Made by a program: the position numbers and the translations under genes
From: Candidatus Limnocylindrales bacterium
GTDB taxonomy: Bacteria; Chloroflexota; Limnocylindria; Limnocylindrales; CSP1-4
Assembly: GCA_038250445.1 (NCBI GenBank)
Contig: JBBSCI010000001.1
Location: forward strand, 1,524 to 65,523
Direction of reading: 5' to 3'
Length of the DNA: 64,000 nucleotides
In this document: piece after piece, positions 1 through 64,000 of the stretch
Layout of the letters: every line of letters begins with the position of its first letter
Numbering within the stretch: position 1 is the stretch's first letter
Notes under the pieces: model-generated
Databases searched by the model: none
Seen by the model: only the letters and a program-made list of their open reading frames with translations
Told to the model about the DNA's origin: nothing

Positions 1-2108
1 GATGGGATGTTGATGTTGACGGCGTTGACCGGGTCGTTCGCCATTGCGAACATGTCGTGCGCCGTAGCGTCCATTGTGAGCGGGGAATCGTCGGCCGAGT
101 TGATCCGGATTCGCCCCGCGCCCCGGTCAAACGGATCTGCCGGAGTGGTGGTGTCTTCCTTCTTGACGTTGGTCGTCGCCGACATCATCAACGCCGACTT
201 GACCTGGCCCGGCGTCCACGACGGATGCGAGTCGAAGCCAAGGATCGCGGCGCCCGCGACGTGCGGTGAGGACATCGACGTACCGGCGATCGCCTGGAAA
301 TACTGTCCGGGCGGGCCCTCGACGATGGACTCGGGCGTGGGTGAATGGCCGGCGAGGATCTGCACGCCGGGTGCGGTCACGTCGGGCTTCAGGAAGAGCC
401 CGGCCGGCCCGCGAGACGAGAATGCGGCCATGACGTCGCCCTGGCCGTTGGCCGAGACGCCGGCAGTGAAGGTTGCTGTCGCGCCGGGGTTCGCCGCGAG
501 GAATGCCTTGAAGGCCGTTCCGTCGGCGAGGTGGACGGTCGGCAGCCAGTGGTTGTCGGTCTCGACGTCGGCGAGAGTCGGGTTGTAGAGAATCATGCCT
601 GCTGCACCGCCCTGAAGGACGTTGTAGCCCTTCGAGACGCGACCGAGGCCCGGCCCGCCTCGCTGGCAGGCGACGATCTTGCCGGTGAACGTGCCCGGCG
701 CTGCGGGGACGTCGCAGGACGTGTGACTGTATGGCGCCGCCGACGACAGGACGACGGGCAGTGGGCCCGCGCCGGCCGTGATCGAAGCACCGGTGAAGAC
801 GGCGCTCCTGGTCGAGCCCGTGACGGTCAGCGTGGAGCGGAACTCACGTCGCTGGGTCGAGGCTGCGGTGCTGACGACCCACGGTGAGAGGTGATTGGCG
901 GTTCCCGCGCCCGGGCCCTCGTTGCCGGCCGAGGTGGCGACAAAGATGCCGGCTGCATACGCGTCGAGGAATGCGAGCTCGACCGGGTCGGAGAACGGCT
1001 GGGTCCCACCCGAGATCGAGAAGTTGATCACGTCGACACCGTCCATGATGGCTTCCTGGACGGCGGCCGCGGAGTCGGAGCTGAAGCAGCCCTCGATGCC
1101 GCAGACCTTGTATTCGATGATGTGTGCGCCTGGGGCAATCCCGTGGATCGGGCCACGGTCGACACCGAGGACGGGCGCCGTCGTCACGACGTCGCCGGCT
1201 GCGGTGCTCGAGGTATGGGTGCCATGGCCGTTGGAGTCACGGGCCGTCTTGTACGGCTCGGCTGCGGCGCGAGCAGGATTCGAGAGGTACGTCGCGAGGA
1301 AGGGCTCGCCGCCGATGAGCTTGTTCTGGCACACAAACGGGTCACTGGCCGGGGTCAGAGGGTTGTCCCCGAAGTTGCATGTCCGGGCCGTGTGATCCGG
1401 CCGCTGCGGCGGTGCTGCCAGGACGCCCTGGTCCGCGAACGAGGGATGCTCGGGCCAGAGGCCCGTATCGAGGTCTCCGAAGATCACGCCTTGGCCGGCC
1501 TTCTTGGTCCCGCCGAGCGACGGATAGACGGCGTTCGCCCCGAGGAAGTTCGGGCTCGAGTCCGTATCGAGCTTGAGGAGCTTGTCGCTCTGGACCGCAA
1601 CCGCGCCCTTGATGGCGAGGACGTTCTTGACGGCATTGGCAGGGATCAAGGCCGAGATGCCGCCATAGACGGTCCGGAAGCTCTGTCCAACGACCGCCTT
1701 CGGAACCTTTGTCTTGAGGGCCTTCACGAAGGCCGATTCCTGCGAGGCGACGTAGGAGGCGTACTTGACTTCTGCCGAGGACCGGCGGTCAAGGGACTTG
1801 CCCGTAACCTGCGGGCTCGTAGCCGCAAAGCCTTCGATTCCACCGGCGTACGACGCGGCGGCGTCGTAGTCGAGCTTGATCATCACGTTGATGAGCGCGC
1901 CGTCCTTGCGCCCCAGAAGGGCAGGATCGGATTCGACGAGCTTGCTCGAGGCGCTCTTGAAGCCTTCGACCCGCCCGACAGGAGCGAGGTCCTTGGCGGT
2001 CAGGTTCTTCGGTGGTTGCGCCGCGCCGACAGGCGCGATCGTCGCAAACGACAGCAATAACGCGGCGCCGAGAGCCAAGCGAGACAGCCGGCGTGGTCGC
2101 GAGTGCAT
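1..2108 (-). CDS. Secreted subtilisin-like serine protease (peptidase S8), C-terminally partial at window edge
   Basis: Reverse-strand translation from ATG (comp 2106-2108, preceded by GGGAGGG SD) gives signal peptide MHSRPRRLSRLALGAALLLSFATIAPVGA, then subtilase His motif DSNGHGTHTSSTAAG and Ser motif GTSMSSPHVAGAA; ORF runs off position 1 so absent from ORF track; + strand ORFs 7..588, 345..887, 891..2060 are antisense artefacts. Confidence 0.85.
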   Translation of the reverse strand, partial: MHSRPRRLSRLALGAALLLSFATIAPVGAAQPPKNLTAKDLAPVGRVEGFKSASSKLVESDPALLGRKDGALINVMIKLDYDAAASYAGGIEGFAATSPQVTGKSLDRRSSAEVKYASYVASQESAFVKALKTKVPKAVVGQSFRTVYGGISALIPANAVKNVLAIKGAVAVQSDKLLKLDTDSSPNFLGANAVYPSLGGTKKAGQGVIFGDLDTGLWPEHPSFADQGVLAAPPQRPDHTARTCNFGDNPLTPASDPFVCQNKLIGGEPFLATYLSNPARAAAEPYKTARDSNGHGTHTSSTAAGDVVTTAPVLGVDRGPIHGIAPGAHIIEYKVCGIEGCFSSDSAAAVQEAIMDGVDVINFSISGGTQPFSDPVELAFLDAYAAGIFVATSAGNEGPGAGTANHLSPWVVSTAASTQRREFRSTLTVTGSTRSAVFTGASITAGAGPLPVVLSSAAPYSHTSCDVPAAPGTFTGKIVACQRGGPGLGRVSKGYNVLQGGAAGMILYNPTLADVETDNHWLPTVHLADGTAFKAFLAANPGATATFTAGVSANGQGDVMAAFSSRGPAGLFLKPDVTAPGVQILAGHSPTPESIVEGPPGQYFQAIAGTSMSSPHVAGAAILGFDSHPSWTPGQVKSALMMSATTNVKKEDTTTPADPFDRGAGRIRINSADDSPLTMDATAHDMFAMANDPVNAVNINIP

Positions 2109-2479
2109 GTTCACCCTCCCAAAACGGCCCCTGACATCGCGGACTCGTAACGTGGGGACGACCTGATTGCGGCCGTCCCGCCCGTCACATTGGATGCCCT
2201 GGGGCTATCAACTCCCGATGTGGGTGACCCGCACCGTGCGACCGCTAGATGCAGTCCGACCTCGTCGTCGTCTCACGACCCGGGCGCGCGCGCCTCGGGT
2301 TGAGCAACGATCGGGTCCCGCGCGTCGCGCCGATGACCTCCTACTCACGGCGCTCTGTTCGCGACAAAGAACACGTGTCTCCCGTTAGGGGGCATCGTCG
2401 CCCGCAGGCCAGAGCCGTGTCAATAACCGGTTGAATCTGCAACGCACGGGGAGCGGCCGCGACGGCGCGTAGTCAGCCG

Positions 2480-2960
2480 CGCATCGTGCCCGACACCAGA
2501 AAAGTGGTGAGCGGATGCACCAGTGGGCCCGTTGGTCCCCCTGCCGGACCACGACCCACTTGCACGCCCGGCGTTCGAACGAGCGGAGGAACGGCGTCGA
2601 TGCGAGGCGTTGACTGGGCCGCGTTCGCCGCGTTTAACGCCCGGCGTTCCAACGAGCGGAGGAGCGCCTCGAACCGGGGTTTTGGGCCGAGCCTCGTTCG
2701 CTGTTAGGAACGCCCGAGCGTTCAGCGTGAGGACGCGGGCGCCGCGTTTGCCCCGGGCCCGCGTCGCATGACTCGTTCGCCTCCTTGTTACGGCTCGCGA
2801 AACAACGAGCAAAGGAATGGCAAATTCGAGCAGTTCGTTCGCCGTTTGTTCCGGTTCGCGCAACAACAGGCGGAGGAACGGCCAATTCGGACCCGCCGCG
2901 CGTCCCTTGTCGGTCACTTGTTACGGCTGGCCAAACAACGGGCTCGGGCCGTCCAGGCTC
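2480..2960. repeat. Intergenic array of degenerate ~65-72 bp tandem repeats downstream of argG
   Basis: Recurring units containing aacaacgagc(a/g)(a/g)aggaa(c/t)ggc and cgttcgcc (e.g. 2572-2596 cgttcgaacgagcggaggaacggcg; 2644-2667 cgttccaacgagcggaggagcgcc; 2791-2820; 2853-2884; 2923-2949); 6-7 imperfect copies, no spacer/repeat regularity typical of CRISPR. Confidence 0.5.
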
Positions 2961-2964
2961 GAGC

Positions 2965-4251
2965 TCAGCCGGCCGGAACCGCCTCCGGGTCGGTGACCGT
3001 GCTCGGCAGGCCTTCCAGCAGCGGATCGGTCCACGTCCAGGCCGCGCCGTAGCGCGAACCGACCGCTCCGTGGCGGGCCGCCTCGACCCGCAGCGGCAGA
3101 CCGAAGATCTCGATGAACCCGACGGCGGCCGCGTGGTCGAACGCGTCACCCTCGTCGTAGGTCGCGAGATTCTTGTCATACAGTGAGAGCGGCGAGCGGC
3201 GGCCCGTCACGACCGCGGACCCGTGATCGAGGCGGACGCGAACCTCGCCGGACACGACCCGCTGCGACGACGCCACGTAGCCGCGCAGGTCGCGATGGAG
3301 GGCGCCGAACCACAACCCGTCGTAGGTCAGCTGAGCCAGCTCGTTGGCGACCAGCCGATCGAACCGCAGCGTGTCCTTCGACAGGGTCAGGCTCTCCAGC
3401 GCCCGATGGGCGGCATGAAGCACGGTCGCCGCCGGCGTCTCGTAGACCTCGCGGCTCTTGATCCCGACCAACCGGTCCTCGACATGGTCGATCCGCCCGA
3501 CGCCATGGGCCCCCGCCATGGCCGAGATCCGTTCGACGAGCTCGACCGGGGCCAGGCGCTCGCTGTCGAGGGCGACCGGGATGCCGCCCTCGAACTCGAT
3601 CGTGATCTCGACCGGCGCCGGTGCGTCGGAGGCAGGCACGGTCCACTCGTAGGCATCGGGCGGCGGAGTGACCCAGGGATCCTCGAGGACGCCGGTCTCG
3701 CAGGATCGGCCCCACAGGTTGACATCGATCGAATAGGGCGAGGCCTTCGTGATCGGGATCTCGATCCCGCGCTCCAACGCGTAGTCGATCTCCTGGTCGC
3801 GGGTCAGGCCCATCCCGACGCGCATCGGCGCAACGACCTCGAGACCCGGGTCGAGCGCATGGACTGCGACGTCGAAGCGGACCTGGTCATTGCCCTTACC
3901 AGTGCAGCCGTGGGCGACGGCGTCGGCGCCCTCGCGGCGGGCCACCTCGACGAGGAGCTGGGCGATGAGCGGCCTGGCCAGCGCGGTCGCGAGCGGATAG
4001 GCGCCCTGGTAGAGCGCGTTGGCCTGGAGGTGCGGCCAGACGAAGTCCGTGACGAACCGATCGCGTGCATCGACGACATACGAGCGCGACGCGCCGGCCG
4101 AGATCGCCCGCTTCTCGACCCCTTGGCGCAGCGAGCCGCCACCGACGTCGACGGTCAGCGTAACGACCTCGCAGCCGAACTGTTCGCGGAGCCAGGCGAC
4201 GGCGACCGACGTATCGAGCCCGCCCGAGTAGGCGAGGACGACCTTCTTCAT
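2965..4251 (-). CDS. argG: Argininosuccinate synthase
   Basis: 428 aa ORF, N-terminus MKKVVLAYSGGLDTSVAVAWL (PP-loop SGGLDTS), full-length ArgG similarity; start overlaps argR stop (ATGA). Confidence 0.95.
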   Translation of the reverse strand: MKKVVLAYSGGLDTSVAVAWLREQFGCEVVTLTVDVGGGSLRQGVEKRAISAGASRSYVVDARDRFVTDFVWPHLQANALYQGAYPLATALARPLIAQLLVEVARREGADAVAHGCTGKGNDQVRFDVAVHALDPGLEVVAPMRVGMGLTRDQEIDYALERGIEIPITKASPYSIDVNLWGRSCETGVLEDPWVTPPPDAYEWTVPASDAPAPVEITIEFEGGIPVALDSERLAPVELVERISAMAGAHGVGRIDHVEDRLVGIKSREVYETPAATVLHAAHRALESLTLSKDTLRFDRLVANELAQLTYDGLWFGALHRDLRGYVASSQRVVSGEVRVRLDHGSAVVTGRRSPLSLYDKNLATYDEGDAFDHAAAVGFIEIFGLPLRVEAARHGAVGSRYGAAWTWTDPLLEGLPSTVTDPEAVPAG

Positions 4252-4766
4252 GAACGAGCCTCCACGGGTTGCGGTCGGCGCTCCGATTCGGAGCGGATCT
4301 CCTCAAAACGCTCGAGCCACCGGTCCAGGCGCGCTTCGTCGGCGAACAGGACCAGGAGCGTATTGTCGCCCGCGAGGGTCCCTTCCTGCTCCTGGAGCGT
4401 CGAGTCGTCGATCGCCTGGGCGATGACACTCGCGGTGCCGGGCGACCCGATGATGAGCAGGGTCAGCCCGCTCCGCCCGACCGAGACCGGGATGTCGGCG
4501 AGGATCCGCCGCAGGCGTTCGTCCGAGATGCGGCGCGGCGGCGCGCCCGCCATGTCCTCCGTTGCGACGTAACGGTGGCCCTTGCCGCGGGCCACCTTGA
4601 CGAGCCCGAGATCCGCGATGTCGCGGCTGACGGTCGCCTGGGTCACGGTGAAGCCGCGCCGCGTCAGACGCTCCGCGAGCTCGCCCTGGCTACCGATCGG
4701 TTCGGCCGTGATGATCTCGCGGACAGCACGTTGGCGGTCACGCTTTGCTGCTGGTCCTGCGTTCAT
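4248..4766 (-). CDS. argR: Arginine repressor ArgR
   Basis: Internal ATG (comp 4764-4766) of the 388-aa ORF gives 172 aa MNAGPAAKRDRQRAVREIITAEPIGSQGELAERLTRRGFTVTQATVSRDIADLGLVKV (winged HTH) plus C-terminal oligomerisation/arginine-binding region; the long upstream extension overlaps argB in another frame; ATGA overlap with argB stop. Confidence 0.9.
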   Translation of the reverse strand: MNAGPAAKRDRQRAVREIITAEPIGSQGELAERLTRRGFTVTQATVSRDIADLGLVKVARGKGHRYVATEDMAGAPPRRISDERLRRILADIPVSVGRSGLTLLIIGSPGTASVIAQAIDDSTLQEQEGTLAGDNTLLVLFADEARLDRWLERFEEIRSESERRPQPVEARS

Positions 4767-5548
4767 GCTGCACCCACCGCGCGTCGGCTCGCCGTCAATC
4801 GCGTCCCGAACGTCGGGTCCGCGAGCGCCCGCTCGAGCGCTCCATCGGCCGAAGCGTCGGCGATGATCGCCTCGGCGCCATCCCATGTCAGCGCTGCGAG
4901 CGCGGCGCGAATCTTGGGGACCATGCCGCCGCCGATCACGCCGGCATCGATCAGCGTTTCGGCCTCGGCGACGGTCAGCGTGTCGAGGCGGCGATCGTCC
5001 GCGTCGCGGACCCCGTCGACGTCGGTCAGGAGGACCAGCTGGCGGGCGCCGAGACCGGCGGCGATCCCGGCCGCGACGTCGTCGGCGTTGACGTTGCAGA
5101 CGATGCCATCCTCGTCGCGGGCGAGGGGAGCGACGACGGGAACCTGACCGCCGACGAGAACCGCGTCGAGGAGGTCGCGCCGGAGCCCGACGACATGGGC
5201 GACGAGGCCCATGCCCGGCACGCGCTCGGCAATGAGCAGGCCGCCGTCCACCCCCGACAGGCCGACCGCGTCGACGCCGAGATCGCGGAGCCCGGCGACG
5301 AGCTCGCTGTTGACGACGCCCCGAAGGACCGCCGCGGCAACCTCGAGCGCGGCCTGGTCGGTGACCCGAAGGCCGCCTTCGAACTTGCTCTTGACCCCGA
5401 GACGATCGAGCCATTCGGTGATCCGCTTGCCGCCGCCGTGGACGAGGACGACCGGCCGACGCCGGGCCACCGTCGCGACTTCGGCGAGCACCTGGGCCTG
5501 GTCGGCGATCGTCGATCCCCCAAGCTTGACGACGACGATCTCACTCAC
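4763..5548 (-). CDS. argB: N-acetylglutamate kinase
   Basis: 261 aa, MSEIVVVKLGGSTIAD...VLVHGGG...NVNADD motifs of the amino-acid kinase family. Confidence 0.95.
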   Translation of the reverse strand: MSEIVVVKLGGSTIADQAQVLAEVATVARRRPVVLVHGGGKRITEWLDRLGVKSKFEGGLRVTDQAALEVAAAVLRGVVNSELVAGLRDLGVDAVGLSGVDGGLLIAERVPGMGLVAHVVGLRRDLLDAVLVGGQVPVVAPLARDEDGIVCNVNADDVAAGIAAGLGARQLVLLTDVDGVRDADDRRLDTLTVAEAETLIDAGVIGGGMVPKIRAALAALTWDGAEAIIADASADGALERALADPTFGTRLTASRRAVGAA

Positions 5549-6921
5549 GTCGTGTATTCCGAGTTTTCAATGACGTATGCCTCCGTCAGATCACAGCCGA
5601 AGGCCTCGCCGGTCCCGTCGGCGAGGCCGAGATCGAGTCGGATGAGGACCTCCGGCGCGTTCATCGCCGTCCGGGCAGCCTCGCGATCGAAGATCAGTGG
5701 TCCGCCCTTTGCGCCGTCGAAGACGAGGTGGCCTGCGATCGCGATTCGGAGCCGATCAGGATCGACAGTGGCCGCGCGCCCGCCGCGCGTCTCCGCTTCG
5801 GAGCGTCCGAGCCCCGCCGCCTCGAGGACCGCGGCGTCCGCCAGCCGGGCGTTGCCTGCGGCGCCCGCGACGCGGCCCCAGTTCGGATCGCGGCCGTGAG
5901 CGGCCGCCTTGACGAGGCTGCTCGACACGACCGCCCGGCCGACACCGCGCGCCTCGGCGTCGTCGATCGCGCCCGTGACCTGGCACGTGATCAGCGTCGT
6001 CGCGCCCTCCCCGTCGGCCGCCTGTTGGCGGGCGAGATCCCGGGCGACGGCCTCGATCGCGAGGCCAAGCTCCTCCGCCTCCATCGTGCCCGCCTCGACC
6101 ATCGCTCCGCCGGCCGCGCCGGAAGCCAGCACGAAGACCGTGTCGTTCGTGCTCGTGTCGCCGTCAACGCTCAGCTGGTCCCACGTCCGCGCGGCCGCAG
6201 GCCGAAGCAGCGAGTGGAGGAGCGCTGGCTCGATGCTCGCATCGGTGAGCAGGACCGCGAGCATCGTTGCCATCCGGGGATGGATCATGCCGACGCCCTT
6301 TGCGATGCCCGTGACCCGGACTGAGCGGACCGCAAGCCCGTCGACCTCGGGGAGCGTCAGCGTCGTCGTTGCTGCCTTCGTCCGCGAGTCGGTCGTGCGG
6401 AGGGCGATCGCCGCGGCTTCCAGCCCGTCATCGGTCGAGGTGAGGGTTGGAGCCAGCCCCGCGATCCCGTCCGCGACAATCGGGAGCGGCAGGCGCGTCC
6501 CGATGATCCCCGTCGACAGCAGCAGCATTCGCTCAACATCGCCGCCGATGGCCGCCGCGAGCATGCCCGCGACCTCGGCCTGGTCGGCGTCGCCGGCTGC
6601 GCCGGTCGCAGCGTTGGCGCAGCCGCTGGTCGAGACGACGGCGTCGGCCCAACCGCCGCTTGCCGCGAGGTGTGCCCTCGACAGCCGGACCGGAGCGGCG
6701 GCGAAGGCGTTCGGCGTGAAGACGGCGGCGGCAGCGGCGGGTCGGGGCCGGCCGTCCGTGTCAGGCAGCGTCGCGATGATCGCGAGGTCCGGCCGACCGG
6801 ATGCTTTGATGCCGGCTGCGGCCCCACCTGCGCGGAAGCCAGCCGGGATGGCGGCCCGGCGCTCGACCGGCGGGAGGCCGGTCGGCAGCGGGAGGAGCTC
6901 GTCGGTGGTCGCGGTCGTCAT
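5545..6921 (-). CDS. argJ: Glutamate N-acetyltransferase / ornithine acetyltransferase ArgJ
   Basis: Start taken at in-frame ATG comp(6919-6921) (MTTATTDELLPLPTGLPPVERRAAIPAGFRAGGAAAGIKASGRPDLAII...), not at the ORF-track start 7176 whose first 85 residues are low-complexity; ATML autoprocessing region (HPRMATMLAVLLTDA) present. Confidence 0.9.
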   Translation of the reverse strand: MTTATTDELLPLPTGLPPVERRAAIPAGFRAGGAAAGIKASGRPDLAIIATLPDTDGRPRPAAAAAVFTPNAFAAAPVRLSRAHLAASGGWADAVVSTSGCANAATGAAGDADQAEVAGMLAAAIGGDVERMLLLSTGIIGTRLPLPIVADGIAGLAPTLTSTDDGLEAAAIALRTTDSRTKAATTTLTLPEVDGLAVRSVRVTGIAKGVGMIHPRMATMLAVLLTDASIEPALLHSLLRPAAARTWDQLSVDGDTSTNDTVFVLASGAAGGAMVEAGTMEAEELGLAIEAVARDLARQQAADGEGATTLITCQVTGAIDDAEARGVGRAVVSSSLVKAAAHGRDPNWGRVAGAAGNARLADAAVLEAAGLGRSEAETRGGRAATVDPDRLRIAIAGHLVFDGAKGGPLIFDREAARTAMNAPEVLIRLDLGLADGTGEAFGCDLTEAYVIENSEYTT

Positions 6922-6928
6922 GAGCGCG

Positions 6929-8071
6929 CTACGGGGCGAGGGGAAGCTGGTCGAGGCCTGCCGTCTCGTCGAGGCCGTGGACGATGTTGAACGCCTGGAT
7001 CGCCTGGCCGGCGGCGCCCTTGACCAGGTTGTCGATGACGCCGATCGCGAGGACCCGGTCCGTCCGCGGATCGTGGTGGACGTGGACGCGGGCGTGATTG
7101 CTGCCGGTGACGTGCTTCGTCGCGGGCGGCTGGGCGACGACCGTGACGAACGGCTCGTCGGCATAGGCCTCGGCATACAGAGCGTCGAGCTCGGCCTGGT
7201 CGACTGCGCGGGTCGGTCGGACGTGGCAGGCCGACAGGATGCCGCGGGTCATCGGGATAAGGTGGGGCAGGAAGTCGACGTCCGCGGCGCCGGGGTTGCT
7301 CGCGCGAGATGATCGACCGAGCCAGATGAGCTCCTGCTCGATCTCGGCAACGTGGCGGTGGCCGGTGACGCCGTACGCCTTCACGCTCTCGTTGACCTCG
7401 CCGAACATCAGGTCTGCCTTCGCCTCGCGGCCGGCGCCCGATACGCCGCTCTTGGCGTCGACCACGAGGTCGCGGATCAGCCCGGCCCGGGCGAGCGGCG
7501 CGAGGGCGAGCAGCGTCGCCGTCGGGTAGCAGCCGGGGGCTCCGACGATCGCTCGCCCGGCCGTCCGGAGCGACGCCAGCTCCGCACGGTGGAGCTCGGG
7601 CAGGCCGTAGACGGCGTCGTCGAGGAGCTCGGGCACCGGATGCTCGAAGCCGTACCAGCGCGGGTAGTCGCCCGGATCGCGGAGGCGGAAGTCAGGCCCG
7701 AGGTCGATGATCGCGGTGCCGGCGGCGGCGAGGTCCGGGACGAGCTCGGCGGCGGTCCCGTGGGGCAGGGCGAGGAAGACGGCGTCGACCGGCGGCAGCG
7801 TTGCGTTCACCTCGCGCCCCGTACCCGAGAGGTGGGCGTGTGTCGCGCCGATCGGTTCGGCCTCGCGGTCGCGGCCCTGTAGGCCGACGATGTCCACGTA
7901 CGGATGGCGCGAGAGCAGGCGGATCAGTTCGGCGCCGACGTATCCGGTCGCGCCGATGATGCCGACACGAACTCGGTCGTCATGCCTGGCGGGTCCCCGA
8001 CTGCCTGGCGCGGCGGCGGCGCCGGGGCGGCGGTCCGTCGCGACTCCGGCATCCGCGCTGCCTGCGCTCAC
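6929..8071 (-). CDS. argC: N-acetyl-gamma-glutamyl-phosphate reductase ArgC (start uncertain)
   Basis: Conserved VRVGIIGATGYVGAELIRLL...GAPGCYPT (catalytic Cys) ...; no canonical start codon in frame near the conserved N-terminus; nearest in-frame start is GTG comp(8069-8071); an ATG at comp(7981-7983) is +1 out of frame; ORF-track start 8842 is implausibly far upstream. Confidence 0.8.
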   Translation of the reverse strand: MSAGSADAGVATDRRPGAAAAPGSRGPARHDDRVRVGIIGATGYVGAELIRLLSRHPYVDIVGLQGRDREAEPIGATHAHLSGTGREVNATLPPVDAVFLALPHGTAAELVPDLAAAGTAIIDLGPDFRLRDPGDYPRWYGFEHPVPELLDDAVYGLPELHRAELASLRTAGRAIVGAPGCYPTATLLALAPLARAGLIRDLVVDAKSGVSGAGREAKADLMFGEVNESVKAYGVTGHRHVAEIEQELIWLGRSSRASNPGAADVDFLPHLIPMTRGILSACHVRPTRAVDQAELDALYAEAYADEPFVTVVAQPPATKHVTGSNHARVHVHHDPRTDRVLAIGVIDNLVKGAAGQAIQAFNIVHGLDETAGLDQLPLAP

Positions 8072-8161
8072 AGGCGCACGCGGCCGCTCACGGGAGGCCA
8101 GGCGGTTGCGGAACGGAAGACGTGGCGGATCGCCGTCATGGCCCGATAACCATACATCCAC

Positions 8162-8180
8162 TTTGCATAATGATGCAAAC
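8162..8180. promoter_or_regulatory. Candidate ARG box (ArgR operator) in argC upstream region
   Basis: tttgcataatgatgcaaac = imperfect palindrome TGCATaatgATGCA resembling ARG-box consensus, in the AT-richer divergent intergenic region between argC and the DUF4395 gene; a weaker second half-site-like copy (cgcatccgaactgcaat) follows immediately. Confidence 0.5.
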
Positions 8181-8281
8181 GCATCCGAACTGCAATCTTC
8201 CGGCATCGGCAAAAGCCCTAGTGGACTAGTAGAACTTCGAATAGAGTTTGCACCAGACGCCACCGAGAGGAGACCACCCCG

Positions 8282-8806
8282 ATGCCCAATGCCGTTCCCG
8301 TAGAGGCGGGCGCCAACCTGCCGCGGGCGGGCAACATCGATCCGCGCGGGCATCGTTTCGGGGCCGGAGTGTCGGCGCTGTTGCTGATTGCGTCGTTCGT
8401 CACCGGCTGGGTTCCGGGGGTCGTCCTGGCGCTCCTGTCGATCGGGACCAGCGCGGCCTTCGGCCTGCGGTACTCGATCTATGGCGTCGTCTGGCGGCGG
8501 ATCGCTCGGGCGATGAAGCTGCCGAAAGTCGAGCCCGAGCACGAGTACCCGCCGCGCTTCGCCCAGACGCTCGGGTCGCTGGTGCTCATCGTGTCGCTGG
8601 TTGCGTTCCTTCTGAGCGGGCCGGTCGTCGGCTGGGGCCTCGCCCTCGCGGTCGCCGACCTCCAGTTGCTCCTGGCCGTGACCGGGTACTGCCTTGGCTG
8701 CCGGCTGTACTTCCTGCGCTGGTGGGTCCCGAGCGTCGTGACCTCGATCTGGACGCGGGGTGCCTCGCGGCCAGTCGTCGACAGCGCGCCCATCCGCTTC
8801 GGCTGA
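8282..8806 (+). CDS. DUF4395-like small integral membrane protein
   Basis: 174 aa, 4 predicted TM helices, GYCLGC motif; strong RBS gagaggagaccacccc upstream of ATG 8282. Confidence 0.6.
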   Translation: MPNAVPVEAGANLPRAGNIDPRGHRFGAGVSALLLIASFVTGWVPGVVLALLSIGTSAAFGLRYSIYGVVWRRIARAMKLPKVEPEHEYPPRFAQTLGSLVLIVSLVAFLLSGPVVGWGLALAVADLQLLLAVTGYCLGCRLYFLRWWVPSVVTSIWTRGASRPVVDSAPIRFG

Positions 8807-8862
8807 TCGCGGGGCTGACCGCCCAGACCGCCGATCGATCAATCGGCGGTATCGTTGGTCCG

Positions 8863-9525
8863 ATGTCGAACGACTCCATCGGCCTCCCGCCCGCCCTCCA
8901 GGCCTACCTGGTCGAGCACGGCGTTCGCGAGCCCGAGATCCTCAAACGGCTCCGCGAGGAAACGTCGCTGCTCCCGCAGCACGACATGCAGATCGCCCCC
9001 GAGCAGGGCGCATTCATGTCGATGCTGGTCGGACTGATCGGCGCGAAGCGCTGCATCGAGATCGGGACGTTCACAGGCTACAGCTCGCTCGCTGTCGCGC
9101 TGGCGATGCCGGCCGATGGGCGGATCGTCTGCTGCGACGTGTCGAAGGAGTGGACGTCAGTCGCCCGGCGCTACTGGGCCGAGGCGGGCGTCGGCGATCG
9201 GGTCGACCTGCGGCTTGCCCCAGCCCTCGAGACGCTCGATGAGCTCCTCGCCGGCGGCGCCGCCGGGACGTTCGACTTCGCCTTCATTGACGCGTCCAAG
9301 CGCGAGTATCCCGACTACCACGAGCGGATCCTCCGGCTCCTCCGACCCGGTGGACTGGCGGTCTACGACAACGTGTTCTGGGGCGGCGAGGTCGTCGACG
9401 AGACGGGCAAAGACCCGGATCTGCTCGGGGTGCGACGACTCAACGATCGGCTCCTCCGCGATGAGCGAGTCGAGATCAGCATGATCCCGGTCGCCGACGG
9501 CCTGACGCTGGTCCGCAAGCGCTAG
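8863..9525 (+). CDS. Class I SAM-dependent O-methyltransferase (caffeoyl-CoA OMT family)
   Basis: Internal ATG 8863 of ORF 8248..9525; MSNDSIGLPPALQAYLVEHGVREPEILKRLREET...CIEIGTFTGYSSLAVA...FDFAFIDASKREYPDY typical of PF01596 O-methyltransferases. Confidence 0.85.
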   Translation: MSNDSIGLPPALQAYLVEHGVREPEILKRLREETSLLPQHDMQIAPEQGAFMSMLVGLIGAKRCIEIGTFTGYSSLAVALAMPADGRIVCCDVSKEWTSVARRYWAEAGVGDRVDLRLAPALETLDELLAGGAAGTFDFAFIDASKREYPDYHERILRLLRPGGLAVYDNVFWGGEVVDETGKDPDLLGVRRLNDRLLRDERVEISMIPVADGLTLVRKR

Positions 9526-9539
9526 GTCGATCGGCCCAC

Positions 9540-9900
9540 CGCGCCTCGCATCCCCGCGGCAACTGGCCAACAATTCGCCGAGGGACTCTTAGGACAGCTT
9601 CGGGCCCTCGCGTGCCGCTCCTCGACTGAACGTAAGCCTTCCGCGGCTAACCCTCGCCAATTGACCGCAAATCGACCGAGCCTCTCGGCCTTCGAGTCCC
9701 CCGGTGACTATTTGGCGAGGTTGTTGCTCGCGCGACCGCGCAATTGGACAAATGCACACCGAGGGAACCTAAGTCCAAGTCGCGAGCCGTTGAAAGGTCG
9801 AATTCGGCCCCGAAGCTATTGGTCCACGCACGAATCGGCCCGTTGGCGAGCGCTCAGCGGCCGACTTCGGGCCCTGGACTTCCCCTAACGTTCCGTGCGT
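9540..9900. repeat. Repeat-rich, lower-GC intergenic region with recurrent CAATTCG/CAATTGG-containing motifs
   Basis: caattcgccgaggg (9571), cgccaattgaccgcaaatcgaccgag (9654), cgcaattggacaaatgcacaccgag (9738), gaattcggccccg (9799), cgaatcggccc (9831); cttcgggccct occurs twice; about 85-bp periodicity. Confidence 0.35.
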
Positions 9901-10097
9901 GTGAATCTGTCCAAGTCGGCAGCGAAGACCGCGAGGCCGTGACGCTTCAGACGATCGCGCGGGGCCGCAGCGATGTGGAAGCTGTCCTCGCCGGAGTTGC
10001 GCCCCTCGACCGCGTGGTGGGCATAGCCGACGTCACCCAGGAACCGATAGAGATCCTCAAGCGAGTCGTCATACAGCTGGAGGAACGTCGGATGCAC
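9885..10097 (-). CDS. Hypothetical small protein (70 aa, GTG start)
   Basis: ORF MHPTFLQLYDDSLEDLYRFLGDVGYAHHAVEG...; no recognisable domain; weak RBS. Confidence 0.25.
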   Translation of the reverse strand: MHPTFLQLYDDSLEDLYRFLGDVGYAHHAVEGRNSGEDSFHIAAAPRDRLKRHGLAVFAADLDRFTRTER

Positions 10098-10238
10098 CTC
10101 CAGCGGTACGCCCCTGACATCCGCGACCCCGTCGTCGGTGGCGAGCTTCGGAATCCGACGATGAAGCGCCGCGTGTCTCGTTCGGTGCCGCAGGTCGAGA
10201 ACGAGTCGTCGGGCCCCGATGCGGCCTTCGGAAGCAGT

Positions 10239-10736
10239 TCAGAGATGATCGCCCACGATCTCGGGCCGCCGATATGGGCCCGTCACGATCACCTCGCCCT
10301 CGGCCTCCTTCGGCTCGGCGCCCGTGCAGCGCATCCGGAAGCCGTGGTGGATCTCGGTTGCCCCGGACGACAGCATCGCGTTGACCGGGCAGTACTTCGT
10401 CGCCGACAGCTCGATTGCGCGGCGGACCGCCTGCTCGAGCACGACCGTCCCGTTGACTTCGTGGACGAGCTCGACCCGGGTCAGGACCTGTGGGTATTCG
10501 TCCCGCTGCTCGGCACGCGCCGAGACCGTGTACGAGACGATGACCTGGCGCTTCTTGTCCAGGATCCCGATGACGTCCATCGCGGTGCAGGCGGCGAGAG
10601 AGGCCACCACGGACTCGACCGGCGAATAGTCGTTCGCCGCCGCGTCGTCGCCGAACATGACGGTCCGGCCCGTCCCGGTCGTTGCGGAGAACCGATGCTC
10701 CCCTTCATGCCGCAGCTCGACTGTTCGGATCCTCAC
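10239..10736 (-). CDS. OsmC/Ohr family peroxiredoxin-like protein
   Basis: 165 aa with the two conserved Cys contexts (SLAACTAMD and KYCPV) of OsmC family. Confidence 0.85.
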   Translation of the reverse strand: MRIRTVELRHEGEHRFSATTGTGRTVMFGDDAAANDYSPVESVVASLAACTAMDVIGILDKKRQVIVSYTVSARAEQRDEYPQVLTRVELVHEVNGTVVLEQAVRRAIELSATKYCPVNAMLSSGATEIHHGFRMRCTGAEPKEAEGEVIVTGPYRRPEIVGDHL

Positions 10737-10759
10737 CCGCGGATCGTACGCGGTCCGAG

Positions 10760-12838
10760 TCAGACGGCCGCGGCCGTCGGCTCCGAGAGGAACTGCTCCT
10801 GGTAGAGCCGGGCATAGAGGCCGCCCCGGTCGACGAGCTCGGCGTGGGTGCCGCGTTCGACGATGTGGCCACGGTCGTAGACTAGGATCTGGTCGGCGCG
10901 CAGGATGGTCGACAGGCGATGGGCGATCGCGATTGTCGTGCGGCCTTCCATCAGGCGCTCCAGCGCGGCCTGGATCAGCCGCTCGCTCACGGTGTCGAGT
11001 GCGGAGGTCGCCTCGTCGAGAATGAGGATCCGCGGATCCTTCAGCAGGACCCGCGCGATCGCGACGCGCTGCTTCTCGCCGCCCGACAGCTTGTAACCGC
11101 GCTCGCCGACGACCGTGTCGTAGCCCTCGGGCAGCTCGCAGATCCGCTCGTGAATCGCCGCGGCGCGCGCCGCCACCTCGAGTTCCGCATCGGTCGCGTC
11201 GGGCTTCGCGTAGAGCAGATTGGCCCGGATCGTGTCGTGGAACAGGTACGTCTCCTGGGTCACGAACCCGATCACGTCGCCGAGACTCGCCAGCGTCACG
11301 GTCCGGATGTCGCGCCCATCGATCTCAACGGCCCCGCTGTCGACGTCATAGAGCCGCGGGACGAGGTAGGTCGAGGTCGTCTTGCCCGACCCCGACGGTC
11401 CGACGAGCGCGATGAGCTGCCCGGCGTCGGCCTGGAAGTCGATCCCCTCGAGCCCGAATGGCTGGGCCATCGCGATCGCCGGCACGGGCGGCAGTTCGGA
11501 CTCGCCGTCGGACTCGCCGTCGAGGTCATCTGTCACCGGTCGAACTGGCACGGCGGCCGCCGGATATCGGAACGAGACGTCGCGGAATCGGACGCTGCCA
11601 CGGATCGTCGCACGGTCGAGGTCGACCGCATCCGGTGCATCGACGATCTCGGGGTCCATCTCGAGGTATTCAAAGATCCGATCAACCAGGGCGAGCGCCC
11701 CGTGGATTTCGACCTGAACTCCAAGCAGCTGGCCGAGCGGGAAGAAGAGCCGGCTTTGGAGCGTCGTGAACGCGACGATATCGCCAATCGTCGGCGCGCT
11801 CGGGTCGCCCTGGATCGCGAGGAAGCCGGCCAGCCAGTACACGAACGCCGGCGTTATCGAGAAGATCGTCCCGATGATCATGAAGAACCAGCGCCCGACC
11901 ATCGCCTGGCGGACCTGGAGTCGGGCGAGCTCACGATTGAGCTTGCTGAACCGACCGATCGCGGCGCTCTGCTGACCAAACGTCTTCGACAGCAGCATCC
12001 CCGAGACCGACAGGGTCTCCTCGGTCACGGCCGACATCTCGGCGAGCGATTTCTGGGTCTCGCCGCGGACCTCCCGGTTGACCTTCCCGACCCGGAACGT
12101 GAGGTACATGAAGAACGGCGTCATCGCGAGGCTGAGGACCGTCAGCCGCCAGTCGATGATGATCATCGCGATGATCGTGCTCAGTGCGATCGCGATGTTC
12201 GAGGTCAGCGACGCGGCGGTGTCGGTGACGACCGACTGGATGCCGCCGACGTCGTTCGCCAGCCGGCTCTGGATCTCACCGGTCCGGGTCTCGGTGAAGA
12301 AGCGGAGCGGCATCTTCTGGAGGTGGGCGTAAAGCTCGGTCCGGAGGTCGTGCATGACGCTCTGGCCGATCACGTTGTTGAGGTAACTCTGGCCGACGCC
12401 GATCACGCCCGAGATGATCGGCAGCACGATCATCAGCCCGACGAACAAGTTGAGCAGGCCCCAGTTCCGCTCCGGGATCGCGATGTCGATGAGGAGCTTG
12501 AGAAGGATCGGGTTGACGAGCCCGATGAAGCTCGTCAGCAGGATCGCGGAGAGGACGACCGCGACCTGGGCCTTGTAGGGCTTGAAGAAGGCGACCATGC
12601 GACGGAGCGTTCGGCCGCGCCGCTCTCTCGGGACCCTCTCGAAGTCGTCCGATCCGCCGAACCCACCCCAAGGGCCGCCGCGCCCCCGACCGCCGCTCGC
12701 GCGCCCACCCCCTCCGCCGCTGCGCGGGCGCCCGCTGGCCGCGCCGGCGGCTCCGCCTGTTGCGGATCCGGTCCGCCCGAACCCACCTCCTCTTCCACTC
12801 ATCCGCGGGACGCTACCATGATCGGACCTGAGTTGCAT
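10760..12838 (-). CDS. ABC transporter, fused permease/ATP-binding exporter (MsbA-like) with Gly/Arg-rich N-terminal extension
   Basis: 6-TM domain followed by Walker A GPSGSGKTT, signature LSGGEKQRVAIARVLL, Walker B ILILDEATSALD; first ~80 residues GRGGGFGRTGSATGGAAGAASGRPRSGGGGGRASGGRGRGGPWGGFGG; true start may be internal (MSGRGGG or MVAFFKPYK). Confidence 0.85.
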   Translation of the reverse strand: MQLRSDHGSVPRMSGRGGGFGRTGSATGGAAGAASGRPRSGGGGGRASGGRGRGGPWGGFGGSDDFERVPRERRGRTLRRMVAFFKPYKAQVAVVLSAILLTSFIGLVNPILLKLLIDIAIPERNWGLLNLFVGLMIVLPIISGVIGVGQSYLNNVIGQSVMHDLRTELYAHLQKMPLRFFTETRTGEIQSRLANDVGGIQSVVTDTAASLTSNIAIALSTIIAMIIIDWRLTVLSLAMTPFFMYLTFRVGKVNREVRGETQKSLAEMSAVTEETLSVSGMLLSKTFGQQSAAIGRFSKLNRELARLQVRQAMVGRWFFMIIGTIFSITPAFVYWLAGFLAIQGDPSAPTIGDIVAFTTLQSRLFFPLGQLLGVQVEIHGALALVDRIFEYLEMDPEIVDAPDAVDLDRATIRGSVRFRDVSFRYPAAAVPVRPVTDDLDGESDGESELPPVPAIAMAQPFGLEGIDFQADAGQLIALVGPSGSGKTTSTYLVPRLYDVDSGAVEIDGRDIRTVTLASLGDVIGFVTQETYLFHDTIRANLLYAKPDATDAELEVAARAAAIHERICELPEGYDTVVGERGYKLSGGEKQRVAIARVLLKDPRILILDEATSALDTVSERLIQAALERLMEGRTTIAIAHRLSTILRADQILVYDRGHIVERGTHAELVDRGGLYARLYQEQFLSEPTAAAV

Positions 12839-13029
12839 TCTGCAAGCGAGTCCGGCGGGCCGGCCCGGGCGGTAGGATACTGCCGATGGGCTCGAAGTTC
12901 GTTTCGGTTCGGCGGCGGGTTCCGATGCGCCTCCGGCGGGGTGTGCTGCGCCTCATTGGCCGCCTGCCGGTGGTGAGAATTCGGATCGTGGAGCTGGGGC
13001 TCCCAGCGGCGGGAGGCGCGCCGCTCGGC

Positions 13030-13824
13030 ATGTCGCGGACCCTCACGATACGCACCCCGGAGGGGAGCTATGTCAGCCAGTTGCTCGCCTCGACCGGGCT
13101 CGCCGGCTACGAGCCCGACACGCTCGCCTGCTTCCTGGCCGCGATCGAGGAGTGCGGATCCGCGCCCGTCTTCGACGTCGGGGCGAACATCGGTGTCTTC
13201 TCGTGGCTGGCCGCGGCACTGACGCCGGCCACGGTTATCGCATTCGAGCCAGCGCCTGATCTCGTCGCCCAGATGCGAGCTGTCTGCTCCGAGAATGACC
13301 TCGCTGTGACGGTCGAAGAGGTTGCGTTGGGCGCGGCACCGGGCAGGGCCGAGCTCCACCTCTCGGACAAAACCGACAGCTCCAACTCCATGCGTGCCGG
13401 CTTCCGACGGTCGCATCGGTCCGTCGTGGTGGCGGTCGAGACGATCGACGACTACGTGGCCCGGACCGGGGCCACGCCCGCCGTCCTCAAGCTCGACACG
13501 GAGTCGACCGAGCCCGACATCCTCCGCGGAGCCGCGGGGTTCATCGCGAGCAACCGGCCATGGCTCATCTGCGAGGTCCTGGCCGGCCGGACCGAGGCGG
13601 ACCTAACAGCAATCCTCGAGCCGCTCCGTTACTTGTGGTACCGCATCGACGGGCCGGGGCCGCTGGAGCCCCGCAAGGTGATCGAGGGCGATCGATCGTA
13701 CACGCACTTGAACTGGTTGTTCGCGCCGGCCGAGCCGAGCCTATCGTTTTGGGAGCGTTCCGCCGCCTGGCGGACGGCGATTGCTGGGACCGACGCGCCG
13801 GAAGTCAGGATCGTCCCCGCCTGA
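13030..13824 (+). CDS. FkbM family methyltransferase
   Basis: FDVGANIGVFSWLAA...IAFEP motif of Methyltransf_21; start chosen at internal ATG 13030 (MSRTLTIRTPEG) because ORF-track start 12886 is only 47 bp from the divergent ABC gene; 12886 not excluded. Confidence 0.75.
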   Translation: MSRTLTIRTPEGSYVSQLLASTGLAGYEPDTLACFLAAIEECGSAPVFDVGANIGVFSWLAAALTPATVIAFEPAPDLVAQMRAVCSENDLAVTVEEVALGAAPGRAELHLSDKTDSSNSMRAGFRRSHRSVVVAVETIDDYVARTGATPAVLKLDTESTEPDILRGAAGFIASNRPWLICEVLAGRTEADLTAILEPLRYLWYRIDGPGPLEPRKVIEGDRSYTHLNWLFAPAEPSLSFWERSAAWRTAIAGTDAPEVRIVPA

Positions 13825-13901
13825 CTCACCCTCTGCGCTGGCCGAAACACCAATCCCTGACTGATGCCGTTTGGTGCCGCCGAGACCGCGCGAGGAGAGG
13901 C

Positions 13902-14621
13902 TCAGGCCGCGGAAACTACGATCGTGGATCGACGGCCCGGCATACCCTGGACCAGAAGGTCGCCGAGCAGTCCCAGGAGATACGTCGGCCAGCGCCGCCC
14001 CCAGGCTCGGGCTAGATGGCCGATGGTCGTGATGCGAACATCCGCGTAGCCGGCCGCCGCAAGGGCGCGCCGCAGGTCGGCAGGCGAATTGCAGACGCCG
14101 ACGATCGGATGGGCGTCGGCCGGCGTCGCCTTGACCTGTCGCTGAAGGCGGCCTCGCAGCCCCGCCGGGATCGCCATGTACGCGCCGACGAACGGATGGC
14201 GTCGGTTGACCGTGGAGATGACCAGGCGTCCACCGGGCCGCAGCCAGCTCCTCAGGTTGCGGAAGGCCGCCTCGGGGTCGGCGAAATGTTCGACGGTGAA
14301 GCTCGACAGAATCACGTCGAAGGTTCCCGGGGCAAAGGCGCTGCCATCGCGGCAGAGGTCGACCGTCGCGAACTCGTCGAGGTGGAGGAGTGCCCCGGGC
14401 GCCGGAGCGTGGATGTCGGCCCCGACAAATCGGCCGATCCGGGGCCGGAACGGACGCAGCGCCGAAACTCGCCCGCAGCCGGCGTCGAGGACGTCGGCCG
14501 GCGTGGTAGGAGTGGCGTCAGCAAAGGCGAGCCCCAGCTCGCGGTTCACGACCTCGGAAACGGCCGGGCGGATCCCGAGGCGGGGCAGGATGGCGAACCG
14601 TCGGCGCTCACGGGAGGCCAC
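13902..14621 (-). CDS. Class I SAM-dependent methyltransferase (Methyltransf_11-like)
   Basis: VLDAGCGRVSAL (motif I) ... LRPGGRLVIST; 11 nt downstream of trxB on same strand. Confidence 0.75.
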   Translation of the reverse strand: MASRERRRFAILPRLGIRPAVSEVVNRELGLAFADATPTTPADVLDAGCGRVSALRPFRPRIGRFVGADIHAPAPGALLHLDEFATVDLCRDGSAFAPGTFDVILSSFTVEHFADPEAAFRNLRSWLRPGGRLVISTVNRRHPFVGAYMAIPAGLRGRLQRQVKATPADAHPIVGVCNSPADLRRALAAAGYADVRITTIGHLARAWGRRWPTYLLGLLGDLLVQGMPGRRSTIVVSAA

Positions 14622-14632
14622 TGGACGGGCCG

Positions 14633-15736
14633 CTACCAGGCGGAGGCCGTGCTCGCCTCGACGACCCCCTGCATTTCGAGCCAGCGCTCGGCGTCGATCG
14701 CCGCTTTGCAGCCGTCGCCTGCGGCCGTCACCGCCTGGCGGTACCGATGGTCGTGGACGTCGCCGGCGATGAACACGCCATCGATCTTCGAGCCGGTCTC
14801 GTCGTGGACGACGAGATAGCCCATCTCGTCGACATCGAGCCAGTCCTTGAAGGCTTCAGTGTTCGGTCGGTAGCCGATCGCGATGAACAGGCCTTCCATG
14901 TCGACGTCCTCGGTCGCGCCCGACTGCGTGTCGCGCAGGCGCAGGCCGGACACCTTCGCGTCGCCGAGAACCTCGTCGACGGCCGTGTTCATCCGGATCT
15001 CGATCTTCGGATTCTCCTTCGCCCGCTCGACCATGATCTTGCTCGCGCGGAACGCGTCGCGGCGATGGTAAAGGTTGACCTTCTTGGCGAACCGCGTCAG
15101 AAACGTGGCCTCTTCGAGGGCCGTGTCGCCGCCGCCGACCACGGCGATTTCCTTGTCGCGGAAGAAGAAGCCGTCACAGGTGGCGCAGGCGCTGACACCG
15201 CGGCCACGGAGCCGCGTCTCGCTGTCGAGGCCGAGCCAGAGCGCCGACGCACCTGTTGCGACGATCACGGCATCGGCTCGGTACTCGGTTCCGCGGGCCC
15301 ACAACCGGAACGGGCGCGAGGAGAAATCGACCCGATCGATATCGATGTCGACGATGTGCGTCCCGAACCGCTCCGCCTGCTCGCGGAACGCGGCCATCAA
15401 CTCGGGGCCCTGGATTCCATTCGGGAAACCGGGATAGTTCTCGACATCGCTCGTGATCATGAGCTGGCCGCCCGGCGTCGAGCCGGCGAGGACGATCGGC
15501 TCGAGGTTCGCTCGCGCGGCGTAGATCGCGGCGGTCAGCCCGGCCGGGCCGGAGCCCACGATGATGACCTTCGATTCGATTCGGCTATGGTCGGCAACGG
15601 GAGTCGACGGTCCGCCCGGCATGACCGAAACGGCGTCGGCCGTCGGGGCTTCCGCCACCGCACCGAAGTCGATCGCGAACCCGCCGAAGGGACTCGGCTT
15701 GCCCGCGCCCGAGCCGTTGTTCCTGTCGTCCGTCAT
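14633..15736 (-). CDS. trxB: Thioredoxin-disulfide reductase with ~55-aa N-terminal extension
   Basis: KVIIVGSGPAGLTAAIYAARA (FAD), CATCDG redox-active disulfide, GGGDTALEEATFLT (NADPH); extension MTDDRNNGSGAGKPSPFGGFAIDFGAV... precedes conserved core; alternative ATG at comp 15620-15622. Confidence 0.85.
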   Translation of the reverse strand: MTDDRNNGSGAGKPSPFGGFAIDFGAVAEAPTADAVSVMPGGPSTPVADHSRIESKVIIVGSGPAGLTAAIYAARANLEPIVLAGSTPGGQLMITSDVENYPGFPNGIQGPELMAAFREQAERFGTHIVDIDIDRVDFSSRPFRLWARGTEYRADAVIVATGASALWLGLDSETRLRGRGVSACATCDGFFFRDKEIAVVGGGDTALEEATFLTRFAKKVNLYHRRDAFRASKIMVERAKENPKIEIRMNTAVDEVLGDAKVSGLRLRDTQSGATEDVDMEGLFIAIGYRPNTEAFKDWLDVDEMGYLVVHDETGSKIDGVFIAGDVHDHRYRQAVTAAGDGCKAAIDAERWLEMQGVVEASTASAW

Positions 15737-15788
15737 GGCCTCATCGTATCACGGCTGGATACCCCAGGGGAGTATCCGAGCCGCGCAG

Positions 15789-16667
15789 CTACAGGTCCCG
15801 CAATTGGGGTAGGACGTCCCGGCCGAGAGTCTCGAGATTGGCCAGGTCCGCTACGTTCGTCACCGAATAGATCACGTGCTGGGCGCCCGCATCGGCGAGC
15901 TCACCGAACCGATCGACGACTTGGGCCGGCGAGTCGGTGGCGAGATCGACCCGCTGGAGCGTCGAGCGCTCGATCTCGTCGGGATCGCGACCGATCGCCG
16001 CACAGTGTTCGCGCAGCACTTCGTACTTGTGGTGGATCGCCGTCGGGCCGCCGAAGACGTTTGTCGCGTCGGCATACTGGGCGACCAGGCGGAGCGTCTT
16101 CCGTTCGCCACCGCCCCCGATCATGATCGGGGGCCGTGGCCGTGACAGCGACTGCGGGGAGTTCATCAAGCGGCTTGCCTGAAACCGGCGACCCGCGAAT
16201 GCTTGTTCCGATCCGCGCTCGCCGGTCCACATGCCGTGGGCGATCTGGAGCGTCTCCTCGAGCATCTCGAAGCGCTCGCCGAGTGGCGGGAACGGGAAGC
16301 CGAGCGCCTCGGACTCCTCCTGGTTCCAGGCCGCCCCGATCCCGAGCCAGGCCCGGCCGCTCGACAGGACGTCGAGCGTCGTTGCGGCCTTGACCCACCG
16401 GCCCGGCAGCCGGTCGTGGACGCCGCCGACCATGAGCCCGAGCCGCGCGCGTTTGGTCAGCGCGGCGAGGTAGCCCAGGGCCGTCGAGCCCTCGAGCATC
16501 GGCTCCTCGGGCCGACCGACGCCGCGGATCTGGAAGAAGTGGTCCATGACCCAGATCGAGTCGAACCCGACCTCGTCTGCTTTGGCGGCGATGCGGCCGA
16601 GCGTTGGGCCGATCGCCTCCGTGCCGCCCGGCCATGAGAACGAGGAGATCTGGAGACCGGACTTCAT
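15789..16667 (-). CDS. LLM-class F420-dependent oxidoreductase (luciferase-like monooxygenase family)
   Basis: Internal ATG comp(16665-16667) with GGAGGGAG SD gives MKSGLQISSFSWPGG...; LLM fold motifs; upstream 48 codons of ORF-track call look non-coding. Confidence 0.8.
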   Translation of the reverse strand: MKSGLQISSFSWPGGTEAIGPTLGRIAAKADEVGFDSIWVMDHFFQIRGVGRPEEPMLEGSTALGYLAALTKRARLGLMVGGVHDRLPGRWVKAATTLDVLSSGRAWLGIGAAWNQEESEALGFPFPPLGERFEMLEETLQIAHGMWTGERGSEQAFAGRRFQASRLMNSPQSLSRPRPPIMIGGGGERKTLRLVAQYADATNVFGGPTAIHHKYEVLREHCAAIGRDPDEIERSTLQRVDLATDSPAQVVDRFGELADAGAQHVIYSVTNVADLANLETLGRDVLPQLRDL

Positions 16668-17014
16668 GCGCTCCCTCCGAGATTGTCGGTTGCAAGATGC
16701 TACGCGCTCGTGCAGAGAGGCGCCGTGGGCCCCTGAAATTACTGCAAATGGTGGATGCGCACGCTGCGGTCCAGGTGCCATCTTGCTGTTGTTCAGATCG
16801 CGTTCGGGCACGACGCGAAGACCGAGGCCAGGGCACTAGCCTCGGTTCGCCGCCCGCGGGGACCTGCCACACCGTCGCCTACAGCTCGCCGCCAACCCCC
16901 AGCCGGCGAGCCAAACGTTCCTCAGGGATCGTGGGCGGGCGGGCTCCCCGCGGCGGCGACCCGGCCACATGGCCTCCCCCCGGCCGGCCAGGCCGTACGC
17001 CAGGTCCACCACGC

Positions 17015-17827
17015 TCAGTCCTTGTATTTCCGGTCGACCCAGATGAGCGCGACCGTGAAAAACGACGCCGCCACCCCGACCACGGGGGCGAGCAGGCCGC
17101 CCGTTCCCGCGGCGACCGCGAGCCACGACGCGAGCGCGCCGAGGAGATTGAACGTGATCGCCGCGATGTTCTGGATCCGCATCACCCGATAGCCCGGCGC
17201 CAGCAAGCTGGCGATGCCAGCCGTCGCGTAGCCGAGGCAACCTGCGCCGGCAAGGCGGAAGACCCAGGTATCGGTGCCGGCCAGACCGAACAGGTTCGCG
17301 AACGGCCCGGGAGCGATGAGCGGCAGCAAGCCGAACGTGGCCGCGGAGAGCGTCGCGAGCGCGAGCACGACCCGCGCCGGCGTGTCGAGCCGGCGGCCGG
17401 CGTCGATCTCGGAGCCCTCGTCGCGGCGGAGCCAGTAAGCGGCGATCACCGTGAAGACAGCACCCGCCCCGACGACGAACGGGACGATCGGCTGCTTCGC
17501 GCCCGTCGCCAGCTCGTACGCGCTCGCCGCGAACGCCCCGATCGTGAACGTCAGCGTCGCGATGGCCGGGATTCGAATCTGGCGCCAGCCGGCGCCCCAC
17601 GCGAGGGCGATGATCGCTGCGATGAAGTAGCCCGTCGTGGCCGCCCCACCGAGCCGGTAGATGAGCGGATCGTCGCCGCTGAAGCCGAGCGCCGACGCGT
17701 ATGCAGCCGTCGCGAGCATCGGCACCAGGCCGAAAACGAGCCCGGCCGCCGCCTGGGCGATGAGCGTGAACCGGAAGGGGAGCGTGACCGCCTGGTCGCG
17801 TCGCCTACCGGAGTCGATTGCCGTCAT
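17015..17827 (-). CDS. Integral membrane protein with internal 4TM+4TM tandem duplication
   Basis: 270 aa, ~8 TM helices; residues ~25-135 align with ~150-265 (AAGLVFGLVPMLATAAYASALGFSG / SAATFGLLPLIAPGPFANLFGLAG...); downstream of small protein 17887..18318 (59-nt gap). Confidence 0.55.
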   Translation of the reverse strand: MTAIDSGRRRDQAVTLPFRFTLIAQAAAGLVFGLVPMLATAAYASALGFSGDDPLIYRLGGAATTGYFIAAIIALAWGAGWRQIRIPAIATLTFTIGAFAASAYELATGAKQPIVPFVVGAGAVFTVIAAYWLRRDEGSEIDAGRRLDTPARVVLALATLSAATFGLLPLIAPGPFANLFGLAGTDTWVFRLAGAGCLGYATAGIASLLAPGYRVMRIQNIAAITFNLLGALASWLAVAAGTGGLLAPVVGVAASFFTVALIWVDRKYKD

Positions 17828-17886
17828 CGTGCGTCCCTATGAATGGGTTGATCGGTGACATGTTCGCGCGACGGAACAGGGTCAGA

Positions 17887-18318
17887 TCAACCGCCGAACT
17901 TCTCCTGGTACTCGCGCGACAGCGCATCGCCGGCACTCTGGACGATCTTCCCGACGATCGGATTCACGATCACGCCTGTGACCGCGCCGACGACGCCGGG
18001 TAGATGCTTCACGAACCAGTCCCTCGTTGCGGCCATGACCGAGACGTTCGGCTCCCCGACGCTCGCGGCACCCTCGAGGTCGTCGATCCGCTCGAGTGCG
18101 CGATCCTTTAGCTCAGGAGGCGCCGTCTGCTGGATCGTCGCCCGCAGCCTCGCGAACTCGTCGCCGAGCATCGCAAGTTCCTGCTCGCTCGGTCGCCCGA
18201 CGATCGTCACGCGCGACACGGTCTGTTGGATGTCCGACCCGGCGGCGATCGCGCCCTCGCTGGTGCCCGAGACATTGACGTTGATTCTGCCCGGCTCGGG
18301 CTTCCTCTCATCGGTCAT
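17887..18318 (-). CDS. Small protein sharing N-terminal motif with adjacent STAND NTPase; C-terminal glycine-zipper hydrophobic helix
   Basis: 143 aa; residues 11-41 RINVNVSGTSEGAIAAGSDIQQTVSRVTIVG resemble residues ~43-75 of upstream 817-aa protein (ISVNQQGTNSGLIAAGMNINQTQVNVAVTLGG, ~50% identity over 30 aa); C-terminus LPGVVGAVTGVIVNPIVGKIVQSAG; start overlaps stop of upstream gene (ATGA at 18315-18318). Confidence 0.55.
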   Translation of the reverse strand: MTDERKPEPGRINVNVSGTSEGAIAAGSDIQQTVSRVTIVGRPSEQELAMLGDEFARLRATIQQTAPPELKDRALERIDDLEGAASVGEPNVSVMAATRDWFVKHLPGVVGAVTGVIVNPIVGKIVQSAGDALSREYQEKFGG

Positions 18319-20768
18319 TCGTATGCCTCCCGTGCGACAGGTATGGATCTTGACTTCCGAAGCCGGCCGGTGATCGCCGCGAGCACACCGAACAGGATCC
18401 CGAACACCGGAGTCGCGAGCAACGTGGCGTCACCGAAGAGCGCCGTCCCCGCGACCAGTCCGACGACGGCGATGCCGATGCCCGCGACCGCGCCCCCGAT
18501 CGGTGCCGAGACGAGATGCCCGGCCAGGCCGCGAATGAGCGCGAGCGCCAACCCGACGATCGCGAGGGTCGACCCGACGTAGAACGCTGGCGAGGCCGTC
18601 GCGTCGCCGGCGAGCTTGATCCAGCCACTGCCGGAGCACTGGCGGCCGTTGCCCTCGATCGATCCCGAGACGAAGTAGAGCCCGGGAACACGCAGGGCGT
18701 CGGGGATCAGGATCTCGTCGCGTCCGGCCGAGGCCAGCTGGCCTATCATTCCGCGCCAGATCGTCGGCAGTCCGAGCACGTCGACGTGCCAGCTCGCGGC
18801 GGACCCGCCCAGGTCACCCACGCTGCCCGTCCAGCGGATCGCCCGATTGGGGTCGATGTCGAGGGGATCGGCGTTGACGTCCGTCGCGTTGATCCGGCGC
18901 GCGCTGCCGTCGGGCGTCGAGTAGACGACCTCGAGCTGGCAGGGATCGGCTGGCCAGATGACGCCCCTCGCCCTGGGTTGCAGGGCGACCGACAGGATCA
19001 CCGCGGCGGCGCTGATCGCGACGAAGGCGGCGGCGAGGATCGCGCCGGGAGGACCGCCGAACCGCGGCTGACGGGGTGCGTCGGGCTTTGGCTTCGGGTC
19101 GGTTTGGCGCTGGTCCTCGTGCTTCGGCGGGTCGTCGCGCGGCGGGATGGGTGGCGCCAGCAGCGCATTTGTGAACTTTAGGTTCGCCGCCGCGATTGCC
19201 GCACCGCTCGCCCCACCGACCCGGTTCCATGCCTCGAATGACCGGGTGAACGCCTGGCTCGCGCCGATACCGTCGTCGGCGCCGAGCGCCTGGACCCCGG
19301 CCTGGTTCAGCGCCCATGCCACTTCTGCCTCGCGGCCCATCGTCCTGGCGGCCCGCAGGCACGAATCGGTGAGCCGTTCCCAACCGCCCCAGCGACCGGT
19401 GAGGGCAAAGGCGCCCTCGGTGGCGCGGCCGAGGGCGAGCGCCGTCTCGGGTCGGCCGGTCCGCTCCGCCCACCCGATCAACGACAGGATCGGCTCGGCC
19501 TCGTCGACGACCTCCTGCATGATCCGAGCAGGCGACGACGCCCAGGCCGTGTAGTCGCGGGCCGCCTGGAGCCGCACGTCATCGAGTCCGCCGCGCTCCG
19601 ACCAGGCGTCCTGGATGTCGCGATCCAGCCGTACCGCGGGCGAGGCAGCACGGGTGAGATGACGCTGCTGGAGGTCGGCGATTTCCGCCGCGGTCGCCTC
19701 GGGAACGAGGCTGGCGAGGCGCTCCGGAGACAGCGCGGCGCCGTCCATGGCGGCGATCGTCGCCACGACCTTCTGCTGGCCGGGCGAGAGGCGGGCGATG
19801 ATGGCCGAGGCCGGTCCGGCCGCGTCGGATCGTTCGAGCTCGGCGGCGAGCTCCGGCAGTGTTCTGCCGCGCCACTGGGCGTCCTGGACGTCGCGAATGA
19901 TCCGCCCCGGGTGGCCGTCGTGGACCGCCGCGATTTGCCGGCCGGCATCGATCTCGTCGGCTGTCAGGTCGCGGACAGAGCCGACGGCGGCACGGGCCGA
20001 TCGGATGAGCTCGAGCGCGGCGTCCGGAGTGAGCCCCTCGAGCTTGAAGGCACGCGCCTGGCCGACGGGCAGCGGGGCCTCCGACGCGACAAGGAACGTC
20101 GACAGGCCGGCGAGCCGGACGAGGTCGTCGATGCGGGCCTCGGCCGAGACGTCGTCGATGATGACGAGGGCGTCGAGCTTGCCGAGCGGCTCGGCAAGGC
20201 GGGAGCCGCTCAGGTGCATCTTGAACGAGACCGCGAAGAAGGTATCGACCAGGTCCTCGCCGAGCTCCTCCCAGGTCCTGGCGCGACCGAGGAGGTAGGC
20301 GACGTCGGGCGGCGCCCCGGCCGGCGGCTCGTGGACGAGATGCTGGAGCATGGCGCTCTTGCCGATTCCGTCCTCGCCGAAGCACGTCACGACCGGCGCC
20401 TGCCCGAGTGCCTCGCCGATTCCCCGAAGCTCGCCGTCGCGGCCGATCAGCCCCCGGAAGTTGCGGACCGCCGGCCTGACCGGCCGCGGCCGCGGTGCGA
20501 TCACAAACGCGGCCTCGAGGTTCGCGAGCGCGGCAGGATCGCCGCCGCCGAGGGTCACGGCGACGTTGACCTGGGTCTGGTTGATGTTCATCCCGGCCGC
20601 GATCAGCCCGCTGTTCGTGCCCTGCTGGTTGACCGAGATGCTTGTCGGCGGCGACGGTTGGGAGGATGTGGTCACAGGCGCCTCCTGCTGCTGTCGACCA
20701 CGGTCCACTGTCGGCGTCTCGGCGGCGTCGCGCGCGTGCCCACGTCTGCTGCCCGGCAATCTGGCCAC
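18315..20768 (-). CDS. Membrane-embedded STAND (NB-ARC/AP-ATPase-like) NTPase with helical (TPR-like) region, TM helix, extracytoplasmic Cys-containing domain and C-terminal TM bundle
   Basis: Walker A VVTCFGEDGIGKSAMLQHL, Walker B KLDALVIIDDVS, sensor-like STFLVASEAPLP...LEGLTPDAALELI; long alpha-helical middle; TM GAILAAAFVAISAAAVILSVAL (~res 590); ~130-aa domain with two Cys; 2-3 further TM helices; N-terminal motif shared with the downstream small protein; precise start uncertain (first 40 residues low-complexity). Confidence 0.7.
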   Translation of the reverse strand: MARLPGSRRGHARDAAETPTVDRGRQQQEAPVTTSSQPSPPTSISVNQQGTNSGLIAAGMNINQTQVNVAVTLGGGDPAALANLEAAFVIAPRPRPVRPAVRNFRGLIGRDGELRGIGEALGQAPVVTCFGEDGIGKSAMLQHLVHEPPAGAPPDVAYLLGRARTWEELGEDLVDTFFAVSFKMHLSGSRLAEPLGKLDALVIIDDVSAEARIDDLVRLAGLSTFLVASEAPLPVGQARAFKLEGLTPDAALELIRSARAAVGSVRDLTADEIDAGRQIAAVHDGHPGRIIRDVQDAQWRGRTLPELAAELERSDAAGPASAIIARLSPGQQKVVATIAAMDGAALSPERLASLVPEATAAEIADLQQRHLTRAASPAVRLDRDIQDAWSERGGLDDVRLQAARDYTAWASSPARIMQEVVDEAEPILSLIGWAERTGRPETALALGRATEGAFALTGRWGGWERLTDSCLRAARTMGREAEVAWALNQAGVQALGADDGIGASQAFTRSFEAWNRVGGASGAAIAAANLKFTNALLAPPIPPRDDPPKHEDQRQTDPKPKPDAPRQPRFGGPPGAILAAAFVAISAAAVILSVALQPRARGVIWPADPCQLEVVYSTPDGSARRINATDVNADPLDIDPNRAIRWTGSVGDLGGSAASWHVDVLGLPTIWRGMIGQLASAGRDEILIPDALRVPGLYFVSGSIEGNGRQCSGSGWIKLAGDATASPAFYVGSTLAIVGLALALIRGLAGHLVSAPIGGAVAGIGIAVVGLVAGTALFGDATLLATPVFGILFGVLAAITGRLRKSRSIPVAREAYE

Positions 20769-20972
20769 GGAGTCTTCGGGGGACTCGTAGGCCGGTTTGA
20801 TGCGGGACTGAGCCGTATTGCGAGTGCGAATATGCTCGCTTAAGCATCACAATTGGGGCTCGCATCCGAGGATGGGCCGGATGCGGCGTCGGAGTTGGGC
20901 CCAAGAGTCCTCGGGTTCATAGTTGGCCAACTTGGCCCTCGGCTCAGCGACGGCCAAACTGGGAGGGAAGTC

Positions 20973-21458
20973 ATGGAGAGCGACGCACTGCGGCGGCAAC
21001 TCGCCCAGCTCCTCGACGGCGTCGGTGCCCATATGCCGTTCGAGGAGGCGGTCGCCGACTTTCCGGACGAGGCGATGAACCTGCTTGCGCCGAACTGCGA
21101 CTATTCGCCGTGGCATCTCATCGAGCACCTGCGCCTGACCCAGGCCGACATCCTCGACTACATCGTGAACCCTGACTACGTCGAGTCAGAGTGGCCGGCC
21201 GACTACTGGCCCGCGCGCGATGCGACAGCCACGAGGGCCGTGTTCGACGAGTCGATCAACGGATTCCTCGACGACAAGGCGACGCTCCGAGCGATGGTCA
21301 TGGACCCGGAGCGCGACCTGTTTGCGGTGATACCCGGCACGCCCGGCCACACACTCTTGCGCGAGGTACGCGTCGACGCCGACCACAACGCCTACCACGT
21401 CGGCGAGTTCGCGATCCTGCGCCAGATCATGGGGACCTGGCCGGCCGGTCACAAATAG
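20973..21458 (+). CDS. DinB/YfiT-like (DinB_2) family protein
   Basis: Internal ATG 20973 with GGGAGGG SD; MESDALRRQLAQLLDGVGAHMPFEE...SPWHLIEHL...DADHNAYHVGEFAILRQ His-rich DinB-fold motifs. Confidence 0.8.
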   Translation: MESDALRRQLAQLLDGVGAHMPFEEAVADFPDEAMNLLAPNCDYSPWHLIEHLRLTQADILDYIVNPDYVESEWPADYWPARDATATRAVFDESINGFLDDKATLRAMVMDPERDLFAVIPGTPGHTLLREVRVDADHNAYHVGEFAILRQIMGTWPAGHK

Positions 21459-21505
21459 TTTCCTCCCGAGACGCCTGAGAGACGCCTCCCGACCATCATG
21501 CGCGG

Positions 21506-23896
21506 ATGGCATCCATCGGCGTCATGGATAAGCGCGCCGCAGCGAAGGCTTCCGCTGAGACCGAGCGCCGTCGCAAGCACATCCCGGGCTTTGAAGTCGA
21601 TTGCGGCACCGGTCTGGAAGTCCCCCACGTCGGGATCGTCTTCGTTCACGGCATCGGCGCGCAGGAGCCCGGTGAGACGTTGCTCGATTGGGGCGGGGCA
21701 ATGATCGGCTTGCTCCTGGACAAACGCATCGCCCAGAAGACCGATGGCGATCCGGTCATCTCATGCGATCTGGATCCCTCTCCAGGGAAGTCGCGATATA
21801 TCGAGGTTGAGTTACCGAAGGCGTCTGCAAACGACGGAACGACGCTTCCGCGAAAGCACTGGATTCTGACCGAGGCGTGGTGGGCGCAGCGGGTGCGGCC
21901 ACCGCCGTTCGGCCAGATGGCGGACTGGCTCGGACCGCACGGCGCGATCAGCAGAATCGTGCTGGCGATCCTGCCGCAGGAGAAACGCAGGCACAACCCG
22001 AGACTGAGGCCGACCGCCAAGGAGTACGAGCTGAGGCGTGACCCCGTCCTCGGGCCTGAAGAGGCGGCCGAGCACGGACACGTCCCCGGTCGGATCCTCA
22101 GCCCCGACCACCCGATCGTGGACGCCCTGCGTACAGTGGGCCGGGCGAGCGCCGGACTCTATCTTCAGGCGGTATCGGCGCTGATCCTCGTCATATACGG
22201 GGCTCTTCGGACGATCGAGAAGCTCCTGCCGATCGGGCCCCTCAAGAATGGCGCCCTGACCCGGCCGATCGACAACTTCATGCTCGACTGGTTCGGGGAC
22301 GTATACGTCCTCCTGTCCGATCCGGCTCAAGCTGCGAGCGTCCGTGGTCGACTCGTGGACGCCATCCAAGACCTTCATGCAGCCAATTGCGAGACGGTCG
22401 TCGTTGTCGCGCATTCGGGCGGTGCCATCGTGAGTTACATGATGCTCGCCGATCCCGCGTACAAGCATCTTCGAGTCGATACCTTCATCACCCTTGGCGA
22501 GGGCCTGAACCTGGCCTGGCGATTGACGACTGGCCCGGACAAGAAGCTGGACGCGGAAACGTTCAACCGATATCGGCGCCTGTACTCCAGCGTCTTCGAC
22601 GATCGGCCGGAGTTGAGCTGGCACGACTTCTGGGCATCTGAGGATCCAGCTCCGGCTGGGGTGTTAGATCCCTACGAACGAACCCTGGATCAAGCGGGCC
22701 TCGGCCGAGTCCATAGCCACGCGATCTGGAATCGGCTCAGTTTCGCCGAGGACCATGGTGGCTACTGGGATAACGACGAGGAGTTCCTCCTGCCCATGCT
22801 TCGCCTGATCGACGGCGAACCAAGTGGTGGATCTGGGAGGTTCGAGACCGCGGCGCCGACCACCGATCCGTCCAATCGCCGCCGCCGTCGCCTTTCGGTG
22901 CTTTCCATCGGCCGTCAACTGTCGCTGGTCGGAGCGACGGCCTCGATCGTGACGGCATTTGCTTTGAACGGCTCAGGATCGATCGACGGATTGGCCAACA
23001 CGGTCGCGCACGCTTGGAGCGCGGTTCCAGGAGCCCAGATCACGAGTGATTTGCTCAACGGCGTTAGGGCCCAGAACCTCGCTGCATCGTTGCCTTGGAT
23101 GGTCCTCGCGCAAGCCGGCGTGTCGATCATCGCGGCAGTTATCGGTCTGATCACCCTGTTCGCTCTCATCGCGCCAGCTGAACGACCGATTCCATGGGCT
23201 CGAAGCGGAGGGTCCCGGATCCAATCGGTGCTTGAAATTGGTCCCCTGATCGTTGGGATTCCTGTCGCCATCGCCGTTGTGATTGCCGGCGTCAGATACA
23301 TCATTCGATCGAACCCGGAAGGCGCTCAGGTCGGTCTTTGGCTCGTTGTCGCTACCGCGGAGTTCGTGGTTTTGACCCTCTTCGTGTTGGTCATGTTCGG
23401 GTCGCCGTTCTCGACCGAGACGACGAGCCGAAGGTCCTCAAAACGTGATCTGATCGAGATGTCGTTGACGATCGTCGCGTTGATTCTCGTGAGCTTTCTG
23501 GCAATCGCCCCGTTCGTCTCGATCATCCTGTATCCCGAAGTTGGCCAGCTCGTCCTTGGGTCCCTGAGCGGGTATGCAGCCTTCAGCGTCGTTGGCCGCA
23601 TCGGGACCTGGCGTTGGAACGTTTGGGACGGCCGCGAACGCGTCGCGCTTCGCGCGGGAAAGGACAGCTACCCTCCGCTTCGGCGGGTCGTCATCCAGTT
23701 CTCGTTGCTACTCGCGATCGTGACGTGCCTGTTCCTGGCCGTCGTCCTCGAAAGTGACGCCCTGGCGATGACTGCTGCGACTGGCATCGGAATCTCTGTC
23801 CTGCTCGGCGTGGCTGTTGACGTCTTCAACGCGGCGCATCAGGAGCGAACCGCACCAACCGTGATGGGGCCCCGCGCGAGCGCATACAAGATGTAG
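21506..23896 (+). CDS. Membrane-anchored alpha/beta-hydrolase (lipase/esterase-like) with ~8-TM C-terminal domain
   Basis: N-terminal hydrolase fold: VGIVFVHGIGAQEPGE (oxyanion HG), nucleophile elbow VVVAHSGGAIVSY (GxSxG); C-terminal half is multi-pass membrane; region appears lower in GC than flanks by eye. Confidence 0.7.
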   Translation: MASIGVMDKRAAAKASAETERRRKHIPGFEVDCGTGLEVPHVGIVFVHGIGAQEPGETLLDWGGAMIGLLLDKRIAQKTDGDPVISCDLDPSPGKSRYIEVELPKASANDGTTLPRKHWILTEAWWAQRVRPPPFGQMADWLGPHGAISRIVLAILPQEKRRHNPRLRPTAKEYELRRDPVLGPEEAAEHGHVPGRILSPDHPIVDALRTVGRASAGLYLQAVSALILVIYGALRTIEKLLPIGPLKNGALTRPIDNFMLDWFGDVYVLLSDPAQAASVRGRLVDAIQDLHAANCETVVVVAHSGGAIVSYMMLADPAYKHLRVDTFITLGEGLNLAWRLTTGPDKKLDAETFNRYRRLYSSVFDDRPELSWHDFWASEDPAPAGVLDPYERTLDQAGLGRVHSHAIWNRLSFAEDHGGYWDNDEEFLLPMLRLIDGEPSGGSGRFETAAPTTDPSNRRRRRLSVLSIGRQLSLVGATASIVTAFALNGSGSIDGLANTVAHAWSAVPGAQITSDLLNGVRAQNLAASLPWMVLAQAGVSIIAAVIGLITLFALIAPAERPIPWARSGGSRIQSVLEIGPLIVGIPVAIAVVIAGVRYIIRSNPEGAQVGLWLVVATAEFVVLTLFVLVMFGSPFSTETTSRRSSKRDLIEMSLTIVALILVSFLAIAPFVSIILYPEVGQLVLGSLSGYAAFSVVGRIGTWRWNVWDGRERVALRAGKDSYPPLRRVVIQFSLLLAIVTCLFLAVVLESDALAMTAATGIGISVLLGVAVDVFNAAHQERTAPTVMGPRASAYKM

Positions 23897-24062
23897 TTGG
23901 TGGCGGTCGCTCGGAGACGCATCCCTGACCGTATCCTCGCTCGGTGAACGTTCGGACTCCCGTCCCAAGTCGCGACGAGCGTCTGGCTGAGCCGCTCGCG
24001 GCGTCACGCGAGTTGAGGTCCTACGCGGCCTCCGAGACAGTGAACGCCGCCCGACCGAGCGG

Positions 24063-24305
24063 TTGATCGCGACCGTCCGCTGGGCCGACGTCGACGAGGC
24101 GATTGCGCGCCGCGCAGGCGCCCTGGGCCGAACATGGCGACGCAGTCAGCAGGGCCTCGCGACCGCGGACCTCATCATCGCTGCGACCGCTGCGGAGCTC
24201 GGGCTCGAGCTGGCGACGCTGAACATCAAGCATTTCCCGATGTTCAAGGGTCTCCAGGCACCCTATCTCGGTAGCGGAGGCAAGCGATGGCGACCTACGT
24301 TCTGA
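24063..24305 (+). pseudogene. PIN-domain (VapC-like) toxin C-terminal remnant
   Basis: 80-aa ORF from TTG; ADLIIAATAAELGLELATLNIKHFPMF matches VapC C-terminal catalytic region; in-frame stop 23988-23990 removes the N-terminal half; no antitoxin gene upstream. Confidence 0.5.
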
Positions 24306-24989
24306 TCCCAGGTGCCGGCGGCGCTGGTTGGTACTGGCATCTCGTCGTGCCCGAGTTGGAGGCGCGAGGCCACGACGTCGTCGCGGTCGACCTTCCGGCG
24401 GGCGATGAGTCGGCGGGTTGGAACGAATACGCCGATGCGATCGAGCAGGCGATCGGCGACCGAACGGACCTCGTCCTCGTTGCCCAGTCCCTCGCCGGCT
24501 TCAGCGCCCCGATGGTCTGCGAACGGCAGCCCGTCGACCTTTTTGGTCCTCGTGAATTCGATGATCCCGCTGCCCGGCGAGACCGGCGGCGAGTGGTGGT
24601 CGAAGACCGGCCAGGCCGACGCGCAACGCGAGTACCTGGCGAGCACTGGACTGACGCCCGAGGCCGGGCAAGACCCCGAGGTCCTCTACTTCCATGACCT
24701 CTCGCCGGAGGTCAAGAAGGAGGCCTTTGAGCGCGGCGAACCGAACCAGTCGATGACGCCGATGAGCCAGCCGTGGCCGCTCAAGTCCTGGCCGGACGTC
24801 CCGACGAGAGTCCTTGTCAGCCGCGACGACCGGCTCTTCCCGGCCGCGTTCCAGCGGCGCATCGCCCGCGAACGCATCGGGACCGAGGCTGACGAGATCG
24901 ATGGCGGGCACCTGGTCGCCCTGAGCCATCCTCGAGAACTCGCGGAGCGGCTGGAAACCTACCGCGAGGCAGCGTCGAAGCGACGCTAG
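24287..24989 (+). pseudogene. Alpha/beta-hydrolase (methylesterase/esterase-like) interrupted by +1 frameshift in T5 run
   Basis: Frame A 24287.. MATYVLIPGAGGAGWYWHLVVPELEARGHDVVAVDLPA...VAQSLAGFSAPMVCERQPVDL; continues in frame B LVLVNSMIPLPGETGG...GGHLVALSHPRELAERL to 24989; switch at ttttt 24540-24544. Confidence 0.7.
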
Positions 24990-25179
24990 GTCTTAGCTTG
25001 GAGGAGTTCGCCAACACGATTGCAGTCAGCCCTGTCCGTCGTGGTGTGACGATGCTGGCGAAACCGCCGGTCGGTATTGCGGCGGATGGGGTTCGGCGCC
25101 TGCCGACAGAACTGCGGACGGGCATGATCTGCTCGGTCTCCATGAAGCGACGGTTCACCATGGCCCGGGGAGAGGCTGG

Positions 25180-25356
25180 ATGGACCTGTCGCAGCAGGAG
25201 TTCTACAACACCGTCAGCGGGGAGACCCACTACGGCAAGATGCGCGCCTACATCAACATGGACCACGACTTCGAGGACCCTGACGAACTCGTGCATTACG
25301 GCGAGCCTGTGAACGCCGCCGCTGCTCGGTTCCGCGAGATCCTGGTCACACACTGA
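25180..25356 (+). CDS. Hypothetical 58-aa ORF with good RBS (possible N-terminal fragment of a methyltransferase-like gene)
   Basis: GGAGAGG then ATG 25180; MDLSQQEFYNTVSGETHYGKMRAYINMDHDFEDPDELVHYGEPVNAAAARFREILVTH; below ORF-track length cut-off. Confidence 0.3.
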   Translation: MDLSQQEFYNTVSGETHYGKMRAYINMDHDFEDPDELVHYGEPVNAAAARFREILVTH

Positions 25357-25379
25357 CTATCCGCAGGGCTCACCGATTG

Positions 25380-26196
25380 CTAACTGGGCGTCCCGTCGCG
25401 CTCGCTTCTTTGGGCGAGGCGCTGGAGTTGCCCTTCGTGTACGCCGGCCACCCAGTCCCAGCCGTCCTTTGCTGATGGACCGATCCTCGGGTCGCTGAGA
25501 ACATCGGCGTCCCGCAAGGCGTGCACGTACGCCCGATCCTGGTCGATCCGTGCGTGTATCTGATCAGCTTCGCCGGCGGACCCGTGGCCGGGGATGAGGA
25601 CATCTACGTCGCCCGCCACGCCCTCGAGCAGCCGCAGCGCGGTGAGGTAGTCCTCGATCGGGTCAGCGGTGCCGTTCAGGTCGAGCATCGGGATCAAGAC
25701 ATCGGAAAGCATGTCGCCGGCGACGAAAACTCCGCGTTCCTGGATCAACAGCGCCGCATGGCCCGGAGCATGTGCTTCATGCTCGATGATCCGGACCCCG
25801 GGACCATCCCAGGGGATCTGCGTCGTGTCGGCGGGCAGTCCGGTGATCAGGCCGAGCAGGTCCAGCGGTACCTCCTCGGGGATGCCGAGCCGGCGTGCAT
25901 CGATGCCGCCCGACAGCCGATCTCGGGCAGTCGCCGCGCAGCGCGCGGTGCCGTAACGGGGCGCCGCGCCGAGCCCGGCGCGCGAGAGCAGATGATCCCA
26001 ATGCGGATGCGTCGAGAAGCCTGCCATAACCGTCTGGCCCAAGTCCGACAGGTCGTTCGCCAGGCAGGCCATTTTCATCAGCGTGCACCCCGGCGTCGAT
26101 GAGCAACCCGCCGGCGGCGCCCTGCACGACAACGGCGTTGCTCTGGCAGAACTCGCTCTCGTGGATCAGCACACCCTCCGCAACCTGCGTCAGCAC
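25380..26196 (-). pseudogene. MBL-fold metallo-hydrolase interrupted by frameshift at T4/A4 run
   Basis: N-terminal part in one frame (GTG comp 26194-26196: LTQVAEGVLIHESEFCQSNAVVVQGAAGGLLIDAGVHADE), remainder in another (..ACLANDLSDLGQTVMAGFSTHPHWDHLL.. HxHxDH motif) to 25380; switch at tttt 26072-26075. Confidence 0.65.
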
Positions 26197-26414
26197 GGGC
26201 CTGCCTCACTTACATCGCGGATCGCGTAGCGGTGCATCGTGACGCCCTGCTCGCACGATCGCTGCTGGAGCAGATCGAGGTGCGCGTCGATGAGTGCCTT
26301 CAGGCCCGGGTGCTGGGCCAGGGTGGCCGGCAACAGGAGCCCCGCATCGGCCACCAGGCGGTGGTCGTCAAAGGCCGTGTCGAGGCGGTCGAGGCTGTCC
26401 GGAGATCGCATCAA
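26190..26414 (-). mobile_element. Remnant of IS4/IS701/IS1380-superfamily transposase N-terminus
   Basis: 74-aa ORF LDRLDTAFDDHRLVADAGLLLPATLAQHPGLKALIDAHLDL resembles the conserved N-terminal (..SDAGLLLL..LGL..) region of DDE transposases of these families; no DDE domain follows; lower-GC flank 26415-26860. Confidence 0.4.
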
Positions 26415-26866
26415 TCACGTGCTCCACTGCTTGGGCTTGATGGTTGTCTCTCAACGCCATCTTCCCAGTTCAGATGAACACCTGATTCGTCGTATCAGCG
26501 CTCTCTCACCAGCGGCTCATCGGTGGATCCGGGCTTAGTTGCCTACTTCGACCAGGCGCCCGGGACAGCCCTTCCGGGGCCGTCGGATCTTTACCACTTG
26601 CGACCGGCTCCAAGCGCGTAGATGAAGCTAGCCAATGCGGCAACGGTCAGGAGAGCGCGTATCGCCTCGGACCGGAACCTGTTCTTCAAGACTGACATCC
26701 AGAAACCCCTACTGTCGATTGACGTTGGAGGTCCGGCAACCGGGCTGTCTTCCTATCGGAAGATCCCTGGCTTTGCGTCTCCGCCTCGCGACGGGTTTGC
26801 CCAAACGGCCCTGCCGGCAGCGATTTCGCTGCCGGCCTCACCATCGGTTGCCGATGTGGGCGATCG

Positions 26867-28891
26867 CTATGAGAGACCCGTACCAGCCAGTCGAGTACTA
26901 CCGTTCCCCGACGGCGGATTCGTGCGTGAATCGTCGTCGGACCTTGGCCGCTGGAGCGTCCAGGCAACGGCAATCGCGATCCCGACGACGATCAGCAGGT
27001 CGCCGATGCTGTACGCGTTCGCGAAGGGCCACGGCGGCGGCACCACGATGATGTCCGTCAGCGGGCGGAGATAGGGGTTGGCCAGCTCGATGGTGTTCGT
27101 GTAGCCGACCGCCGGCTGGTGCCCAGCTGCGAGCGATGTGGCGGGATCCACAGGCATGTAGCCGCCGTTCGCGACCACGGCGAGCAGGTTACTGAGGCCG
27201 CCCACGGCCGCGATCAACAGCCCCGGGATGCGGCGGTTGCGGACGACACAAGCCAGGACGGCCGCGCTCGTCAGGACATAGATGAACGGAGGGGCGCCGC
27301 CGGCGAGGGTGTTCACCGGCGGAAGGAAGAGGGCAGCCTGGACGAGGGCGGCGATGATCGCCAACGGAGCCCACTCGATGTGGGGGATCCGACCAACGAA
27401 CGACATCGGCCATCCGACGGCGCCAGTCGCGCCGACGAGCCACGGGCGGCTCGGGGAGGGTGCCGGAGACGGGGCCAGGCCCGGGGCTGCGGCGGCCCCT
27501 TCGGTTGAGGCCTCCTCATCGCCGAGACTACGGATTCGTCGCAGAGGACTCCAGAGCAGCCATCCGGCACTGGCCACGCCGAGGACGGCGGCCATGACGA
27601 GCGTCGCTCGGAGCCCGAACGCACCGCCGACCGCTCCCCCGAGCAGCGCTCCGACCGGGAGTGCGCCCCAGTCGAGCATTCGGAAGACGGCGTTCACGCG
27701 GCCCAGCGCCTCGCGCGGCGAGCGGCTCTGCCGAAGGACGAGGACATTCACGTTGTAGAACGGGATCGTCAAGGCCCCGAGGAACCTGCCCGCGAACAGG
27801 AATCCCACGGCCGCTGCTCCGGTGGCGAAGGGGAGAATGATCGTGGCGACCGCGGCCAGCAGGCTCGAGGCCACGAGAACGGGCCCGACCCCGAAGCGGC
27901 GGGTGGCGGCACCAACGGCGACGGCACCCACCAGGAATCCGACATTGCCGCCAGCGAGCAGGATCCCGATCGACGTGGCATCCATGCCGACCTCGGTGGC
28001 GGCATAGAGGATGAACACCGCCGCGATCGCCGAGCTCGCGAGATTGAAGGTCGCAGTTGATGCCGCCATGTCGCGAAGGATCCGGTCTCGCCCCACGATG
28101 CCGAGGCCGGCGAAGGCCGACCGCATGCCCCATCGATCCCGACGTGCCGTACGCGCGGCCTCAAGCTTGGCGACGCGGGCCTCGACCTGGGCCACGTAGT
28201 CCCAGACGTCCACGAGATGCCCGATCGATGCTTCAGTGTCAGGCGCAATCGTCGGCGAGGGCAGGGCGTCGCCCCGCATGTCGGCGTCGACGAGGGCCGT
28301 TGGCTTCCTGCGGGCGAACAGCAACCCGAAGGCGGCGACGAGGTACGAGATCGCATCAATGATCAGGGCACTGGGGCCGGCGACGGCCACGAGGGCACCG
28401 CCCAACCCGGGACCGACGGTCCGGGCTGCGGACTCGGACAGCTCGAGGCGTTGGTTTCCTGCGAGCAGTTCATCGGTATCGAGGAGGTCTGGGACGTACG
28501 TCTGGTACGCGACGTCGAAGACGACGCTGAACGACCCGATCAGAAATGACGTCAGGTAGAGCACCGGCAACGAGAGAGCGCCGAGCGCAACGCTTGCGGG
28601 GATCGACAGGAGCAGCGCAGCGCGGGCGAGGTTGCTGACGATCAGCAGGCGCTGTCGAGCGACCCTGTCGGCCAGGACGCCAGCCGGTAGCGAGAAAAGC
28701 AGGTATGGCAGCATCTCGACCGCGGCCAGAAGCCCCATTTCCCACGCCCCGGCATGCAGGGTCAGTGCCGCCAGAAGCGGGATTGCGACAAACGTCACCT
28801 GGCTGCCGAACAGCGAGACCGTCTCGCTCCACCACAGCCAGGAGAAGGCTCTGTTGCCCCGGAAGACGAACCAGCCGGCGATCCTGCGCAT
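26867..28891 (-). CDS. MFS transporter fused to C-terminal DUF5317-like membrane domain
   Basis: 674 aa; N-terminal ~12-TM MFS (enterobactin-exporter-like) with inserted coiled segment; Pro/Ser/Ala linker; C-terminal ~190 aa with 4-5 TM and ANGGYMPV motif; start overlaps HD-GYP stop at 28891. Confidence 0.75.
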   Translation of the reverse strand: MRRIAGWFVFRGNRAFSWLWWSETVSLFGSQVTFVAIPLLAALTLHAGAWEMGLLAAVEMLPYLLFSLPAGVLADRVARQRLLIVSNLARAALLLSIPASVALGALSLPVLYLTSFLIGSFSVVFDVAYQTYVPDLLDTDELLAGNQRLELSESAARTVGPGLGGALVAVAGPSALIIDAISYLVAAFGLLFARRKPTALVDADMRGDALPSPTIAPDTEASIGHLVDVWDYVAQVEARVAKLEAARTARRDRWGMRSAFAGLGIVGRDRILRDMAASTATFNLASSAIAAVFILYAATEVGMDATSIGILLAGGNVGFLVGAVAVGAATRRFGVGPVLVASSLLAAVATIILPFATGAAAVGFLFAGRFLGALTIPFYNVNVLVLRQSRSPREALGRVNAVFRMLDWGALPVGALLGGAVGGAFGLRATLVMAAVLGVASAGWLLWSPLRRIRSLGDEEASTEGAAAAPGLAPSPAPSPSRPWLVGATGAVGWPMSFVGRIPHIEWAPLAIIAALVQAALFLPPVNTLAGGAPPFIYVLTSAAVLACVVRNRRIPGLLIAAVGGLSNLLAVVANGGYMPVDPATSLAAGHQPAVGYTNTIELANPYLRPLTDIIVVPPPWPFANAYSIGDLLIVVGIAIAVAWTLQRPRSDDDSRTNPPSGNGSTRLAGTGLS

Positions 28892-30240
28892 CAGGCCCGG
28901 AGGACTTCCAGGTCCGACGAGAGGGGAGGCGCGTCAAGCTTGCGCTTGCCCTGATTCGGCGGGCGCCCGCTGTCGATGAGGGCCTCGTCGTCGTCCTCGA
29001 CCGGGACGTAGCCCTCCATCTCGAGGAACACGCGGATGACCTCCGGATCCCACTGCTCGCCAGCGCCCGCGGCCATCCGCCGCAATGCCTCCGTGCGTTC
29101 CATGGCCGCGCGATACGGCCGGTCCGAGGTCATTGCGTCGAACGCATCGACGACGGCGACGATCCGCGCGCCGCGGGGAATCGCTGTTCCGGTCAGCCCA
29201 TCTGGGTAGCCGCCGCCGTTCCACTGCTCGTGGTGATGACGGACGATCTCGGCGCCCGGGCGGAACTGGCGGAAGCCCGTCAGGATCTGCGCGCCAAGAT
29301 CGGTGTGCGTCCGCATCTTCGCCCGCTGGGCGGCGGTCAGGAGGCCCGGCTTCAGCAAGACGGCGTCAGGCACTCCGATCTTGCCGACGTCGTGGACTCC
29401 GGCGGCCTGTTCGATCAACGACACCTCGGCGTCGGACAGCCCGAGCGCCCGGGCGAGGCGGGCCGCGTGGCTGGCGACCCGCTCGGAGTGATGGAAGGTG
29501 CTCGCGTCGCGATGGTCGATGATCTGGGCAAGTGAGCGAACAGCGTCCTGCGTCTCAGACGCAAGCCGGCGGATATGGTCGAACGACTGGGCGATGACCC
29601 ACGCAGGAATCGCGATCAGGACGACGAGGAGCGGATCGATCGTCCAGATCAGCGCGTATTGGGCGCCGATCGCGGCGGCTGCGAGCTCCGGGGCGACCGT
29701 GCTGCTGTCCGGCCGCATCATCGCCCGCAGCGACCGCTGTTCGACGATCGCGAGGACGACGCTGAGGAGGGCGACGTTCACGACGAAGTACGTCAGGACG
29801 ACCGTGCCGACGGCCAGTGGACCGAGCAGGCCATCCACTCCAGGGGTGGGCCAGACGGTTGCTGCACGGCCCATCAGATATGACGCGAGCGAAGCCGTCA
29901 GCACGGTTCCACCGACGTTGAAGGTGACCCGCTCAGGCGGCGACCGACGGACGAGCTGCTCGAACAGGACCGCGAACCCGATCGAGAGGGCCGCTATCGG
30001 CGCCGGAACGAGCAGGATCGTCGCCACGTGGGGAACGCTGGCGATGGAGAAGCTGCCGCCCGACGGTAGCGGCACGCTCACGAACTCCAGCAGGATCGAA
30101 AACGGCAGCAACACCATCAGCGCAGGCACCCAGTCGACCGGCTGGGCACTCCATGTCGAGGGCAGCAGGAACGACCCTATGGCGAGGGCGGCCACGAGCG
30201 CGACGTAGGCGCGGAGGCGGACCTCCGTGGTCATGGTCAT
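28891..30240 (-). CDS. HD-GYP domain c-di-GMP phosphodiesterase with N-terminal multi-TM sensor domain
   Basis: HHSERVASHAARLA...VHDVGKIGVPD...RTHT...HHEQWNGGGYPDGL (HD-GYP); ~6 TM helices N-terminal; start taken at MTMTTEVRLRAY (comp 30238-30240); ORF-track start 30393 possible. Confidence 0.85.
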   Translation of the reverse strand: MTMTTEVRLRAYVALVAALAIGSFLLPSTWSAQPVDWVPALMVLLPFSILLEFVSVPLPSGGSFSIASVPHVATILLVPAPIAALSIGFAVLFEQLVRRSPPERVTFNVGGTVLTASLASYLMGRAATVWPTPGVDGLLGPLAVGTVVLTYFVVNVALLSVVLAIVEQRSLRAMMRPDSSTVAPELAAAAIGAQYALIWTIDPLLVVLIAIPAWVIAQSFDHIRRLASETQDAVRSLAQIIDHRDASTFHHSERVASHAARLARALGLSDAEVSLIEQAAGVHDVGKIGVPDAVLLKPGLLTAAQRAKMRTHTDLGAQILTGFRQFRPGAEIVRHHHEQWNGGGYPDGLTGTAIPRGARIVAVVDAFDAMTSDRPYRAAMERTEALRRMAAGAGEQWDPEVIRVFLEMEGYVPVEDDDEALIDSGRPPNQGKRKLDAPPLSSDLEVLRA

Positions 30241-30874
30241 CGCGGTCGCGTTTGGGAGCTCGGGGGCAGGTGGGTGATCGACATGCCTGACGGTGCGGTT
30301 GCGGGCCAGAGGGTATGGCTGGGTACCCTCGCACTCTGACGCTCGCGGTCGCCTCAGCCCATCGAACGATCGTACTGGCGCTGATCGCGCCAATAGAGAA
30401 GCACTGGCGAGCTAGGCCGCTCCGCCGACGTAGGCTCGTCGCGCGCTGAGAGCCTGGGCGCGCTGCTTGGATCTGCGGCGAGCGCGGTACCAGGCGAGGT
30501 AGTCGAGCAGCTCCTCGCGCTCGTACCCCGCTTCCCCGGATGCGCAAGTGCAGGGTGGAAGTCGATGGCCCTCGATCGAGGCGACAGGCCGGCCGTCAGC
30601 GATGCCACCACCGGTCGTCAGATCGGCAGGCCGGCGGCGGTCGACCTGCTCCGCAGCCTCGTGATCGTCGGGCTGGCGATCTTCGCCATTCTCGTGCTAC
30701 TTCCCGCGGCGATCGCCGCGCAAGCCGCCGTCGCGATCTGACGCGGGCGCCACATGAGACGGATCGGCCGCAACGGTCGGTCCGTCGACCACGACAAGGT
30801 GGTCCCCACTCGGACAGGGTTAGTCCGCAGGTAGAGGGTTGGCCCCAAGGGGGCCGCGAAAGGAACGAGTTTCG

Positions 30875-31141
30875 ATGGGACTCATCGCTTGGATCGTCGT
30901 CGGCGCAGTTGCCGGCTTCCTCGCGAACCTGGTCATGGGCACCCGTGAAGGTGTCTTGCTGACCGTCATTCGTGGGATCGTCGGCGCCCTGGTGGGTGGT
31001 TACATGGCAGCGACCGTCCTCAAGATCGGCACCGTCGATGGCATCAACGTCGAGAGCATCGTGATCGCCACGATCGGCGCAATCGTGGTCATCGTCGTGG
31101 CGAAGGCCCTGACCGGGTCGCGGAGTGCTCGGCACGCCTGA
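30875..31141 (+). CDS. GlsB/YeaQ/YmgE family stress-response membrane protein
   Basis: Internal ATG 30875 with AAGGAACGAG SD; MGLIAWIVVGAVAGFLANLVMG...IVGALVGGYMAATVLK. Confidence 0.8.
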   Translation: MGLIAWIVVGAVAGFLANLVMGTREGVLLTVIRGIVGALVGGYMAATVLKIGTVDGINVESIVIATIGAIVVIVVAKALTGSRSARHA

Positions 31142-31825
31142 GCGGCTCTCAGGGACGAAGACGCTTCACGGCGCCATGGTCTCGTAGTGGAGGCCGGCCC
31201 AATCGGGCCGGTCGTTCACCTCGTCGAGCTCGGGCCAGCGATCGGAACGATCGTGAGCGAGGCATCCGCACCGCCTTCGGACGCGGACGGACGCCGAGTC
31301 CCCTGAACCCCTGAGCCGATCGTCCGAGGCCTCGGCGAGCGCGGTCCGTCGCGATCTGTAATGCGCTCGCCAAGGCCTGTCGCCAAGTCGCCGAGGCCGT
31401 GGCGATGCTCGACAGCTCTTTCGCCAGTCCAGGCCGATCAAACCGGCCCTGGAGGCGATCACGGTTGGGACCGGCGCTCCCGCCCATCGGCCCGATCGTT
31501 CCGCTTGGCTGGAATGATCGGCCCTGATTCTGGTGAGCCCCGATGGTTCCACTGAAACGGAACGATCCCGGTAGGGGCGTGTCAGCGGCGAACGTGATCC
31601 GGGCCGTCTCCAGACGCCATCACATTCACGACGCCGGGAGGTTCCGACATCGACGGCGCGCGGAAGCGGATCGGCGATTCGGCGGCCTCGTGCGACGTGG
31701 TCCCTATTGCGACGCGGGTCGCCGGGAAGTCGTTTGCGCAGAGGCTCCCCACGACCGAGTCTGAGCGACAGCGTGCTTATCGTACTCATTGACACTCTCT
31801 CTGAATCACCGGTACCCTGTCTGAA

Positions 31826-32065
31826 ATGGTGACTCCCGTTCGCGCGCCTGCGCGGCTGCGCTCCCGAAACCAGCTGACTCTGCCGAACGACATCGTCGAG
31901 GCGGCCGGGATCGGCGAGGGCGACTCCTTCGTTGTCGAACTCGAACCGAGCGATCCGGACGTTGTCATCCTCCGTCGCGTCCGCTCCAGCTATGCCGGTG
32001 CGCTCAACGGGATGTACGCACCGGTGGATGAGTACCTCGAGGGAGAGCGCGCGGGCTGGGTCTAG
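31826..32065 (+). CDS. vapB: AbrB/MazE/SpoVT-type antitoxin (VapB-like)
   Basis: 79 aa, LTLPNDIVEAAGIGEGDSFVVE swapped-hairpin motif; TTGACA(31789)-18 nt-TACCCT promoter-like elements ending ~8 nt before ATG (possible leaderless mRNA). Confidence 0.8.
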   Translation: MVTPVRAPARLRSRNQLTLPNDIVEAAGIGEGDSFVVELEPSDPDVVILRRVRSSYAGALNGMYAPVDEYLEGERAGWV

Positions 32066-32068
32066 GCG

Positions 32069-32548
32069 ATGGCGGCGGCTGGGCTGGAACGTGCCATCGC
32101 TCCCGGCGCAACCCTGGTCGTGGACAGCTCGGCGATCCTCGGTTATCTCGACGCAAATGAGCGCATCAGCGGTGTCGCCGCCCACGTGTTCGACCGGCTT
32201 ATTGCCACAGGCCGCAATCGAGGAGTCGTGTCGACGATCGCGGTCGCGGAGGCACTGGTTCGCCCATTCCGGGTTGGATCGGCTTCGGCCGCCGGCACCA
32301 TTGAGGCGTTTTTCAGGAGTTTCCCCAACCTCTCGATTGAGCCGGTGTCGTACGAGTTCGCCCGTGAGGCTGCCCGTATCCGAGCGGCGACCGCGCTCCG
32401 CACGCCTGACGCGATGATTTTGGCCACCGCATCGGTGATCGGAAGCGCGATCGTGGTGGCGAACGACAGCGGATGGCTCGATGCGATCGAGCAGGCCGGT
32501 CTGACGGTCCGCCTCTGCCACCTCGACGCGTTCATCGGGGAGACCTGA
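32069..32548 (+). CDS. vapC: PIN-domain ribonuclease toxin VapC
   Basis: 159 aa, starts 4 nt after vapB stop; LVVDSSAILGYLDANE ... DAMILATASVIGSAIVVANDSG PIN acidic residues. Confidence 0.85.
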   Translation: MAAAGLERAIAPGATLVVDSSAILGYLDANERISGVAAHVFDRLIATGRNRGVVSTIAVAEALVRPFRVGSASAAGTIEAFFRSFPNLSIEPVSYEFAREAARIRAATALRTPDAMILATASVIGSAIVVANDSGWLDAIEQAGLTVRLCHLDAFIGET

Positions 32549-32639
32549 GGCTCCAGCACGACACGCAAGACCCTGATGAGGCGAGTCGACGCCGCGGAAT
32601 CATCCTTGACGGTCGGCCTATCGTGGACGCACGGCGGGC

Positions 32640-34373
32640 ATGAGCAGCCAGTCGAAATTGGAGCGCCCCGTGACCGCTGGCGAGGCTGCCGAGCGACTGG
32701 TCTGTGACCGGCTTCGGGCCGCCCTCCCGCCCGAGTACCGCATCTTCTCGAACGTCGCCTGGCTCGGCCGGACGGCCGAGCATCGGGGGCTCAGGGATGG
32801 CGAGGCGGACATCGTGCTCGCCCATCCCGATCGGGGCTTCCTCGTCTTCGAGGTCAAGTCGGGCGAGATTCAGCGCGACGCGCACGGCCGCTGGTACGCC
32901 GGCAGCCGCGAGCTCAAGCCGAGCCCCTTCGAGCAGGCGATGACGAGCATGCATGCCCTCATGAACAAGCTCGCCGAGCTGCCCGATGCGCCGCGCAACT
33001 TCAAGCCGATCGCCGGCCACGCCGTCGCCCTGCCCGACGTCGATCTCGCCAGCGCCGGCCATCGGCTGAAGCTCATCGGGCCCGGGATCGAGCCTGACCT
33101 CGTGTTCGATCGGGCCAAGCTGCCGATCGACGACCCCGACGCGACCTGGAAGGCTGTCGAGCAGGCGTTCACCCTGTGGGCCGGCGACTCCGGCGACCAC
33201 CGCGCGCCGGGGGCAAAGGGCGTCCATCTGCTCGAGGAGATCCTCGCGACGCCGATCGCCCTCCGGTCCCTGCTCCGTGGCGAGATCGCCGACGGCGAGC
33301 GGGAGGTCGTCGCCCTGACCCAGCACCAGATCGGCGTCCTGCGGCGGCTGCAGCGGAATCGGCGCGTCCAGATCGTCGGTGCCGCGGGGACCGGCAAGAC
33401 GATGCTCGCGGCCGAGAAGGCCCGACGGCTCGCGCTCGAGGGCTTCGAGACGCTGCTCGTCTGCTTCAACCAGCCGCTCGCCCGCCTCCTCGTCGAGGAG
33501 ACCGCCGACGCGGCGAAGCGGAGCGGTCGGCTGACCGTGTCGACCTTCCATCAGCTCTGCGAGGACCTCGCCCGCGAGGCTGGCACGCTGCCGAAGAAGC
33601 CGAAGCCCGTGACGGCCGAGTGGTTCAGCGAGACCCTGCCGGAGGCGCTCGACGACGCGCTGTTCGAGCTGGGGCCGAAGTTCCACGCGATCGTCATCGA
33701 CGAGGGCCAGGACTTCGACGCCGATTGGCTGCTGTCACTCGAGGCGCTCCTGTCGGACCCGAAGGACGACGTCCTGTACGTCTTCCACGACCCCGCCCAG
33801 GCGATCTATCGCGACGACGTCGTCGAGAGCCTCGGGCTGACCTCGTTCGAGCTCGACGAGAACTGCCGCAACCCGGGGCCGATCCACGCGTTCGCGATGG
33901 ACCACGCGCCCGACGCGCCCGCGACCGTGCCGTTGCGGGAAGAGGGTAGGGAGGTGGAGGTGATCGAGGCGGAGGCGGGGGCGCCGACGCTGGAGGCGCT
34001 GCGCCGCGTCCTGCATCGCATCCGGGTCGACGAGGGCGTCCGGCCGTGGGAGATCGCGGTGCTGGTCGGCGGGTCGCTGGAGGAGTCGGCGGTCTGGAAG
34101 GAACGTCGGTTCGGCAACGAGCTGCTCTGGAACGGCCAGGTCGACGATGCAGGGAAGTCGATCGGCCTGGCGGCCAAAGCGGTGCCGGCCCAACCGAACG
34201 ACGCGATCCTGTGCGACTCGATCCGCCGCTTCAAGGGACTTGAGAAGCCGGTGATCGTGCTGGTGGAGTTGAAGCCGGACGACGAGCGGTTGGAGCGACT
34301 GCTCTACATCGGGTCGAGCCGAGCTCGGCAGCACCTCATAGTCATTTCTGCTTCTCGACAAGTCCCAGGCTGA
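32640..34373 (+). CDS. NERD-domain nuclease fused to superfamily-1 (UvrD/PcrA-like) helicase
   Basis: 577 aa; N-terminal NERD (GEADIVLAHPDRGFLVFEVKSGEI); Walker A IVGAAGTGKTMLA; Walker B AIVIDEGQDF; motif VI LLYIGSSRARQHLIVI. Confidence 0.8.
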   Translation: MSSQSKLERPVTAGEAAERLVCDRLRAALPPEYRIFSNVAWLGRTAEHRGLRDGEADIVLAHPDRGFLVFEVKSGEIQRDAHGRWYAGSRELKPSPFEQAMTSMHALMNKLAELPDAPRNFKPIAGHAVALPDVDLASAGHRLKLIGPGIEPDLVFDRAKLPIDDPDATWKAVEQAFTLWAGDSGDHRAPGAKGVHLLEEILATPIALRSLLRGEIADGEREVVALTQHQIGVLRRLQRNRRVQIVGAAGTGKTMLAAEKARRLALEGFETLLVCFNQPLARLLVEETADAAKRSGRLTVSTFHQLCEDLAREAGTLPKKPKPVTAEWFSETLPEALDDALFELGPKFHAIVIDEGQDFDADWLLSLEALLSDPKDDVLYVFHDPAQAIYRDDVVESLGLTSFELDENCRNPGPIHAFAMDHAPDAPATVPLREEGREVEVIEAEAGAPTLEALRRVLHRIRVDEGVRPWEIAVLVGGSLEESAVWKERRFGNELLWNGQVDDAGKSIGLAAKAVPAQPNDAILCDSIRRFKGLEKPVIVLVELKPDDERLERLLYIGSSRARQHLIVISASRQVPG

Positions 34374-34791
34374 CGTGCGCGGGCTACGTCAGGATCGCTC
34401 AATCCTGAATGTCGCCGACCCCTGGTAGGTTCTCGACAATCTCGTCGCTTGCCACGGAGTGCAGGGCCGCACTCTCTGCCAGGAGCCGGGACACCTTCTT
34501 GCGCAGATCTAGCGCTCGGCGTTCGCCGGCCACCGAGATGGTCGTCTGCTCCGCGATGTCCATGGTGGTCCGCCACGCGATAATCTGCCCGAGCGATCAT
34601 TCGATGAGCGATTTCGCTGTCGACGCAGGCGGCCCTCGAGTCCCGGCCGAGTATCGACACCAGAGACTCGAGCCTCAAGCGTCGAGCTCGACAGCGAGGG
34701 TCCATACACGCTTTAGCGGAAGCTCTGCGCGAACATCCTCGTCGAGCTTGTCGTAGTTCGCGAACAGCGCATTCAGGAATGCTGTCTGGTC

Positions 34792-35703
34792 TCACAGTCG
34801 AATCCGAAAGTAGGCAGTGCGTGCCTCTTTGAGCACAGTCTCCTTGAACCCCGCCCAGCAAACCAATAGACCTTGGTCTGCGCCGTAGTTGGACATCACT
34901 CCCTTCAAGGCGATCAGAACGTCCGTTCCGGCTGGACTGTCGCCAGTCTTCACCTGCACAAGGAGGCGAGGCGCGTCGAGTCCAAGTGAACCGCCTGACG
35001 CCACGATATCTACTCCGCCATCTGGTCCCGGCGGAGAAACGTAAGTCTGCAGGCCTTGAGCTCGCAGCACGGCCTCCACGAGTCGAGCGAGGCCGTGACC
35101 CTTAAACCGTCGCCGGACATAGGTCAGGATCGCATCGCGGCCGACCTGTTCGAGATCTATCGGTGCCTCCTCAGCACCGAGTTCCTCCGTATCGCGATCG
35201 ACTCTCGCCTCGACAATCTTGCCTTTCCTCGCACCGACGGCCGCAAGGACCCTTTCCTCGGCGTGGTCGCGTCGGACCGTGCAGACCGTCATGAACGCTC
35301 CAAACGAGTACAGGAGGTCTTGGTCGAAGTCGGTTCGAGGGACGTCCGTTCGGTACCACTTCACGGGCACCGTGTGCCGCATGTCGGCCCCGAATTCGTC
35401 CGTCTCTTTGTAGGGCCCTGCGACCGACCCGACGGCGATCTGACCCCGGGACTTTAGTGGGACGACGACCGTGTCCGCGTTGTTGATGACGTGGGCGAAG
35501 GCCCACAGCTGCCCGACCACATTGTTTACGCGGCCGTCGCCGTCCGCGGGGTACGTCGTTCGGTACGCGGCTTTCAGGGTGTCCCGGCTGACAAACGCGC
35601 CGAGGTCGCCAACTTCCTCCCATCCCATGCCGAGGACCGAGTTGGTGAGCATGCGCTCTTCCCGCTCACCGTTGGTGCCCCCCTTGACCACCCAAAGCGT
35701 CAT
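34792..35703 (-). CDS. Mrr-like type IV restriction endonuclease (Mrr_cat PD-(D/E)xK C-terminal domain)
   Basis: C-terminus PGPDGGVDIVASGGSLGLDAPRLLVQVKTG...LLVCWAGFKETV aligns with E. coli Mrr catalytic region (GGIDGII...YVQAKRW...FITTSGFT); N-terminal domain uncharacterised. Confidence 0.75.
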   Translation of the reverse strand: MTLWVVKGGTNGEREERMLTNSVLGMGWEEVGDLGAFVSRDTLKAAYRTTYPADGDGRVNNVVGQLWAFAHVINNADTVVVPLKSRGQIAVGSVAGPYKETDEFGADMRHTVPVKWYRTDVPRTDFDQDLLYSFGAFMTVCTVRRDHAEERVLAAVGARKGKIVEARVDRDTEELGAEEAPIDLEQVGRDAILTYVRRRFKGHGLARLVEAVLRAQGLQTYVSPPGPDGGVDIVASGGSLGLDAPRLLVQVKTGDSPAGTDVLIALKGVMSNYGADQGLLVCWAGFKETVLKEARTAYFRIRL

Positions 35704-35722
35704 TGACTCTCTCCGAAAAGTC

Positions 35723-36442
35723 TCATGGTTGCCAGTAGGCGAAGACGTCCGCTACCGCTCGATCCCAGAGTTGAGCCTCGGTCTCGCCCGGCCTCGCATA
35801 GGCGACCTTATCCATCGCGACGAGGAACCCTTCGCCCGGACGTCTCGTCTGTTTGCGGACGACGATCGGAGTCAATGGCGGGCGGCAATGCGCCTTCTCG
35901 TACTCGGCGATCCGGTAGAGGTAGCCCCCGATATGGCCGCGACCTCCTGGGAGCTCGCCATAGGCGATTGTGCGCCCAGCGATCGCGGCTTCCAGCAGGC
36001 GAAAGTAGACGTCGGTTCGGAACTGCCCGGACAGTCCCGTCCTCTGCGGATCGCGCGCCCGCTGACCAGTGAGCGCCTTTGTCCCGTTCGCGACCGTCCG
36101 TTGAATGTTCGCGCCATCCGGCTTCTGATGATCGTTCGAGTACTGCCTAAGGGCGCCGTCAAAGGTTCGCATCGGGACAGCAGCACCGGCTGCCATCGAA
36201 CGGCATGCCTCCGTGTACGCCCGCCAGAATCGGAACGAGTAGTTGGCGGGCGGAGTATCGACGCCGAGATTCCAGAGGGCTCGGTAGTCGATGATCGGAT
36301 AGGGATCCCGGTGGCCGAGGTGGAGCAGAACTGACGCAGTCGGGTATTGAACGCCGTCCAGCTGGGATCCGTGCCCTCTCTTCGGTCGTTGAAAGAGCTC
36401 TCCGAGGCACTCGTTCAACGGTCGCCGCTTCGTTCGACTCAC
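35723..36442 (-). CDS. Hypothetical protein upstream of Mrr-like nuclease (possible partner)
   Basis: 239 aa GTG-start ORF, 19 nt from Mrr-like gene on same strand; no recognisable motifs. Confidence 0.5.
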   Translation of the reverse strand: MSRTKRRPLNECLGELFQRPKRGHGSQLDGVQYPTASVLLHLGHRDPYPIIDYRALWNLGVDTPPANYSFRFWRAYTEACRSMAAGAAVPMRTFDGALRQYSNDHQKPDGANIQRTVANGTKALTGQRARDPQRTGLSGQFRTDVYFRLLEAAIAGRTIAYGELPGGRGHIGGYLYRIAEYEKAHCRPPLTPIVVRKQTRRPGEGFLVAMDKVAYARPGETEAQLWDRAVADVFAYWQP

Positions 36443-36482
36443 ACCGGCGCCGGCTCCGGGGCGACTTCCAGAAGGCTACGGC

Positions 36483-38594
36483 GTGGAATTCCTTGCGGGT
36501 GAACCGCTTCCGGGCCTTCGCTGTCAGCCCGATTGCCTCAACCTCGGCGACGCCGCCGCATTCCAGACCGCCGTTAACGCCCTTACAGCGACGGGTGGTG
36601 GCGACACGCCTGAAGCGCAGCTGTCCGGGATCATGTCGGCGCTCAACGGCCTGACCTGGCTTGACGGCGCGACAAAGGCCGTCGTTGTCATCACCGACGC
36701 CACCGGCAAGGATCCGGAGCCCGTCACCGGTTTCACCCGGGCGTCCGCCAACCAGCGAGCGCTGGAGATTGACCCTGTCGCTATCTACGGCGTCAATGTC
36801 TCGACCCTTCAGAGTGTCGCCGACTGGATGGCCCCACTGGCAACCGGCACAGCGGGAGACGTCGTCACGCTCGCTCCGGGCCAATCGCTGTCTGACGCCC
36901 TGTCCAATCTGTTCGAATCTGCCCACGCAAACCCAGTCGCCAAGCTGAGCGGCCCGTACGTCGCTCAGACCGGGACTGCGATCAACTTCAGCGCCGCCGA
37001 CTCGTTCGATGCGTCGGCGACGATCACGAGCTACAAGTGGGACTTTGACGGAAACGGGACCGTCGACCGGACAACGGCAACGCCGACGACCTCGTTCACC
37101 TATGCGGGCGAGTTCCACGGGATCGCTTCGGTCGAGGTCGTCGCCGACGACGGCCGCTCGGCGCTGGCCACAACCCAGGTCACGGTCGACTCGGTCGGCC
37201 TCGCCAACCTCCAACCGATCGCGGTGACCTCCGCAACGGCCACCGTGACCGGCGCCAGCCAGGTGACCGTCACCTGGACGCCGGCCGCTAACGATCGAGC
37301 GGACGGGTACAAGGTCTATCGCGCGAACGGAACGCCCATTCGATTCACGACCGCGGCCGACCCGGATTCGGCGGTCCTCGACGGGATCAGCCTGAGCCAA
37401 CCTGTTCAGTTCTATGTCCGAGCGGTGAATGGCTACGGGGAGAGTGCGTCGGCCGCAACCGCGCCCGTCGGCGGGAACCCGCCTGGCTGGCAACCATCGC
37501 AGGTCGTGGACAGTCAGGCGACGGGTTCGTCAGCGGAAATCTCCCTTGGGCCTGATGGCCGTGGGTACGCCGTTTGGCAAAGCGGGGGCATCCAATTTGC
37601 CCGCTGGGACCCCGTGACGGGCTGGGGAGCGAGGGTTCGCGTCAACCCAGCGACGGCAAACTCGAAGGTCGCGCCCACGATTGGTGTCGACAGCGGCAAC
37701 AATGCGTATGCAACGTGGACGGACTACGTCAACGGCACCAGTAATCCCGATATCTACTTCTCAAAGCGTCCGTCATCCACCGGGACGTGGGGCACAGCCG
37801 TCAAGGTCAGCGCCGATACGGGCACGGCAGAACAACGCGACGCCCAGATCGCGGTGCTCGCGAACGGCAGCGCCATCGCCGTCTGGGTCGATCGGAGAAG
37901 CAGCCAGTGGAACATCTACTCGTCCCGGCTGGCAGCCGGAGCATCGGTCTGGGGAACAAACGTCAGAGCAACGTCTAATACCTCCAACACGGTTGAGAAG
38001 TCCACGCCGCGCGTTGTCCTCGGCAGCGACGGGACGGCATACGCTGTCTGGTCCGATGCCCGGAACGGCAATCTCGATATCTGGTACGCAACGCTGGCTC
38101 CTAGCGCGTCCGCATGGAGCACGAATGTCAAGGTCAGTGACGACACTGGTTCGGCAGCTCAGACCAAGCCGAGTATCGGCATGGACTCGACCGGCAATCT
38201 AACCGTTGCATGGCTCGACGCGCGCGTCAGCACAGGGCAGGTCAGGGTCGCCAGTCGCCCCGCCGCTACTGGCATATGGAGCGCAAGCGCCCTTGTCTCT
38301 GACTCGGCAGCGCGTCCATTGAGCCTGGACATGGCGGTTCGATCCGACGGCCGGGCCGCGATCGGCTGGGAAGACGTACGCTCCATCAACGACCTCTGGG
38401 GCACCGAAAAGCCGTCGCCTTCGCAAGGCTGGCAGGCGCCCACACTGTGGAGCGATACGACAGTCGGCAAGATGGATGGTCGTCCTGCGCTGGCAATCGA
38501 TGGGCAACGTCTCGCCGTGATCTGGGATGCGCCGAACAAGCTTGTCATTGGTGCCGCACCCGGCAATGTCCATGCAAGATTCAAGCAGCTTTGA
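36483..38594 (+). CDS. N-terminally truncated VWA - PKD - fibronectin III - BNR/Asp-box repeat protein (possible pseudogene/insertion scar)
   Basis: GTG start; begins inside a VWA domain (GGGDTPEAQLSGIMSALNGLTWLDGATKAVVVITDA, no MIDAS DxSxS upstream because upstream DNA is the antisense of gene 35723..36442); PKD (YKWDFDGNGTVDRTTATPTTSFTY); FN3 (VTWTPAANDRADGYKVYRANG); repeated S/TxDxGxTW Asp-boxes. Confidence 0.65.
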   Translation: MEFLAGEPLPGLRCQPDCLNLGDAAAFQTAVNALTATGGGDTPEAQLSGIMSALNGLTWLDGATKAVVVITDATGKDPEPVTGFTRASANQRALEIDPVAIYGVNVSTLQSVADWMAPLATGTAGDVVTLAPGQSLSDALSNLFESAHANPVAKLSGPYVAQTGTAINFSAADSFDASATITSYKWDFDGNGTVDRTTATPTTSFTYAGEFHGIASVEVVADDGRSALATTQVTVDSVGLANLQPIAVTSATATVTGASQVTVTWTPAANDRADGYKVYRANGTPIRFTTAADPDSAVLDGISLSQPVQFYVRAVNGYGESASAATAPVGGNPPGWQPSQVVDSQATGSSAEISLGPDGRGYAVWQSGGIQFARWDPVTGWGARVRVNPATANSKVAPTIGVDSGNNAYATWTDYVNGTSNPDIYFSKRPSSTGTWGTAVKVSADTGTAEQRDAQIAVLANGSAIAVWVDRRSSQWNIYSSRLAAGASVWGTNVRATSNTSNTVEKSTPRVVLGSDGTAYAVWSDARNGNLDIWYATLAPSASAWSTNVKVSDDTGSAAQTKPSIGMDSTGNLTVAWLDARVSTGQVRVASRPAATGIWSASALVSDSAARPLSLDMAVRSDGRAAIGWEDVRSINDLWGTEKPSPSQGWQAPTLWSDTTVGKMDGRPALAIDGQRLAVIWDAPNKLVIGAAPGNVHARFKQL

Positions 38595-38687
38595 ATGATC
38601 AACTCCAGGACTCACGGAGCGCCCGCGCCGAATCGGCGCGGGCGCATCAAATTCCATTCGTAAGCCAGCCGGCCGCGGTCACTTGAC

Positions 38688-38714
38688 CTAGGCGGGGCCA
38701 CCGCGACCGCCTAG
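38688..38714. terminator. Hairpin between convergent genes (possible bidirectional terminator)
   Basis: ctaggcgg-ggccaccgcga-ccgcctag, 8-bp stem/11-nt loop overlapping amidase stop; no U-tract. Confidence 0.3.
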
Positions 38715-40444
38715 CGCAGCGGCAGCAGCCTCCCGTTCCCGTTCCGCTCTGGAACGGCCGTCCGCTTGTCGCCGTTCGACACCGGCTGGCGCGCCGCCAA
38801 ATCCGGGCCGATCGACGGGATGAACTGCGGTGGAACCCGAACCTTCGTCGCCTGCTCGAAGTCGTAGGCGAAGCCGATCAGCTTCGGTTCGTCCCAGCGG
38901 CCGCCGATGAACGACACGCCGATCGGTAGCGGCCCGACGTGGCCCGCCGGCACCGTGATGTTCGCGTAGCCGGCGATCGCGGACGGGCTCGACGAGCCGA
39001 CGAACGTCGAGAAGTCGCCGCCCAAGTCGCCCTCTTCTGGGTTCGAATTCGTCACCCAGGCCGGCCCGTTCGTCGGCGCGATGATCGCGTCGAGGTCGAA
39101 CGCGGCCAGCGTGTCATTGATCGCATCCTGGGCAGTCGATGTCGCGGTCGCCCGGGCGGCATCGCATGACGCGGTGCCACGCCCGCCGGTCGCCTGCGCC
39201 ATGTCGAAGATGTCTGAGTTCCACGGCCCTTCCAGCTCCGGATGGGCGTTGTTGAAATCGATCAGGTCGTGGAGCGTCTTCGGATATCGATGCTTGGTAT
39301 ACGTCTCGAGGTAGCCCGCGATGTCGGTCTTGAACTCGCAGAGGAGCGCGTCGAACTCCGGCCCGTAGGCGGGCTCGATCGGGATCCTCGTGTTGTCGAC
39401 CACGATCGCCCCCTCCGCCCGGAGCGCGTCGATCGTGTCGTTCAGGACCGCGTCGACCTCCGGGCTGACGGCCGGGTCGTACGTTCCCTCCCGCCAGACG
39501 CCGATCCGGGCCCCACGGAGGGCGCGCTTGTCGAGGAACTTCGTGTAGTCCCTGAAGGCATGACCGCGCTGATCGGCGGTCGCGGGATCGTCCCGGTCGA
39601 CGCCAGTGAGCGCCCCGAGGAGCACGGCCGCGTCGGTCACGTTGCGTGTCATCGGCCCGGCGGTGTCCTGGTCGGCCGAGATCGGGACGATGCCCGCCCG
39701 GCTCAGCAGGCCGAGTGTCGGCTTGATCCCGACGATGCCGTTCGCGCCCGACGGGCAGACGATCGAGCCGTCTGTCTCGGTCCCGACCGCGACAGTGGCG
39801 AGGTCAGCTGCGACGACGACGCCCGAGCCCGAGCTGGAGCCGCATGGGTTGCGATCGAGGACATACGGCATGTTCGTCTGGCCGCCGATGCCGCTCCAGC
39901 CGCTCGACGACGGTGCCGACCGGAAGTTGGCCCACTCGGACAGGTTTGCCTTGCCGATGATGATCGCGCCGGCGTCACGGAGTTGATCGACGATGAACGC
40001 ATCGTGCGGCCTGCTGCCGAACAGCGCGAAGGAGCCCGCGGTCGTCGGCATACCGGTCGTGTCGATGTTGTCCTTGACGATGACCGGGATTCCGAGGAGG
40101 GGTCGGTGGTCGCCATGGCGCCGGGCCCTGTCCGCCTTCCAGGCGTCGCGGAACGCCGTCGGGCTGACGGTGATCACCGCGTGGAGCTTCGGATTGAGCC
40201 TCTTGATCCGGTGGAGGTAGAACTCGACGAGCTCGACCGATGTCAGCTTGTGGCGGTTCATCAACTTCTGGAGCTGGGGAATCGTCGTCGAGTCAACGTC
40301 GATGCCGTGGATGGACGTCCCGCTGCCGCCTCTCGAGGCCGAGGCGATCGGCGCCGTGATGCCGGCCACCCCGAGCAAGAGGGCCATCACGGTGGCAAGA
40401 ATCAGGGAACGTCGAACCGGGCTGCTCATCGCACGGACCTCCAC
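38711..40444 (-). CDS. Secreted amidase (amidase-signature family)
   Basis: Signal peptide SLILATVMALLLGVAGITAPIASA; KDNIDTTGMPTTAGS and GGSSSGSG amidase signature. Confidence 0.85.
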   Translation of the reverse strand: MEVRAMSSPVRRSLILATVMALLLGVAGITAPIASASRGGSGTSIHGIDVDSTTIPQLQKLMNRHKLTSVELVEFYLHRIKRLNPKLHAVITVSPTAFRDAWKADRARRHGDHRPLLGIPVIVKDNIDTTGMPTTAGSFALFGSRPHDAFIVDQLRDAGAIIIGKANLSEWANFRSAPSSSGWSGIGGQTNMPYVLDRNPCGSSSGSGVVVAADLATVAVGTETDGSIVCPSGANGIVGIKPTLGLLSRAGIVPISADQDTAGPMTRNVTDAAVLLGALTGVDRDDPATADQRGHAFRDYTKFLDKRALRGARIGVWREGTYDPAVSPEVDAVLNDTIDALRAEGAIVVDNTRIPIEPAYGPEFDALLCEFKTDIAGYLETYTKHRYPKTLHDLIDFNNAHPELEGPWNSDIFDMAQATGGRGTASCDAARATATSTAQDAINDTLAAFDLDAIIAPTNGPAWVTNSNPEEGDLGGDFSTFVGSSSPSAIAGYANITVPAGHVGPLPIGVSFIGGRWDEPKLIGFAYDFEQATKVRVPPQFIPSIGPDLAARQPVSNGDKRTAVPERNGNGRLLPLR

Positions 40445-40967
40445 GGGGGAACAGGGTGGGGCACTCGCTGGCTGGGGCGCTGGGGTTCCTCTCTATTGGA
40501 CTCCAGCTGTCAAGGCAGCGGAATAGCCAGCCCATCGGGCGTGACCGTCAGTCATCAAGATCGGCAATTCCGCGGGATTGCGAGAGCGTCGCCAGGCCCT
40601 CGAGCCAGTTTCGGGACCGTGAGTCATGGAGGGGCGCGGACACGATCCAATCGGCCCACCGTCGACTGGCTTGGGCCAGGTCTTGTTGACTTGGAGTCTC
40701 GGCTTACCCCTGCCCCGTCCGTGGACGATGACTTCGGCACCGCCGGCGACGGCCGACCTCAGACGCGAGTCGGCCACCGTGCCGAGAACACGCCGGACCA
40801 GGGCGCCTCGAATTCGGTCGGCGCGGCGACGGTCGTCGAGCGAGGCGTTCTTCGGTCATCCGACACGAATCTAGTTCGTTTGGACCTCGACTTCGCGGCG
40901 ACGACCGTCGAGAATCCGGGTCCGTTCCCCATGGCGTTGCCATGCGCGGCGGACTGGAGGATCGACG

Positions 40968-41510
40968 ATGAAGATACGACCCACGTTCGCACTCCTCGGC
41001 GCCTTGTCCCTTGGGGTGATGGCCTGTTCGAGCCCCGCTGGATCGACGAGCCCCGCTGGATCGACGAGCCCCGCAGCTTCGGCAAGTGCTGCAGCTTCGA
41101 CAAGTCCTGCAGCTTCGACAAGCGCCGCCGCAAGCTCGGGGGCCGCGGGTACGGCGGTACAGGTGACGCTCCAGGAATGGGCGGTCGCAACCGACGTAGC
41201 GACGGGCCCGGCCGGGGCGTTCACGTTCACCGCGAGCAACACAGGGCCTGATGACGTGCACGAGTTCGTGGTCATCAAGACCGACCTCTCGCTCACCGAT
41301 CTCCCGACCGACGCCACGGGTGCAGTTGACGAGACGAAAAGCGGCATGGAGGTCATCGATGAGATCGAAGACATCGCGGTGGGCACGAGCGAGGAACTGG
41401 CGGTGACCCTCGAACCGGGCGCGTACGTCCTCATCTGCAACATCTACGACGAAACAGAGAAAGAGTCGCACTACCAGAAGGGAATGCGGACCTCGTTCAC
41501 GGTGACCTGA
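40968..41510 (+). CDS. Lipoprotein with cupredoxin-like (EfeO-N/blue-copper-like) domain and Ser/Pro/Ala tandem-repeat linker
   Basis: Lipobox LGVMAC; linker SPAGSTSPAGSTSPAASASAAASTSPAASTSAAAS encoded by perfect 18-bp direct repeats (41030-41140); candidate His/Cys/His/Met ligands (HEFVV, LICNI, SHYQ, KGM). Confidence 0.7.
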   Translation: MKIRPTFALLGALSLGVMACSSPAGSTSPAGSTSPAASASAAASTSPAASTSAAASSGAAGTAVQVTLQEWAVATDVATGPAGAFTFTASNTGPDDVHEFVVIKTDLSLTDLPTDATGAVDETKSGMEVIDEIEDIAVGTSEELAVTLEPGAYVLICNIYDETEKESHYQKGMRTSFTVT

Positions 41511-41874
41511 TGAGCGCGAGCCCAGCGTCAACTCGGGCGCCTTGCGCCCGGCGCCGCCGCCCGCCTTCGCGGTCCGATCCTCGCCCTCTCAATCGAGCCG
41601 CGGCCGGCCGGCGTCACGAAGCTCGCGGGCACTGACTTCTGGCGCCTTCGCGTCGGCGACCTCCGCGTCAACTACCTCGTCGATGACGATGCGAGGCTGG
41701 TCATCGTCCTCAGGGTCGCTCGGCGTTCCGAGAGCACGTACCGCCAAGTCGATCGATGATCGTATTGATCTTGTCCTGTGCGATAGTACCGACCTTCGGT
41801 CGGGCAGCCCGAGACGCCGCCGACCGATAGCGGGCGCCACGCGCGTGCCGCCTGAGAGAAATGGTGGAGGACCA

Positions 41875-42837
41875 ATGAACCAGCCGACCAGAATCATGGC
41901 GCTCCTAGCCGGGATCGTCTTCGTCGCATCAGCCTGTTCGACCAGCGGAGGAGCTTCTGCGTCACCGAGCGCCGCCGCATCGGCGGCGTCCAACGCGCCG
42001 TCGACCAGCGCATCCGCGGAGCCGTCCGCGTCCGCGTCCGCATCGGTCGATCCGTCGTCGCTGCTCGGGATGGTGATTTCGACCGGCAAGATCCGGATCT
42101 CGACCGACCCGAACTACAAGCCGTTCTCGTACCTCAATCCCGACGGCAGCGGATCCTACTTGGGCTTCGATACCACGACCGCCGAGGAGGCGGTCAAGCG
42201 CCTGGGCCAGAAACTGGGCAAGGACGTCACGATCCAGTGGGAGACTCCCGGCTGGGACCTCATCACCGCTGGCAGCTGGGGCGGCCGCTGGGACATCTCG
42301 ATCGGCTCGATGAGCGTGACCGTCGGCCGCGCCAAGGTCGTCGACTTCGTCGATCCGTATTACTACGACTCCGGGGCCGTCGCCGTCCCGAAGGACTCGC
42401 CGATCCAATCGCTGGCCGAGCTCGACGGTGGCAAGACGTTCTGCGTCGGCACCGCAACGACCTACGAGCAGTGGCTGAACGGCACCCTGGAGATCGTCGA
42501 TCCGAACATCGTCAAGGCACCAACGGACCCCCAGGTCACGGCCCTGCCGACGGACAACGAGTGCATCCAGGCCGTCGGCTCGGGACGCAAGTTTGACGCG
42601 ATCGTCGCGAACGCCAATGGTCTCGCCGACGCGGCGAAGATTGCGCCGATCCGCGTCCTGGACGGGCCGCCCATCTTCACCGTGTCGGTTGCATTCGCCC
42701 TCGACAAGAAAGGCCCAGACGACAAGGCGCTCCTCGCGCTCTTGAACGAGGTCGTCGCCGAGATGCACGCCGACGGCACGCTCTCGCAGTTGTCGACCAA
42801 GTGGCTCGAGAAGGACGTCACCCAGAAGCCGACTTGA
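41875..42837 (+). CDS. ABC transporter substrate-binding lipoprotein (polar amino acid, family 3)
   Basis: Internal ATG 41875 with GGAGGA SD; lipobox FVASAC; Ala/Ser-rich linker; SBP_bac_3-like body. Confidence 0.85.
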   Translation: MNQPTRIMALLAGIVFVASACSTSGGASASPSAAASAASNAPSTSASAEPSASASASVDPSSLLGMVISTGKIRISTDPNYKPFSYLNPDGSGSYLGFDTTTAEEAVKRLGQKLGKDVTIQWETPGWDLITAGSWGGRWDISIGSMSVTVGRAKVVDFVDPYYYDSGAVAVPKDSPIQSLAELDGGKTFCVGTATTYEQWLNGTLEIVDPNIVKAPTDPQVTALPTDNECIQAVGSGRKFDAIVANANGLADAAKIAPIRVLDGPPIFTVSVAFALDKKGPDDKALLALLNEVVAEMHADGTLSQLSTKWLEKDVTQKPT

Positions 42838-42907
42838 TCGAGGTTCCGGTTTGTTCCAGGTTGCGCGCCCGGCGATCGTCGTCCGGGCGCGCACCTGAAT
42901 CACGTGC

Positions 42908-43800
42908 TTGGTGAGGGTGAGTGGTGATCGAGATGACCGTGATCCCAGCGGCGAGACAACCGTGAGCTGGCCGGTCGGGGCCTCGCTCGCAGAACGAAGC
43001 GTCAATCAACAGCTGGCGACCGACATCCTGCGGGCACGCGCCCAGCGAAATCGACGCTGGCGAGCCGCGTTCCTCGCGACGTGGGCCGTCATTGTCGCCG
43101 GACTCGTCGCCTTCATCCTGATCACGGTCACGGTCGACTCGACGTTCCTCCAGAAGTGGATCCCGTTCATCCTGACCGGCGTCCCGGTCACCCTCTTCCT
43201 GGCGGTCACCTCGATCTTCTTCGCCACGATCCTCGCGGCACTTGGCGCCCTCGGGCGGCTCTCAGGGAATCCCTTCCTCAACGCCATAGCCAGCTTCTAC
43301 GTCTCGTTCTTTCGCGGGACGCCGCTCCTGCTCCAGATCCTTTTCATCTTTCTCGCCCTGCCACAGGCGGGGATCGTCCTGCCGGCCATCCCGACGGCGA
43401 TCGTCGCCCTCAGCCTCAACTACGGCTCGTACATGACCGAGGTCTTCCGCTCGGGGATCGAGGCGGTGCCGCACGGCCAGACCGAGGCCGCCCAATCGCT
43501 CGGCATGACCTCGCGCACGACGTTCCGCCGGATCATCGCGCCGCAGGCCTTCCGGATCGTGACGCCAGCCGTCGGCAACGATTTCGTGGCCATGATCAAG
43601 GACTCGTCCCTCGCGTCCGTCGTCGGCGTCCAGGAACTCCTCTGGCGCGCCCAGACGGCCGGTCGGCCGACATTCCAATCGATGCAGACCCTGCTAGTGG
43701 CTGCGTTCGTCTATTGGATGCTGACCATCGTGTTCTCTCTGTTCCAGAACCGCCTCGAGCGCCGGATGGCGACGGGCGATCGGACCCAGGGACGACGACC

Positions 43801-43804
<4 letters not shown>
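42908..43804 (+). CDS. Amino-acid ABC transporter permease
   Basis: 5-6 TM; His/Glu/Gln/Arg/opine family conserved region LNYGSYMTEVFRSGIEAVPHGQTEAAQSLGM; stop overlaps ATPase start (ATGA). Confidence 0.8.
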
Positions 43805-44625
<821 letters not shown>

Positions 44626-44632
44626 CGGTCAC

Positions 44633-45120
44633 ATGCGCTACCGGGATCGGCGACAGGCTCGCCGCCTCGGCCTCCCTTTGGCGTTGATCGCTGCGCTGGG
44701 CGTTGGCGCCTGTATGAGCCAGGGCGCGTCAGTCCAGCGACGATTTCGCCGACGCCGGCCAGCGCCGCGACCGCTCGGTCTCTCGTCATCGATACCGACG
44801 TGGCTGTGGATGACTGGCTGGCCATCCTGTACCTGCTCGGCCGACCCGAGGCGACGTTCGCCAGCGCTGTCCTGACCCAGATGCGCGACTCGATCGCCTC
44901 GGGCACGTACTTCTTCTGGGATCCATTCGCAGCGGCCGTCACCGATGAGAGTCTCACCTCGTTCGAGAGCCGAGGCCTGTCGGTCAACGTCAGCGAAGGG
45001 CCGGAAAGCGGCCGGGTCATCGAGTCGGCAGGCGGCCCAAAGATACGATTCGCGAAGACGGCCGAGCTCGAACGATTCGAGCAGCTCCTCATCGATACGT
45101 TGAACGGACGAGGCCGCTGA
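44633..45120 (+). pseudogene. Lipoprotein signal peptide fused (via frameshift) to a short nucleoside-hydrolase-like fragment
   Basis: Frame B MRYRDRRQARRLGLPLALIAALGVGAC (lipobox); frame C continues SPATISPTPASAATARSLVIDTDVAVDDWLAILYLL (DxDxxxDD-like IU-nucleoside-hydrolase N-motif) but ends after only ~106 aa; switch between ~44720-44770. Confidence 0.35.
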
Positions 45121-45188
45121 CGATGGAGCGGCAATACCGGTACGGATTTCGAGCCGAAAAGCGCCTCCGCCGGGATTAGACTCGGAGC

Positions 45189-46445
45189 ATGCCTGTCCCG
45201 GTCGAGACGCTGGTCGTCATCGGCATCGGTCTCGTCGCCATCCTGCTTGCCGTCCGCATCCTGACGGCCGTCCCGGGCTGGGTCCGGCGGAGCCGCCGGC
45301 CTGAGTCGCGGATCATTCGCGTGATCGGCGTTGGCGGCGGTGGTAGCAACGCGGTCGATCGGATGGTCGGGGCCAAGATCGACGGCGTCAGCTTCGTCGC
45401 CAGCAACACCGACGCGCAGGCGCTGCGTCGCTCGAACGCTGGGACCAAGCTCCGGATCGGCGGGGCCATCACCGGCGGTCTTGGCTCGGGCGGCGACCCG
45501 GAGATCGGGCGCCGGGCCGCCGAGGAGGACTCGGGTCGCATCGCTCGCGCCATTGCCGGGGCGGATCTCGTGTTCGTCACAGCCGGTCTCGGCGGCGGGA
45601 CCGGCTCAGGAGCGGCGCCGATCGTCGCCGCCAGGGCGCGGGAACAGGGGGCCCTCACGATCGCGGTCGTGACGAAACCGTTTGCGTTCGAGGGATCGCC
45701 GCGGATGAAGATCGCCGAAGCGGCGGCGGCGGACCTCGCGGCGAACGTCGACGCGCTGATCGTGGTTCCCAACGATCGTGTCGGAAGCGTCCTCGCCGAC
45801 GATGCCACGATGCTCGAGGCGTTCCGCGTCGTCGACGATGTCCTGCTGCAGGCCGTCGAGGGGATCATCGACATGATTGCCGCTCTCGGCGTGGTCAACC
45901 TGGACTTCGCCGACATCCGGTCGGTGATGAAGGATGCGGGACCGGCCCTCATCGGCCTGGGTCGCGGGAGCGGGGAAAACCGAGCAACCGATGCCGCGCG
46001 TCAGGCGATCACCAGTCCGCTCCTCGAGGCGAGTATCGAGGGGGCTCGCGGGATCCTGTTCAACGTGTCCGGCCCGGCCGACCTCCGGCTTCGCGAGGTC
46101 CAGGCGGCGGCCGAGGAGATCCGCGAGCGCGCCGATGTCAACGCGAACGTCATTTTCGGGGCGAGCTTCGGCCGATCAGTTGGCGACGAAGTTCTCGTCA
46201 CGCTGATCGCCACCGGCCTGAGCGGGCATGAGCGGGCCCAGCCGACGCCGGCCGAAGTGCAGGTGGACGCGCCACCAGCCGACGAACCATCGATTGCCGA
46301 CGCGTCTCCGACCCCGATCACCGAGGCCGTCGAGCCACCGCAGCGCCCGGGCCGAAGCGTCAAACCACGATCAGTCGTGGAGGAAGACGACCTCGAGGTG
46401 CCGAGCTTCCTGCGTCGGAAGGGCCCGCCGGACGGCAGCCCCTGA
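45189..46445 (+). CDS. ftsZ: Cell-division GTPase FtsZ with predicted N-terminal hydrophobic extension
   Basis: GVGGGGSNAV, GGGTGSGAAPIVA tubulin signature, NLDFADIRSVM, C-terminal conserved peptide DLEVPSFLRRKG; N-terminal 35 aa MPVPVETLVVIGIGLVAILLAVRILTAV precede core; no dcw-cluster neighbours. Confidence 0.9.
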   Translation: MPVPVETLVVIGIGLVAILLAVRILTAVPGWVRRSRRPESRIIRVIGVGGGGSNAVDRMVGAKIDGVSFVASNTDAQALRRSNAGTKLRIGGAITGGLGSGGDPEIGRRAAEEDSGRIARAIAGADLVFVTAGLGGGTGSGAAPIVAARAREQGALTIAVVTKPFAFEGSPRMKIAEAAAADLAANVDALIVVPNDRVGSVLADDATMLEAFRVVDDVLLQAVEGIIDMIAALGVVNLDFADIRSVMKDAGPALIGLGRGSGENRATDAARQAITSPLLEASIEGARGILFNVSGPADLRLREVQAAAEEIRERADVNANVIFGASFGRSVGDEVLVTLIATGLSGHERAQPTPAEVQVDAPPADEPSIADASPTPITEAVEPPQRPGRSVKPRSVVEEDDLEVPSFLRRKGPPDGSP

Positions 46446-46585
46446 GGACTGCGTAAGTCGTTGAATGACATTCCGGGCGGCAGCTGGTTGAGGTTGAGGA
46501 TGTTGCCCTCGCTGTCCTTGAACCAGGCGGCCGCGCCGAAATTCTCAGGGTCGCGCGCGACACCATAGAACCGGAGGCACGTCCA

Positions 46586-46939
46586 ATGTTTAACGGCGCT
46601 CACGTCATCCTCTACAGCCAGACGGCGGAGGCCGATCGGGACTTCCTGCGCGATCACCTCGGTCTTGCCAGCGTCGACGCCGGCGACGGCTGGCTCATCT
46701 TCAAGTTGCCACCGGCCGAGGTCGCGGTCCATCCGACGGACGGCCCGCCGAAGCACGAGCTCTACTTCATGTGCGAGAGCATCGACGAAACGCTGGCGAA
46801 GCTCATCGAGGAGGGGGCAGAGATCTCGCAGCCGGTCAGCGACCAGGGCTGGGGCCGGCTCGCCGAGATCAAGCTGCCCAGCGGGACCAGGCTATCGATC
46901 TACGAGCCGCGCCACCCGGTGGCACACAGCCTCGATTGA
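46586..46939 (+). CDS. VOC (glyoxalase/bleomycin-resistance) family protein
   Basis: 117 aa, paired beta-alpha-beta-beta-beta modules, HPTDG...HELYFMCESID. Confidence 0.75.
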   Translation: MFNGAHVILYSQTAEADRDFLRDHLGLASVDAGDGWLIFKLPPAEVAVHPTDGPPKHELYFMCESIDETLAKLIEEGAEISQPVSDQGWGRLAEIKLPSGTRLSIYEPRHPVAHSLD

Positions 46940-47008
46940 GGCGCCTGGCTCGTGTCGCGAAGGGGCGCTGACGTCGCCGCGACACGCCGCGAGTAGACTC
47001 ACCCCGCC

Positions 47009-50000
47009 ATGAGCATCCACTCACGGTCGCGGGCACTCGAACCAGGTGTGGGCCATCCCTCGCATGAGACGCCCTTCATGGGGCGCGCCGCCGAGTTGGA
47101 AGCGTTACTCGGCGCGCTCGATGAAGCCGTCCTTGAAGGGCGGCCGCGATACGTGTTGGTCGACGGCGCCGCAGGCATCGGCAAGAGCCGCCTCGTCCGT
47201 GAATTCCTGGTCGCGGCCCGGGAACGAGCACCCTCCGCTGCGGTCCTCCAGGGCCGCTGTCTCGCATCTGGACGCGGGGTCAGCTACTGGGCGCTGGGGG
47301 AGGTGCTCCGACGCGCATGCGGCATCGGCCTCGACGACCGCGCCGAGGAGGCTGAATCGCGACTTCGCGACGGCCTGACGCGGATCCTGTCGCCCCTCGG
47401 ACTCTCATCGACCGATGCGGAGGAAGCACTCCTTGCACTGGCGACGTCAGCCGGGATCGTCATCCCGGGCAACCCCTTCGAGCGGGGCGAGCCGCGCCTC
47501 GTCCCTGCGGCCATTACCTGGGCGTGGGTGCAGTTCCTCCGCTCATTCGCACATCGCGGTGGCGCGATCCTTGTCATCGAGGACCTTCATTGGGCAGGGT
47601 CCGCGCTGACATCCACGCTGCCCGCGATCGCGGCAACGCTCGATGGACCCTTCCTCCTCGTCGCGACCGCCCGCCCCGCGTTCCTCGGGCGGGAGCCCGG
47701 CTTCATGGCAGCTCAGGGACTGACGACCGTCGAGGTCCCGCCGTTGGGCGTCGAAGAATCCGCGGGTCTGGTGGATGCGCAGCTCCCGGCGGGCGCCCTA
47801 CCGGATGAGCTGCGAACAACCGTCGTTGCCCGATCTGAAGGGAACCCGTTCTTCCTGGAAGAGACCGTTCGACATCTCGCCGAACTTGGGACGCTGACAG
47901 TGTCGGCCGGCGGGCAGGTCCAGGCTCCACGGTCCGCCATCCCGGACTCGATCCAGGCGGTGCTCGTCGCGCGGATCCAGGCCTTGCCGCTCTCCGAACG
48001 TCGGGTCCTGCAGGAGGCCTCGGTCGTGGGACGCGTCTTCTGGGAGGGTCCGGTGCGACGGGCCCTCGGCGCCTCGGACCTCGGCGAACTGTTGAGCAGC
48101 CTAATCGACCGCGGGCTGGTCTTCACGCGCCCGACTTCAAGCCTGTCTGGCGAGGTCGAACTGAGCTTTAAGCACGCTCTGCTTCGCGATGCTGCATACG
48201 GAACCATGACGACGGTTCATCGAGCCCGCTCCCATGCGTCAGTCGGAGCATGGCTCGAACAGATCGCGGACGATCCGAAGGCCGAGCTGGCGGGGCTGAT
48301 CGGGGAGCACTTCCGCCTCGCGCTCGAGCAGGATGCGGATGGTGTCGCGTGGCCCGACCCGGCCGATCATGAGCGAGTTCGGGCCCGGGCGGTACGGTAT
48401 TCCCTCCTTGCCGGCTCGAACGCCCATCAGCGCTACGCGATCGACAAGGCGATCGAGCTCCATGAGGCAGCGCTTCGGCACGCGACGTCCGACTCGGAGC
48501 GCGCACGTGTTCTGACGGCGCTGGGCCAGGATCACGAGTCCGGATTGAAGGGCCCAGAGGCGATCGACGCCTACCGGGGCGCGATCGAGGCGGCCGACCG
48601 AGCCCAGTTGCCGGCAGACGAGCGGGCCCGAATCCGGCTTGCCGCCGCGCGGACGATGGCCATCCGCTGGGGTGCCTTCCCCGTTCGCCCGAATCCCGCC
48701 GAGATCGACGAGTTCGTCGACGAGGGTCTGGAACTGGCCGAGGCGGCCGAGACTCGTCTGTGGTTGCTGGCGATGAGGGGCGGCGCCGGAATGCGCTGGC
48801 CCGCCGCCCACATGTCGGATCCGGAGTTCATCGCCTACCGCTCCCGGGCAGTGACGGCCGCTCTGGACGGCGCGCGACAACTGGGGCTCACCGACCTCCT
48901 CGTTGTCGCGGGACGTCTGTCCGGGCAACTCGAGTTTGCCGCCGGTCGATATGGCCAGAGCGCCGTGGTGTTCCGCGAGCTGATCCCTCACCTCGACGAC
49001 GTCGACTCGGTGTTCCACCGAGCGCTCTGCTCGATGTACGTGACGATCGCAATCTCCGACATTGACGGTGCATATGCCGATGCCCTCGCGGTCGCCCGAA
49101 CGGTCCTCGAGCTCGGCCGGAAACTGAGCCCACATGAGCATGCCCACGGGACGTCGGCGGTCCTGTGGTGCCTGTACCACCTCGGCGACTGGGGCGCTGA
49201 GACCACACAGCTCGTCGACGAGCATCTCGTGGCGGTTCGCGGCACGAACGTCTTCATCTGCCCGTACATGCGGAGCGGACCGCTCATCGGGGCATTGATC
49301 GCCGGCCACCTCGGCGAATTCAGCCGAGCCCGGGATCTCCTGGGGCAAGTGGAGTTGAGCGAAGACGAGCCAGGACTTCCAGAGGCCCTTCACGCACGGG
49401 TCCTGGTGACGCTCGGCGAGGCCGACAAGGGCGTCGCGGCCGCCCAGGCAATCATCGACAGCGGACGACTCGCGACCATGGAGGAGAACGAGCACGAGGC
49501 GGTTGCCCTCATCGAGGGCCTGCACGCGATGGGTGACTGGGGTCGACTGCGCGACTTCCTACCGGATGCTCGGCGGCGGAGTGCGTCACTGGCCATCCTC
49601 GTGCCGGTCTGCGATCGCGCCGAAGCGATGGCAGCGGCCGCAGACGGCGATTCAGAGCGCGCGATCGAGCTGCTGCGTCGGGCGGTCGCCGGCTTTGAGC
49701 GCCTCGGCGTGCCCTACGAAGTCGCGCGAACAAAGGCCCTGCTCGCGCAGGTGCTGCCCGACGGCGACGCGATGCTCGCGGACGCGATCGCAGCCGCGGA
49801 GTCACTAATGGGGGATCGGCCTGGGGCGGGCGCGGCTGAGCAGGAAGGCAACGCCGTCCAGGCTCCGCCGGCCGATGCCTCGCTGACGGCCCGTGAGCGC
49901 GAGATCCTGGCGCTGATCGGGGAGGGAATCAGTAACCAGGAGATCGCGGACCGGCTGGTTCTCAGCCCTCGGACGGTCGAGCGCCACGTCTCCAACATCT

Positions 50001-50089
50001 ACATCAAGCTGGGTTTCGAGGGGCGGTCGTCGCGCGCCGCAGCCGCTTCGTACGCGGTCCGCTCGAGCCTGAAGGCAGGGCCAGGCTAA
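47009..50089 (+). CDS. LuxR-family transcriptional regulator with N-terminal AAA/STAND ATPase and TPR-like region
   Basis: FMGRAAELEAL...VLVDGAAGIGKSRLVREF (P-loop), long helical repeats, C-terminal LuxR HTH LTAREREILALIGEGISNQEIADRLVLSPRTVERHVSNIYIKLG. Confidence 0.85.
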   Translation: MSIHSRSRALEPGVGHPSHETPFMGRAAELEALLGALDEAVLEGRPRYVLVDGAAGIGKSRLVREFLVAARERAPSAAVLQGRCLASGRGVSYWALGEVLRRACGIGLDDRAEEAESRLRDGLTRILSPLGLSSTDAEEALLALATSAGIVIPGNPFERGEPRLVPAAITWAWVQFLRSFAHRGGAILVIEDLHWAGSALTSTLPAIAATLDGPFLLVATARPAFLGREPGFMAAQGLTTVEVPPLGVEESAGLVDAQLPAGALPDELRTTVVARSEGNPFFLEETVRHLAELGTLTVSAGGQVQAPRSAIPDSIQAVLVARIQALPLSERRVLQEASVVGRVFWEGPVRRALGASDLGELLSSLIDRGLVFTRPTSSLSGEVELSFKHALLRDAAYGTMTTVHRARSHASVGAWLEQIADDPKAELAGLIGEHFRLALEQDADGVAWPDPADHERVRARAVRYSLLAGSNAHQRYAIDKAIELHEAALRHATSDSERARVLTALGQDHESGLKGPEAIDAYRGAIEAADRAQLPADERARIRLAAARTMAIRWGAFPVRPNPAEIDEFVDEGLELAEAAETRLWLLAMRGGAGMRWPAAHMSDPEFIAYRSRAVTAALDGARQLGLTDLLVVAGRLSGQLEFAAGRYGQSAVVFRELIPHLDDVDSVFHRALCSMYVTIAISDIDGAYADALAVARTVLELGRKLSPHEHAHGTSAVLWCLYHLGDWGAETTQLVDEHLVAVRGTNVFICPYMRSGPLIGALIAGHLGEFSRARDLLGQVELSEDEPGLPEALHARVLVTLGEADKGVAAAQAIIDSGRLATMEENEHEAVALIEGLHAMGDWGRLRDFLPDARRRSASLAILVPVCDRAEAMAAAADGDSERAIELLRRAVAGFERLGVPYEVARTKALLAQVLPDGDAMLADAIAAAESLMGDRPGAGAAEQEGNAVQAPPADASLTAREREILALIGEGISNQEIADRLVLSPRTVERHVSNIYIKLGFEGRSSRAAAASYAVRSSLKAGPG

Positions 50090-50230
50090 ACGGAGACCCG
50101 GCGTGCCGCCTACGTGTCGGCCGCCAAGTCATCGACGAATCGTCGACCCGCGCCTCAGTGATTTCGCGTGCCGACACGGAAGTCATGAGCCCACCCGATG
50201 CCTACCTTCCGTCTGGAAGGAGGTGCCGCA

Positions 50231-50839
50231 ATGGCATACGAGATCGAAGGCAAGCTACTCGAGGTCTGCTCGTGCAACGTCCTCTGCCCGTGCTGGATCG
50301 GCGAGAACCCCGACGGTGGCACGTGCGATTCCGCGCTCGCGTGGCAGGTCGACAGCGGTCAGATCGAGGGCGTCGACGTCAGCGGGCTGACGCTTGCGCT
50401 GTCGGTCCACATCCCGGGCAATGTGCTCACGCCCGCATCGTGGAAGGCCGCGGTCTTCGTCGATGAGCGCGCGACCGACGAACAGCAGGGCGCGCTGCTC
50501 AAGGTCTTCACCGGACAGCTCGGCGGAGCGATCGCCGATCTCGCGGGCCTCATCGGCGAGGTCGTGTCGGTCGAGCGGGCGCCGATCGTCTTCACGGTCG
50601 AAGGCGGCAGGGGCCGGCTCAAGATCGGCTCGGTCGCGGACGCTGAGATGACGCCGTACGCGGGCGCAACCGGCAACCCGACCACGCTCGGGGAGACCGT
50701 CTTCAGCACGATCCCGGGCTCGCCGGTCTACGTCGCCAAGGCCGACCACTTCACCCGCGACGGCGCGCCGTACGGCCTGCCGAGCGTCGACCTTCGAGGG
50801 AACAACGCGCTTCAGGGTCACTTCAAGTTCGCGGCCTAA
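50231..50839 (+). CDS. DUF1326 family protein
   Basis: Internal ATG 50231 with GGAAGGAGG SD; MAYEIEGKLLEVCSCNVLCPCWIGENPDGGTCD (conserved Cys cluster). Confidence 0.75.
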   Translation: MAYEIEGKLLEVCSCNVLCPCWIGENPDGGTCDSALAWQVDSGQIEGVDVSGLTLALSVHIPGNVLTPASWKAAVFVDERATDEQQGALLKVFTGQLGGAIADLAGLIGEVVSVERAPIVFTVEGGRGRLKIGSVADAEMTPYAGATGNPTTLGETVFSTIPGSPVYVAKADHFTRDGAPYGLPSVDLRGNNALQGHFKFAA

Positions 50840-50857
50840 CCGCGCATCGGAGATCGA

Positions 50858-51655
50858 GTGATGTTGTCCGTCCATGCCGGCCCCGCCCGAAGCCGCGGAT
50901 TCGGCCGCCAGAGAGCAATCCTATTCGTGGCCCTCGCCACGATCGTTGCGGCCGGCTGGACGGCACTCGTTCTGTGGGGCGCGTCACCTTGGTCGCGCTA
51001 CCTGAGCCACCAAAGCCTGGAACATGGCGCGGGTGCGCTCGACACGATTCTCTTCGTCGGCGGCTGGACGCTCATGACGGTGGCGATGATGCTGCCGACC
51101 ACGTGGCCGCTGCTCGTCATCTTCCATGCGCTCGTCCAGCGCCGGCGGCGGCCCGGCCTGCTCGTCGTCCTGCTGGCGGCCGGCTACATCGTCACCTGGT
51201 CGATCGTCGGGTTGCTCCTGCATTCCGGGGACCGGCTGGTCCACGCGGCGGTCGACAACATCGGCTGGCTCGGCGCGCACGCCGGTCTCATCAGCGCCGG
51301 CACGGTGCTAGTCGCCGGCATCTACCAGTTCACGCCGCTGAAGTACAAGTGCCTCGACGAATGCCGGTCGCCGCTGGGCTTCGTGATGAACCGCTGGCGT
51401 GGCACGAACGAACGGCGCGAGGCGTTCATGCTAGGCGTCCGCCACGGCCTCTTCTGCGTCGGTTGCTGCTGGTCGCTGATGCTCCTGATGTTCGCCGTCG
51501 GCATGGGCAGCCTCGCCTGGATGTTCGCGCTGGGCGCGGTCATGGCGGTCGAGAAGAACGCAGTCTGGGCCAGGGGCCTGTCGCGCCCGCTCGGAATCGT
51601 GCTGATCGGCGCCGGCGCCACGCTCTGCATCGCGGTGCTGTTTTCCGTCGCGTGA
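50858..51655 (+). CDS. DUF2182 family integral membrane protein (usual partner of DUF1326)
   Basis: 6 TM, conserved Cys/His (KYKCLDECRSP, HGLFCVGCCW); 18 nt after DUF1326 gene. Confidence 0.7.
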   Translation: MMLSVHAGPARSRGFGRQRAILFVALATIVAAGWTALVLWGASPWSRYLSHQSLEHGAGALDTILFVGGWTLMTVAMMLPTTWPLLVIFHALVQRRRRPGLLVVLLAAGYIVTWSIVGLLLHSGDRLVHAAVDNIGWLGAHAGLISAGTVLVAGIYQFTPLKYKCLDECRSPLGFVMNRWRGTNERREAFMLGVRHGLFCVGCCWSLMLLMFAVGMGSLAWMFALGAVMAVEKNAVWARGLSRPLGIVLIGAGATLCIAVLFSVA

Positions 51656-51658
51656 CCC

Positions 51659-52009
51659 TCAGCCCGTCGTCTTGTCGAGGTATTGCAGGAGGCGGTGAGC
51701 GGCCAGCTCGACCGACTTGTGGCGCCACTCGGCGGCGCGATAGACGCAGGCGATCAGCCCAGTCCGGTGGACGCGTTTGAAGTCGCCGACGATGAAGGCA
51801 TAGCGGCCCTTCGTCTCGTCGGTGGCGCCGTCGGTCAGTCCGAGGTGCCACTCGGCGTACTCGTCCCAGGAATGCGACTTGAGGAAGGCGTTCTCCTCGT
51901 CGGCGGTCGGCGCGGCCTCGCCCCAGTCGCTGTCGAGCACGACCTTACCGGCGGCGATCAGCTTTCGGGCGTGCGCGACGGCGCGTTTGTTGACCTTGTA
52001 GGAGGCCAT
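51659..52009 (-). CDS. Hypothetical protein
   Basis: 116 aa ORF MASYKVNKRAVAHARKLIAAGKVVLDSDWGE...; no recognisable motif. Confidence 0.45.
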   Translation of the reverse strand: MASYKVNKRAVAHARKLIAAGKVVLDSDWGEAAPTADEENAFLKSHSWDEYAEWHLGLTDGATDETKGRYAFIVGDFKRVHRTGLIACVYRAAEWRHKSVELAAHRLLQYLDKTTG

Positions 52010-52023
52010 GGCGTCGCCCTCGG

Positions 52024-52227
52024 TCAGTCTTCGAGAACGAATGTCACCATCAGGTTGACCTGGTACTCGGCGATCTGATCATTCTTGACGTCGACCCGCT
52101 GCTCCTTGACCCAGGCGCTGCGGACGTTGCGCAGTGTCTTCGTGGCCCGATCGATGCCCTGATTGATGGCGTCGTCGAAGCTCGTCGACGACGTGGAGCT
52201 GATCTCGGTAACACGTGCGACAGCCAT
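52024..52227 (-). CDS. Dodecin family flavin-binding protein
   Basis: 67 aa from ATG comp(52225-52227) with AAGGAGAG SD: MAVARVTEISSTSSTSFDDAINQGIDRATKTLRNVRSAWVKEQRVDVKNDQIAEYQVNLMVTFVLED matches dodecin pattern; ORF-track 194-aa call is an over-extension. Confidence 0.8.
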   Translation of the reverse strand: MAVARVTEISSTSSTSFDDAINQGIDRATKTLRNVRSAWVKEQRVDVKNDQIAEYQVNLMVTFVLED

Positions 52228-52546
52228 TGCATGCTCTCCTTCGAGGTGCCCACACCGGTTCGGCCACTTTAGCAGCGGCGAGAGGCAAACCGGATAACCG
52301 GCGCCATTATCAACTCGTCGCGTCCGGGCGGATGTTCTGGTTGAGGTGGAACACGTTGTCGGGACGCCCGATTCAATGAAGATCAGGATCGACCGTTCCC
52401 TCCGTGTCCGCGGTTGATCTCGTCGAGCATGGTCGCACCATAGCCGGGATGACCCCCGTTGCGAGACGTCGGCGTGATACCGAGTCCCTAGTCTGGATGG
52501 CAACATCACCTTGCGGCCATCGCGGCACGCCGAAGGAGACACGATC

Positions 52547-53347
52547 ATGACCGATCCGCTGCTCGTCAAAGCGGTCCTGGCCCTGTTCGGGCCGGACTTC
52601 AAGATCACCCGCGGCTATATCGAGGGCCACGACGGCGTCGATATCAAGGCCGCCCTGGGCCACGAGTTGCGAACGGTCGCATCAGGCACGGTCTCGTATG
52701 CCCGCGATGCCCGGAAGGATCCCAATGCCCGGCATCACTGGGCGGAGGGCGGCGGCAACGTCGTGAACATCGACATCGGCGGCAATCGCACGATCCAGTA
52801 CGCCCATCTCCACAGCATCTCCGTCAGGGAGGGCACTCGCGTCGCCCGCGGCCAGCTGATCGGAAAGGTCGGGGCGACAGGCCACGCAACGGGACCGCAC
52901 GTCCATTTCGGCCTGTTGGACCACAACAAGCGGGCCATGGTTCTGCCGACCGCCTACCTGGCGAAGCTGGCCGGCACGGCCTCACCCGTGCGGCCCCAGG
53001 CCCAACGGGCCCGTACGCCGGTGGCGCCCCCGCCCAAGGCACAGGTCGCCGAGATCGAACGCTACGCGGCGCCTCGTCACTTCAGGGTCCCGCCGGGTAC
53101 GACCCTCCGGGGCTATCACCCCTCGAAGCCGGGCAAGCATCTACGCGAATCGTCGTTCCCGAACGGGTCCGGCGCCGCTGCGTCGGCGAAGGTGTCAATC
53201 CGGTTCCCGGGCCTCAACACTCAGCCGGTCCCGCACGGGATCTTCCTGCTGGTCTTCAACGGCGTGTTCAAGGATCTCTACATCCCGGCCGCGTTCGTCG
53301 TCCTGGGCCCGGTGCCCGAACCGGAGCCTGCATCCGTCGTCGGCTGA
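52547..53347 (+). CDS. M23 family metallopeptidase (LytM-like)
   Basis: ATG 52547 with AAGGAG SD; GHDGVDI (HxxxD), IQYAHLHSI, ATGPHVHFGL (HxH); Pro-rich C-terminal region. Confidence 0.85.
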   Translation: MTDPLLVKAVLALFGPDFKITRGYIEGHDGVDIKAALGHELRTVASGTVSYARDARKDPNARHHWAEGGGNVVNIDIGGNRTIQYAHLHSISVREGTRVARGQLIGKVGATGHATGPHVHFGLLDHNKRAMVLPTAYLAKLAGTASPVRPQAQRARTPVAPPPKAQVAEIERYAAPRHFRVPPGTTLRGYHPSKPGKHLRESSFPNGSGAAASAKVSIRFPGLNTQPVPHGIFLLVFNGVFKDLYIPAAFVVLGPVPEPEPASVVG

Positions 53348-54492
53348 GTCAGCGGTTCCAGGAGCTGCCGGAAATCCTCGAGGATCGTCCAGCCCCGCTC
53401 GTCCCGCCGAAGCGAGGCGACAGGAACGCAGTGGACCTCGATACCGTGGGGTGGATGAGGGACCGCGGCATCCGTGGCGTCCGGCCAGGTCAGGCTCGCG
53501 TCGGCCGCGCGGGCGGCGATCAACCAGTAGTCGCCACTCCGAACGTGCGATCCTCCGAACTGGATCTCGACGCCATCACCGAGATCGATCCAGTTGTCTG
53601 CCTTCGGTCGGATCGGAATCGGACGGCCGTCCCAGCGGCGAACGAGTGGGCGGACCAGTCCACCTGGCGCCGGTTCGTCGGAGGACACCGCCAGCCGATC
53701 GCCGTCGATCCGATCGACCCCGACGAACCAACCCGGCCGCCGCTCGAGGATCGAGCCCTGGTCGATGACCTCCAGATCGTCGCCCGGCCCGAAATCGGGC
53801 TCGTCGCTTCGAGCCAGGGCGATCTCTGTCGGGGTCACGGATTCCACCGGCGCCGTCGTCGACGCGTTGTCGCGAGACCACTTGAACGTCGGTTGGTCGC
53901 CGCCATCGTGGATCTCGATTCTGTAGAGCCGGTTCTCGGTTCCCTTGTAGCCGCCACGAACAGCGAGCCGCGCATCCGCGGCATCGTTCGGGAGCGACCA
54001 TGTCGGCCTGCGACGTCTGACGGTGCCGGGAATCCGGTGGAACCGGACCTGGGCAACGGTGGTGAGGCGGACTGACGTGTCCGCACCGCCCAGCGCCGGC
54101 TCCAACAGCGACTCATCCTCGCTTGCGGTCACCTCACGCTGCCAGACCTCGAGATAGCCGATGTACCAGCCGGGTTCGGCCGGCAAGGGCACCGACGGCA
54201 GGTCCGGCTGCGCCCCGGCATCGGTGTCGGTCGCGAGCTCGCAGAGCAGCCCATCGACCCAGGCATGCCCGGCACCGACCGTCAGCCTGTCGCCGTCGGC
54301 CGACAGGGCGAACCCGTCACCCGCGAACGCAGCGGGCCCGATCAGGTCCCGGATCAGCGTCCGCTGGCGGTGGTCGCGGATGGCCTCGGCTTCATTCCAA
54401 TCGCTGTCGAGTTGGACCCGACCCTGCTGGAGAAGCACCGCCGCGTAACGCTTGAGTGATTGAAAACGCAGCCTGGAGAAGTCGCCACCCAT
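53278..54492 (-). CDS. Hypothetical protein with conserved N-terminal VLLQQGRVQLDSDWNE motif
   Basis: Start taken at ATG comp(54490-54492) MGGDFSRLRFQSLKRYAAVLLQQGRVQLDSDWNEAEAI; ~400 aa, beta-rich; 3' end overlaps M23 gene 3' end by ~70 bp (convergent). Confidence 0.5.
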   Translation of the reverse strand: MGGDFSRLRFQSLKRYAAVLLQQGRVQLDSDWNEAEAIRDHRQRTLIRDLIGPAAFAGDGFALSADGDRLTVGAGHAWVDGLLCELATDTDAGAQPDLPSVPLPAEPGWYIGYLEVWQREVTASEDESLLEPALGGADTSVRLTTVAQVRFHRIPGTVRRRRPTWSLPNDAADARLAVRGGYKGTENRLYRIEIHDGGDQPTFKWSRDNASTTAPVESVTPTEIALARSDEPDFGPGDDLEVIDQGSILERRPGWFVGVDRIDGDRLAVSSDEPAPGGLVRPLVRRWDGRPIPIRPKADNWIDLGDGVEIQFGGSHVRSGDYWLIAARAADASLTWPDATDAAVPHPPHGIEVHCVPVASLRRDERGWTILEDFRQLLEPLTQPTTDAGSGSGTGPRTTNAAGM

Positions 54493-54569
54493 CGTGAGAC
54501 GGTACGCTCCGCGAGCCGTCGATCGCAACAAGTGGCACGATTCGCCAACGCCAAAGCTGGAGGCAACCG

Positions 54570-54980
54570 ATGACCAAGGCCACAGGCACGTTCGAGATCA
54601 TCTCGCTCAACGAGGACCCGGTCGAAGAGCGCGAGGATGGCGGCAAGCTGACCCGGGCTTGGGGCGACCAGACGTTCAGCGGCGACATCACCGGCGACGG
54701 GGCCGTCCAATGGGTCGCGCTCTATCGCGGCGACAAGACGGCCCGCCTCGTCGGCCTGCAGCGGATCGCGGGCTCGGTCGGCGGGCGGAAGGGCTCGTTC
54801 GTCATCGAGGCCACCTCGGACTTCTCGGGCGCGTCGTCGAAGGGCACTTGGACGGTCGTTGCCGGCTCTGGGACCGGCGATCTCGCGGGGATCTCGGGTT
54901 CCGGCTCTTTCGAAGCCGCCGGCGGGAAGTCGGTCACGTACGAGCTCGACTACACGCTCGCGGCAACGTCAAGCCGATGA
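54570..54980 (+). CDS. DUF3224 family protein
   Basis: MTKATGTFEIISLNEDPVEE... typical DUF3224 N-terminus; stop overlaps next start (ATGA). Confidence 0.75.
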   Translation: MTKATGTFEIISLNEDPVEEREDGGKLTRAWGDQTFSGDITGDGAVQWVALYRGDKTARLVGLQRIAGSVGGRKGSFVIEATSDFSGASSKGTWTVVAGSGTGDLAGISGSGSFEAAGGKSVTYELDYTLAATSSR

Positions 54981-56161
54981 CCTCGCCGATGGACGACCTG
55001 CGCGCATCGGTCGAGCCATTCCTCGGCTTCTTCAACGGGCCGATCTGGGCTCGCACCGGCGATCCGGGCGTCGCGAACTTCGCCGTCGGTAACCCGACGG
55101 AGCTGCCGCTGCCGGGCTACGTCGATGCCCTTCGCACCCATCTCGAGCCCAGGTCGCCCGATTGGTTCGCGTACAAGCTGAGCGAGCCACGGTCTCAGGC
55201 AACGGTGGCTCGCAGCCTGACCGAGCGAACCGGCCTCGAGTGGGATCCGGCCGACGTGGCGATGACGAACGGCGGTTTCGCGGCCATCGCGGTGGCCTTC
55301 CGGGCGATTCTCGAGCCGGGCGACGAGGTCATCTTCCCGACGCCGCCGTGGTTCTTCTACGAACTGCTCATCCGCGGCGCCGGTGGCGTCCCCGCCCGCG
55401 TCCCGCTCGCGCCGCCCCGATTCGACCTCGACCCCGCGGCGATCGTGGCGGCGATCACGCCGCGGACTCGGGCGGTGCTCCTCAATACGCCCCACAATCC
55501 CAGCGGTCGGGTCTACTCGCTCGAGGATCTGCACGCCCTCGCCCGCGCGCTCGACGAAGCGTCGCGACGGATCGGCCACCGGATCTTCCTGATCTCGGAC
55601 GAGCCGTACAACCGGATCATCTTCGACGGCCGCCAGTTCCACAGCCCGGCCGAGGTCTACCCGGACACGATCGTCACCTACTCGTTCGGGAAAACGCTGC
55701 TCGCGCCCGGCATGCGGATCGGCTACCTGACGGTCCCGCCGACGATGGCTGATCGCGAAGCCCTCCGCGAACGAGTGTTCCTCGCTCAGCTGGCGACGGG
55801 CTTCTCGTTCCCGAACGCCCTGCTCCAGCATGCAATCGAGGATCTGGAGCGGCTGTCGATCGACGTCGGAGCGCTCGAACGACGGCGGGATCGCCTGGTC
55901 GGCGCGCTTCGCGGGATGGACTACGAGACGACGATGCCCGAGGGCACGTTCTACGTGATGGCACGAAGCCCCATCGACGACGACGTCAAGTACGGCGAGC
56001 TGCTCGCCGAGGAGGGCGTCCTCGTCCTGCCGGGCACGGTGGTCGAGCTACCCGGCTGGTTCCGAATCTCGCTGACGGCAAGTGACGAGATGGTCGAGCA
56101 GGGCCTGATCGGTTTCGAGCGGGCGCGGGCGCGCGCCAGCGAGGCAACGCCGGTTCGCTGA
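54977..56161 (+). CDS. PLP-dependent aminotransferase (class I/II fold)
   Basis: Internal ATG 54977 of ORF 54494..56161; NTPHNPSG, SDEPYNRIIFDG, SFGKTLLAPGMRIGY (Lys of Schiff base). Confidence 0.85.
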   Translation: MTSPMDDLRASVEPFLGFFNGPIWARTGDPGVANFAVGNPTELPLPGYVDALRTHLEPRSPDWFAYKLSEPRSQATVARSLTERTGLEWDPADVAMTNGGFAAIAVAFRAILEPGDEVIFPTPPWFFYELLIRGAGGVPARVPLAPPRFDLDPAAIVAAITPRTRAVLLNTPHNPSGRVYSLEDLHALARALDEASRRIGHRIFLISDEPYNRIIFDGRQFHSPAEVYPDTIVTYSFGKTLLAPGMRIGYLTVPPTMADREALRERVFLAQLATGFSFPNALLQHAIEDLERLSIDVGALERRRDRLVGALRGMDYETTMPEGTFYVMARSPIDDDVKYGELLAEEGVLVLPGTVVELPGWFRISLTASDEMVEQGLIGFERARARASEATPVR

Positions 56162-56304
56162 GGCGCGTGGGGCGATGTGCCGCGAACCTCGCCCGGCCGA
56201 TGATCGGACGATGACCGCAGCCTCGATCTCCAAACCTGTCGCCGGATCGTAGCTCCGAGCGCCGACTGAACTCCTGACGGGTCCCCACCGTACTCATTTG
56301 TGCC

Positions 56305-56475
56305 ATGACCCCGTCGCCGAGTCGGCCGCGCCGTGACCGCCTGCGCATGAGCCGCCGCACACTGCTTGCCACGATCGGCCTGCTGTTCGCCCTCCTGGCG
56401 TTCGCGCCGTTCGTCAGACCTGCCGCGGGCGCGACAGCGTCACAGGCGACCGCGGGACACCTGTCCCGCATCTGA
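56305..56475 (+). CDS. Possible small secreted peptide with twin-arginine-like signal (56 aa)
   Basis: MTPSPSRPRRDRLRMSRRTLLATIGLLFALLAFAPFVRPAAGATASQATAGHLSRI; below ORF-track cut-off; no strong RBS. Confidence 0.25.
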   Translation: MTPSPSRPRRDRLRMSRRTLLATIGLLFALLAFAPFVRPAAGATASQATAGHLSRI

Positions 56476-56572
56476 ACGGCCGGATGACGATGGTCGCGGA
56501 CCGCGGCCGGGCGGAAGATCGATCTGATGGACGCGCAGCCGTCCACAGAGGTTCGATTGACTGGAGTCCGCC

Positions 56573-56905
56573 GTGTTCGCACCTGCGATGGCCATCCCGA
56601 GGTTCGGCCATCGCCGCGCGTCGCGGACCTCCACGAGGATCATCGTGGCCGTTGCCCAGTTCGCGATCGTCCTGGCCTTCGCGGTCGCCGGCACGATCTT
56701 CCTCGGGCTGACGATCGCCTCACCGATCGTCGTGCAAATCGCCGGCCGCCAGCGCGTCTCGCTCTCGGGCGCGGACCTGGCGACGGCGCAGCACCTCGGC
56801 TCGATGTGGTGGCTGTTCGCGATCGGCGTCATTCTCAGCTTCGGCGCCGCCCTCGCCACGCTCGGCAACCTGATGCAGCGCCTCTCGGTTCCGCCGGAGG
56901 CCTAG
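56573..56905 (+). CDS. Hypothetical small membrane protein (2-3 TM)
   Basis: 110 aa, IIVAVAQFAIVLAFAVAGTIFLGLTIASPIVV and WWLFAIGVILSFGAALATLG hydrophobic segments. Confidence 0.4.
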   Translation: MFAPAMAIPRFGHRRASRTSTRIIVAVAQFAIVLAFAVAGTIFLGLTIASPIVVQIAGRQRVSLSGADLATAQHLGSMWWLFAIGVILSFGAALATLGNLMQRLSVPPEA

Positions 56906-56940
56906 CCCTCTGTGGACCCGGAGTCACTCCGAGGCTCCGT

Positions 56941-58230
56941 CTAGGTTCGGCGAGTCCGCGATCGCCCTTGGGAGTCCCGCGTCCGCGCCAGGTTGGCGCT
57001 GGCGAAGTGGGCTTCCTTGAGGGCCAGCGGGGCCATCGGGGCGGCGAACGTGTCGCCTTCCGATTCGAGCTCGCTTACCATCCCGCGCAGCGCCGGGTCG
57101 CGACCCGCGTAGGCGCGGATCCGACGGCCGGTCGCATCGAGGACACGCCGGGCATTCGTATAGTCGCCGGCCCGGTTGAGGCGGACTGCCTCCTGTCGGG
57201 CGCGAGCGGCAAACTGGGTCGCGACCGCTCGATCGACTTCGGTGTCGCGTGCCTGGCCGTCGTTCGCGGCGTCGTCCGCGTAGGCCCACGTGAGGCGCGC
57301 ATCGATGGCCAGAGCGCGGCCGCCCGCGGCAAAGACACCGTCGCGGTCGGTCAGCCCGATGATCACGCCGGTCTCACGGCCGATCTCACCGTACGGGAAG
57401 GTGACTCGCAGGACGACATCGAGGACCTGTCCGGCGACGAGGTCGCCCAGCCCGACGACCGTCCGGCTGCCGCGCGGCCGGGTCGGCTGGGGCGAGATTG
57501 CCTCGACCCGGACGTCCTCCGCCGCGACGACCTCCAGCTCGACGTCGCGGGCGACGATCTCGAGCGTTTCGCCGACTTCGCTCGTGATGTGGTCGCGGGT
57601 CGTCGCCGCGTCGCGGACGAAGTAGAAATGGCCGCCGCCGGCGTCGGCCATGCCCTGGAGCATGGCCTCATCGAAGTCGGCTCCGACGCCGAACGTCGTC
57701 GTCGAGACGCCGCGGGTGCGGAGCTCGGCCGAATGCTTGGCCAGCTCGATCGGATCGGTCATGCCCTTGTTGGCGAGTCCGTCTGTGAGGACCAGGCAAC
57801 GGTTGACCCCGTCGGGGGCGATATGGCTCGCGACCTGCTCGGCGCCGCGGAGCCAGCCCTCGGACAGGTTGGTGCTGCCGCGGGCGTCGATCGCGTCTAG
57901 CCGCGCCATCGCGTTGCGGCGCGCCTCCGCCGATCCCGGCGTGCTCTCGACGACGAGATCGACCACGTCGTCGTAGACCACGATGCTGAACCGATCTCGC
58001 CCGTCGAGGTGCTCCAGGGCGGCCGAAATAGTCCGCTTGGCCAGCTCGATCTTCTCGCCCGACATCGAGCCCGACCGATCGAGGACGAACGCGAGATTGA
58101 CGGGCAATCGATCGCGCTCGTGGGTCGCCGGCGGGGCGGTGACCTGGACGAGGACGAATCGCTGGCTCCGACCGTGGGGCCGGATGAGGCGCCGGTCGGC
58201 GCGGGCGGTAACGGCGGTCTGGGTTGTCAT
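56941..58230 (-). CDS. VWA (von Willebrand factor A) domain protein
   Basis: Start ATG comp(58228-58230) MTTQTAV...; MIDAS LAFVLDRSGSMSG, TNLSEGW, VLTDGLAN; long C-terminal beta/alpha region; ATGA overlap with MerR stop. Confidence 0.8.
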   Translation of the reverse strand: MTTQTAVTARADRRLIRPHGRSQRFVLVQVTAPPATHERDRLPVNLAFVLDRSGSMSGEKIELAKRTISAALEHLDGRDRFSIVVYDDVVDLVVESTPGSAEARRNAMARLDAIDARGSTNLSEGWLRGAEQVASHIAPDGVNRCLVLTDGLANKGMTDPIELAKHSAELRTRGVSTTTFGVGADFDEAMLQGMADAGGGHFYFVRDAATTRDHITSEVGETLEIVARDVELEVVAAEDVRVEAISPQPTRPRGSRTVVGLGDLVAGQVLDVVLRVTFPYGEIGRETGVIIGLTDRDGVFAAGGRALAIDARLTWAYADDAANDGQARDTEVDRAVATQFAARARQEAVRLNRAGDYTNARRVLDATGRRIRAYAGRDPALRGMVSELESEGDTFAAPMAPLALKEAHFASANLARTRDSQGRSRTRRT

Positions 58231-58880
58231 GTCGGGTCCTCCTCGAGGAGATCGCGGGCGATCGACACGAGCCGATCGACCCGTTTGGCAAGCGGCCGCG
58301 GCAGCGGCCGACGGACGTGGAGTTCGATGTCGGGGGCGAGCGAGATGCGTTCCCACTGGGAGCGCTCCGTCGGTACTTGAGCCGGGGCCGGCGTCGGCGG
58401 GTGCGGTGCGCCAAAAGCCGGCACCGTCCGCATTGCCTCGATCGGCTCCGCGGAAAGCGCCTGGACACTCATCAGACGCGCAGGGGGCGCGGGCGGAGTG
58501 GACAGGCGCCCGGGGACCGGGGAAGCCACAACCGGGTTCGATCCACCCCGACTGGACCCGAGGACCCGCCGGATGTAATCGAGCGCCGAGTCCCCGGGAT
58601 CCGGCGTGTCCGTCGACTCCTCTGCGAGACCGGCGATCGTGGCGTCATCGAGTCCGGCGAGGCGCTGGCGGATCTCGGCGAGCGGGAGGTGCTCGCGCTG
58701 GAGCTTCCTGATGACCCGCAGCCGCCCCAGGTGAGTGTCGTCGTACTTCGCGCCTGGTCCCGACTGGCCCGGAGAGGGAACCAGCCCCTGCGCCATGTAG
58801 TAACGAACGGTCCGCGGCGTGACACGGGCCAGGTCGGCCAGCTCGGTCAGGGAGTAGCGGGGTAGATTTGCTTGCGGCAT
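58227..58880 (-). CDS. MerR-family transcriptional regulator with extended Pro-rich C-terminal domain
   Basis: YSLTELADLARVTPRTVRYYMAQGLV HTH; 217 aa. Confidence 0.8.
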   Translation of the reverse strand: MPQANLPRYSLTELADLARVTPRTVRYYMAQGLVPSPGQSGPGAKYDDTHLGRLRVIRKLQREHLPLAEIRQRLAGLDDATIAGLAEESTDTPDPGDSALDYIRRVLGSSRGGSNPVVASPVPGRLSTPPAPPARLMSVQALSAEPIEAMRTVPAFGAPHPPTPAPAQVPTERSQWERISLAPDIELHVRRPLPRPLAKRVDRLVSIARDLLEEDPT

Positions 58881-58918
58881 TGCCCCAATCTAACAGTGTG
58901 ACGTAACACTGTCAAGAT
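58881..58918 (-). promoter_or_regulatory. Near-consensus promoter with inverted-repeat operator for the MerR-VWA operon (likely leaderless)
   Basis: On minus strand: TTGACA (comp 58910-58915) - 17 nt - TAGATT (comp 58887-58892) - ggggca - ATG; inverted repeat ACAGTGT-N6-ACACTGT (58893-58912) spans the -35/spacer. Confidence 0.5.
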
Positions 58919-58929
58919 CGAGGACTACG

Positions 58930-60390
58930 TCATGGGCTCCAGAATCCCATCTCGCCGTCGGCGAGGCGGCGTTCGGCGGACCCGTCCTTCGGGAGCACGA
59001 CCACGCCGTCGACCCCAGCGTCGTTGACGAGCGGCAAGAGGATCGAAGCGCTATCGGGCGACCAGAAGCGGTGGCTGAGGGCGTACTGATCGAAGAACGG
59101 CAGGATCTGGAGGGCGAACAGGGGCGTGATTCGGATCTTCTTCGGTGCTCGGGCCTCGCCGGTCGCGACGTCGACGAAGGCGACGGATAGGTCGTAGCCG
59201 GGGGTGTCGGCGGCTGGGACGGTGGCGCTTGCCAGGGCGACGTCGTTCTCGCCCGGTGCCGGAATGCGGAGCGTGGCAATCGTCTTGCCGTCCGGTGACC
59301 AGAAGAACGCGACGAGCGACCCCTCCTGGACCGTTCGGACCGATCCCGTCGCGACGTCGACAATGCGAAGTGGCCCGATCGGCAGGTCCGGGGGCTGGAT
59401 ATTAGCCGCGGCCGGGGCCGTGAAGGCCAGGCTCGTGCCGGCCGGCGCGAACGTGAATGCGGCCAGGCCCGGGACCGGGATCTCATGTCGATTGCCGCCG
59501 TCGCGCCCCTCGATGACGATCGATCCCGACCCGCCACCGGTGTCGATCATGAACGCTCGGTGGCTGCTGTCGCGGCTGACGGCTGGGGACCGGAAGACTC
59601 CGGGCGTGGTTGCGTTCGGCTGCCCGGCAGCACCGTCGAGCCCGACCTCACCGAGGAACGCGTCGGTGCCGCCACCCACGTGGACGAGCGCGCGGGAGGG
59701 ATCGACCCAGTCCCAGTAGAGCGGTGAGCCATGGCGGACGATCGCGCCGGCGGAGTTGCCGTCGGCCGGAGCCACGCGGAAGGATAGCTCGGTCGGTTCC
59801 TGCGTCAGAAACGTGACGTTTCGACCGTCGGGCGTCCAGTACAGGTAGAACGGCAGGCTATCGGGGCTGCGATAGACGACCGTCGGGTCGGTCGCCGTCG
59901 CGGGGTCGGCGCCGCCTTCGCGAGCCTGGAAGACGTAGACCCCGCCGCCGCCCGTCCCGGTGCCGATAGCGGCGACGCGGGAGCCGTCCGGGGACCATGC
60001 CGGAAACTGGAGCTTCACGCCGTCGACCGGGTGGCGGAGCGACGAGCCACCATGATCGTCCATCGTCGTCAGTACGCCGGCCGCGTCGACCACCGCGATC
60101 CGGGCGGGAAGCGGCGGCGTCGATGCCGACGACGAGCCGCCGATGATCCGGACGAGGCCGCTGACCTGGAGCGCGGCGAGCAGGGCGATCGCGGCGACGA
60201 GCGTCAGGGCCACCGCGGCGCGGAGGCGGCGGCGCGCGCGCGGAGGAGGTGGCGGCGAGGCTGCCGGCTCGGCTGGCGCTAGGCTTGCCTCGGGTTCGGG
60301 CCCCGGAGGGGGCTGCTCATCGTCCATCACCAAACGATACGGCGCGGCTGCCAATCGGGATTGCAGGCGGTCCGTGGCTGCACGACGCAA
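58930..60390 (-). CDS. TolB-like WD40/PD40 beta-propeller protein with N-terminal TM anchor and Pro-rich linker
   Basis: TM LRAAVALTLVAAIALLAAL; repeated FPAWSPDG / YWTPDG / FFWSPDG / RFWSPDSA PD40 motifs; alternative start MDDEQPP (comp 60325-60327). Confidence 0.75.
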   Translation of the reverse strand: MRRAATDRLQSRLAAAPYRLVMDDEQPPPGPEPEASLAPAEPAASPPPPPRARRRLRAAVALTLVAAIALLAALQVSGLVRIIGGSSSASTPPLPARIAVVDAAGVLTTMDDHGGSSLRHPVDGVKLQFPAWSPDGSRVAAIGTGTGGGGVYVFQAREGGADPATATDPTVVYRSPDSLPFYLYWTPDGRNVTFLTQEPTELSFRVAPADGNSAGAIVRHGSPLYWDWVDPSRALVHVGGGTDAFLGEVGLDGAAGQPNATTPGVFRSPAVSRDSSHRAFMIDTGGGSGSIVIEGRDGGNRHEIPVPGLAAFTFAPAGTSLAFTAPAAANIQPPDLPIGPLRIVDVATGSVRTVQEGSLVAFFWSPDGKTIATLRIPAPGENDVALASATVPAADTPGYDLSVAFVDVATGEARAPKKIRITPLFALQILPFFDQYALSHRFWSPDSASILLPLVNDAGVDGVVVLPKDGSAERRLADGEMGFWSP

Positions 60391-60475
60391 GGGCTGGCCC
60401 GGAGACCGTCCGAGTCCCTTGTCGCGGTCGGTAACGGCCAGATGACGATGGGCGCCCGGCTGTCGTGACCTGAAG

Positions 60476-60634
60476 ATGCTGCGGATCTACATCACCGCGT
60501 CAGACCTTGCCACCGCCACGCAGCTCTCGATCTTCGCGCCGCTGTTCATCGTCGTTGCGATCGGTTTCCTCGTCGCGTCGCTGGCGACGATCGTCAAGCT
60601 CATCAAGCACGTCGATCCCGCTCCCACCGCCTAG
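60476..60634 (+). CDS. Possible 52-aa small membrane protein
   Basis: MLRIYITASDLATATQLSIFAPLFIVVAIGFLVASLATIVKLIKHVDPAPTA; single TM; below track cut-off; weak RBS. Confidence 0.25.
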   Translation: MLRIYITASDLATATQLSIFAPLFIVVAIGFLVASLATIVKLIKHVDPAPTA

Positions 60635-60743
60635 CTCTCAGCCTCAGGCCTCCGACGCCGCCGGTCCACATCGGGCCGGCGGCGTCGCTCGCACGCTGTA
60701 CACGACGACGATCGTCGAACCCTGATCGTCCACAATCGGCTCG

Positions 60744-61481
60744 ATGAGGATCGGGCTCCCGCAATCACGATCGACCGCCATCGCCCTGTCGGTGGCGGTC
60801 TTCGCGATTCCGCTCGCCTTCGCGCTCACCATTCCGCATCCGCTCGAGCAGCCCCTGGGCGTTGACTTCGTCCTGTATCGGAACGTGGCGGCGCGTTGGC
60901 TCGCCGGTGGCCCGTATTTCGAGCCCTATCAGCTCGCCGGGCCGTACGACATCCAGGCCGGCGACGTGCTCTATCCGCCCGTCGGTCTGCTGTTGTTCGT
61001 GCCGTTCGTGCTGCTCGCGGACGTGTTCGCCTGGATCCTGTGGTGGGCGATCCCGATCGGCATGACCGCCTGGGCGATCTGGCGGCTCCGGCCGCGACCG
61101 GCCGTCTGGCCGCTGCTCGCGCTGTTCATCGCCTGGCCGACGACCCTCCTCAAGACATGGACGGGCAACCCGGTCATCTGGAGCGTCGCCGCACTGGCTC
61201 TCGGAACGCTGTGGTACTGGCCATCGGTCTTCGTGCTGCTCAAGCCAAGTCTGGCGCCGTTCGCCCTCTTCGGGGCAACCCATCGGAGGTGGTGGCTGGC
61301 ACTCGCCGGTCTCGCGCTCGTGTCGCTGCCGTTCGGGTCGCTGTGGATCGACTGGGTGACATCGGTCGTCAACTCGCAGGGCGGTGGGGTGCTCTACTCG
61401 ACGCTCGAGATCCCGATGCTGCTGCTGCCGCTGGTCGCCTGGCTAGGCCGGACCCGGTCCGGGACGGCGCCGGATCCTTGA
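60744..61481 (+). CDS. Hypothetical polytopic membrane protein (7-8 TM; possibly DUF2029/GT87-like)
   Basis: 245 aa, Trp-rich TM helices; no catalytic motif identified. Confidence 0.5.
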   Translation: MRIGLPQSRSTAIALSVAVFAIPLAFALTIPHPLEQPLGVDFVLYRNVAARWLAGGPYFEPYQLAGPYDIQAGDVLYPPVGLLLFVPFVLLADVFAWILWWAIPIGMTAWAIWRLRPRPAVWPLLALFIAWPTTLLKTWTGNPVIWSVAALALGTLWYWPSVFVLLKPSLAPFALFGATHRRWWLALAGLALVSLPFGSLWIDWVTSVVNSQGGGVLYSTLEIPMLLLPLVAWLGRTRSGTAPDP

Positions 61482-61483
61482 TG

Positions 61484-62197
61484 TCAGTCGTCGTCGAATA
61501 GGTGCCGCCGCAGGAACTCGACCGTCCGATCGAACGCGAGTTCCGAAGCCTCCGCGACGTAGGCGTCCTTCGAGGGCTCCGCGAACCAATGGCCGGTCCC
61601 CGGGTAGCGGTGGAGCTCTACCTCACGATTGGCGGTCCGCAGTGTCTTTTCAAACGCCGCGAGGCCCTCGTCCGACTCGTAGTCATCCGTTTCGGCGAAG
61701 TGGCCAAGCACGGGAGTCCGGGCGCGGGTCAGGCTCGGACCCTCGATGGATCCGTAGTAGACGACGGTTGCCGCGACCTCCCGCCGCTGGGCCGGCAGCC
61801 ACAGAGCCCACGCACCGCCCATCGAGAAGCCAACGGTGCCAATCCGTGCAGCCGGGTCCCCGATGATCGCTCCGAGCTCGTCGACCGCCGAGAGGACGAA
61901 CGCATCGGCGATGTCCTCGTCGAGCGAGTCCGATAGACCTTCCGCCTCGGCGATCGTCGTCGCGATCTGGCCCGCGTAGAGGTCCGGTGCCACGGCCGCG
62001 AAGCCGGCATCGGCGAGGCGGTCAGCGTATGCGATCACGTCGTCGTTGAGGCCCCACCACGGGTGGAGGACGATGATCCCCGCGCGTGCCACCCTGGCTC
62101 GTGCCGGGGAACCCGGCAGCGCGAGGTGCATCGTCGTAGTCCGGTGGCCGATCTTCAGTGGCCGCCGGTTGGGGAGCGCGATCTCTTCGGTCGTCAT
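61484..62197 (-). CDS. Dienelactone hydrolase family protein
   Basis: IIVLHPWWGL...GTVGFSMGGAWAL (nucleophile elbow)...GTGHWF. Confidence 0.85.
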   Translation of the reverse strand: MTTEEIALPNRRPLKIGHRTTTMHLALPGSPARARVARAGIIVLHPWWGLNDDVIAYADRLADAGFAAVAPDLYAGQIATTIAEAEGLSDSLDEDIADAFVLSAVDELGAIIGDPAARIGTVGFSMGGAWALWLPAQRREVAATVVYYGSIEGPSLTRARTPVLGHFAETDDYESDEGLAAFEKTLRTANREVELHRYPGTGHWFAEPSKDAYVAEASELAFDRTVEFLRRHLFDDD

Positions 62198-62260
62198 TGC
62201 CGGACTCTAGCCGCTGATACCTGACAGACCACGTCAGGTAGGGGACATTACGATTTCACC

Positions 62261-63414
62261 GTGACCTTGACCAGCAAGACGGCCGCCGATTCGCCCGTGC
62301 TCAGCCGGCGTGCCCTCAATCGGGCGCTGCTCGAGCGGCAGCTGATGCTGAAGCGCGTCTCGATGCCGGCCGAGGCGGCGATCAAACACCTCGTCGCGAT
62401 GCAGGCCCAGGAGCCGTTCGACCCGTACACTGCCCTCTGGACGCGGCTCGAGGGCTTCCGGGCCGACGAACTGGCAGGGTTGATTCTTGACCGTCGGGCC
62501 GTCCGTGCCGTCGCGATGATGCGGACGACGATCCACCTCCTGACCGCGGATGACTGCTGGCGCTCCGGCCGGTTCTGCAGGTCGTGCAGGAGCGGGGCTT
62601 CACCACCGGAAGCCCGTTCGGGCGGCAGCTCAAAGGACTCGACATTGACGAGGTCGTCGAAGCCGGTCGAGTCCTCCTCGACGAGAAGCCGCGAACCGGC
62701 AATGCCATCGGCAAGCTGCTGCAGGAGCGCTGGCCGGATCGTGACCTCGCGTCCCTCGGGTACGCGGTCCGCTACCTGCTGCCGCTCGTCCAGATCCCGC
62801 CGCGGGGCATCTGGGGCAAGGGCGGACAACCGGTCCTCGCGACCGCCGAGAGCTGGCTCGGGCGATCCGTCGGGACCGACACGAGCGCGGACGCGATGGT
62901 CCTCCGTTACCTCGCGGCGTTCGGCCCGGCGAGCGTGATGGACATCCAGGGCTGGTGTTGGCTCACCAGGCTTGGGCCAGTCGTCGAGCGGTTGCGGCCG
63001 CAGCTGCGGACGTTCCGCGACGAGAACGGCAGGGAGTTGTTCGATGTGCCGGACGGCCAGCTGCCGGACCCCGAGACCCCCGCCCCGCCGCGCTTCCTGC
63101 CGACCTACGACAACATCGTCCTCGGGCACAAGGATCGAAGCCGGATCATCGGCGATCCCTCGGAATGGGCAGTCGCCGGTGGCCAGTTCGACGCGATATT
63201 CCTCCGCGGTTCGATCCTCGTCGACGGGTTCGTCCATTCGGGCTGGCGGGTCGAGCGGGATGGCGATCACGCGACCCTCGTCGTGATGCCGGCTAGGCCG
63301 TGGCCGGGCGGCCAACGCGACGCCGTCGCGGACGAGGCCGCGCGGTTGCTCGAGTTCCTGGCTCCGGGGGCCGTCCCCGACGTAAGGTTCGAGGACAACG
63401 CCGCCGGTAGCTGA
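62261..63414 (+). pseudogene. Winged-helix DNA-binding domain protein of the YcaQ/AlkZ (DUF1006) family, interrupted by a frameshift
   Basis: Frame 1 (62261..) [29 protein letters not shown]...[21 protein letters not shown]...[14 protein letters not shown]; continues in -1 frame [21 protein letters not shown]...[20 protein letters not shown]...PRFLPTYDNIVLGH to 63414; switch in ggccgg 62567-62572. Confidence 0.7.
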
Positions 63415-63423
63415 GGGGATTAC

Positions 63424-64000
63424 GTGAACGCTGAGATTCGTCCGGACGCCGAAGCGGAACGGGCAGCGGGCGGCCCGCCGGAGCCGGACCCGACGCCGGT
63501 CGCGCCCGAAACCCTCGAGACGCCCGAATTCGGGCTGGAGCCGCGATCCCAGGCGCCGAAGCGCGTGATCATCATCGGCGCCGGGATGGCGGGCCTGGTC
63601 GCCGCGTTCGAGCTGGCCCGCCAAGGACACGACCCGATCGTGCTCGAGGCGCAGAACCGGGTCGGCGGCCGGGTCTACACGATGCGCTCGTTCGCTCCGG
63701 GGCTCTATGCCGAAGCCGGGGCAATGCGGATCCCGCGGATCCACGACCTGACGCTCGAATACTGCAGCCTGTTCGGTCTCGAGCTGCGGCCCTTCGTCAT
63801 GGGCAACCCGAAGGCGCTCGTCTGCATCGGCGGCCAGCGGATGACGGCCGAGGACGCCACCCGCGAGCCGCAACGACTGCCCTTCGATCTGGCCGAGCAC
63901 GAGCGCGGCCGGACGATCGGGGAGCTGTGGGAGGCGGCGATCCTCGACCTTCGGCAGCTCCTCGACGAAGAAGGCGAGGCGGGCTGGACCAAGATCGTCA
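63424..64000 (+). CDS. Flavin-containing amine oxidase (FAD-dependent), C-terminally partial at window edge
   Basis: GTG 63424 after GAGGGGA; KRVIIIGAGMAGLVAAFELARQGHDPIVLEAQNRVGGRVYT dinucleotide-binding fold; runs off window so absent from ORF track. Confidence 0.75.
   Translation, partial: MNAEIRPDAEAERAAGGPPEPDPTPVAPETLETPEFGLEPRSQAPKRVIIIGAGMAGLVAAFELARQGHDPIVLEAQNRVGGRVYTMRSFAPGLYAEAGAMRIPRIHDLTLEYCSLFGLELRPFVMGNPKALVCIGGQRMTAEDATREPQRLPFDLAEHERGRTIGELWEAAILDLRQLLDEEGEAGWTKIV

Follow-up and report, generated by a model that had tools for sequence, protein, structure and literature searches.

Amyloid signalling from NLRs to cell-death effectors is established in fungi and has been shown once in bacteria, for the Bab/Agp pair. 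The closest described effectors, i.e. Bell and Babybell (Bab) as well as the fungal HeLo and HeLo-like proteins, are controlled by amyloid motifs such as BASS1-11, HRAM, PP, and sigma (10.1101/2020.01.06.895854; 10.1101/2024.11.07.622273). Bell, Babybell, and HeLo effectors contain a Gly-containing hydrophobic helix that is concealed in a helical bundle and is released upon amyloid templating (10.1101/2020.01.06.895854; 10.1101/2024.11.07.622273). All known cases carry the motif behind the effector domain, and this order was assumed in the design of the published genome screens; the screens for BASS motifs looked solely at the C-termini of effectors (10.1101/2020.01.06.895854; 10.1101/2024.11.07.622273).

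The window, i.e. the whole 64-kb stretch of DNA that was analysed, contains a small gene that directly follows a gene for a P-loop NTPase (Table 1). This gene probably provides the output of a bacterial switch for cell death or defence, in which the order of the parts is reversed with respect to the known examples. In our best explanation, to which we assign a probability of roughly one half, the small protein acts downstream of the membrane-anchored NTPase, as its signalling partner and most likely as its effector, and the two proteins would form an amyloid-signalling NLR/effector pair with an inverted effector architecture.

Table 1. Positions of the gene pair and its predicted features in the window.
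Feature	Positions	Strand	Basis
Small partner gene, 143 aa plus stop codon	17887..18318	minus	ORF; homologous loci
Shine-Dalgarno-like GGGAGG	18326..18331	minus	7 nt 5' of the ATG, read from the sequence
N-terminal beta-type motif of the small protein, residues 9-40 (PGRINVNVSGTSEGAIAAGSDIQQTVSRVTIV)	18199..18294	minus	Window scan, covariation, composition, AlphaFold2, DCA
Three predicted amphipathic helices of the C-terminal helical domain, residues 45-65, 68-84, and 92-105	18004..18186	minus	AlphaFold2 pLDDT ~90, DCA, column statistics
Conserved hydrophobic Gly/Pro helical hairpin (predicted), residues 106-130 (LPGVVGAVTGVIVNPIVGKIVQSAG); the "glycine zipper" of the first-pass annotation	17929..18003	minus	AlphaFold2, couplings, column statistics
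Predicted C-terminal amphipathic helix, residues 131-143, family consensus D.LAAEFRRRFG	17890..17928	minus	AlphaFold2, column statistics, DCA
Partner gene, membrane-anchored STAND/NLR-like P-loop NTPase, listed ORF of 817 aa	18315..20768	minus	Homology, Walker motifs, transmembrane segments
Motif copy of the NTPase (TSISVNQQGTNSGLIAAGMNINQTQVNVAV)	20556..20648	minus	Window scan
Walker A, GEDGIGKS	20355..20378	minus	Sequence motif
Walker B, LVIIDDV	20148-20168	minus	Sequence motif
First transmembrane helix of the NTPase, residues 576-594, Kyte-Doolittle 2.59	18987..19043	minus	Hydropathy

The C-terminal sequence quoted in the first-pass annotation was found in the 143-aa ORF, which ends with ...WFVKHLPGVVGAVTGVIVNPIVGKIVQSAGDALSREYQEKFGG. 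The ATG of the small gene (18316-18318) and the TGA of the NTPase gene upstream (18315-18317) overlap in the sequence ATGA. The small ORF is a real gene, as judged from the ribosome binding site 7 nt upstream, the ATGA overlap, and the presence of homologues across phyla, including low-GC genomes. A nonfunctional chance product of a genome with 68% G+C, be it the whole ORF or its hydrophobic tail, would fit the abundance of Gly, Ala, Val, and Pro codons at such a G+C content and the numerous spurious overlapping ORFs in the window (67.6% G+C). However, the small protein has been kept across phyla, including Nostoc, Bacteroidota, and Anaerolineae, 348 cluster representatives match it at E <= 1e-10, a Shine-Dalgarno site is combined with translational coupling, and the family carries a coevolution signal. 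The conservation data rule out a chance ORF, the probability of which we regard as negligible.

A homology search with the single sequence retrieved only seven relatives, and a first alignment was too diverse for locus finding. A narrower alignment recovered a wide family with about 530 cluster representatives (clusters at 50% identity), spanning Actinobacteria, Chloroflexi, Cyanobacteria, Acidobacteria, Gemmatimonadota, and Bacteroidota. With this alignment as the query, 53 genomic loci of the family were located; column, pattern, and hydropathy statistics were calculated for 121 family members. Neither the small protein nor the family consensus has a significant match in Pfam, NCBIfam, PADLOC, or PHROG. 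The linker helices match DUF4404 and DUF5955, and the hairpin segment matches DUF456, DUF1269, and Gly-zipper_Omp, in all cases below the thresholds. A search of PDB sequences with the profile of the family yielded coiled-coil noise and no true match, and Foldseek retrieved nothing at E < 0.4 from PDB and BFVD together and nothing at E < 1 from PDB alone. The literature searches, the coverage of which was partial and thus is not proof of absence, found the family nowhere described. One source names a homologue "uncharacterized membrane protein".

An origin of the small gene from a mobile element or a phage was ruled out, as tblastn retrieved no match in plasmids or phages. According to PADLOC, no defence genes flank the gene pair in the window. 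In other proteins, the module of motif and helical domain is also fused behind EAD7, CHAT, or DUF4062/TIR-like domains, which are parts typical of conflict systems; the CHAT fusion is confined to a minority of the family members.

The true start of the NTPase gene is likely the GTG at 20675, which is preceded by GGAGG. The first transmembrane helix of the protein lies behind the NOD/helical arm; next come about 130 aa, which are probably extracytoplasmic, and then three more transmembrane-like segments (18372-18590). The matches of the window NTPase to AAA_16 and nSTAND6 are both sub-threshold. Its residues ~50-510 show homology to the partners in 43 loci, and some of these partners (L003, L008, and L046) pass the cut-offs for NB-ARC or NACHT. 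The partner proteins show NB-ARC/NACHT matches, TPR repeats, a transmembrane helix, and then PASTA/PAN/Ig-like domains; most of them have a single transmembrane helix at about residues 480-550, behind which the PASTA, PAN, or Ig-like domains are found. The partners belong to one STAND family.

The partner ORFs in other loci carry Walker A, the gaps between the two genes are mostly -4 to +17 nt, and the small gene is usually located downstream of the NTPase gene. The two genes are translationally coupled, and their pairing is conserved across phyla. Candidates for a conserved third gene, i.e. those for a downstream 270-aa multi-transmembrane protein, a DinB-like protein, and a PGAP1-like hydrolase, are missing from other loci and were rejected.

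Both proteins carry a motif of about 25-30 residues at the N-terminus. A scan of the window retrieved only the two copies listed in Table 1, with scores of 69-72, and nothing else reaches 38. The motif is common to the small protein and the adjoining upstream P-loop NTPase and is specific for them within the window. Of the first-pass annotation, the shared motif was confirmed and the pairing with an NTPase was supported. In 46 of 55 loci, the N-terminus of the small protein best matches the N-terminus of the adjoining ORF of 700-1300 aa on the same strand. The motif copies of one locus are more alike than copies from different loci. The mean motif score within pairs is 62.3, compared with 39.4 +/- 2.4 for permuted pairs (none of 5000 permutations reaches 62.3), and the own partner is ranked first by motif similarity in 11 of 23 dereplicated pairs, although this pair-specific similarity could result partly from the shared ancestry of linked genes.

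The motif is rich in G/N/Q/V/I and poor in K/P/L, and it has an alternating pattern of the beta type. The fractions in the motif versus the rest of the protein are 15.5% versus 6.6% for G, 10.4% versus 3.3% for Q, 4.8% versus 1.6% for N, and 9.7% versus 2.5% for I, while they are 1.5% versus 4.0% for K, 1.0% versus 5.4% for P, and 0.7% versus 9.9% for L. It is located at the N-terminus in all standalone family members. An independent mean-field DCA of the small-protein family (Meff 225) revealed couplings inside the motif, i.e. 25-32, 10-28, and 14-26, which could reflect motif subtypes. Based on its sequence features, the shared motif appears to be of the amyloid-signalling type. It resembles BASS1/2-type sequences in the general pattern only; no exact copy of its cores SGQVVVG, SGQVAVG, and GQVAIG is present in the BASS data sets, as judged from 69 supplementary files of PMC8086366. 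The first-pass annotation was silent on the amyloid-signalling type of the motif and on the membrane anchor of the sensor.

The C-terminal part had been described as a glycine-zipper membrane helix, and a lack of the hydrophobic C-terminus in homologues had been named as evidence against this view. Instead, the C-terminus is the best-conserved part of the family, and the hairpin and its aromatic/basic flanks provide the most conserved columns (121 members). P107, P120, and G130 never vary, 115 of the 121 members have G111 and 112 have G123, and H/N119, P120, K/R124, and E/Q127 are conserved within the hydrophobic segment. The proposed glycine pattern is missing: the strict GxxxGxxxG is found in one of the 121 members, the looser small-xxx-G-xxx-small in six, and a single GxxxG (G111xxxG115) in 72. 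These counts rule out a glycine zipper.

The 19-residue Kyte-Doolittle maximum of the segment is 1.76 (family median 1.63). Its Wimley-White octanol sum amounts to +1.4, and its simple Hessa sum of +6.6 kcal/mol (family median +6.5 kcal/mol) is strongly unfavourable. The segment is borderline in hydropathy and only marginally transmembrane-like, and it is not a confident transmembrane helix. Gly-zipper_Omp of Pfam matches two of the 121 members, with a best E = 0.005 that is under the 25-bit cut-off. PHROGs contain no lysis or holin match to the segment, and no holin, toxin, or Gly-zipper family of Pfam, PADLOC, or PHROGs matches it above the cut-offs. The description as a membrane helix typical of holins and small depolarising toxins is at odds with the borderline hydropathy, the polar and charged residues inside the segment, and the lack of a family match.

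AlphaFold2 predicts a compact six-helix bundle for residues 45-143 (pLDDT ~90 or higher), while residues 1-38 are disordered in the monomer (pLDDT < 50). The third helix (92-105) closes with the invariant W101-F102. The hydrophobic segment is broken at N119-P120, yielding helices 107-117 and 120-129. DCA couples the two arms (G111-G123 and V118-G123), F102 with V113 and V122, and K124 with E47 and E82. It also reveals coupling ladders between helices 1 and 2 and between helices 2 and 3, and it connects the C-terminal helix to helix 92-105 (96 with 140 and 141, 94 with 137). The predicted break and the coupling of both arms speak against the single helix of the first-pass annotation. Residues 107-129 are predicted to be the core helix-Pro-helix hairpin of a soluble six-helix bundle. 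In the model, Gly111 packs on Gly123, F102 serves as the cover, and K124 forms salt bridges with E47 and E82; the conserved glycines would thus mediate an intramolecular helix-helix contact (G111-G123).

We consider it improbable that the protein is a tail-anchored, holin- or toxin-like protein with a constitutive single transmembrane glycine-zipper helix that forms a pore or depolarises the membrane directly. The segment is indeed Gly-rich, apolar, conserved, and located 14 residues from the C-terminus, but the strict zipper is confined to a single family member, and the invariant P120 as well as the conserved H/N119, K/R124, and E/Q127 lie inside the segment. The Kyte-Doolittle maximum is compatible with such a helix, while the Wimley-White and Hessa sums are unfavourable. 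The label "membrane protein" of one homologue and the sub-threshold segment matches to Gly-rich membrane families (Gly-zipper_Omp, DUF456, and DUF1269) point in the same direction as the hydropathy maximum; on the other side, holin/toxin family matches and a phage or plasmid context are absent, and the halves of the segment contact each other (G111-G123) and helices 1-3, unlike a lone transmembrane helix.

The small protein almost certainly signals together with the P-loop NTPase next to it. Since the shared motif is all that the NTPase carries at its N-terminus, an effector or output role of the small protein is the simplest assumption. The burial of the hairpin does not by itself imply membrane insertion, because a hydrophobic core helix is normal in soluble helical bundles. 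Accordingly, the C-terminal domain could be a soluble adaptor or regulator without a membrane role, with the hairpin merely being the core of the fold. Such a protein might control the polymerisation of the motif, as a cap, a chaperone, or a threshold-setter, or, after clustering on the NTPase scaffold, it might recruit or activate another host factor. We regard this as possible, but rather unlikely. The position of the hairpin in the compact core in AlphaFold2 and DCA, with K124 salt-bridged to E47 and E82, would be in agreement with it, as would the weak hydropathy and the conserved polar and charged positions in the segment; the aromatic/basic flanks and the membrane location of the partner, in contrast, fit a membrane role. 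The fusions behind CHAT, DUF4062/TIR-like, and EAD7 domains place the module beside another effector; instead of being the killing component, the small protein might thus act as an adaptor or regulator, and the actual output of the fused proteins could come from an enzyme or from a different adaptor. However, the great majority of the loci consist of two genes only, neither of which encodes another effector domain, and a purely regulatory small protein would leave the two-gene system without an output. A death-fold or EAD-like homotypic adaptor, suggested by six helices and about 100 aa, was rejected, as Pfam and Foldseek gave no support and the loci contain no second copy of the domain.

Of the membrane effector proposed in the first-pass annotation, the pairing and the output role are retained, the glycine-zipper helix is not, and a membrane activity is derived from the analogy to HeLo and Bell. 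By this analogy, a membrane attack by the released hairpin is plausible. For the effector reading, the following sequence of events can be envisaged. A cue sensed at or outside the membrane would oligomerise the NTPase, and the clustered NTPase motifs would fold into a cross-beta structure and serve as the template for the motif of the small protein. Polymerisation would then pull on helix 1 (E47) and open the bundle. The released hairpin with its aromatic/basic flanks (WFxK ... EFRRRF) may straighten to a kinked helix of 23 residues, which would bear a polar stripe of H/N119, K124, and E/Q127. The freed helix would insert into the cytoplasmic membrane and perturb it, leading to growth arrest or death. 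The borderline hydropathy, the unfavourable Hessa sum, and the short arms of just 10-11 residues each argue against the best explanation, as does the absence of similarity to HeLo, MLKL, or any solved structure in the sequence and fold searches. The lack of flanking defence genes in the window and of plasmid or phage copies likewise counts against it. We tentatively propose, at less than even odds, that the small protein is a mirror image of HeLo/Bell, i.e. an executioner domain with a buried Gly/Pro hairpin on its C-terminal side, which would be freed by templating of the N-terminal motif and be driven by a transmembrane NLR with an outward PASTA/PAN/Ig-like sensor.

The small-protein family appears to follow the same logic as the known systems, with the opposite polarity and an unrelated helical domain, and it is annotated nowhere. 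A family of opposite polarity would mean that the catalogue of amyloid-signalling systems is probably incomplete. The partner is unusual as well, in that a transmembrane helix and extracytoplasmic PASTA/PAN/Ig-like domains are attached to an NLR-type NTPase. NLR-like signalling would thereby respond to signals from the envelope or from outside the cell, not to cytoplasmic phage proteins. If the mirror-image proposal is true, the pair would represent an outside-in, amyloid-relayed bacterial pathway to cell death or dormancy that monitors the envelope or the environment and not the cytoplasm. As the proteins are small and precise predictions can be made (positions of Gly, Pro, and Lys, two short peptides, a two-gene operon), the hypothesis is directly testable.

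The "inside-out" pore-forming helical bundles (colicin pore domain, Bcl-2/Bax, and diphtheria toxin T domain) provide a further comparison; in their soluble resting state, amphipathic helices enclose a hydrophobic helical hairpin. The small protein shares the buried hydrophobic hairpin (as predicted) with them, but its arms comprise only about 10-11 residues. Foldseek retrieved no fold match; human BFK of the Bcl-2 family was listed at E = 8.5, which is not significant. With the transmembrane glycine zippers that Kim and colleagues reportedly described in 2005, the segment has its Gly-rich, apolar character in common, but the (G/A/S)xxxGxxxG register is missing.

Another small constant component with a strongly conserved hydrophobic helix and a small/Gly patch is EACC1, which likewise occurs standalone or fused to EADs and is tied to caspase-superfamily proteins and membrane-proximal signalling in multicellular bacteria (Kaur et al. 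2020). EACC1 has a single transmembrane helix with alpha+beta extensions, and its gene is located 5' of the caspase gene (Kaur et al. 2020). In contrast, the small protein has a predicted six-helix bundle, an N-terminal beta motif, and a STAND NTPase as its neighbour. No Pfam family named EACC1 matched any family member at E <= 1-5. Pfam is presumed to hold an EACC1 model.

The pair as a whole is most reminiscent of HET-S/NWD2, Bell/BASS, and Bab/Agp. In Pfam, the small protein has no match to HeLo, HeLo-like, SesA, MLKL, or Bab at E <= 1, and several features differ. The order of the modules is inverted, with the motif at the N-terminus (at the C-terminus in BASS effectors) and the hydrophobic element near the C-terminus. 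Instead of an N-terminal helix with a "MEPIS"-type start, a helix-Pro-helix hairpin is predicted, and the N-terminus is polar and followed by the beta motif, whereas that of Bell and HeLo forms a hydrophobic helix and carries an acidic residue at position 2-3. Unlike in Bell/BASS pairs, the small gene is usually downstream of the NTPase gene, and the NTPase is membrane-anchored and has extracytoplasmic domains. Other features are shared. As with Bell and Bab, the gene for a protein of about 140 aa adjoins and is collinear with that of an NLR-like NTPase, often with overlapping ORFs. As in Bell/BASS, a G/N/Q/V/I-rich motif of about 25 residues is also present at the N-terminus of the NTPase and co-varies within pairs, and its composition bias is the same as that reported for BASS. 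Like Bell and HeLo, the protein is predicted to be an all-helical bundle that conceals one conserved Gly-containing hydrophobic element, and, like Bell/BASS, the system is enriched in filamentous or multicellular lineages (Streptomyces, Nocardia, Nostoc, and Chloroflexi).

The small gene is a real gene, because a GGGAGG is located 7 nt upstream of its ATG, this ATG shares an ATGA with the stop codon (TGA) of the 817-aa ORF before it, and homologues are known from many phyla. Its translation ends with ...RDWFVKHLPGVVGAVTGVIVNPIVGKIVQSAGDALSREYQEKFGG, exactly as quoted in the first-pass annotation. The upstream ORF encodes the partner, a STAND/NLR-like P-loop NTPase. The downstream 270-aa membrane protein is probably unrelated to the pair, as it is not conserved beside it in other loci; nor are the DinB-like protein and the PGAP1-like hydrolase. 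No terminator-like site was found, and the small gene and the 270-aa gene may be co-transcribed.

Features of the gene pair and its surroundings (positions in the window)
Feature	Positions	Strand	Remarks
270-aa multi-transmembrane protein	17015-17827	-	No family match; 60 nt past the end of the small gene, same strand
Small gene	17887-18318	-	ORF of 143 residues
Motif, small-protein copy	18199-18294	-	PGRINVNVSGTSEGAIAAGSDIQQTVSRVTIV
Partner NTPase	18315-20768	-	Listed as 817 aa, start GTG at 20768
Transmembrane-like segments of the NTPase	18372-19043 (span)	-	Residues 576-594, 727-745, 760-778, 781-799
Motif, NTPase copy	20556-20648	-	TSISVNQQGTNSGLIAAGMNINQTQVNVAV
Divergent 796-aa protein	21506-23896	+	Weak PGAP1-like alpha/beta-hydrolase match; C-terminal half long, multi-transmembrane

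The small gene was masked in each locus, and the first 40 residues of each small protein were compared with the six-frame translation of the locus it came from. The best match was the N-terminus of a neighbouring 700-1300-aa ORF on the same strand in 46 of 55 loci; this ORF is usually immediately upstream of the small gene, immediately downstream in about nine loci, and mostly separated from it by -4 to +17 nt. Within the 64 kb of the window the motif is present only twice. In 11 of the 23 pairs left after dereplication the own partner scored best, and in 18 it ranked in the top three. The mean own-pair score was 62.3 versus 39.4 ± 2.4 for permuted pairs, and none of 5000 permutations reached 62.3. 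The motif sharing proposed by the first-pass annotation is both real and pair-specific. G, Q, N, I, V, S and T are over-represented in the motif and K, P and L under-represented, the same bias that has been published for bacterial amyloid signalling sequences.

The partner NTPases form one family: residues ~50-510 of the window NTPase align with partners in 43 loci, Walker A follows the motif by about 80-100 residues, Walker B is also present, and several partners pass the cut-offs for NB-ARC or NACHT, and TPR repeats occur as well. A GGAGG precedes an in-frame GTG at residue 32 of the listed window NTPase (20675); with this start the motif would lie about 10 residues in, like that of the small protein and those of partners elsewhere, and therefore the true length is probably about 786 aa. 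Most partners have a strong transmembrane helix near position 480-550. In six loci (L001, L003, L008, L023, L046, L056) this helix sits after the NOD/TPR arm and is followed by PASTA, PAN, HYDIN/ASH-type Ig-like or CARDB-like domains, which are typical of the cell exterior. An NLR-type sensor facing the cell exterior is unusual. In the window NTPase, one transmembrane helix is followed by a ~130-aa Cys-containing region and three further transmembrane-like segments.

A single-sequence search yielded only seven relatives, all retaining the C-terminus. A pattern scan covering one genome per species yielded 53 loci, in Actinobacteria (Streptomyces, Nocardia, Nocardiopsis, Nocardioides, Amycolatopsis, Fodinibacter, Intrasporangiaceae, Egibacteraceae), Chloroflexi (Anaerolineae, Chloroflexia), Acidobacteriota, Gemmatimonadota, Bacteroidota and one archaeal MAG. 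Nostoc and other cyanobacteria were added by a profile search of a 5.8-billion-protein collection, and when 1.84 billion cluster representatives were searched exhaustively with a profile, 532 matched at E ≤ 1e-3, of which 348 reached E ≤ 1e-10. Every named member is labelled "hypothetical protein", and Pfam, NCBIfam, PADLOC and PHROGs contain no model for the family. The archaeal member (L017, Candidatus Nitrosopolaris MAG) may be genuine, or it may stem from misbinning or from horizontal transfer; there and in a Longimicrobiaceae MAG (L007) no adjacent motif-bearing partner was detectable. One Thermoanaerobaculaceae MAG has two copies of the pair (L048, L049) with identical small proteins.

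Homologues devoid of the hydrophobic C-terminus were not found; in 121 members, the most conserved columns lie in the C-terminal third. W101, F102, P107, P120 and G130 are invariant, V113, V122 and V126 nearly so; G111 is conserved in 115 members, G123 in 112, and K or R at position 124 in 104. Position 115 is G or S, 119 is H or N, 127 is mostly E, A or Q, and the tail follows the pattern E-F-R-R-R-F-G. The "glycine-zipper hydrophobic helix" of the first-pass annotation was borne out in part. The 19-residue Kyte-Doolittle maximum is borderline (1.76 at residues 108-126; family median 1.63, range 1.24-1.97), and a lone GxxxG occurs in 72 of 121 members. However, the strict GxxxGxxxG occurs in one member and the loose small-xxx-G-xxx-small in six, and the Wimley-White octanol (+1.4) and simple Hessa (+6.6 kcal/mol) sums are unfavourable for a stable transmembrane helix. 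The conserved mid-segment His/Asn-Pro and the internal conserved Lys and Glu are also unlike a plain membrane helix. A constitutive glycine-zipper or holin-like helix is improbable.

An AlphaFold2 model (121-sequence alignment, pTM 0.63) has pLDDT values <50 at residues 1-38 and of about 90 or more at 45-143, with six predicted helices (45-65, 68-84, 92-105, 107-117, 120-129, 131-141). As an independent check, mean-field direct couplings were calculated from 301 sequences (Meff 225). The top couplings include G111-G123 and V118-G123, showing that the two "zipper" halves touch each other, as well as F102-V113, F102-V122, E47-K124, E82-K124, residue 96 with 140 and 141, residue 97 with 77 and 80, and a ladder between helices 1 and 2 (55-81, 58-78, 62-78, 62-74, 63-71). 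Model and couplings together indicate that the segment is a helix-Pro-helix hairpin, with Gly-on-Gly packing, at the core of a compact bundle; the conserved K124 is predicted to be salt-bridged to helices 1 and 2. The predicted helices and the couplings between the halves and to the bundle speak against a lone transmembrane helix. The strongest couplings overall lie inside the "disordered" motif (25-32, 10-28, 14-26, 25-30), and could reflect a beta-arch gained only upon assembly or co-segregating motif subtypes.

The evidence best supports an amyloid-signalling NLR/effector pair. The coupled genes, the pair-specific motif and the membrane-anchored partner are observed; the disordered motif beside a folded bundle and the conserved core hairpin are predicted. 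We estimate a probability of about 0.8 that the small protein is the signalling partner of the NTPase via the motif; for membrane damage as its output, the chances are at best even. Once activated at the membrane, the NTPase would bring its N-terminal motifs together, and these would nucleate a cross-beta fold templating the small protein. Strain would then open the bundle at helix 1, breaking the E47-K124 link, and the hairpin, which lies between WFxK and EFRRRF, would insert into the membrane. Such templated release is also the mechanism proposed for HET-S, Bell and Bab, whose proteins have the opposite polarity.

The motif and helical domain also occur as a C-terminal module of longer proteins, behind EAD7 (P0068, P0138), CHAT (P0206, P0222, P0245), DUF4062/TIR-like (P0195) and kinase/EAD7 (P0253) parts, all hallmarks of NTPase-centred conflict systems. 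An EAD7 fusion lies downstream of a transmembrane STAND with a matching N-terminal motif. There is a second kind of partner, a 561-aa zinc-ribbon protein preceding a CHAT fusion, with the same F-x-G-x-V-x-G-P-V-H-x-G-x-G-D-I type motif at its C-terminus. At L058 the zinc-ribbon and CHAT-motif-domain proteins are direct neighbours (1673-3358 and 3491-4978), and in P0226 and P0230 the zinc-ribbon protein is fused with the module. P0195 (L057, 4059-5102) adjoins PDDEXK_GAPS4, a gene for a candidate component of a defence system; on its 5.4-kb contig no partner with a matching motif was recognised. In P0165 (224 aa) a partial EAL domain is joined straight to the helical domain and the beta motif is missing; the protein could be a truncated gene call or a chimera of metagenomic assembly. 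The fusion partners support an output or effector context, but the domain might equally accompany other effectors as an accessory. A soluble regulator or adaptor is the main rival and is less likely.

Our literature search, of incomplete coverage, found neither this family nor any transmembrane NLR with an amyloid motif described. The family's motif cores are absent from the published BASS (amyloid-signalling motif) data sets; published screens searched only effector C-termini. EACC1, a small conflict-system component, resembles the small protein in concept, not in sequence. The small protein has no sequence or fold similarity to the Bell/BASS and HeLo systems and differs from them in the position of its motif and in the nature and position of its hydrophobic element, but the pair shares their working logic.

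Follow-up and report, generated by a model that had tools for sequence, protein, structure and literature searches.

The stretch of DNA analysed here (the window; 64,000 nucleotides of a Candidatus Limnocylindrales contig) carries on its minus strand two overlapping genes, one for a large predicted STAND ATPase with transmembrane (TM) helices and the other for a small partner protein, and the features of both are collected in Table 1. The open reading frame claimed in the initial annotation is present on the minus strand in the ORF listing, its maximal extent being 18315..20768 (817 aa counted from the first GTG). The likely real start is GTG 20675, which gives a shorter product, because a Shine-Dalgarno site lies 5 nt upstream of it; a public 786-aa product (P0001, NCBI and Logan protein collection) is identical to the protein read from this GTG. 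Residue numbers refer to the 817-aa ORF unless the 786-aa numbering is stated. Along the protein, the ATPase is followed by a short TPR-like arm, a Pro-rich linker, a first TM helix (TM1), a two-Cys domain of 130 aa and three further TM helices. Two independent metagenome contigs (L015 and L016) encode the same fused arrangement, with 49-76% identity per region, and the fusion is therefore real and beyond chance; a gene-fusion artefact was ruled out by this conservation. Even the linker, 34 residues in length, is kept, at 74% identity in L015 and 48% in L016.

Table 1. Features of the STAND ATPase gene and its partner gene in the window (residues of the STAND protein in the 817-aa numbering)
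Feature	Position	Strand	Residues	Basis or remark
STAND (NB-ARC-like) ATPase gene, predicted	18315..20675	-		786 aa from GTG 20675 (likely start)
Shine-Dalgarno AGGAGG	20681..20686	-		read in sequence, 5 nt before GTG 20675
STAND copy of shared motif SISVNQQGTNSGLIAAGMNINQTQVNVAVTLGG	20544..20642	-	43-75	aligns with partner N-terminus and all family members
Nucleotide-binding oligomerisation module and short TPR-like helical arm	19155..20462	-	103-538	profile matches
Walker A GEDGIGKS	20355..20378	-	131-138	sequence; G, G, K invariant in alignments A4 and A7
Walker B LVIIDD	20151..20168	-	201-206	sequence; DD conserved in alignments A4 and A7
GxP motif (G285-H-P287), helical domain after P-loop fold	19908..19916	-	285-287	alignments A4 and A7
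Pro-rich, charged linker	19053..19154	-	539-572	sequence; kept in L015 and L016
TM1, predicted signal-anchor helix	18978..19052	-	573-597	KD 2.59; AlphaFold helix; aligns with homologs' signal peptide
Predicted extracytoplasmic Ig-like beta-sandwich	18588..18977	-	598-727	AlphaFold; Cys610 and Cys711
Cys610	18939-18941	-	610	
Cys711	18636-18638	-	711	
Three Gly/Ala-rich TM helices, predicted	18363..18587	-	728-802	KD peaks; pLDDT above 90; conserved Gly/Pro
Basic tail, predicted cytoplasmic	18318-18362	-		5 K/R
Partner gene	17887..18318	-		143 aa; ORF; start overlaps STAND stop as ATGA
Partner copy of shared motif RINVNVSGTSEGAIAAGSDIQQTVSRVTIVG	18196..18288	-	11-41	alignment, motif HMM
Partner five-helix bundle	17896..18186	-	45-141	monomer model, pLDDT about 90
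Partner hydrophobic Gly-rich segment GVVGAVTGVIVNPIVGKIV	17941-17997	-	108-126	most conserved; KD 1.76

The motifs by which STAND ATPases of the NB-ARC type are recognised, i.e., Walker A (GxxxxGK[ST]), Walker B (hhhhDD) and GxP, are all found in the ATPase module; in the 786-aa numbering the GxP residues are G254 and P256, both invariant in alignment A4, and P256 is invariant also in alignment A7. A Pfam search with the window's ATPase gave sub-threshold matches to AAA_16, AAA_22 and nSTAND6 and nothing at E<=0.001. Among 23 family members, Pfam NB-ARC was matched by 15 (best E 5e-14) and TPR_12 by nine, the relative P0006 lay above the Pfam NB-ARC cut-off, and the family profile searched against PDB placed plant NB-ARC NLRs at the top (9jbn at E 5e-6). 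Judging from these motifs and profiles, we assign the gene product as a P-loop STAND ATPase that is NB-ARC-like and NLR-related. KAP family P-loop NTPases (Aravind et al. 2004) are likewise STAND-related and equipped with TM helices, but their helices lie inside the NTPase domain, whereas the ATPase described here is uninterrupted and its TM helices come after the helical arm. A KAP identity was rejected, as no hydrophobic peak occurs between Walker A and residue 570.

The initial annotation had proposed a TM helix near residue 590 after the ATPase-helical module, then a segment of ~130 aa with two Cys as an extracytoplasmic sensor, and finally two or three Gly/Ala-rich TM helices. Kyte-Doolittle hydropathy (19-residue window) gives peaks at residues 576-594 (2.59), 735-753 (2.03), 760-778 (2.26) and 781-799 (2.19), and no other peak above 1.4 across the whole protein. 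The first of these bears out the helix near residue 590, and the segment that follows, residues 598-727, does contain two Cys (Cys610 and Cys711), the remaining Cys of the whole protein being only 129 and 470; the Gly/Ala-rich C-terminal helices are present too, their number being fixed at three by the last three peaks. An AlphaFold model, which had been suggested as a check, contains TM1, a beta-sandwich of nine strands and a three-helix bundle (pLDDT 81.5). On the inner side, K+R number 4 ahead of TM1, 1 in the loop between TM2 and TM3 and 5 in the C-terminal tail, and on the outer side 2 behind TM1 and 0 in the loop between TM3 and TM4; this distribution obeys the positive-inside rule and fits an N-in, C-in arrangement. 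Charge, homologs, the domains carried by relatives and the AlphaFold model all agree with the topology first proposed, and we consider it highly probable that both termini lie inside and the Cys domain outside. The exported Cys domain is predicted to be an Ig-like sandwich, with its nine strands modelled at pLDDT about 70-90; the best matches in a fold search were RhoGDI, CARDB and PKD Ig-like domains (E 2e-4 to 1e-2, TM-score 0.4-0.5). A disulfide between Cys610 and Cys711 is a candidate, and the outside domain may serve as a sensor.

Searching for the extracytoplasmic domain in other proteins, again as had been suggested, gave a full-length match to a family of free-standing proteins. The last 250 aa of the window protein (residues 568-817) are homologous over the full length to these proteins of ~240 aa, at 28-38% identity, with 82 representatives at E<=1e-3 and 30 at E<=1e-10. 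A Sec-type signal peptide lies at the position of TM1 in 25 of the 27 aligned free-standing members, with an AxA|F site ~5 residues upstream of the first Cys. The two Cys are invariant in the 28-sequence alignment and likewise in L015 and L016, and several Gly and Pro positions are also invariant between the window module and the free-standing family. Whereas the free-standing proteins have a cleavable signal peptide and no ATPase, the window protein has an ATPase and an internal TM1 that replaces the signal peptide, the AxA site being absent (QPRARG). Judging from this homology, the C-terminal module was acquired whole from a free-standing family of secreted-and-anchored proteins. The family belongs to MAGs of Chloroflexota and Dormibacterota and has no model in Pfam or NCBIfam. 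One protein search with the C-terminal profile was dominated by low-complexity TM words and gave 6 matches, and the genome-contig scan for free-standing homologs used a profile built from a three-sequence alignment. The free-standing homologs have conserved neighbourhoods of housekeeping genes, e.g., typA and cysteine desulfurase, and therefore the module should have some native, non-immune role.

The initial annotation started from the view that a STAND ATPase with TM helices is exceptional, and this premise is weakened, because the protein belongs to a large family with a TM anchor. One strong TM segment is present ~400-440 aa after Walker A in all 25 full-length family members examined. Variation within the family is greatest in the region after this TM segment, which in relatives contains LysM, fn3, CARDB, choice-of-anchor-D and other Ig-like domains together with Pro/Thr linkers; domains of these types are typical of exported proteins. 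The ending with two Cys and three TM helices is a rare variant found on only two other contigs (L015 and L016), and the window's module sits where the family carries varied extracytoplasmic domains. Distant relatives of about 500 aa (P0007-P0009) stop after the arm, and P0007, the only one of them that was read, has no TM helix. The TM-anchored proteins constitute a sizeable and undescribed family, in which a ~25-aa N-terminal motif is followed by an NB-ARC-like ATPase, a short TPR arm, a single TM helix and an outside region that varies.

A further characteristic of the family is the small partner gene: downstream of the STAND gene there is nearly always one that encodes a ~140-aa protein with the same N-terminal motif. 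Partner homologs adjoin the family STAND gene in L002, L011, L012, L013, L015, L016 and L017; across the metagenome loci, a partner homolog is adjacent in all 34 whose adjacent frame is long enough to judge, and the STAND gene lies upstream of the small gene in 33 of them. About 55 N-terminal residues are homologous between the STAND protein and the partner. The family consensus of the shared motif is I.G.VSGQVAVG..I.Q, and the motif HMM detected two copies only across the 64-kb window; in the window lineage SGQVAVG has changed to G.IAAG in both copies together. For 24 non-redundant pairs, motif identity was 0.50 within pairs versus 0.44 between pairs, and when the pairing was permuted the observed within-pair value was reached in 1 of 100,000 trials; the excess is modest and could be inflated by shared ancestry of closely related loci. 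The motif consists of 48-61% N/Q/S/T/G with polar/hydrophobic alternation and Gly at fixed spacing, the ATPase copy is without charge, and in the monomer model of the partner the motif is disordered (pLDDT below 50). The partner had no match above threshold in Pfam, PADLOC and PHROGs, and its fold had none in PDB and BFVD, so it showed no detected likeness to a cell-death execution domain of solved structure. The motif at the N-terminus and the partner gene, neither of which the initial annotation had noticed, probably form the output side of the system. Membership of the motif in BASS2 was examined and rejected, since 34 published BASS2 motifs, combined into an ad hoc HMM, gave a best E of 0.06 among 115 N-termini; a literature search for the motif string returned no papers.

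When the STAND gene, its partner and three of their neighbours were searched against Pfam, NCBIfam, PADLOC and PHROGs, only sub-threshold P-loop matches were obtained, and PADLOC-DB 2.0 gave no match to these five at E<=1; the neighbourhood was not recognisable as a defence island. A whole-protein search of the contigs of GTDB representative genomes gave no match. A conserved third gene was also sought: the window's 270-aa protein with 8 TM helices is absent from L015, and an all-against-all BLAST of the neighbours in 80 loci revealed no recurrent third family. A lipase-like neighbour was rejected as a conserved effector, because the window's 796-aa protein has only the VHG.G and AHS.G motifs in common with that of the third gene in L013 (pairwise E 1e-4), and neither was found in L002 or L011.

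TM-bearing bacterial STANDs and motif-paired NLRs are both already known ideas. The BASS NLR/Bell pairs of filamentous bacteria (Dyrka et al., 10.1101/2020.01.06.895854) resemble the present pair in three respects: an NB-ARC-type ATPase with a ~25-aa motif at its extreme N-terminus, the motif placed also on a small helical protein encoded by an adjacent, collinear and often overlapping gene, and a motif rich in G/N/Q/S/V. However, the sensor end consists of long cytoplasmic TPR or WD repeats in those NLRs and of a TM helix with exported domains here; the partner carries its motif at the C-terminus there and at the N-terminus here; and its gene precedes the NLR-like gene there and follows it here. 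Unlike Bell-domain proteins, the present partner shows no detected similarity to any solved structure, and its motif is not recognised by the BASS2 model, BASS2 being the only BASS family compared. In every described bacterial and fungal amyloid pair the motif lies at the effector C-terminus. On the other hand, a disordered motif attached to a confidently modelled helical bundle is the layout of known amyloid-controlled effectors (10.1101/2020.01.06.895854, 10.1101/2024.11.07.622273). The Bab/Agp antiphage system of E. coli (10.1101/2024.11.07.622273) is likewise a two-gene system, and a terminal motif is common to its large sensor and its small helical protein, which targets the membrane; unlike here, this motif is BASS11 and lies C-terminally in Bab. 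Kibby et al. (10.1101/2022.07.19.500537), citing Kaur et al. 2020, 2021, treat bacterial NACHT proteins with "TM region" C-termini. These also combine a STAND ATPase with C-terminal TM segments and have been proposed to be sensors of intramembrane or periplasmic signals; they are described as members of the NACHT clade with several TM regions, which in some cases lie within the NACHT module. The present proteins differ in being NB-ARC-like, in having one TM helix and then folded exported domains (in the window, the Ig-like domain and three TM helices), and in a proposed output via a motif-sharing partner.

The best explanation, in which we place somewhat better than even confidence, is that the window encodes a membrane-anchored NLR-like STAND ATPase acting in a two-gene module with the downstream small protein; to the sensor-plus-partner logic itself we give about an even chance. 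The part of the protein ahead of the linker (motif, NB-ARC-like ATPase and short TPR arm) is predicted to be cytoplasmic, and three further TM helices after the exported domain would return the C-terminus to the cytoplasm. The outside domain would bind an envelope or external ligand, and the signal would probably pass by ligand-driven clustering rather than rigid allostery because the linker is flexible; direct conformational coupling through this 34-residue flexible linker is unlikely. Clustering would promote ATP-dependent oligomerisation of the ATPase modules, which could gather the N-terminal motifs into a beta-rich template, and the template might capture the identical-type motif of the small partner, as in amyloid or prion-like NLR signalling. 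The helical bundle of the captured partner would then be switched, its hydrophobic Gly-rich helix may insert into the membrane, and the cell would die or stop growing. Amyloid-type templating of the shared motif is a tentative part of this scheme, possible and yet less than probable.

The shared motif might instead hold together an ordinary stable heteromer, e.g., by beta-strand addition, the partner being a constitutive subunit, an inhibitor or a chaperone. Translational coupling and a fixed stoichiometry are suggested by the ATGA overlap, the motif has no BASS2 match and a position unlike that in all described amyloid pairs, and it is highly conserved family-wide, whereas the motifs of known BASS pairs are often pair-specific; the composition of the motif, which fits beta-arch amyloid motifs, and its disorder in the partner monomer model point the other way, although both are suggestive only, and we hold the heteromer to be rather doubtful. 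The sensing end of the preferred scheme can also be read differently, namely that the membrane module serves for anchoring or localisation only and the ATPase senses the cytoplasm or the inner membrane face via its TPR arm. The long flexible linker between the arm and TM1, the housekeeping neighbourhoods of the module's free-standing homologs, and the relatives P0007-P0009, which end after the arm (without a TM helix in P0007, the one read), are all compatible with such an anchor. However, highest variability in the post-TM region and exported domains of ligand-binding type are the pattern expected of a receptor end, and the TPR arm, with about 3 repeats, is short and conserved, as against the long variable repeat sensors of soluble NLRs; we thus regard a mere anchor as unlikely.

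It is also conceivable that the C-terminal three-helix bundle is itself the effector, forming a pore via ATPase oligomerisation, and that the small protein is a regulator of antitoxin-like type. The helices are indeed Gly/Ala-rich with invariant Gly and Pro positions, and some Avs and bNACHT proteins use TM segments as effector domains. Nevertheless, all 25 other full-length members have a single TM helix and exported domains with no bundle, so the common output of the family cannot be the bundle, and the same bundle occurs in free-standing proteins without any ATPase; an effector role of the bundle is therefore very improbable.

Returning to the membrane-anchored ATPase with its motif-sharing partner, the most extended form of this explanation is an "outside-in" NLR, in which swappable exported receptors would signal to an NB-ARC oligomer and this to a templated membrane-active executioner, the cassettes detecting envelope damage, phage or foreign-cell surface molecules. 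We consider this extended form fairly unlikely; if true, it would contribute a motif class and an effector fold that are both new to amyloid signalling, and the logic of surface receptors and that of NLRs would meet in a single bacterial protein. Plants and animals divide this work, NLR-type switches monitoring the cell interior and separate surface receptors the outside; an NB-ARC switch with exported cassette-like receptors, if true, would combine both tasks in one protein. As a system of only two genes, the pair would then be a simple setting in which to study how a signal crossing the membrane triggers STAND oligomerisation. The shared motif can be tested directly and is a candidate for a new signalling link of amyloid or at least homotypic type. 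The present analysis also defines an unannotated family of membrane proteins, predicted to be composed of a signal peptide, a two-Cys Ig-like domain and three TM helices.

Judged by its sequence, the STAND ATPase gene of the window puts a rare ending on a chassis that is itself common and consists of a motif, an NB-ARC domain, a short TPR part, a TM helix and a variable exported region. The reading frame placed at 18315-20768 by the initial annotation is real and encodes 817 aa from the first GTG; the gene most likely occupies 18315-20675, because AGGAGG lies 5 nt upstream of the internal GTG at 20675 and the public-collection product P0001 (786 aa, 100% identical to the window protein) starts there. 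The window has a G+C content of about 68%, with no compositional break at this locus. Pfam matches of the window ATPase (AAA_16, AAA_22 and nSTAND6) are all sub-threshold, so that we regard it as a divergent family member. Comparison with its homologs settles the assignment to NB-ARC-type STAND ATPases: P0006, a relative at 28% identity, is above the NB-ARC cut-off; a PDB search with a profile of 11 homologs ranks plant NB-ARC resistance proteins first (9jbn, E 5e-6; 9qlv, E 7e-5); and a family scan (n=23) finds NB-ARC in 15 (best E 5e-14), NACHT more weakly in 10 and TPR_12 in 9. Across the alignments, little or no variation is seen at the G, G and K positions of Walker A, at the DD pair of Walker B or at the P of GxP.

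Features of the ATPase gene and its surroundings (nt, window positions; res, residues in the 817-aa numbering)
Feature	Position	Strand	Remarks
ATPase reading frame	18315-20768	-	817 aa from first GTG
Walker A GEDGIGKS	res 131-138	-	read from sequence
Walker B LVIIDD	res 201-206	-	read from sequence
G-H-P motif	res 285-287	-	read from sequence
Partner ORF	17887-18318	-	ATG overlaps ATPase stop codon as ATGA
270-aa membrane protein	17015-17827	-	two similar 4-TM halves; start 59 nt past partner gene
796-aa protein	21506-23896	+	alpha/beta-hydrolase motifs VHGIG (oxyanion-hole-like) and AHSGG (nucleophile elbow)
80-aa ORF	24063-24305	+	by eye resembles C-terminal half of PIN/VapC toxin; contains ADLIIAATAAELGLELATLNIKHF
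c-di-GMP-I riboswitch aptamer	26732-26811	-	Rfam RF01051, full-length, 61.9 bits vs gathering score 35

The proposed membrane topology agrees with every indirect test made of it. There are exactly four peaks in a Kyte-Doolittle scan, at 576-594 (2.59) and at 735-753, 760-778 and 781-799 (2.0-2.3), with no further peak above 1.4 anywhere else in the protein; the TM helix expected near residue 590 after the ATPase-helical part is thus found, the two to three C-terminal helices number three, and the expected segment of about 130 aa with two Cys is the 130 residues between TM1 and TM2, carrying Cys610 and Cys711. A charged, Pro-rich linker of 34 residues (539-572) precedes TM1. K+R number 4 directly before TM1 and 2 directly behind it; the loop between TM2 and TM3 has 1, that between TM3 and TM4 has 0, and the tail has 5, a distribution compatible with N-in and C-in. 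The strongest argument for an outside location of the 2-Cys domain, as had been claimed, is that free-standing relatives carry a signal peptide ahead of the same domain, which predicts its export. The topology claim is solid. AlphaFold, suggested earlier as a check and run on the alignment of the module (TM1, 2-Cys domain and three TM helices), models nine strands and three long helices besides TM1 (pLDDT 81.5, pTM 0.74). The Ig-like fold class of the modelled ectodomain is clear; Foldseek against PDB gives only generic Ig-like/E-set sandwiches (RhoGDI, CARDB, PKD and GM2-activator; E 2e-4 to 1e-2, TM-score 0.4-0.5), which imply no function.

For the suggested search for the extracytoplasmic domain in other proteins, the C-terminal 250 aa were compared with a set of 1.84 billion representative proteins, which yielded 82 relatives at E<=1e-3 (30 at E<=1e-10), mostly free-standing proteins of about 220-270 aa that align end to end. 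In a 28-sequence alignment, both Cys and several Gly of the helices are invariant, and a Pro of the helices is nearly so. The signal peptide (basic start, hydrophobic core, AxA|F about 5 residues upstream of the first Cys) occupies the place of TM1 in 25 of 27 free-standing members, and the other two look N-terminally truncated. Neither Pfam nor NCBIfam has a model for this family. Its genome copies occur in MAGs of Chloroflexota (Limnocylindria, Chloroflexia) and Dormibacterota, beside typA, cysteine desulfurase and other housekeeping genes; in the Chloroflexota MAG loci L004, L005, L007, L009 and L010, synteny with a typA/bipA-like GTPase, a MobA-like gene and cysteine desulfurase is conserved. 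Such synteny hints at a housekeeping envelope role. Longer free-standing members (P0013, P0015, P0019 and P0021; 458-566 aa) have a Pro-rich linker past the third TM helix and then about 150 aa of conserved cytoplasmic domain, with ...VASVSVT..GI.I.T at its end, and therefore the module is coupled to a cytoplasmic domain in other lineages also.

By sequence comparison, the module-ATPase fusion is genuine, yet rare. L015 and L016, both short contigs from metagenomes, have the arm, linker, TM1, 2-Cys domain and three TM helices, then the small gene, as in the window; identity to the window by region ranges from 40% to 76% in L015 and from 48% to 65% in L016 except for its short C-terminal tail (9%), and that of the ectodomain (65% and 49%, respectively) is somewhat below that of the arm or TM helices. 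No further protein among the 82 module matches joins module and ATPase. The homologs P0002-P0005 and the locus L002 are 38-40% identical to the ATPase over the first two thirds, with N-terminus, ATPase and arm alike, and after the arm have one TM helix followed by choice-of-anchor-D and CARDB domains.

With the small partner protein as the seed, a scan of metagenomes gave 177 relatives, and 80 loci were retained. The adjacent frame, wherever long enough, encodes a family ATPase, with profile E values from 1e-105 to 1e-147. In all 25 full-length examples, a single strong hydrophobic segment lies about 400-440 residues past Walker A, and 140-700 highly variable residues come after it. These tails begin with Pro/Thr-rich linkers and contain LysM (E 1e-11), fn3, HYDIN/VesB-type Ig, Ig_Rha78A_N, CARDB-like and Cys-rich domains; the 2-Cys/3-TM module is found in 0 of the 80 loci. 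The LysM domain lies past the TM helix in a member at 1038-3794 (+) of L038, and other members carry stacked Cys-containing fn3/Ig-like repeats there. The LysM and fn3/Ig-like tails suggest recognition of peptidoglycan or surface glycans in parts of the family. This family is large and untouched, and is taxonomically broad, because the G+C content of its loci ranges from 42% to 78%.

Partner homologs adjoin the ATPase in every informative locus, with the ATPase upstream in 33/34 loci and the reversed order in L017 and L070; no third gene recurs across loci. The two proteins are homologous to each other over about 55 N-terminal residues, which in each comprise a motif (family consensus I.G.VSGQVAVG..I.Q) and then a short helix of type P..EEL..L..F. 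The window copies, SVNQQGTNSGLIAAGMNINQTQVN and NVNVSGTSEGAIAAGSDIQQTVSR, are identical at 12/24 residues, and a motif HMM finds just these two in the 64-kb window (next best match, E 4.5). N/Q/S/T/G make up 61% of the ATPase copy, which has zero charged residues. In the window lineage, both copies have shifted from SGQVAVG to G.IAAG. Among 24 non-redundant pairs, motif identity is 0.50 in true partners vs 0.44 in shuffled ones, and 1/100,000 permutations reaches the observed value; given the modest effect and a sample uncorrected for phylogeny, we regard this as suggestive co-evolution of the copies. AlphaFold predicts residues 1-38 of the partner as disordered (pLDDT <50) and residues 45-141 as a five-helix bundle (pLDDT about 90), for which PDB and BFVD gave no match. 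Its most conserved stretch, GVVGAVTGVIVNPIVGKIV (KD 1.76), is hydrophobic enough for a putative latent membrane helix.

Starting from the domain order, homologies, conserved gene pair and shared motif, which the sequence comparisons establish, we infer a mechanism that is testable and unproven. The exported end would be the receptor, because it is variable, of ligand-binding type, and located where soluble NLRs have their repeat sensor. The flexible linker speaks for a signal that passes by clustering and against a rigid conformational relay; such clustering would promote ATP-dependent oligomerisation of the ATPase and stack the N-terminal motifs, which could recruit or convert the partner via its own motif copy and release its hydrophobic helix. 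A serious rival at the motif step is an ordinary stable heteromer mediated by the same motif. Weaker rivals take the membrane part as a pure anchor or the 3-TM bundle as a pore.

Precedents exist both for TM segments in STAND-related NTPases and for NLR and effector genes paired by motif. KAP NTPases have TM helices within the P-loop domain, which is not so in the window ATPase. Avs and bNACHT proteins can bear TM effector domains, lectin domains of DGR-diversified STAND targets are predicted to be periplasmic, and the 'TM region' class of bNACHT C-termini has been suggested to sense periplasmic or intramembrane signals (10.1101/2022.07.19.500537). The receptor-to-partner mechanism proposed here would mirror amyloid signalling of NLRs with HeLo or Bell effectors (10.1101/2020.01.06.895854) and the Bab/Agp system (10.1101/2024.11.07.622273); in contrast to described amyloid systems, the motif is N-terminal in both proteins, and gene order, partner fold and motif family also differ. 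An HMM from 34 published BASS2 instances, one of the described bacterial amyloid signalling motif families, does not match the motif. Searches of the open-access literature gave no description of this NB-ARC family with its folded exported domains, nor of the paired N-terminal motifs, the fold of the partner or the 2-Cys Ig/3-TM proteins as a family.

Among neighbouring features, the 270-aa membrane protein, with no family match, was considered as a component of the system and is probably outside it, not being conserved downstream in L015. An Rfam scan of the window gave nothing beyond the c-di-GMP-I riboswitch. The 796-aa protein has a sub-threshold PGAP1-like match and a long polytopic C-terminal membrane region, and shows weak similarity (pairwise E 1e-4) to the third gene (342 aa) in the operons of L012 and L013; in L013, the STAND and small-protein pair is followed by this gene and then by an S41 peptidase. 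Because L002 and L011 lack it, this link may be a coincidence. The 80-aa ORF may be a gene remnant.

Follow-up and report, generated by a model that had tools for sequence, protein, structure and literature searches.

The 64,000-nucleotide window analysed here, part of the chromosome of an uncultured Chloroflexota bacterium, carries a cluster of defence-type genes, raising the question of whether these genes arrived together. The first-pass annotation had seen in 30.4-36.5 kb the pattern of a horizontally acquired defence island next to a truncated VWA-domain host gene, with an unknown partner upstream of an Mrr-like nuclease. Taken further, that view would have integration split the resident VWA gene, and the nuclease and the gene upstream of it form a two-gene system. 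All of the genes that it named are found: GlsB, the VapB/VapC pair, a NERD-SF1 helicase, the Mrr-like nuclease, its 239-amino-acid neighbour and a gene starting inside a VWA domain. The clustering of several defence-type genes is likewise borne out by Pfam and PADLOC matches. However, the region consists of two unlike halves and is not a single clean island. From 30.8 to 34.4 kb the genes are intact and their composition is host-like or mildly deviant; from 34.4 to 38.6 kb extends a low-GC3 block in which every gene is damaged, leaving four remnants. These damaged genes are never neighbours of each other in the other genomes examined. Taken whole, the stretch is an ordinary, eroding accessory-gene patch in which a toxin-antitoxin pair and a nuclease-helicase lie beside four broken genes. 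It is probable that this chromosomal patch was built up piecemeal, by gains and deletions of genes and by point mutations on several separate occasions, and not as one mobile island.

The left flanking gene, outside the cluster, encodes an HD-GYP domain protein (28891-30393, minus strand; Pfam HD_5, 7e-37). It is 71 % identical to its counterpart in L008, the sole relative recovered (71-79 % amino-acid identity; a metagenome scan yielded nothing closer), and is the last gene syntenic with it, DNA homology ending at 30393. L008 lacks all of the cluster genes, and its synteny with the window amounts to two genes, is lost at 30.4 kb and never resumes. A 58-residue ORF (30565-30741, plus strand) with a coding-like GC1/GC2/GC3 pattern possibly encodes a small membrane protein, an uncertain assignment that found no NCBIfam family match. 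It is followed by the intact gene of a GlsB/YeaQ/YmgE-family small membrane stress protein (30839-31141, plus strand; PF04226, E 1.5e-7; NCBIfam PRK10457, 4.7e-17, under the model cut-off). Although previously included in the defence set, GlsB is not a defence gene. The non-coding DNA of about 675 bp earlier placed at the left edge proves to be a gap of 684 bp (31142-31825) between GlsB and VapB. Within this gap, a frame plot and six-frame translation showed a weak coding-like signal on the minus strand around 31166-31320, while an inverted-repeat search picked out I3, a hairpin of 28 nt with imperfect arms (31494-31567); neither the gap nor the rest of the region yielded an Rfam match. The putative vapBC promoter presumably lies here.

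The VapB-like antitoxin (79 residues, AbrB/MazE fold; 31826-32065, plus strand) matches PF04014 with an E-value of 3.1e-5, its score of 24.3 bits falling just below the gathering cut-off of 24.7, and the NCBIfam AbrB model TIGR01439 at 7e-3. The intact gene for the PIN-domain toxin VapC (159 residues; 32069-32548, plus strand; PF01850, E 3.1e-10, over the gathering cut-off) starts 3 nt past the antitoxin stop codon, and acidic residues D19, E61, D114 and D133 can be read from its translation. An identical VapC copy is present in a Logan contig, L088, which matches the window exactly over 31042-34234. In such systems VapB neutralises VapC, a PIN RNase, by binding to it and also keeps the operon repressed, and freed VapC cuts RNA, leading to growth arrest. 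The pair in the window is intact and predicted to be a VapBC system, which would be expected to act in this way; no PADLOC model matches it, and none would be expected to for so plain a toxin-antitoxin pair. A PIN remnant is also seen elsewhere in the window, at 24063-24305.

The last gene of the intact half (32640-34373, plus strand) encodes a stand-alone protein of 577 residues in which, as the first-pass annotation had it, a NERD nuclease of the PD-(D/E)xK type is fused to an SF1/UvrD helicase. Pfam places NERD at residues 14-114 (3.5e-12) and UvrD-helicase, AAA_19 and UvrD_C_2 across residues 239-569. Of the PADLOC models, RTasNERD-Hel matches over its full length (4e-52) and 'NERD+UvrD' C3a187 at 2e-31; the match to the Nhi model is marginal (E 5.7e-4) and, covering 49 residues (226-274), is not full-length. 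The gene is flanked by vapC and a GIY-YIG-like fragment; scanning of neighbouring ORFs with Pfam and PADLOC revealed no RT domain, and a DRT (RT-associated NERD-helicase) system was ruled out since no reverse transcriptase is adjacent. Plasmid homologues, 30-34 % identical, are annotated 'NERD domain-containing protein'. Nhi has been described as a single-protein nuclease-helicase defence (bioRxiv 10.1101/776245), and NERD is listed for Nhi-like and Mokosh I (PMC10952713). By analogy with the Nhi-like architecture, the window protein would unwind and degrade invading DNA.

The damaged half begins with a 3' fragment that the first-pass annotation did not include, a 54-residue ORF (34399-34563, minus strand) assigned by phmmer to a GIY-YIG-like family. 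The family measures around 140-147 residues and the ORF matches its members P0263-P0266 solely over their residues ~92-142, the C-terminal third; the first ~90 codons are absent, and tblastn found no N-terminal remnant in the window. The resemblance of the family's N-terminus to GIY-YIG is a weak match (E 0.037). Some family members are short (54 and 69 residues), and the ORF might instead be a complete small gene.

The Mrr-like restriction nuclease follows (34678-35703, minus strand; DUF8426 plus Mrr_cat). Its presence is confirmed by a full-length match to the PADLOC candidate PDC-S02 (6e-111) and by Mrr_cat PF04471 (7.9e-18), but the gene is interrupted. An in-frame TGA at 34792-34794 (W304*) ends the part first called as the gene (34792-35703, minus strand; 303-residue product), and the canonical C-terminus continues downstream in frame to 34678. 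Two further changes are S253T (34947), directly behind the catalytic Q-V-K, and L264I (34914). These were revealed by comparison with another Logan contig, L001, which is 99.967 % identical over 9222 bp and in which the gene is intact, encoding 342 residues with PF28530 and PF04471 on record. All three SNPs separating the two sequences fall within 156 bp of the Mrr-like nuclease domain (clustering P ~8e-4). Since Ser253 is invariant in 119/119 and Trp304 in 118/118 of the Mrr homologues (n=119), S253T and W304* are the derived states. The stop codon has probably inactivated the gene in this genome, although the 303-residue product, its frame still open, could keep some activity; if whole, such a type IV-style nuclease would cut modified DNA. 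The Mrr-like/PDC-S02 family is very large, with members of 335-345 residues, and the closest homologues adjoin type I R-M and GmrSD genes in unrelated genomes.

The supposed partner upstream of the nuclease was first called as an ORF of 239 residues (35723-36442, minus strand), without a Pfam or PADLOC match. The ORF is present, but tblastn and codon-level reading show it to be part of a pseudogene (35726-36548, minus strand) of an uncharacterised family of ~300 residues with an OGG-glycosylase fold. Homologues have 298-334 residues; the match to them is divided between two reading frames and stops at 36548, the window copy lacking ~25-33 N-terminal codons with the start codon and carrying an 11-nt frameshifting deletion near 36362-36366. 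The family has no match among Pfam or NCBIfam models. An AF2 model of a full-length homologue, P0097 (pLDDT 88), was compared with known structures using Foldseek. The best matches were archaeal, bacterial and human OGG; in the PDB the top 11 were all OGG enzymes, which also made up most of the top 50, and the best, 3knt, gave an E-value of 7.6e-3, a probability of 1.0 and a TM-score normalised to the target of 0.42-0.50. The N-terminal domain of the family is thus predicted to adopt the OGG-glycosylase fold. In one member, P0116, this domain is replaced by PF21790, 'putative OGG-like protein', and one homologue lies directly 3' of a UDG-family gene. The C-terminal domain (~100 residues, pLDDT 92.5) found no structural match in the PDB with Foldseek. 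In the family's HhH-GPD motif, Pro may stand in place of the catalytic Lys and the Asp may be retained, a lead only. A conserved pairing with the Mrr-like gene was rejected because the two occur together in none of three distinct contexts of the partner and neither of two of the nuclease.

The gene adjoining on the right is annotated as a 703-residue ORF (36483-38594, plus strand) and, as previously noted, starts inside a VWA domain, its VWA_4 match beginning at profile position 57/169. Homologues are proteins of ~1050 residues in which a cutinase domain (PF01083) accompanies a complete VWA domain, marking the ORF as the remnant (36549-38594, plus strand) of a secreted cutinase-VWA-PKD-fn3 repeat protein. 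Homology begins at 36549, corresponding to homologue residues 361-369; the first ~360 codons, encoding the signal peptide, cutinase and first half of the VWA domain, are gone from the gene and are nowhere in the window. The open frame could nevertheless keep some activity. The GTG start at 36483 is fortuitous, being antisense and inside the partner remnant, and the right boundary moves from 36482 to 36548|36549. There, two divergently oriented, 5'-truncated genes meet with no spacer. Since both are cut at one nucleotide, the junction indicates a deletion or illegitimate recombination and not a clean insertion. A single such event would have removed both 5' ends and anything between them.

Could the stop codon, frameshift and head-to-head junction have arisen as errors when the metagenome was assembled or its consensus called? 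The sequence seems to come from a MAG contig of 67.8 kb, and the three Mrr differences, single-base changes all, might be consensus or assembly errors. In addition, breaks in the Logan contigs at 31042 and 34205-34234 point to micro-diversity in the population. Nevertheless, independent Logan contigs match 31042-43426: L001 spans the junction and has both it and the 11-nt deletion in identical form, differing only at the three Mrr sites, and L088 repeats its segment exactly. Two different assemblers would not share a chimeric join, and artefact is a very improbable explanation of these lesions.

Base composition bears on the two remaining alternatives. The lowest GC3 values in the window are those of the Mrr-like gene and its neighbour (z-score -2.7 each); elsewhere in the region the z-scores are -2.0 for the VWA remnant (GC3 0.75), -1.7 for VapC, -1.3 for GlsB and -1.1 for VapB, and the NERD-helicase stands at +1.7, with a host-like GC3 of 0.91. 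The lower GC suggested earlier therefore holds for the right-hand part, the VWA remnant included, but not uniformly: atypical composition is confined to 34.4-38.6 kb. That L008 synteny stops exactly at 30393, that defence-type genes are clustered beside a 5'-truncated VWA gene and that GC3 is lowest in the Mrr-like gene and its neighbour would all suit a single acquired island with a two-gene system. We nonetheless consider this origin unlikely. The absence of the VWA 5' part from the window argues against a simple split, the gene on the island side is cut at the same nucleotide, the VWA remnant is compositionally atypical where the helicase is not, and the Mrr/partner pairing recurs in 0 of 5 other contexts. 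Moreover, the 64 kb contain no tRNA, the window genes scanned include no integrase, recombinase, transposase or DNA methyltransferase, and a check of the boundaries for att-like direct repeats revealed just short, imperfect ones at chance level.

The lack of mobility genes and boundary repeats would also suit accessory genes that are ancestral and vertically inherited, the right half then owing its low GC3 to AT-biased decay of old pseudogenes. The genes of the left half lie within about 1.7 SD of host GC3, the rest of the window is chromosomal (arg genes, ftsZ, ABC transporters), and fragments such as the PIN remnant show gene decay to be common here. AT-biased decay may indeed account for part of the low GC3. 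Long decay is, however, contradicted by the Mrr-like gene, which is intact in the 99.97 % identical contig with GC3 already at 0.72, and its closest homologues lie in R-M clusters of unrelated genomes. The partner homologues also occupy varied contexts, one a mobile region with an integrase; both patterns are typical of horizontally moving genes, and vertical descent of the whole set is unlikely. For the low-GC3 block we infer a foreign origin. Piecemeal gain and loss, whose order of events is our reconstruction, would leave a right half of four non-functional remnants and a left half in which GlsB, VapBC and the NERD-helicase are intact.

Compared with known systems, the VapBC pair shows the type II arrangement of antitoxin before toxin, 3 nt apart, with a PIN toxin bearing four acidic residues and an AbrB/MazE-type antitoxin N-terminus; there is no unusual difference, the antitoxin being marginally under the Pfam gathering cut-off. 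The NERD-helicase shares with Nhi and Nhi-like proteins a single polypeptide with N-terminal NERD nuclease and C-terminal SF1/UvrD helicase, and resembles the PADLOC RTasNERD-Hel and C3a187 models in matching them full-length, but is only marginal to the Nhi model. The Mrr-like protein has the Mrr_cat domain with Q-V-K and full-length PDC-S02 match of Mrr-family type IV enzymes; unlike those proteins of ~340 residues, its frame is incomplete, with W304* and S253T at invariant positions. Likeness of the partner family to OGG (8-oxoguanine DNA glycosylase, HhH-GPD) proteins lies in the fold of the P0097 model; the family differs in its extra C-terminal domain of ~100 residues, and the window copy in being truncated and frameshifted. 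Defence islands and variable hotspot regions differ from this locus, which is without integrase, att site or tRNA and whose edges are not definable from L008. They resemble it in bringing together toxin-antitoxin, restriction and nuclease-helicase genes, among which pieces of earlier occupants survive.

The genes named in the first-pass annotation, which had proposed a single compact defence-gene island at 30.4-36.5 kb, are all present according to Pfam, PADLOC and NCBIfam matches. Its picture, in which defence genes cluster beside a truncated gene, is borne out in outline; one compact, horizontally acquired island whose ends can be defined is not supported. The region is best read as a patchwork accessory region, in which a low-GC3 stretch of damaged genes adjoins an intact VapBC module and an intact nuclease-helicase of Nhi-like architecture; the genes that arrived one after another in that stretch have apparently undergone truncation, frameshift or, as the latest event, nonsense mutation. 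The window has a G+C content of around 68 % and is chromosomal, as shown by its ftsZ gene and its genes for arginine biosynthesis and ABC transporters.

To judge from their translations, the left-hand genes look intact. They encode a GlsB/YeaQ-type protein (30839-31141; Pfam/NCBIfam), an AbrB/MazE-fold antitoxin (31826-32065; Pfam/NCBIfam), a PIN toxin beginning 3 nt after the antitoxin (32069-32548; Pfam) and a 577-aa NERD plus UvrD/SF1 helicase protein (32640-34373; Pfam/PADLOC). All four acidic residues are present in VapC, and the helicase contains the NERD D...E-V-K motif, Walker A, Walker B and motif VI. In PADLOC the latter protein is matched over its full length by the 'RT-associated NERD-helicase' (4e-52) and 'NERD+UvrD' (2e-31) models; its plasmid homologues are stand-alone genes of 30-34 % identity. 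NERD is listed for the Nhi-like and Mokosh type I systems (PMC10952713), and 32640-34373 is read as encoding an intact nuclease-helicase of Nhi-like architecture. We infer the likely roles of the intact VapBC and NERD-helicase from what is well established about PIN/VapBC and PD-(D/E)xK-SF1 enzymes. Upstream of vapB lies an imperfect inverted repeat (31494-31567; 28-nt arms, 79 % complementary, 18-nt loop). Two minus-strand stretches, 31166-31320 and 30412-30540, have a coding-like GC1/GC2/GC3 pattern with neither start codon nor family match, and may be further gene remnants inside the 'non-coding' gaps.

Much of the region is also covered by two Logan contigs from run SRR19962013: L088 matches 31042-34234 at 100 % identity and L001 matches 34205-43426 at 99.967 %. 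The two overlap by exactly 30 nt. The contig ends at 31042 and 34205-34234 look like assembly-graph branch points, and would therefore mark strain variants or repeats at those positions in this run.

The Mrr_cat nuclease ORF (34792-35703, minus strand; PADLOC candidate PDC-S02, 6e-111) is ended by a TGA at 34792-34794, beyond which the frame runs on for 37 codons, encoding the canonical C-terminus of the family, to a stop at 34678. The L001 allele has TGG at this site and encodes a protein of 342 aa. Across 9222 shared bp the window and L001 differ three times, each time inside one 156-bp segment of the nuclease domain in the Mrr-like gene: S→T at 34947 (S253T), L→I at 34914 (L264I) and W→stop at 34792 (W304*). 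So tight a cluster would arise from three randomly placed SNPs with P ≈ 8e-4. In the alignment of homologues, Ser directly follows the catalytic Q-V-K in 119/119 sequences and Trp occupies the stop position in 118/118; Ile is found at position 264 in none of the homologues. The window allele, departing as it does from invariant homologue positions, is thus the derived one, and presumably inactive. Two other explanations of these changes were considered. The coding strand of the window has A at all three difference sites, which gave rise to the idea of a diversity-generating retroelement; the direction of change is wrong for this, and neither a second copy or template repeat of the segment nor a reverse transcriptase was found in the window, so that such an element is excluded. 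Recoding of the TGA is unlikely, given the TGG of the sister allele and the use of TGA as a normal stop elsewhere, namely at the end of a small ORF (30739-30741) and of the GlsB gene (31139-31141).

Further damage flanks the Mrr-like gene on both sides. A 54-aa ORF (34399-34563, minus strand) aligns only with residues ~92-142 of proteins of 139-147 aa whose N-termini resemble GIY-YIG. It probably represents a 3' remnant, whose missing 5' part would be expected where the Mrr-like gene now has its 3' end. On the other side lies the 'partner' ORF, 239 aa at 35723-36442, which has no family match and whose homologues measure 298-334 aa. Upstream of its annotated start, homology goes on in another frame from 36548 to 36366, a stretch corresponding by tblastn to residues ~34-94 of the full-length homologue P0097. 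Codon reading shows that an Ile codon, ATC, near 36362-36366 is directly followed by an 11-nt deletion, and the start codon and first ~25-33 codons are missing. On this reading of the codons the partner gene, whose sequence is identical in L001, is a pseudogene.

The neighbouring VWA ORF (36483-38594, plus strand; 703 aa) matches VWA_4 from profile position 57 of 169. Its homologues, of around 1050 aa, comprise a signal peptide, a cutinase, a full VWA domain, PKD and repeat domains; homology to them begins at 36549, at their residues 361-369, and the GTG at 36483 called as the start is antisense, inside the partner remnant. The missing ~360 codons are absent from the whole 64 kb, and a split gene with its 5' half at the left boundary is accordingly rejected. 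The intact 703-aa frame is weak evidence of function because chance open frames persist in G+C-rich DNA. Very long spurious antisense ORFs opposite the amidase gene (669 aa; 39242-41251, plus strand) and opposite vapBC (451 aa; 31166-32521, minus strand) bear this out. Elsewhere in the window, an unrelated, complete VWA-domain protein of 471 aa is encoded at 56941-58356 (minus strand).

Since minus-strand partner homology stops at 36548 and plus-strand cutinase-VWA homology starts at 36549, two divergent 5'-truncated genes abut with zero spacer. Such an arrangement is the signature of one deletion, or one illegitimate recombination, in which the two promoters were lost together with the intervening DNA, and does not match the clean insertion of an element into a host gene. 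A chimeric assembly is disfavoured because the independently assembled L001 runs across the junction.

The partner family has no model in Pfam or NCBIfam. The AlphaFold model of P0097 (pLDDT 88) most closely resembles 8-oxoguanine DNA glycosylases (OGG), which supply the top 11 structure matches and the majority of the top 50 (3knt: E 7.6e-3, probability 1.0); OGG-like PF21790 is matched by the N-terminal half of one family member. The C-terminal domain of ~100 aa has a confident fold (pLDDT 92.5) with no PDB match by Foldseek. An MGMT/ATL-like fold for this domain, to which the motif pointed, was rejected, there being no Pfam or Foldseek PDB match; the sole lead, a ribosomal-S25 winged-helix-like sequence match, is not significant (E 0.24). 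In two MAG assemblies (L004, 7457-8960; L005, 2651-4154) a full-length member, named Candidatus Limnocylindrales by NCBI, follows a UDG-family gene by 10 nt in the same orientation, a hint that the family acts in base excision or on modified bases. We consider it improbable that two more ambitious proposals hold together: that S253T (beside the catalytic Lys), L264I and W304*, against no change at all in the remaining 9 kb, reflect inactivation of a type IV restriction nuclease in a natural population, whether driven by selection or targeted locally, and possibly triggered when a newly acquired DNA modification made the enzyme self-toxic; and that the OGG-fold family, whose C-terminal domain has no structural match, is a new class of modified-base-recognising protein.

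The damaged right-hand genes do not form a unit. Full-length partner homologues lie after the UDG-family gene (L004/L005), in a region that also encodes an integrase and a transposase (L006) or amid unknown genes (L007), in no case beside an Mrr gene. The two Mrr-like homologues closest to the window gene (77 % and 67 % identity; contigs L169 and L170) adjoin type I R-M genes and, in one case, also a GmrSD-type gene; no partner was found near them. A conserved two-gene system of Mrr-like gene and partner is thus rejected, and no flanking sequence is common to the window and any of these contexts.

Composition was measured as GC3 z-scores against 41 other window ORFs (mean 0.837, SD 0.043). The interval of the first-pass annotation is not uniform in composition, values ranging from -2.7 to +1.7: Mrr-like gene and partner -2.7, VWA remnant -2.0, 54-aa fragment and VapC -1.7, GlsB -1.3, VapB -1.1 and NERD helicase +1.7, with 0.0 for the flanking HD-GYP and +1.2 for the flanking amidase genes. 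The atypical block is instead 34.4-38.6 kb, the supposed host (VWA) gene included. A second atypical patch lies ~7 kb to the left, where a 796-aa ORF (21506-23896, plus strand), with a weak PGAP1-like alpha/beta-hydrolase match, has the lowest GC3 of the background genes (0.74). Near it, an 80-aa ORF (24063-24305, plus strand), whose match to the PIN profile (E 5.6e-4) is confined to positions 71-111 of 120, is probably another truncated PIN/VapC gene; the ORF after it (24312-24989) aligns with no more than the C-terminal half of the Abhydrolase_6 profile.

No integrase, transposase or DNA methyltransferase occurs among the window genes scanned; a tRNA or structured RNA as integration target was rejected, the window containing no tRNA and no Rfam match. 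The att-like direct repeats expected at the boundaries did not materialise, with only imperfect 14-34-nt matches, none bracketing the region. The sole moderately close genome recovered, by an HD-GYP protein search of genome contigs, was an uncultured Chloroflexia MAG (L008). It shares only HD-GYP (71 % aa identity) and MFS-DUF5317 (79 %), the latter an MFS transporter fused to a C-terminal DUF5317 (26867-28891, minus strand; 674 aa); both the fusion and its adjacency to HD-GYP are kept. DNA homology ends at 30393, coinciding with the left edge of the region. Beyond it, L008 carries genes for an ASCH-domain protein, MFS transporter, acyl-ACP thioesterase, acylphosphatase, DNA polymerase III delta' (holB-like) and NYN-domain protein, none present in the window. 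Because synteny never resumes, an island cannot be delimited. A metagenome contig search for closer relatives gave nothing above ~55 % partial identity, and exact-protein matches only contigs of the same population, or none.

The 303-aa 'restriction endonuclease', 157- or 239-aa hypothetical protein and 703-aa VWA protein of pipeline annotations are all remnants, and overlooking the lesions would inflate the defence-system count for this MAG. Two points are of modest interest. The loss-of-function Mrr-like allele with its clustered derived changes, set against an intact gene in a near-identical contig, is a small natural case of recent defence-gene loss; the OGG-fold family (~300 aa), which in a Limnocylindrales MAG lies beside a UDG-family gene, is an uncharacterised candidate for biochemistry. 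The region is otherwise an ordinary feature, composed of genes of already known kinds, and leaves the current understanding of defence islands as it was.
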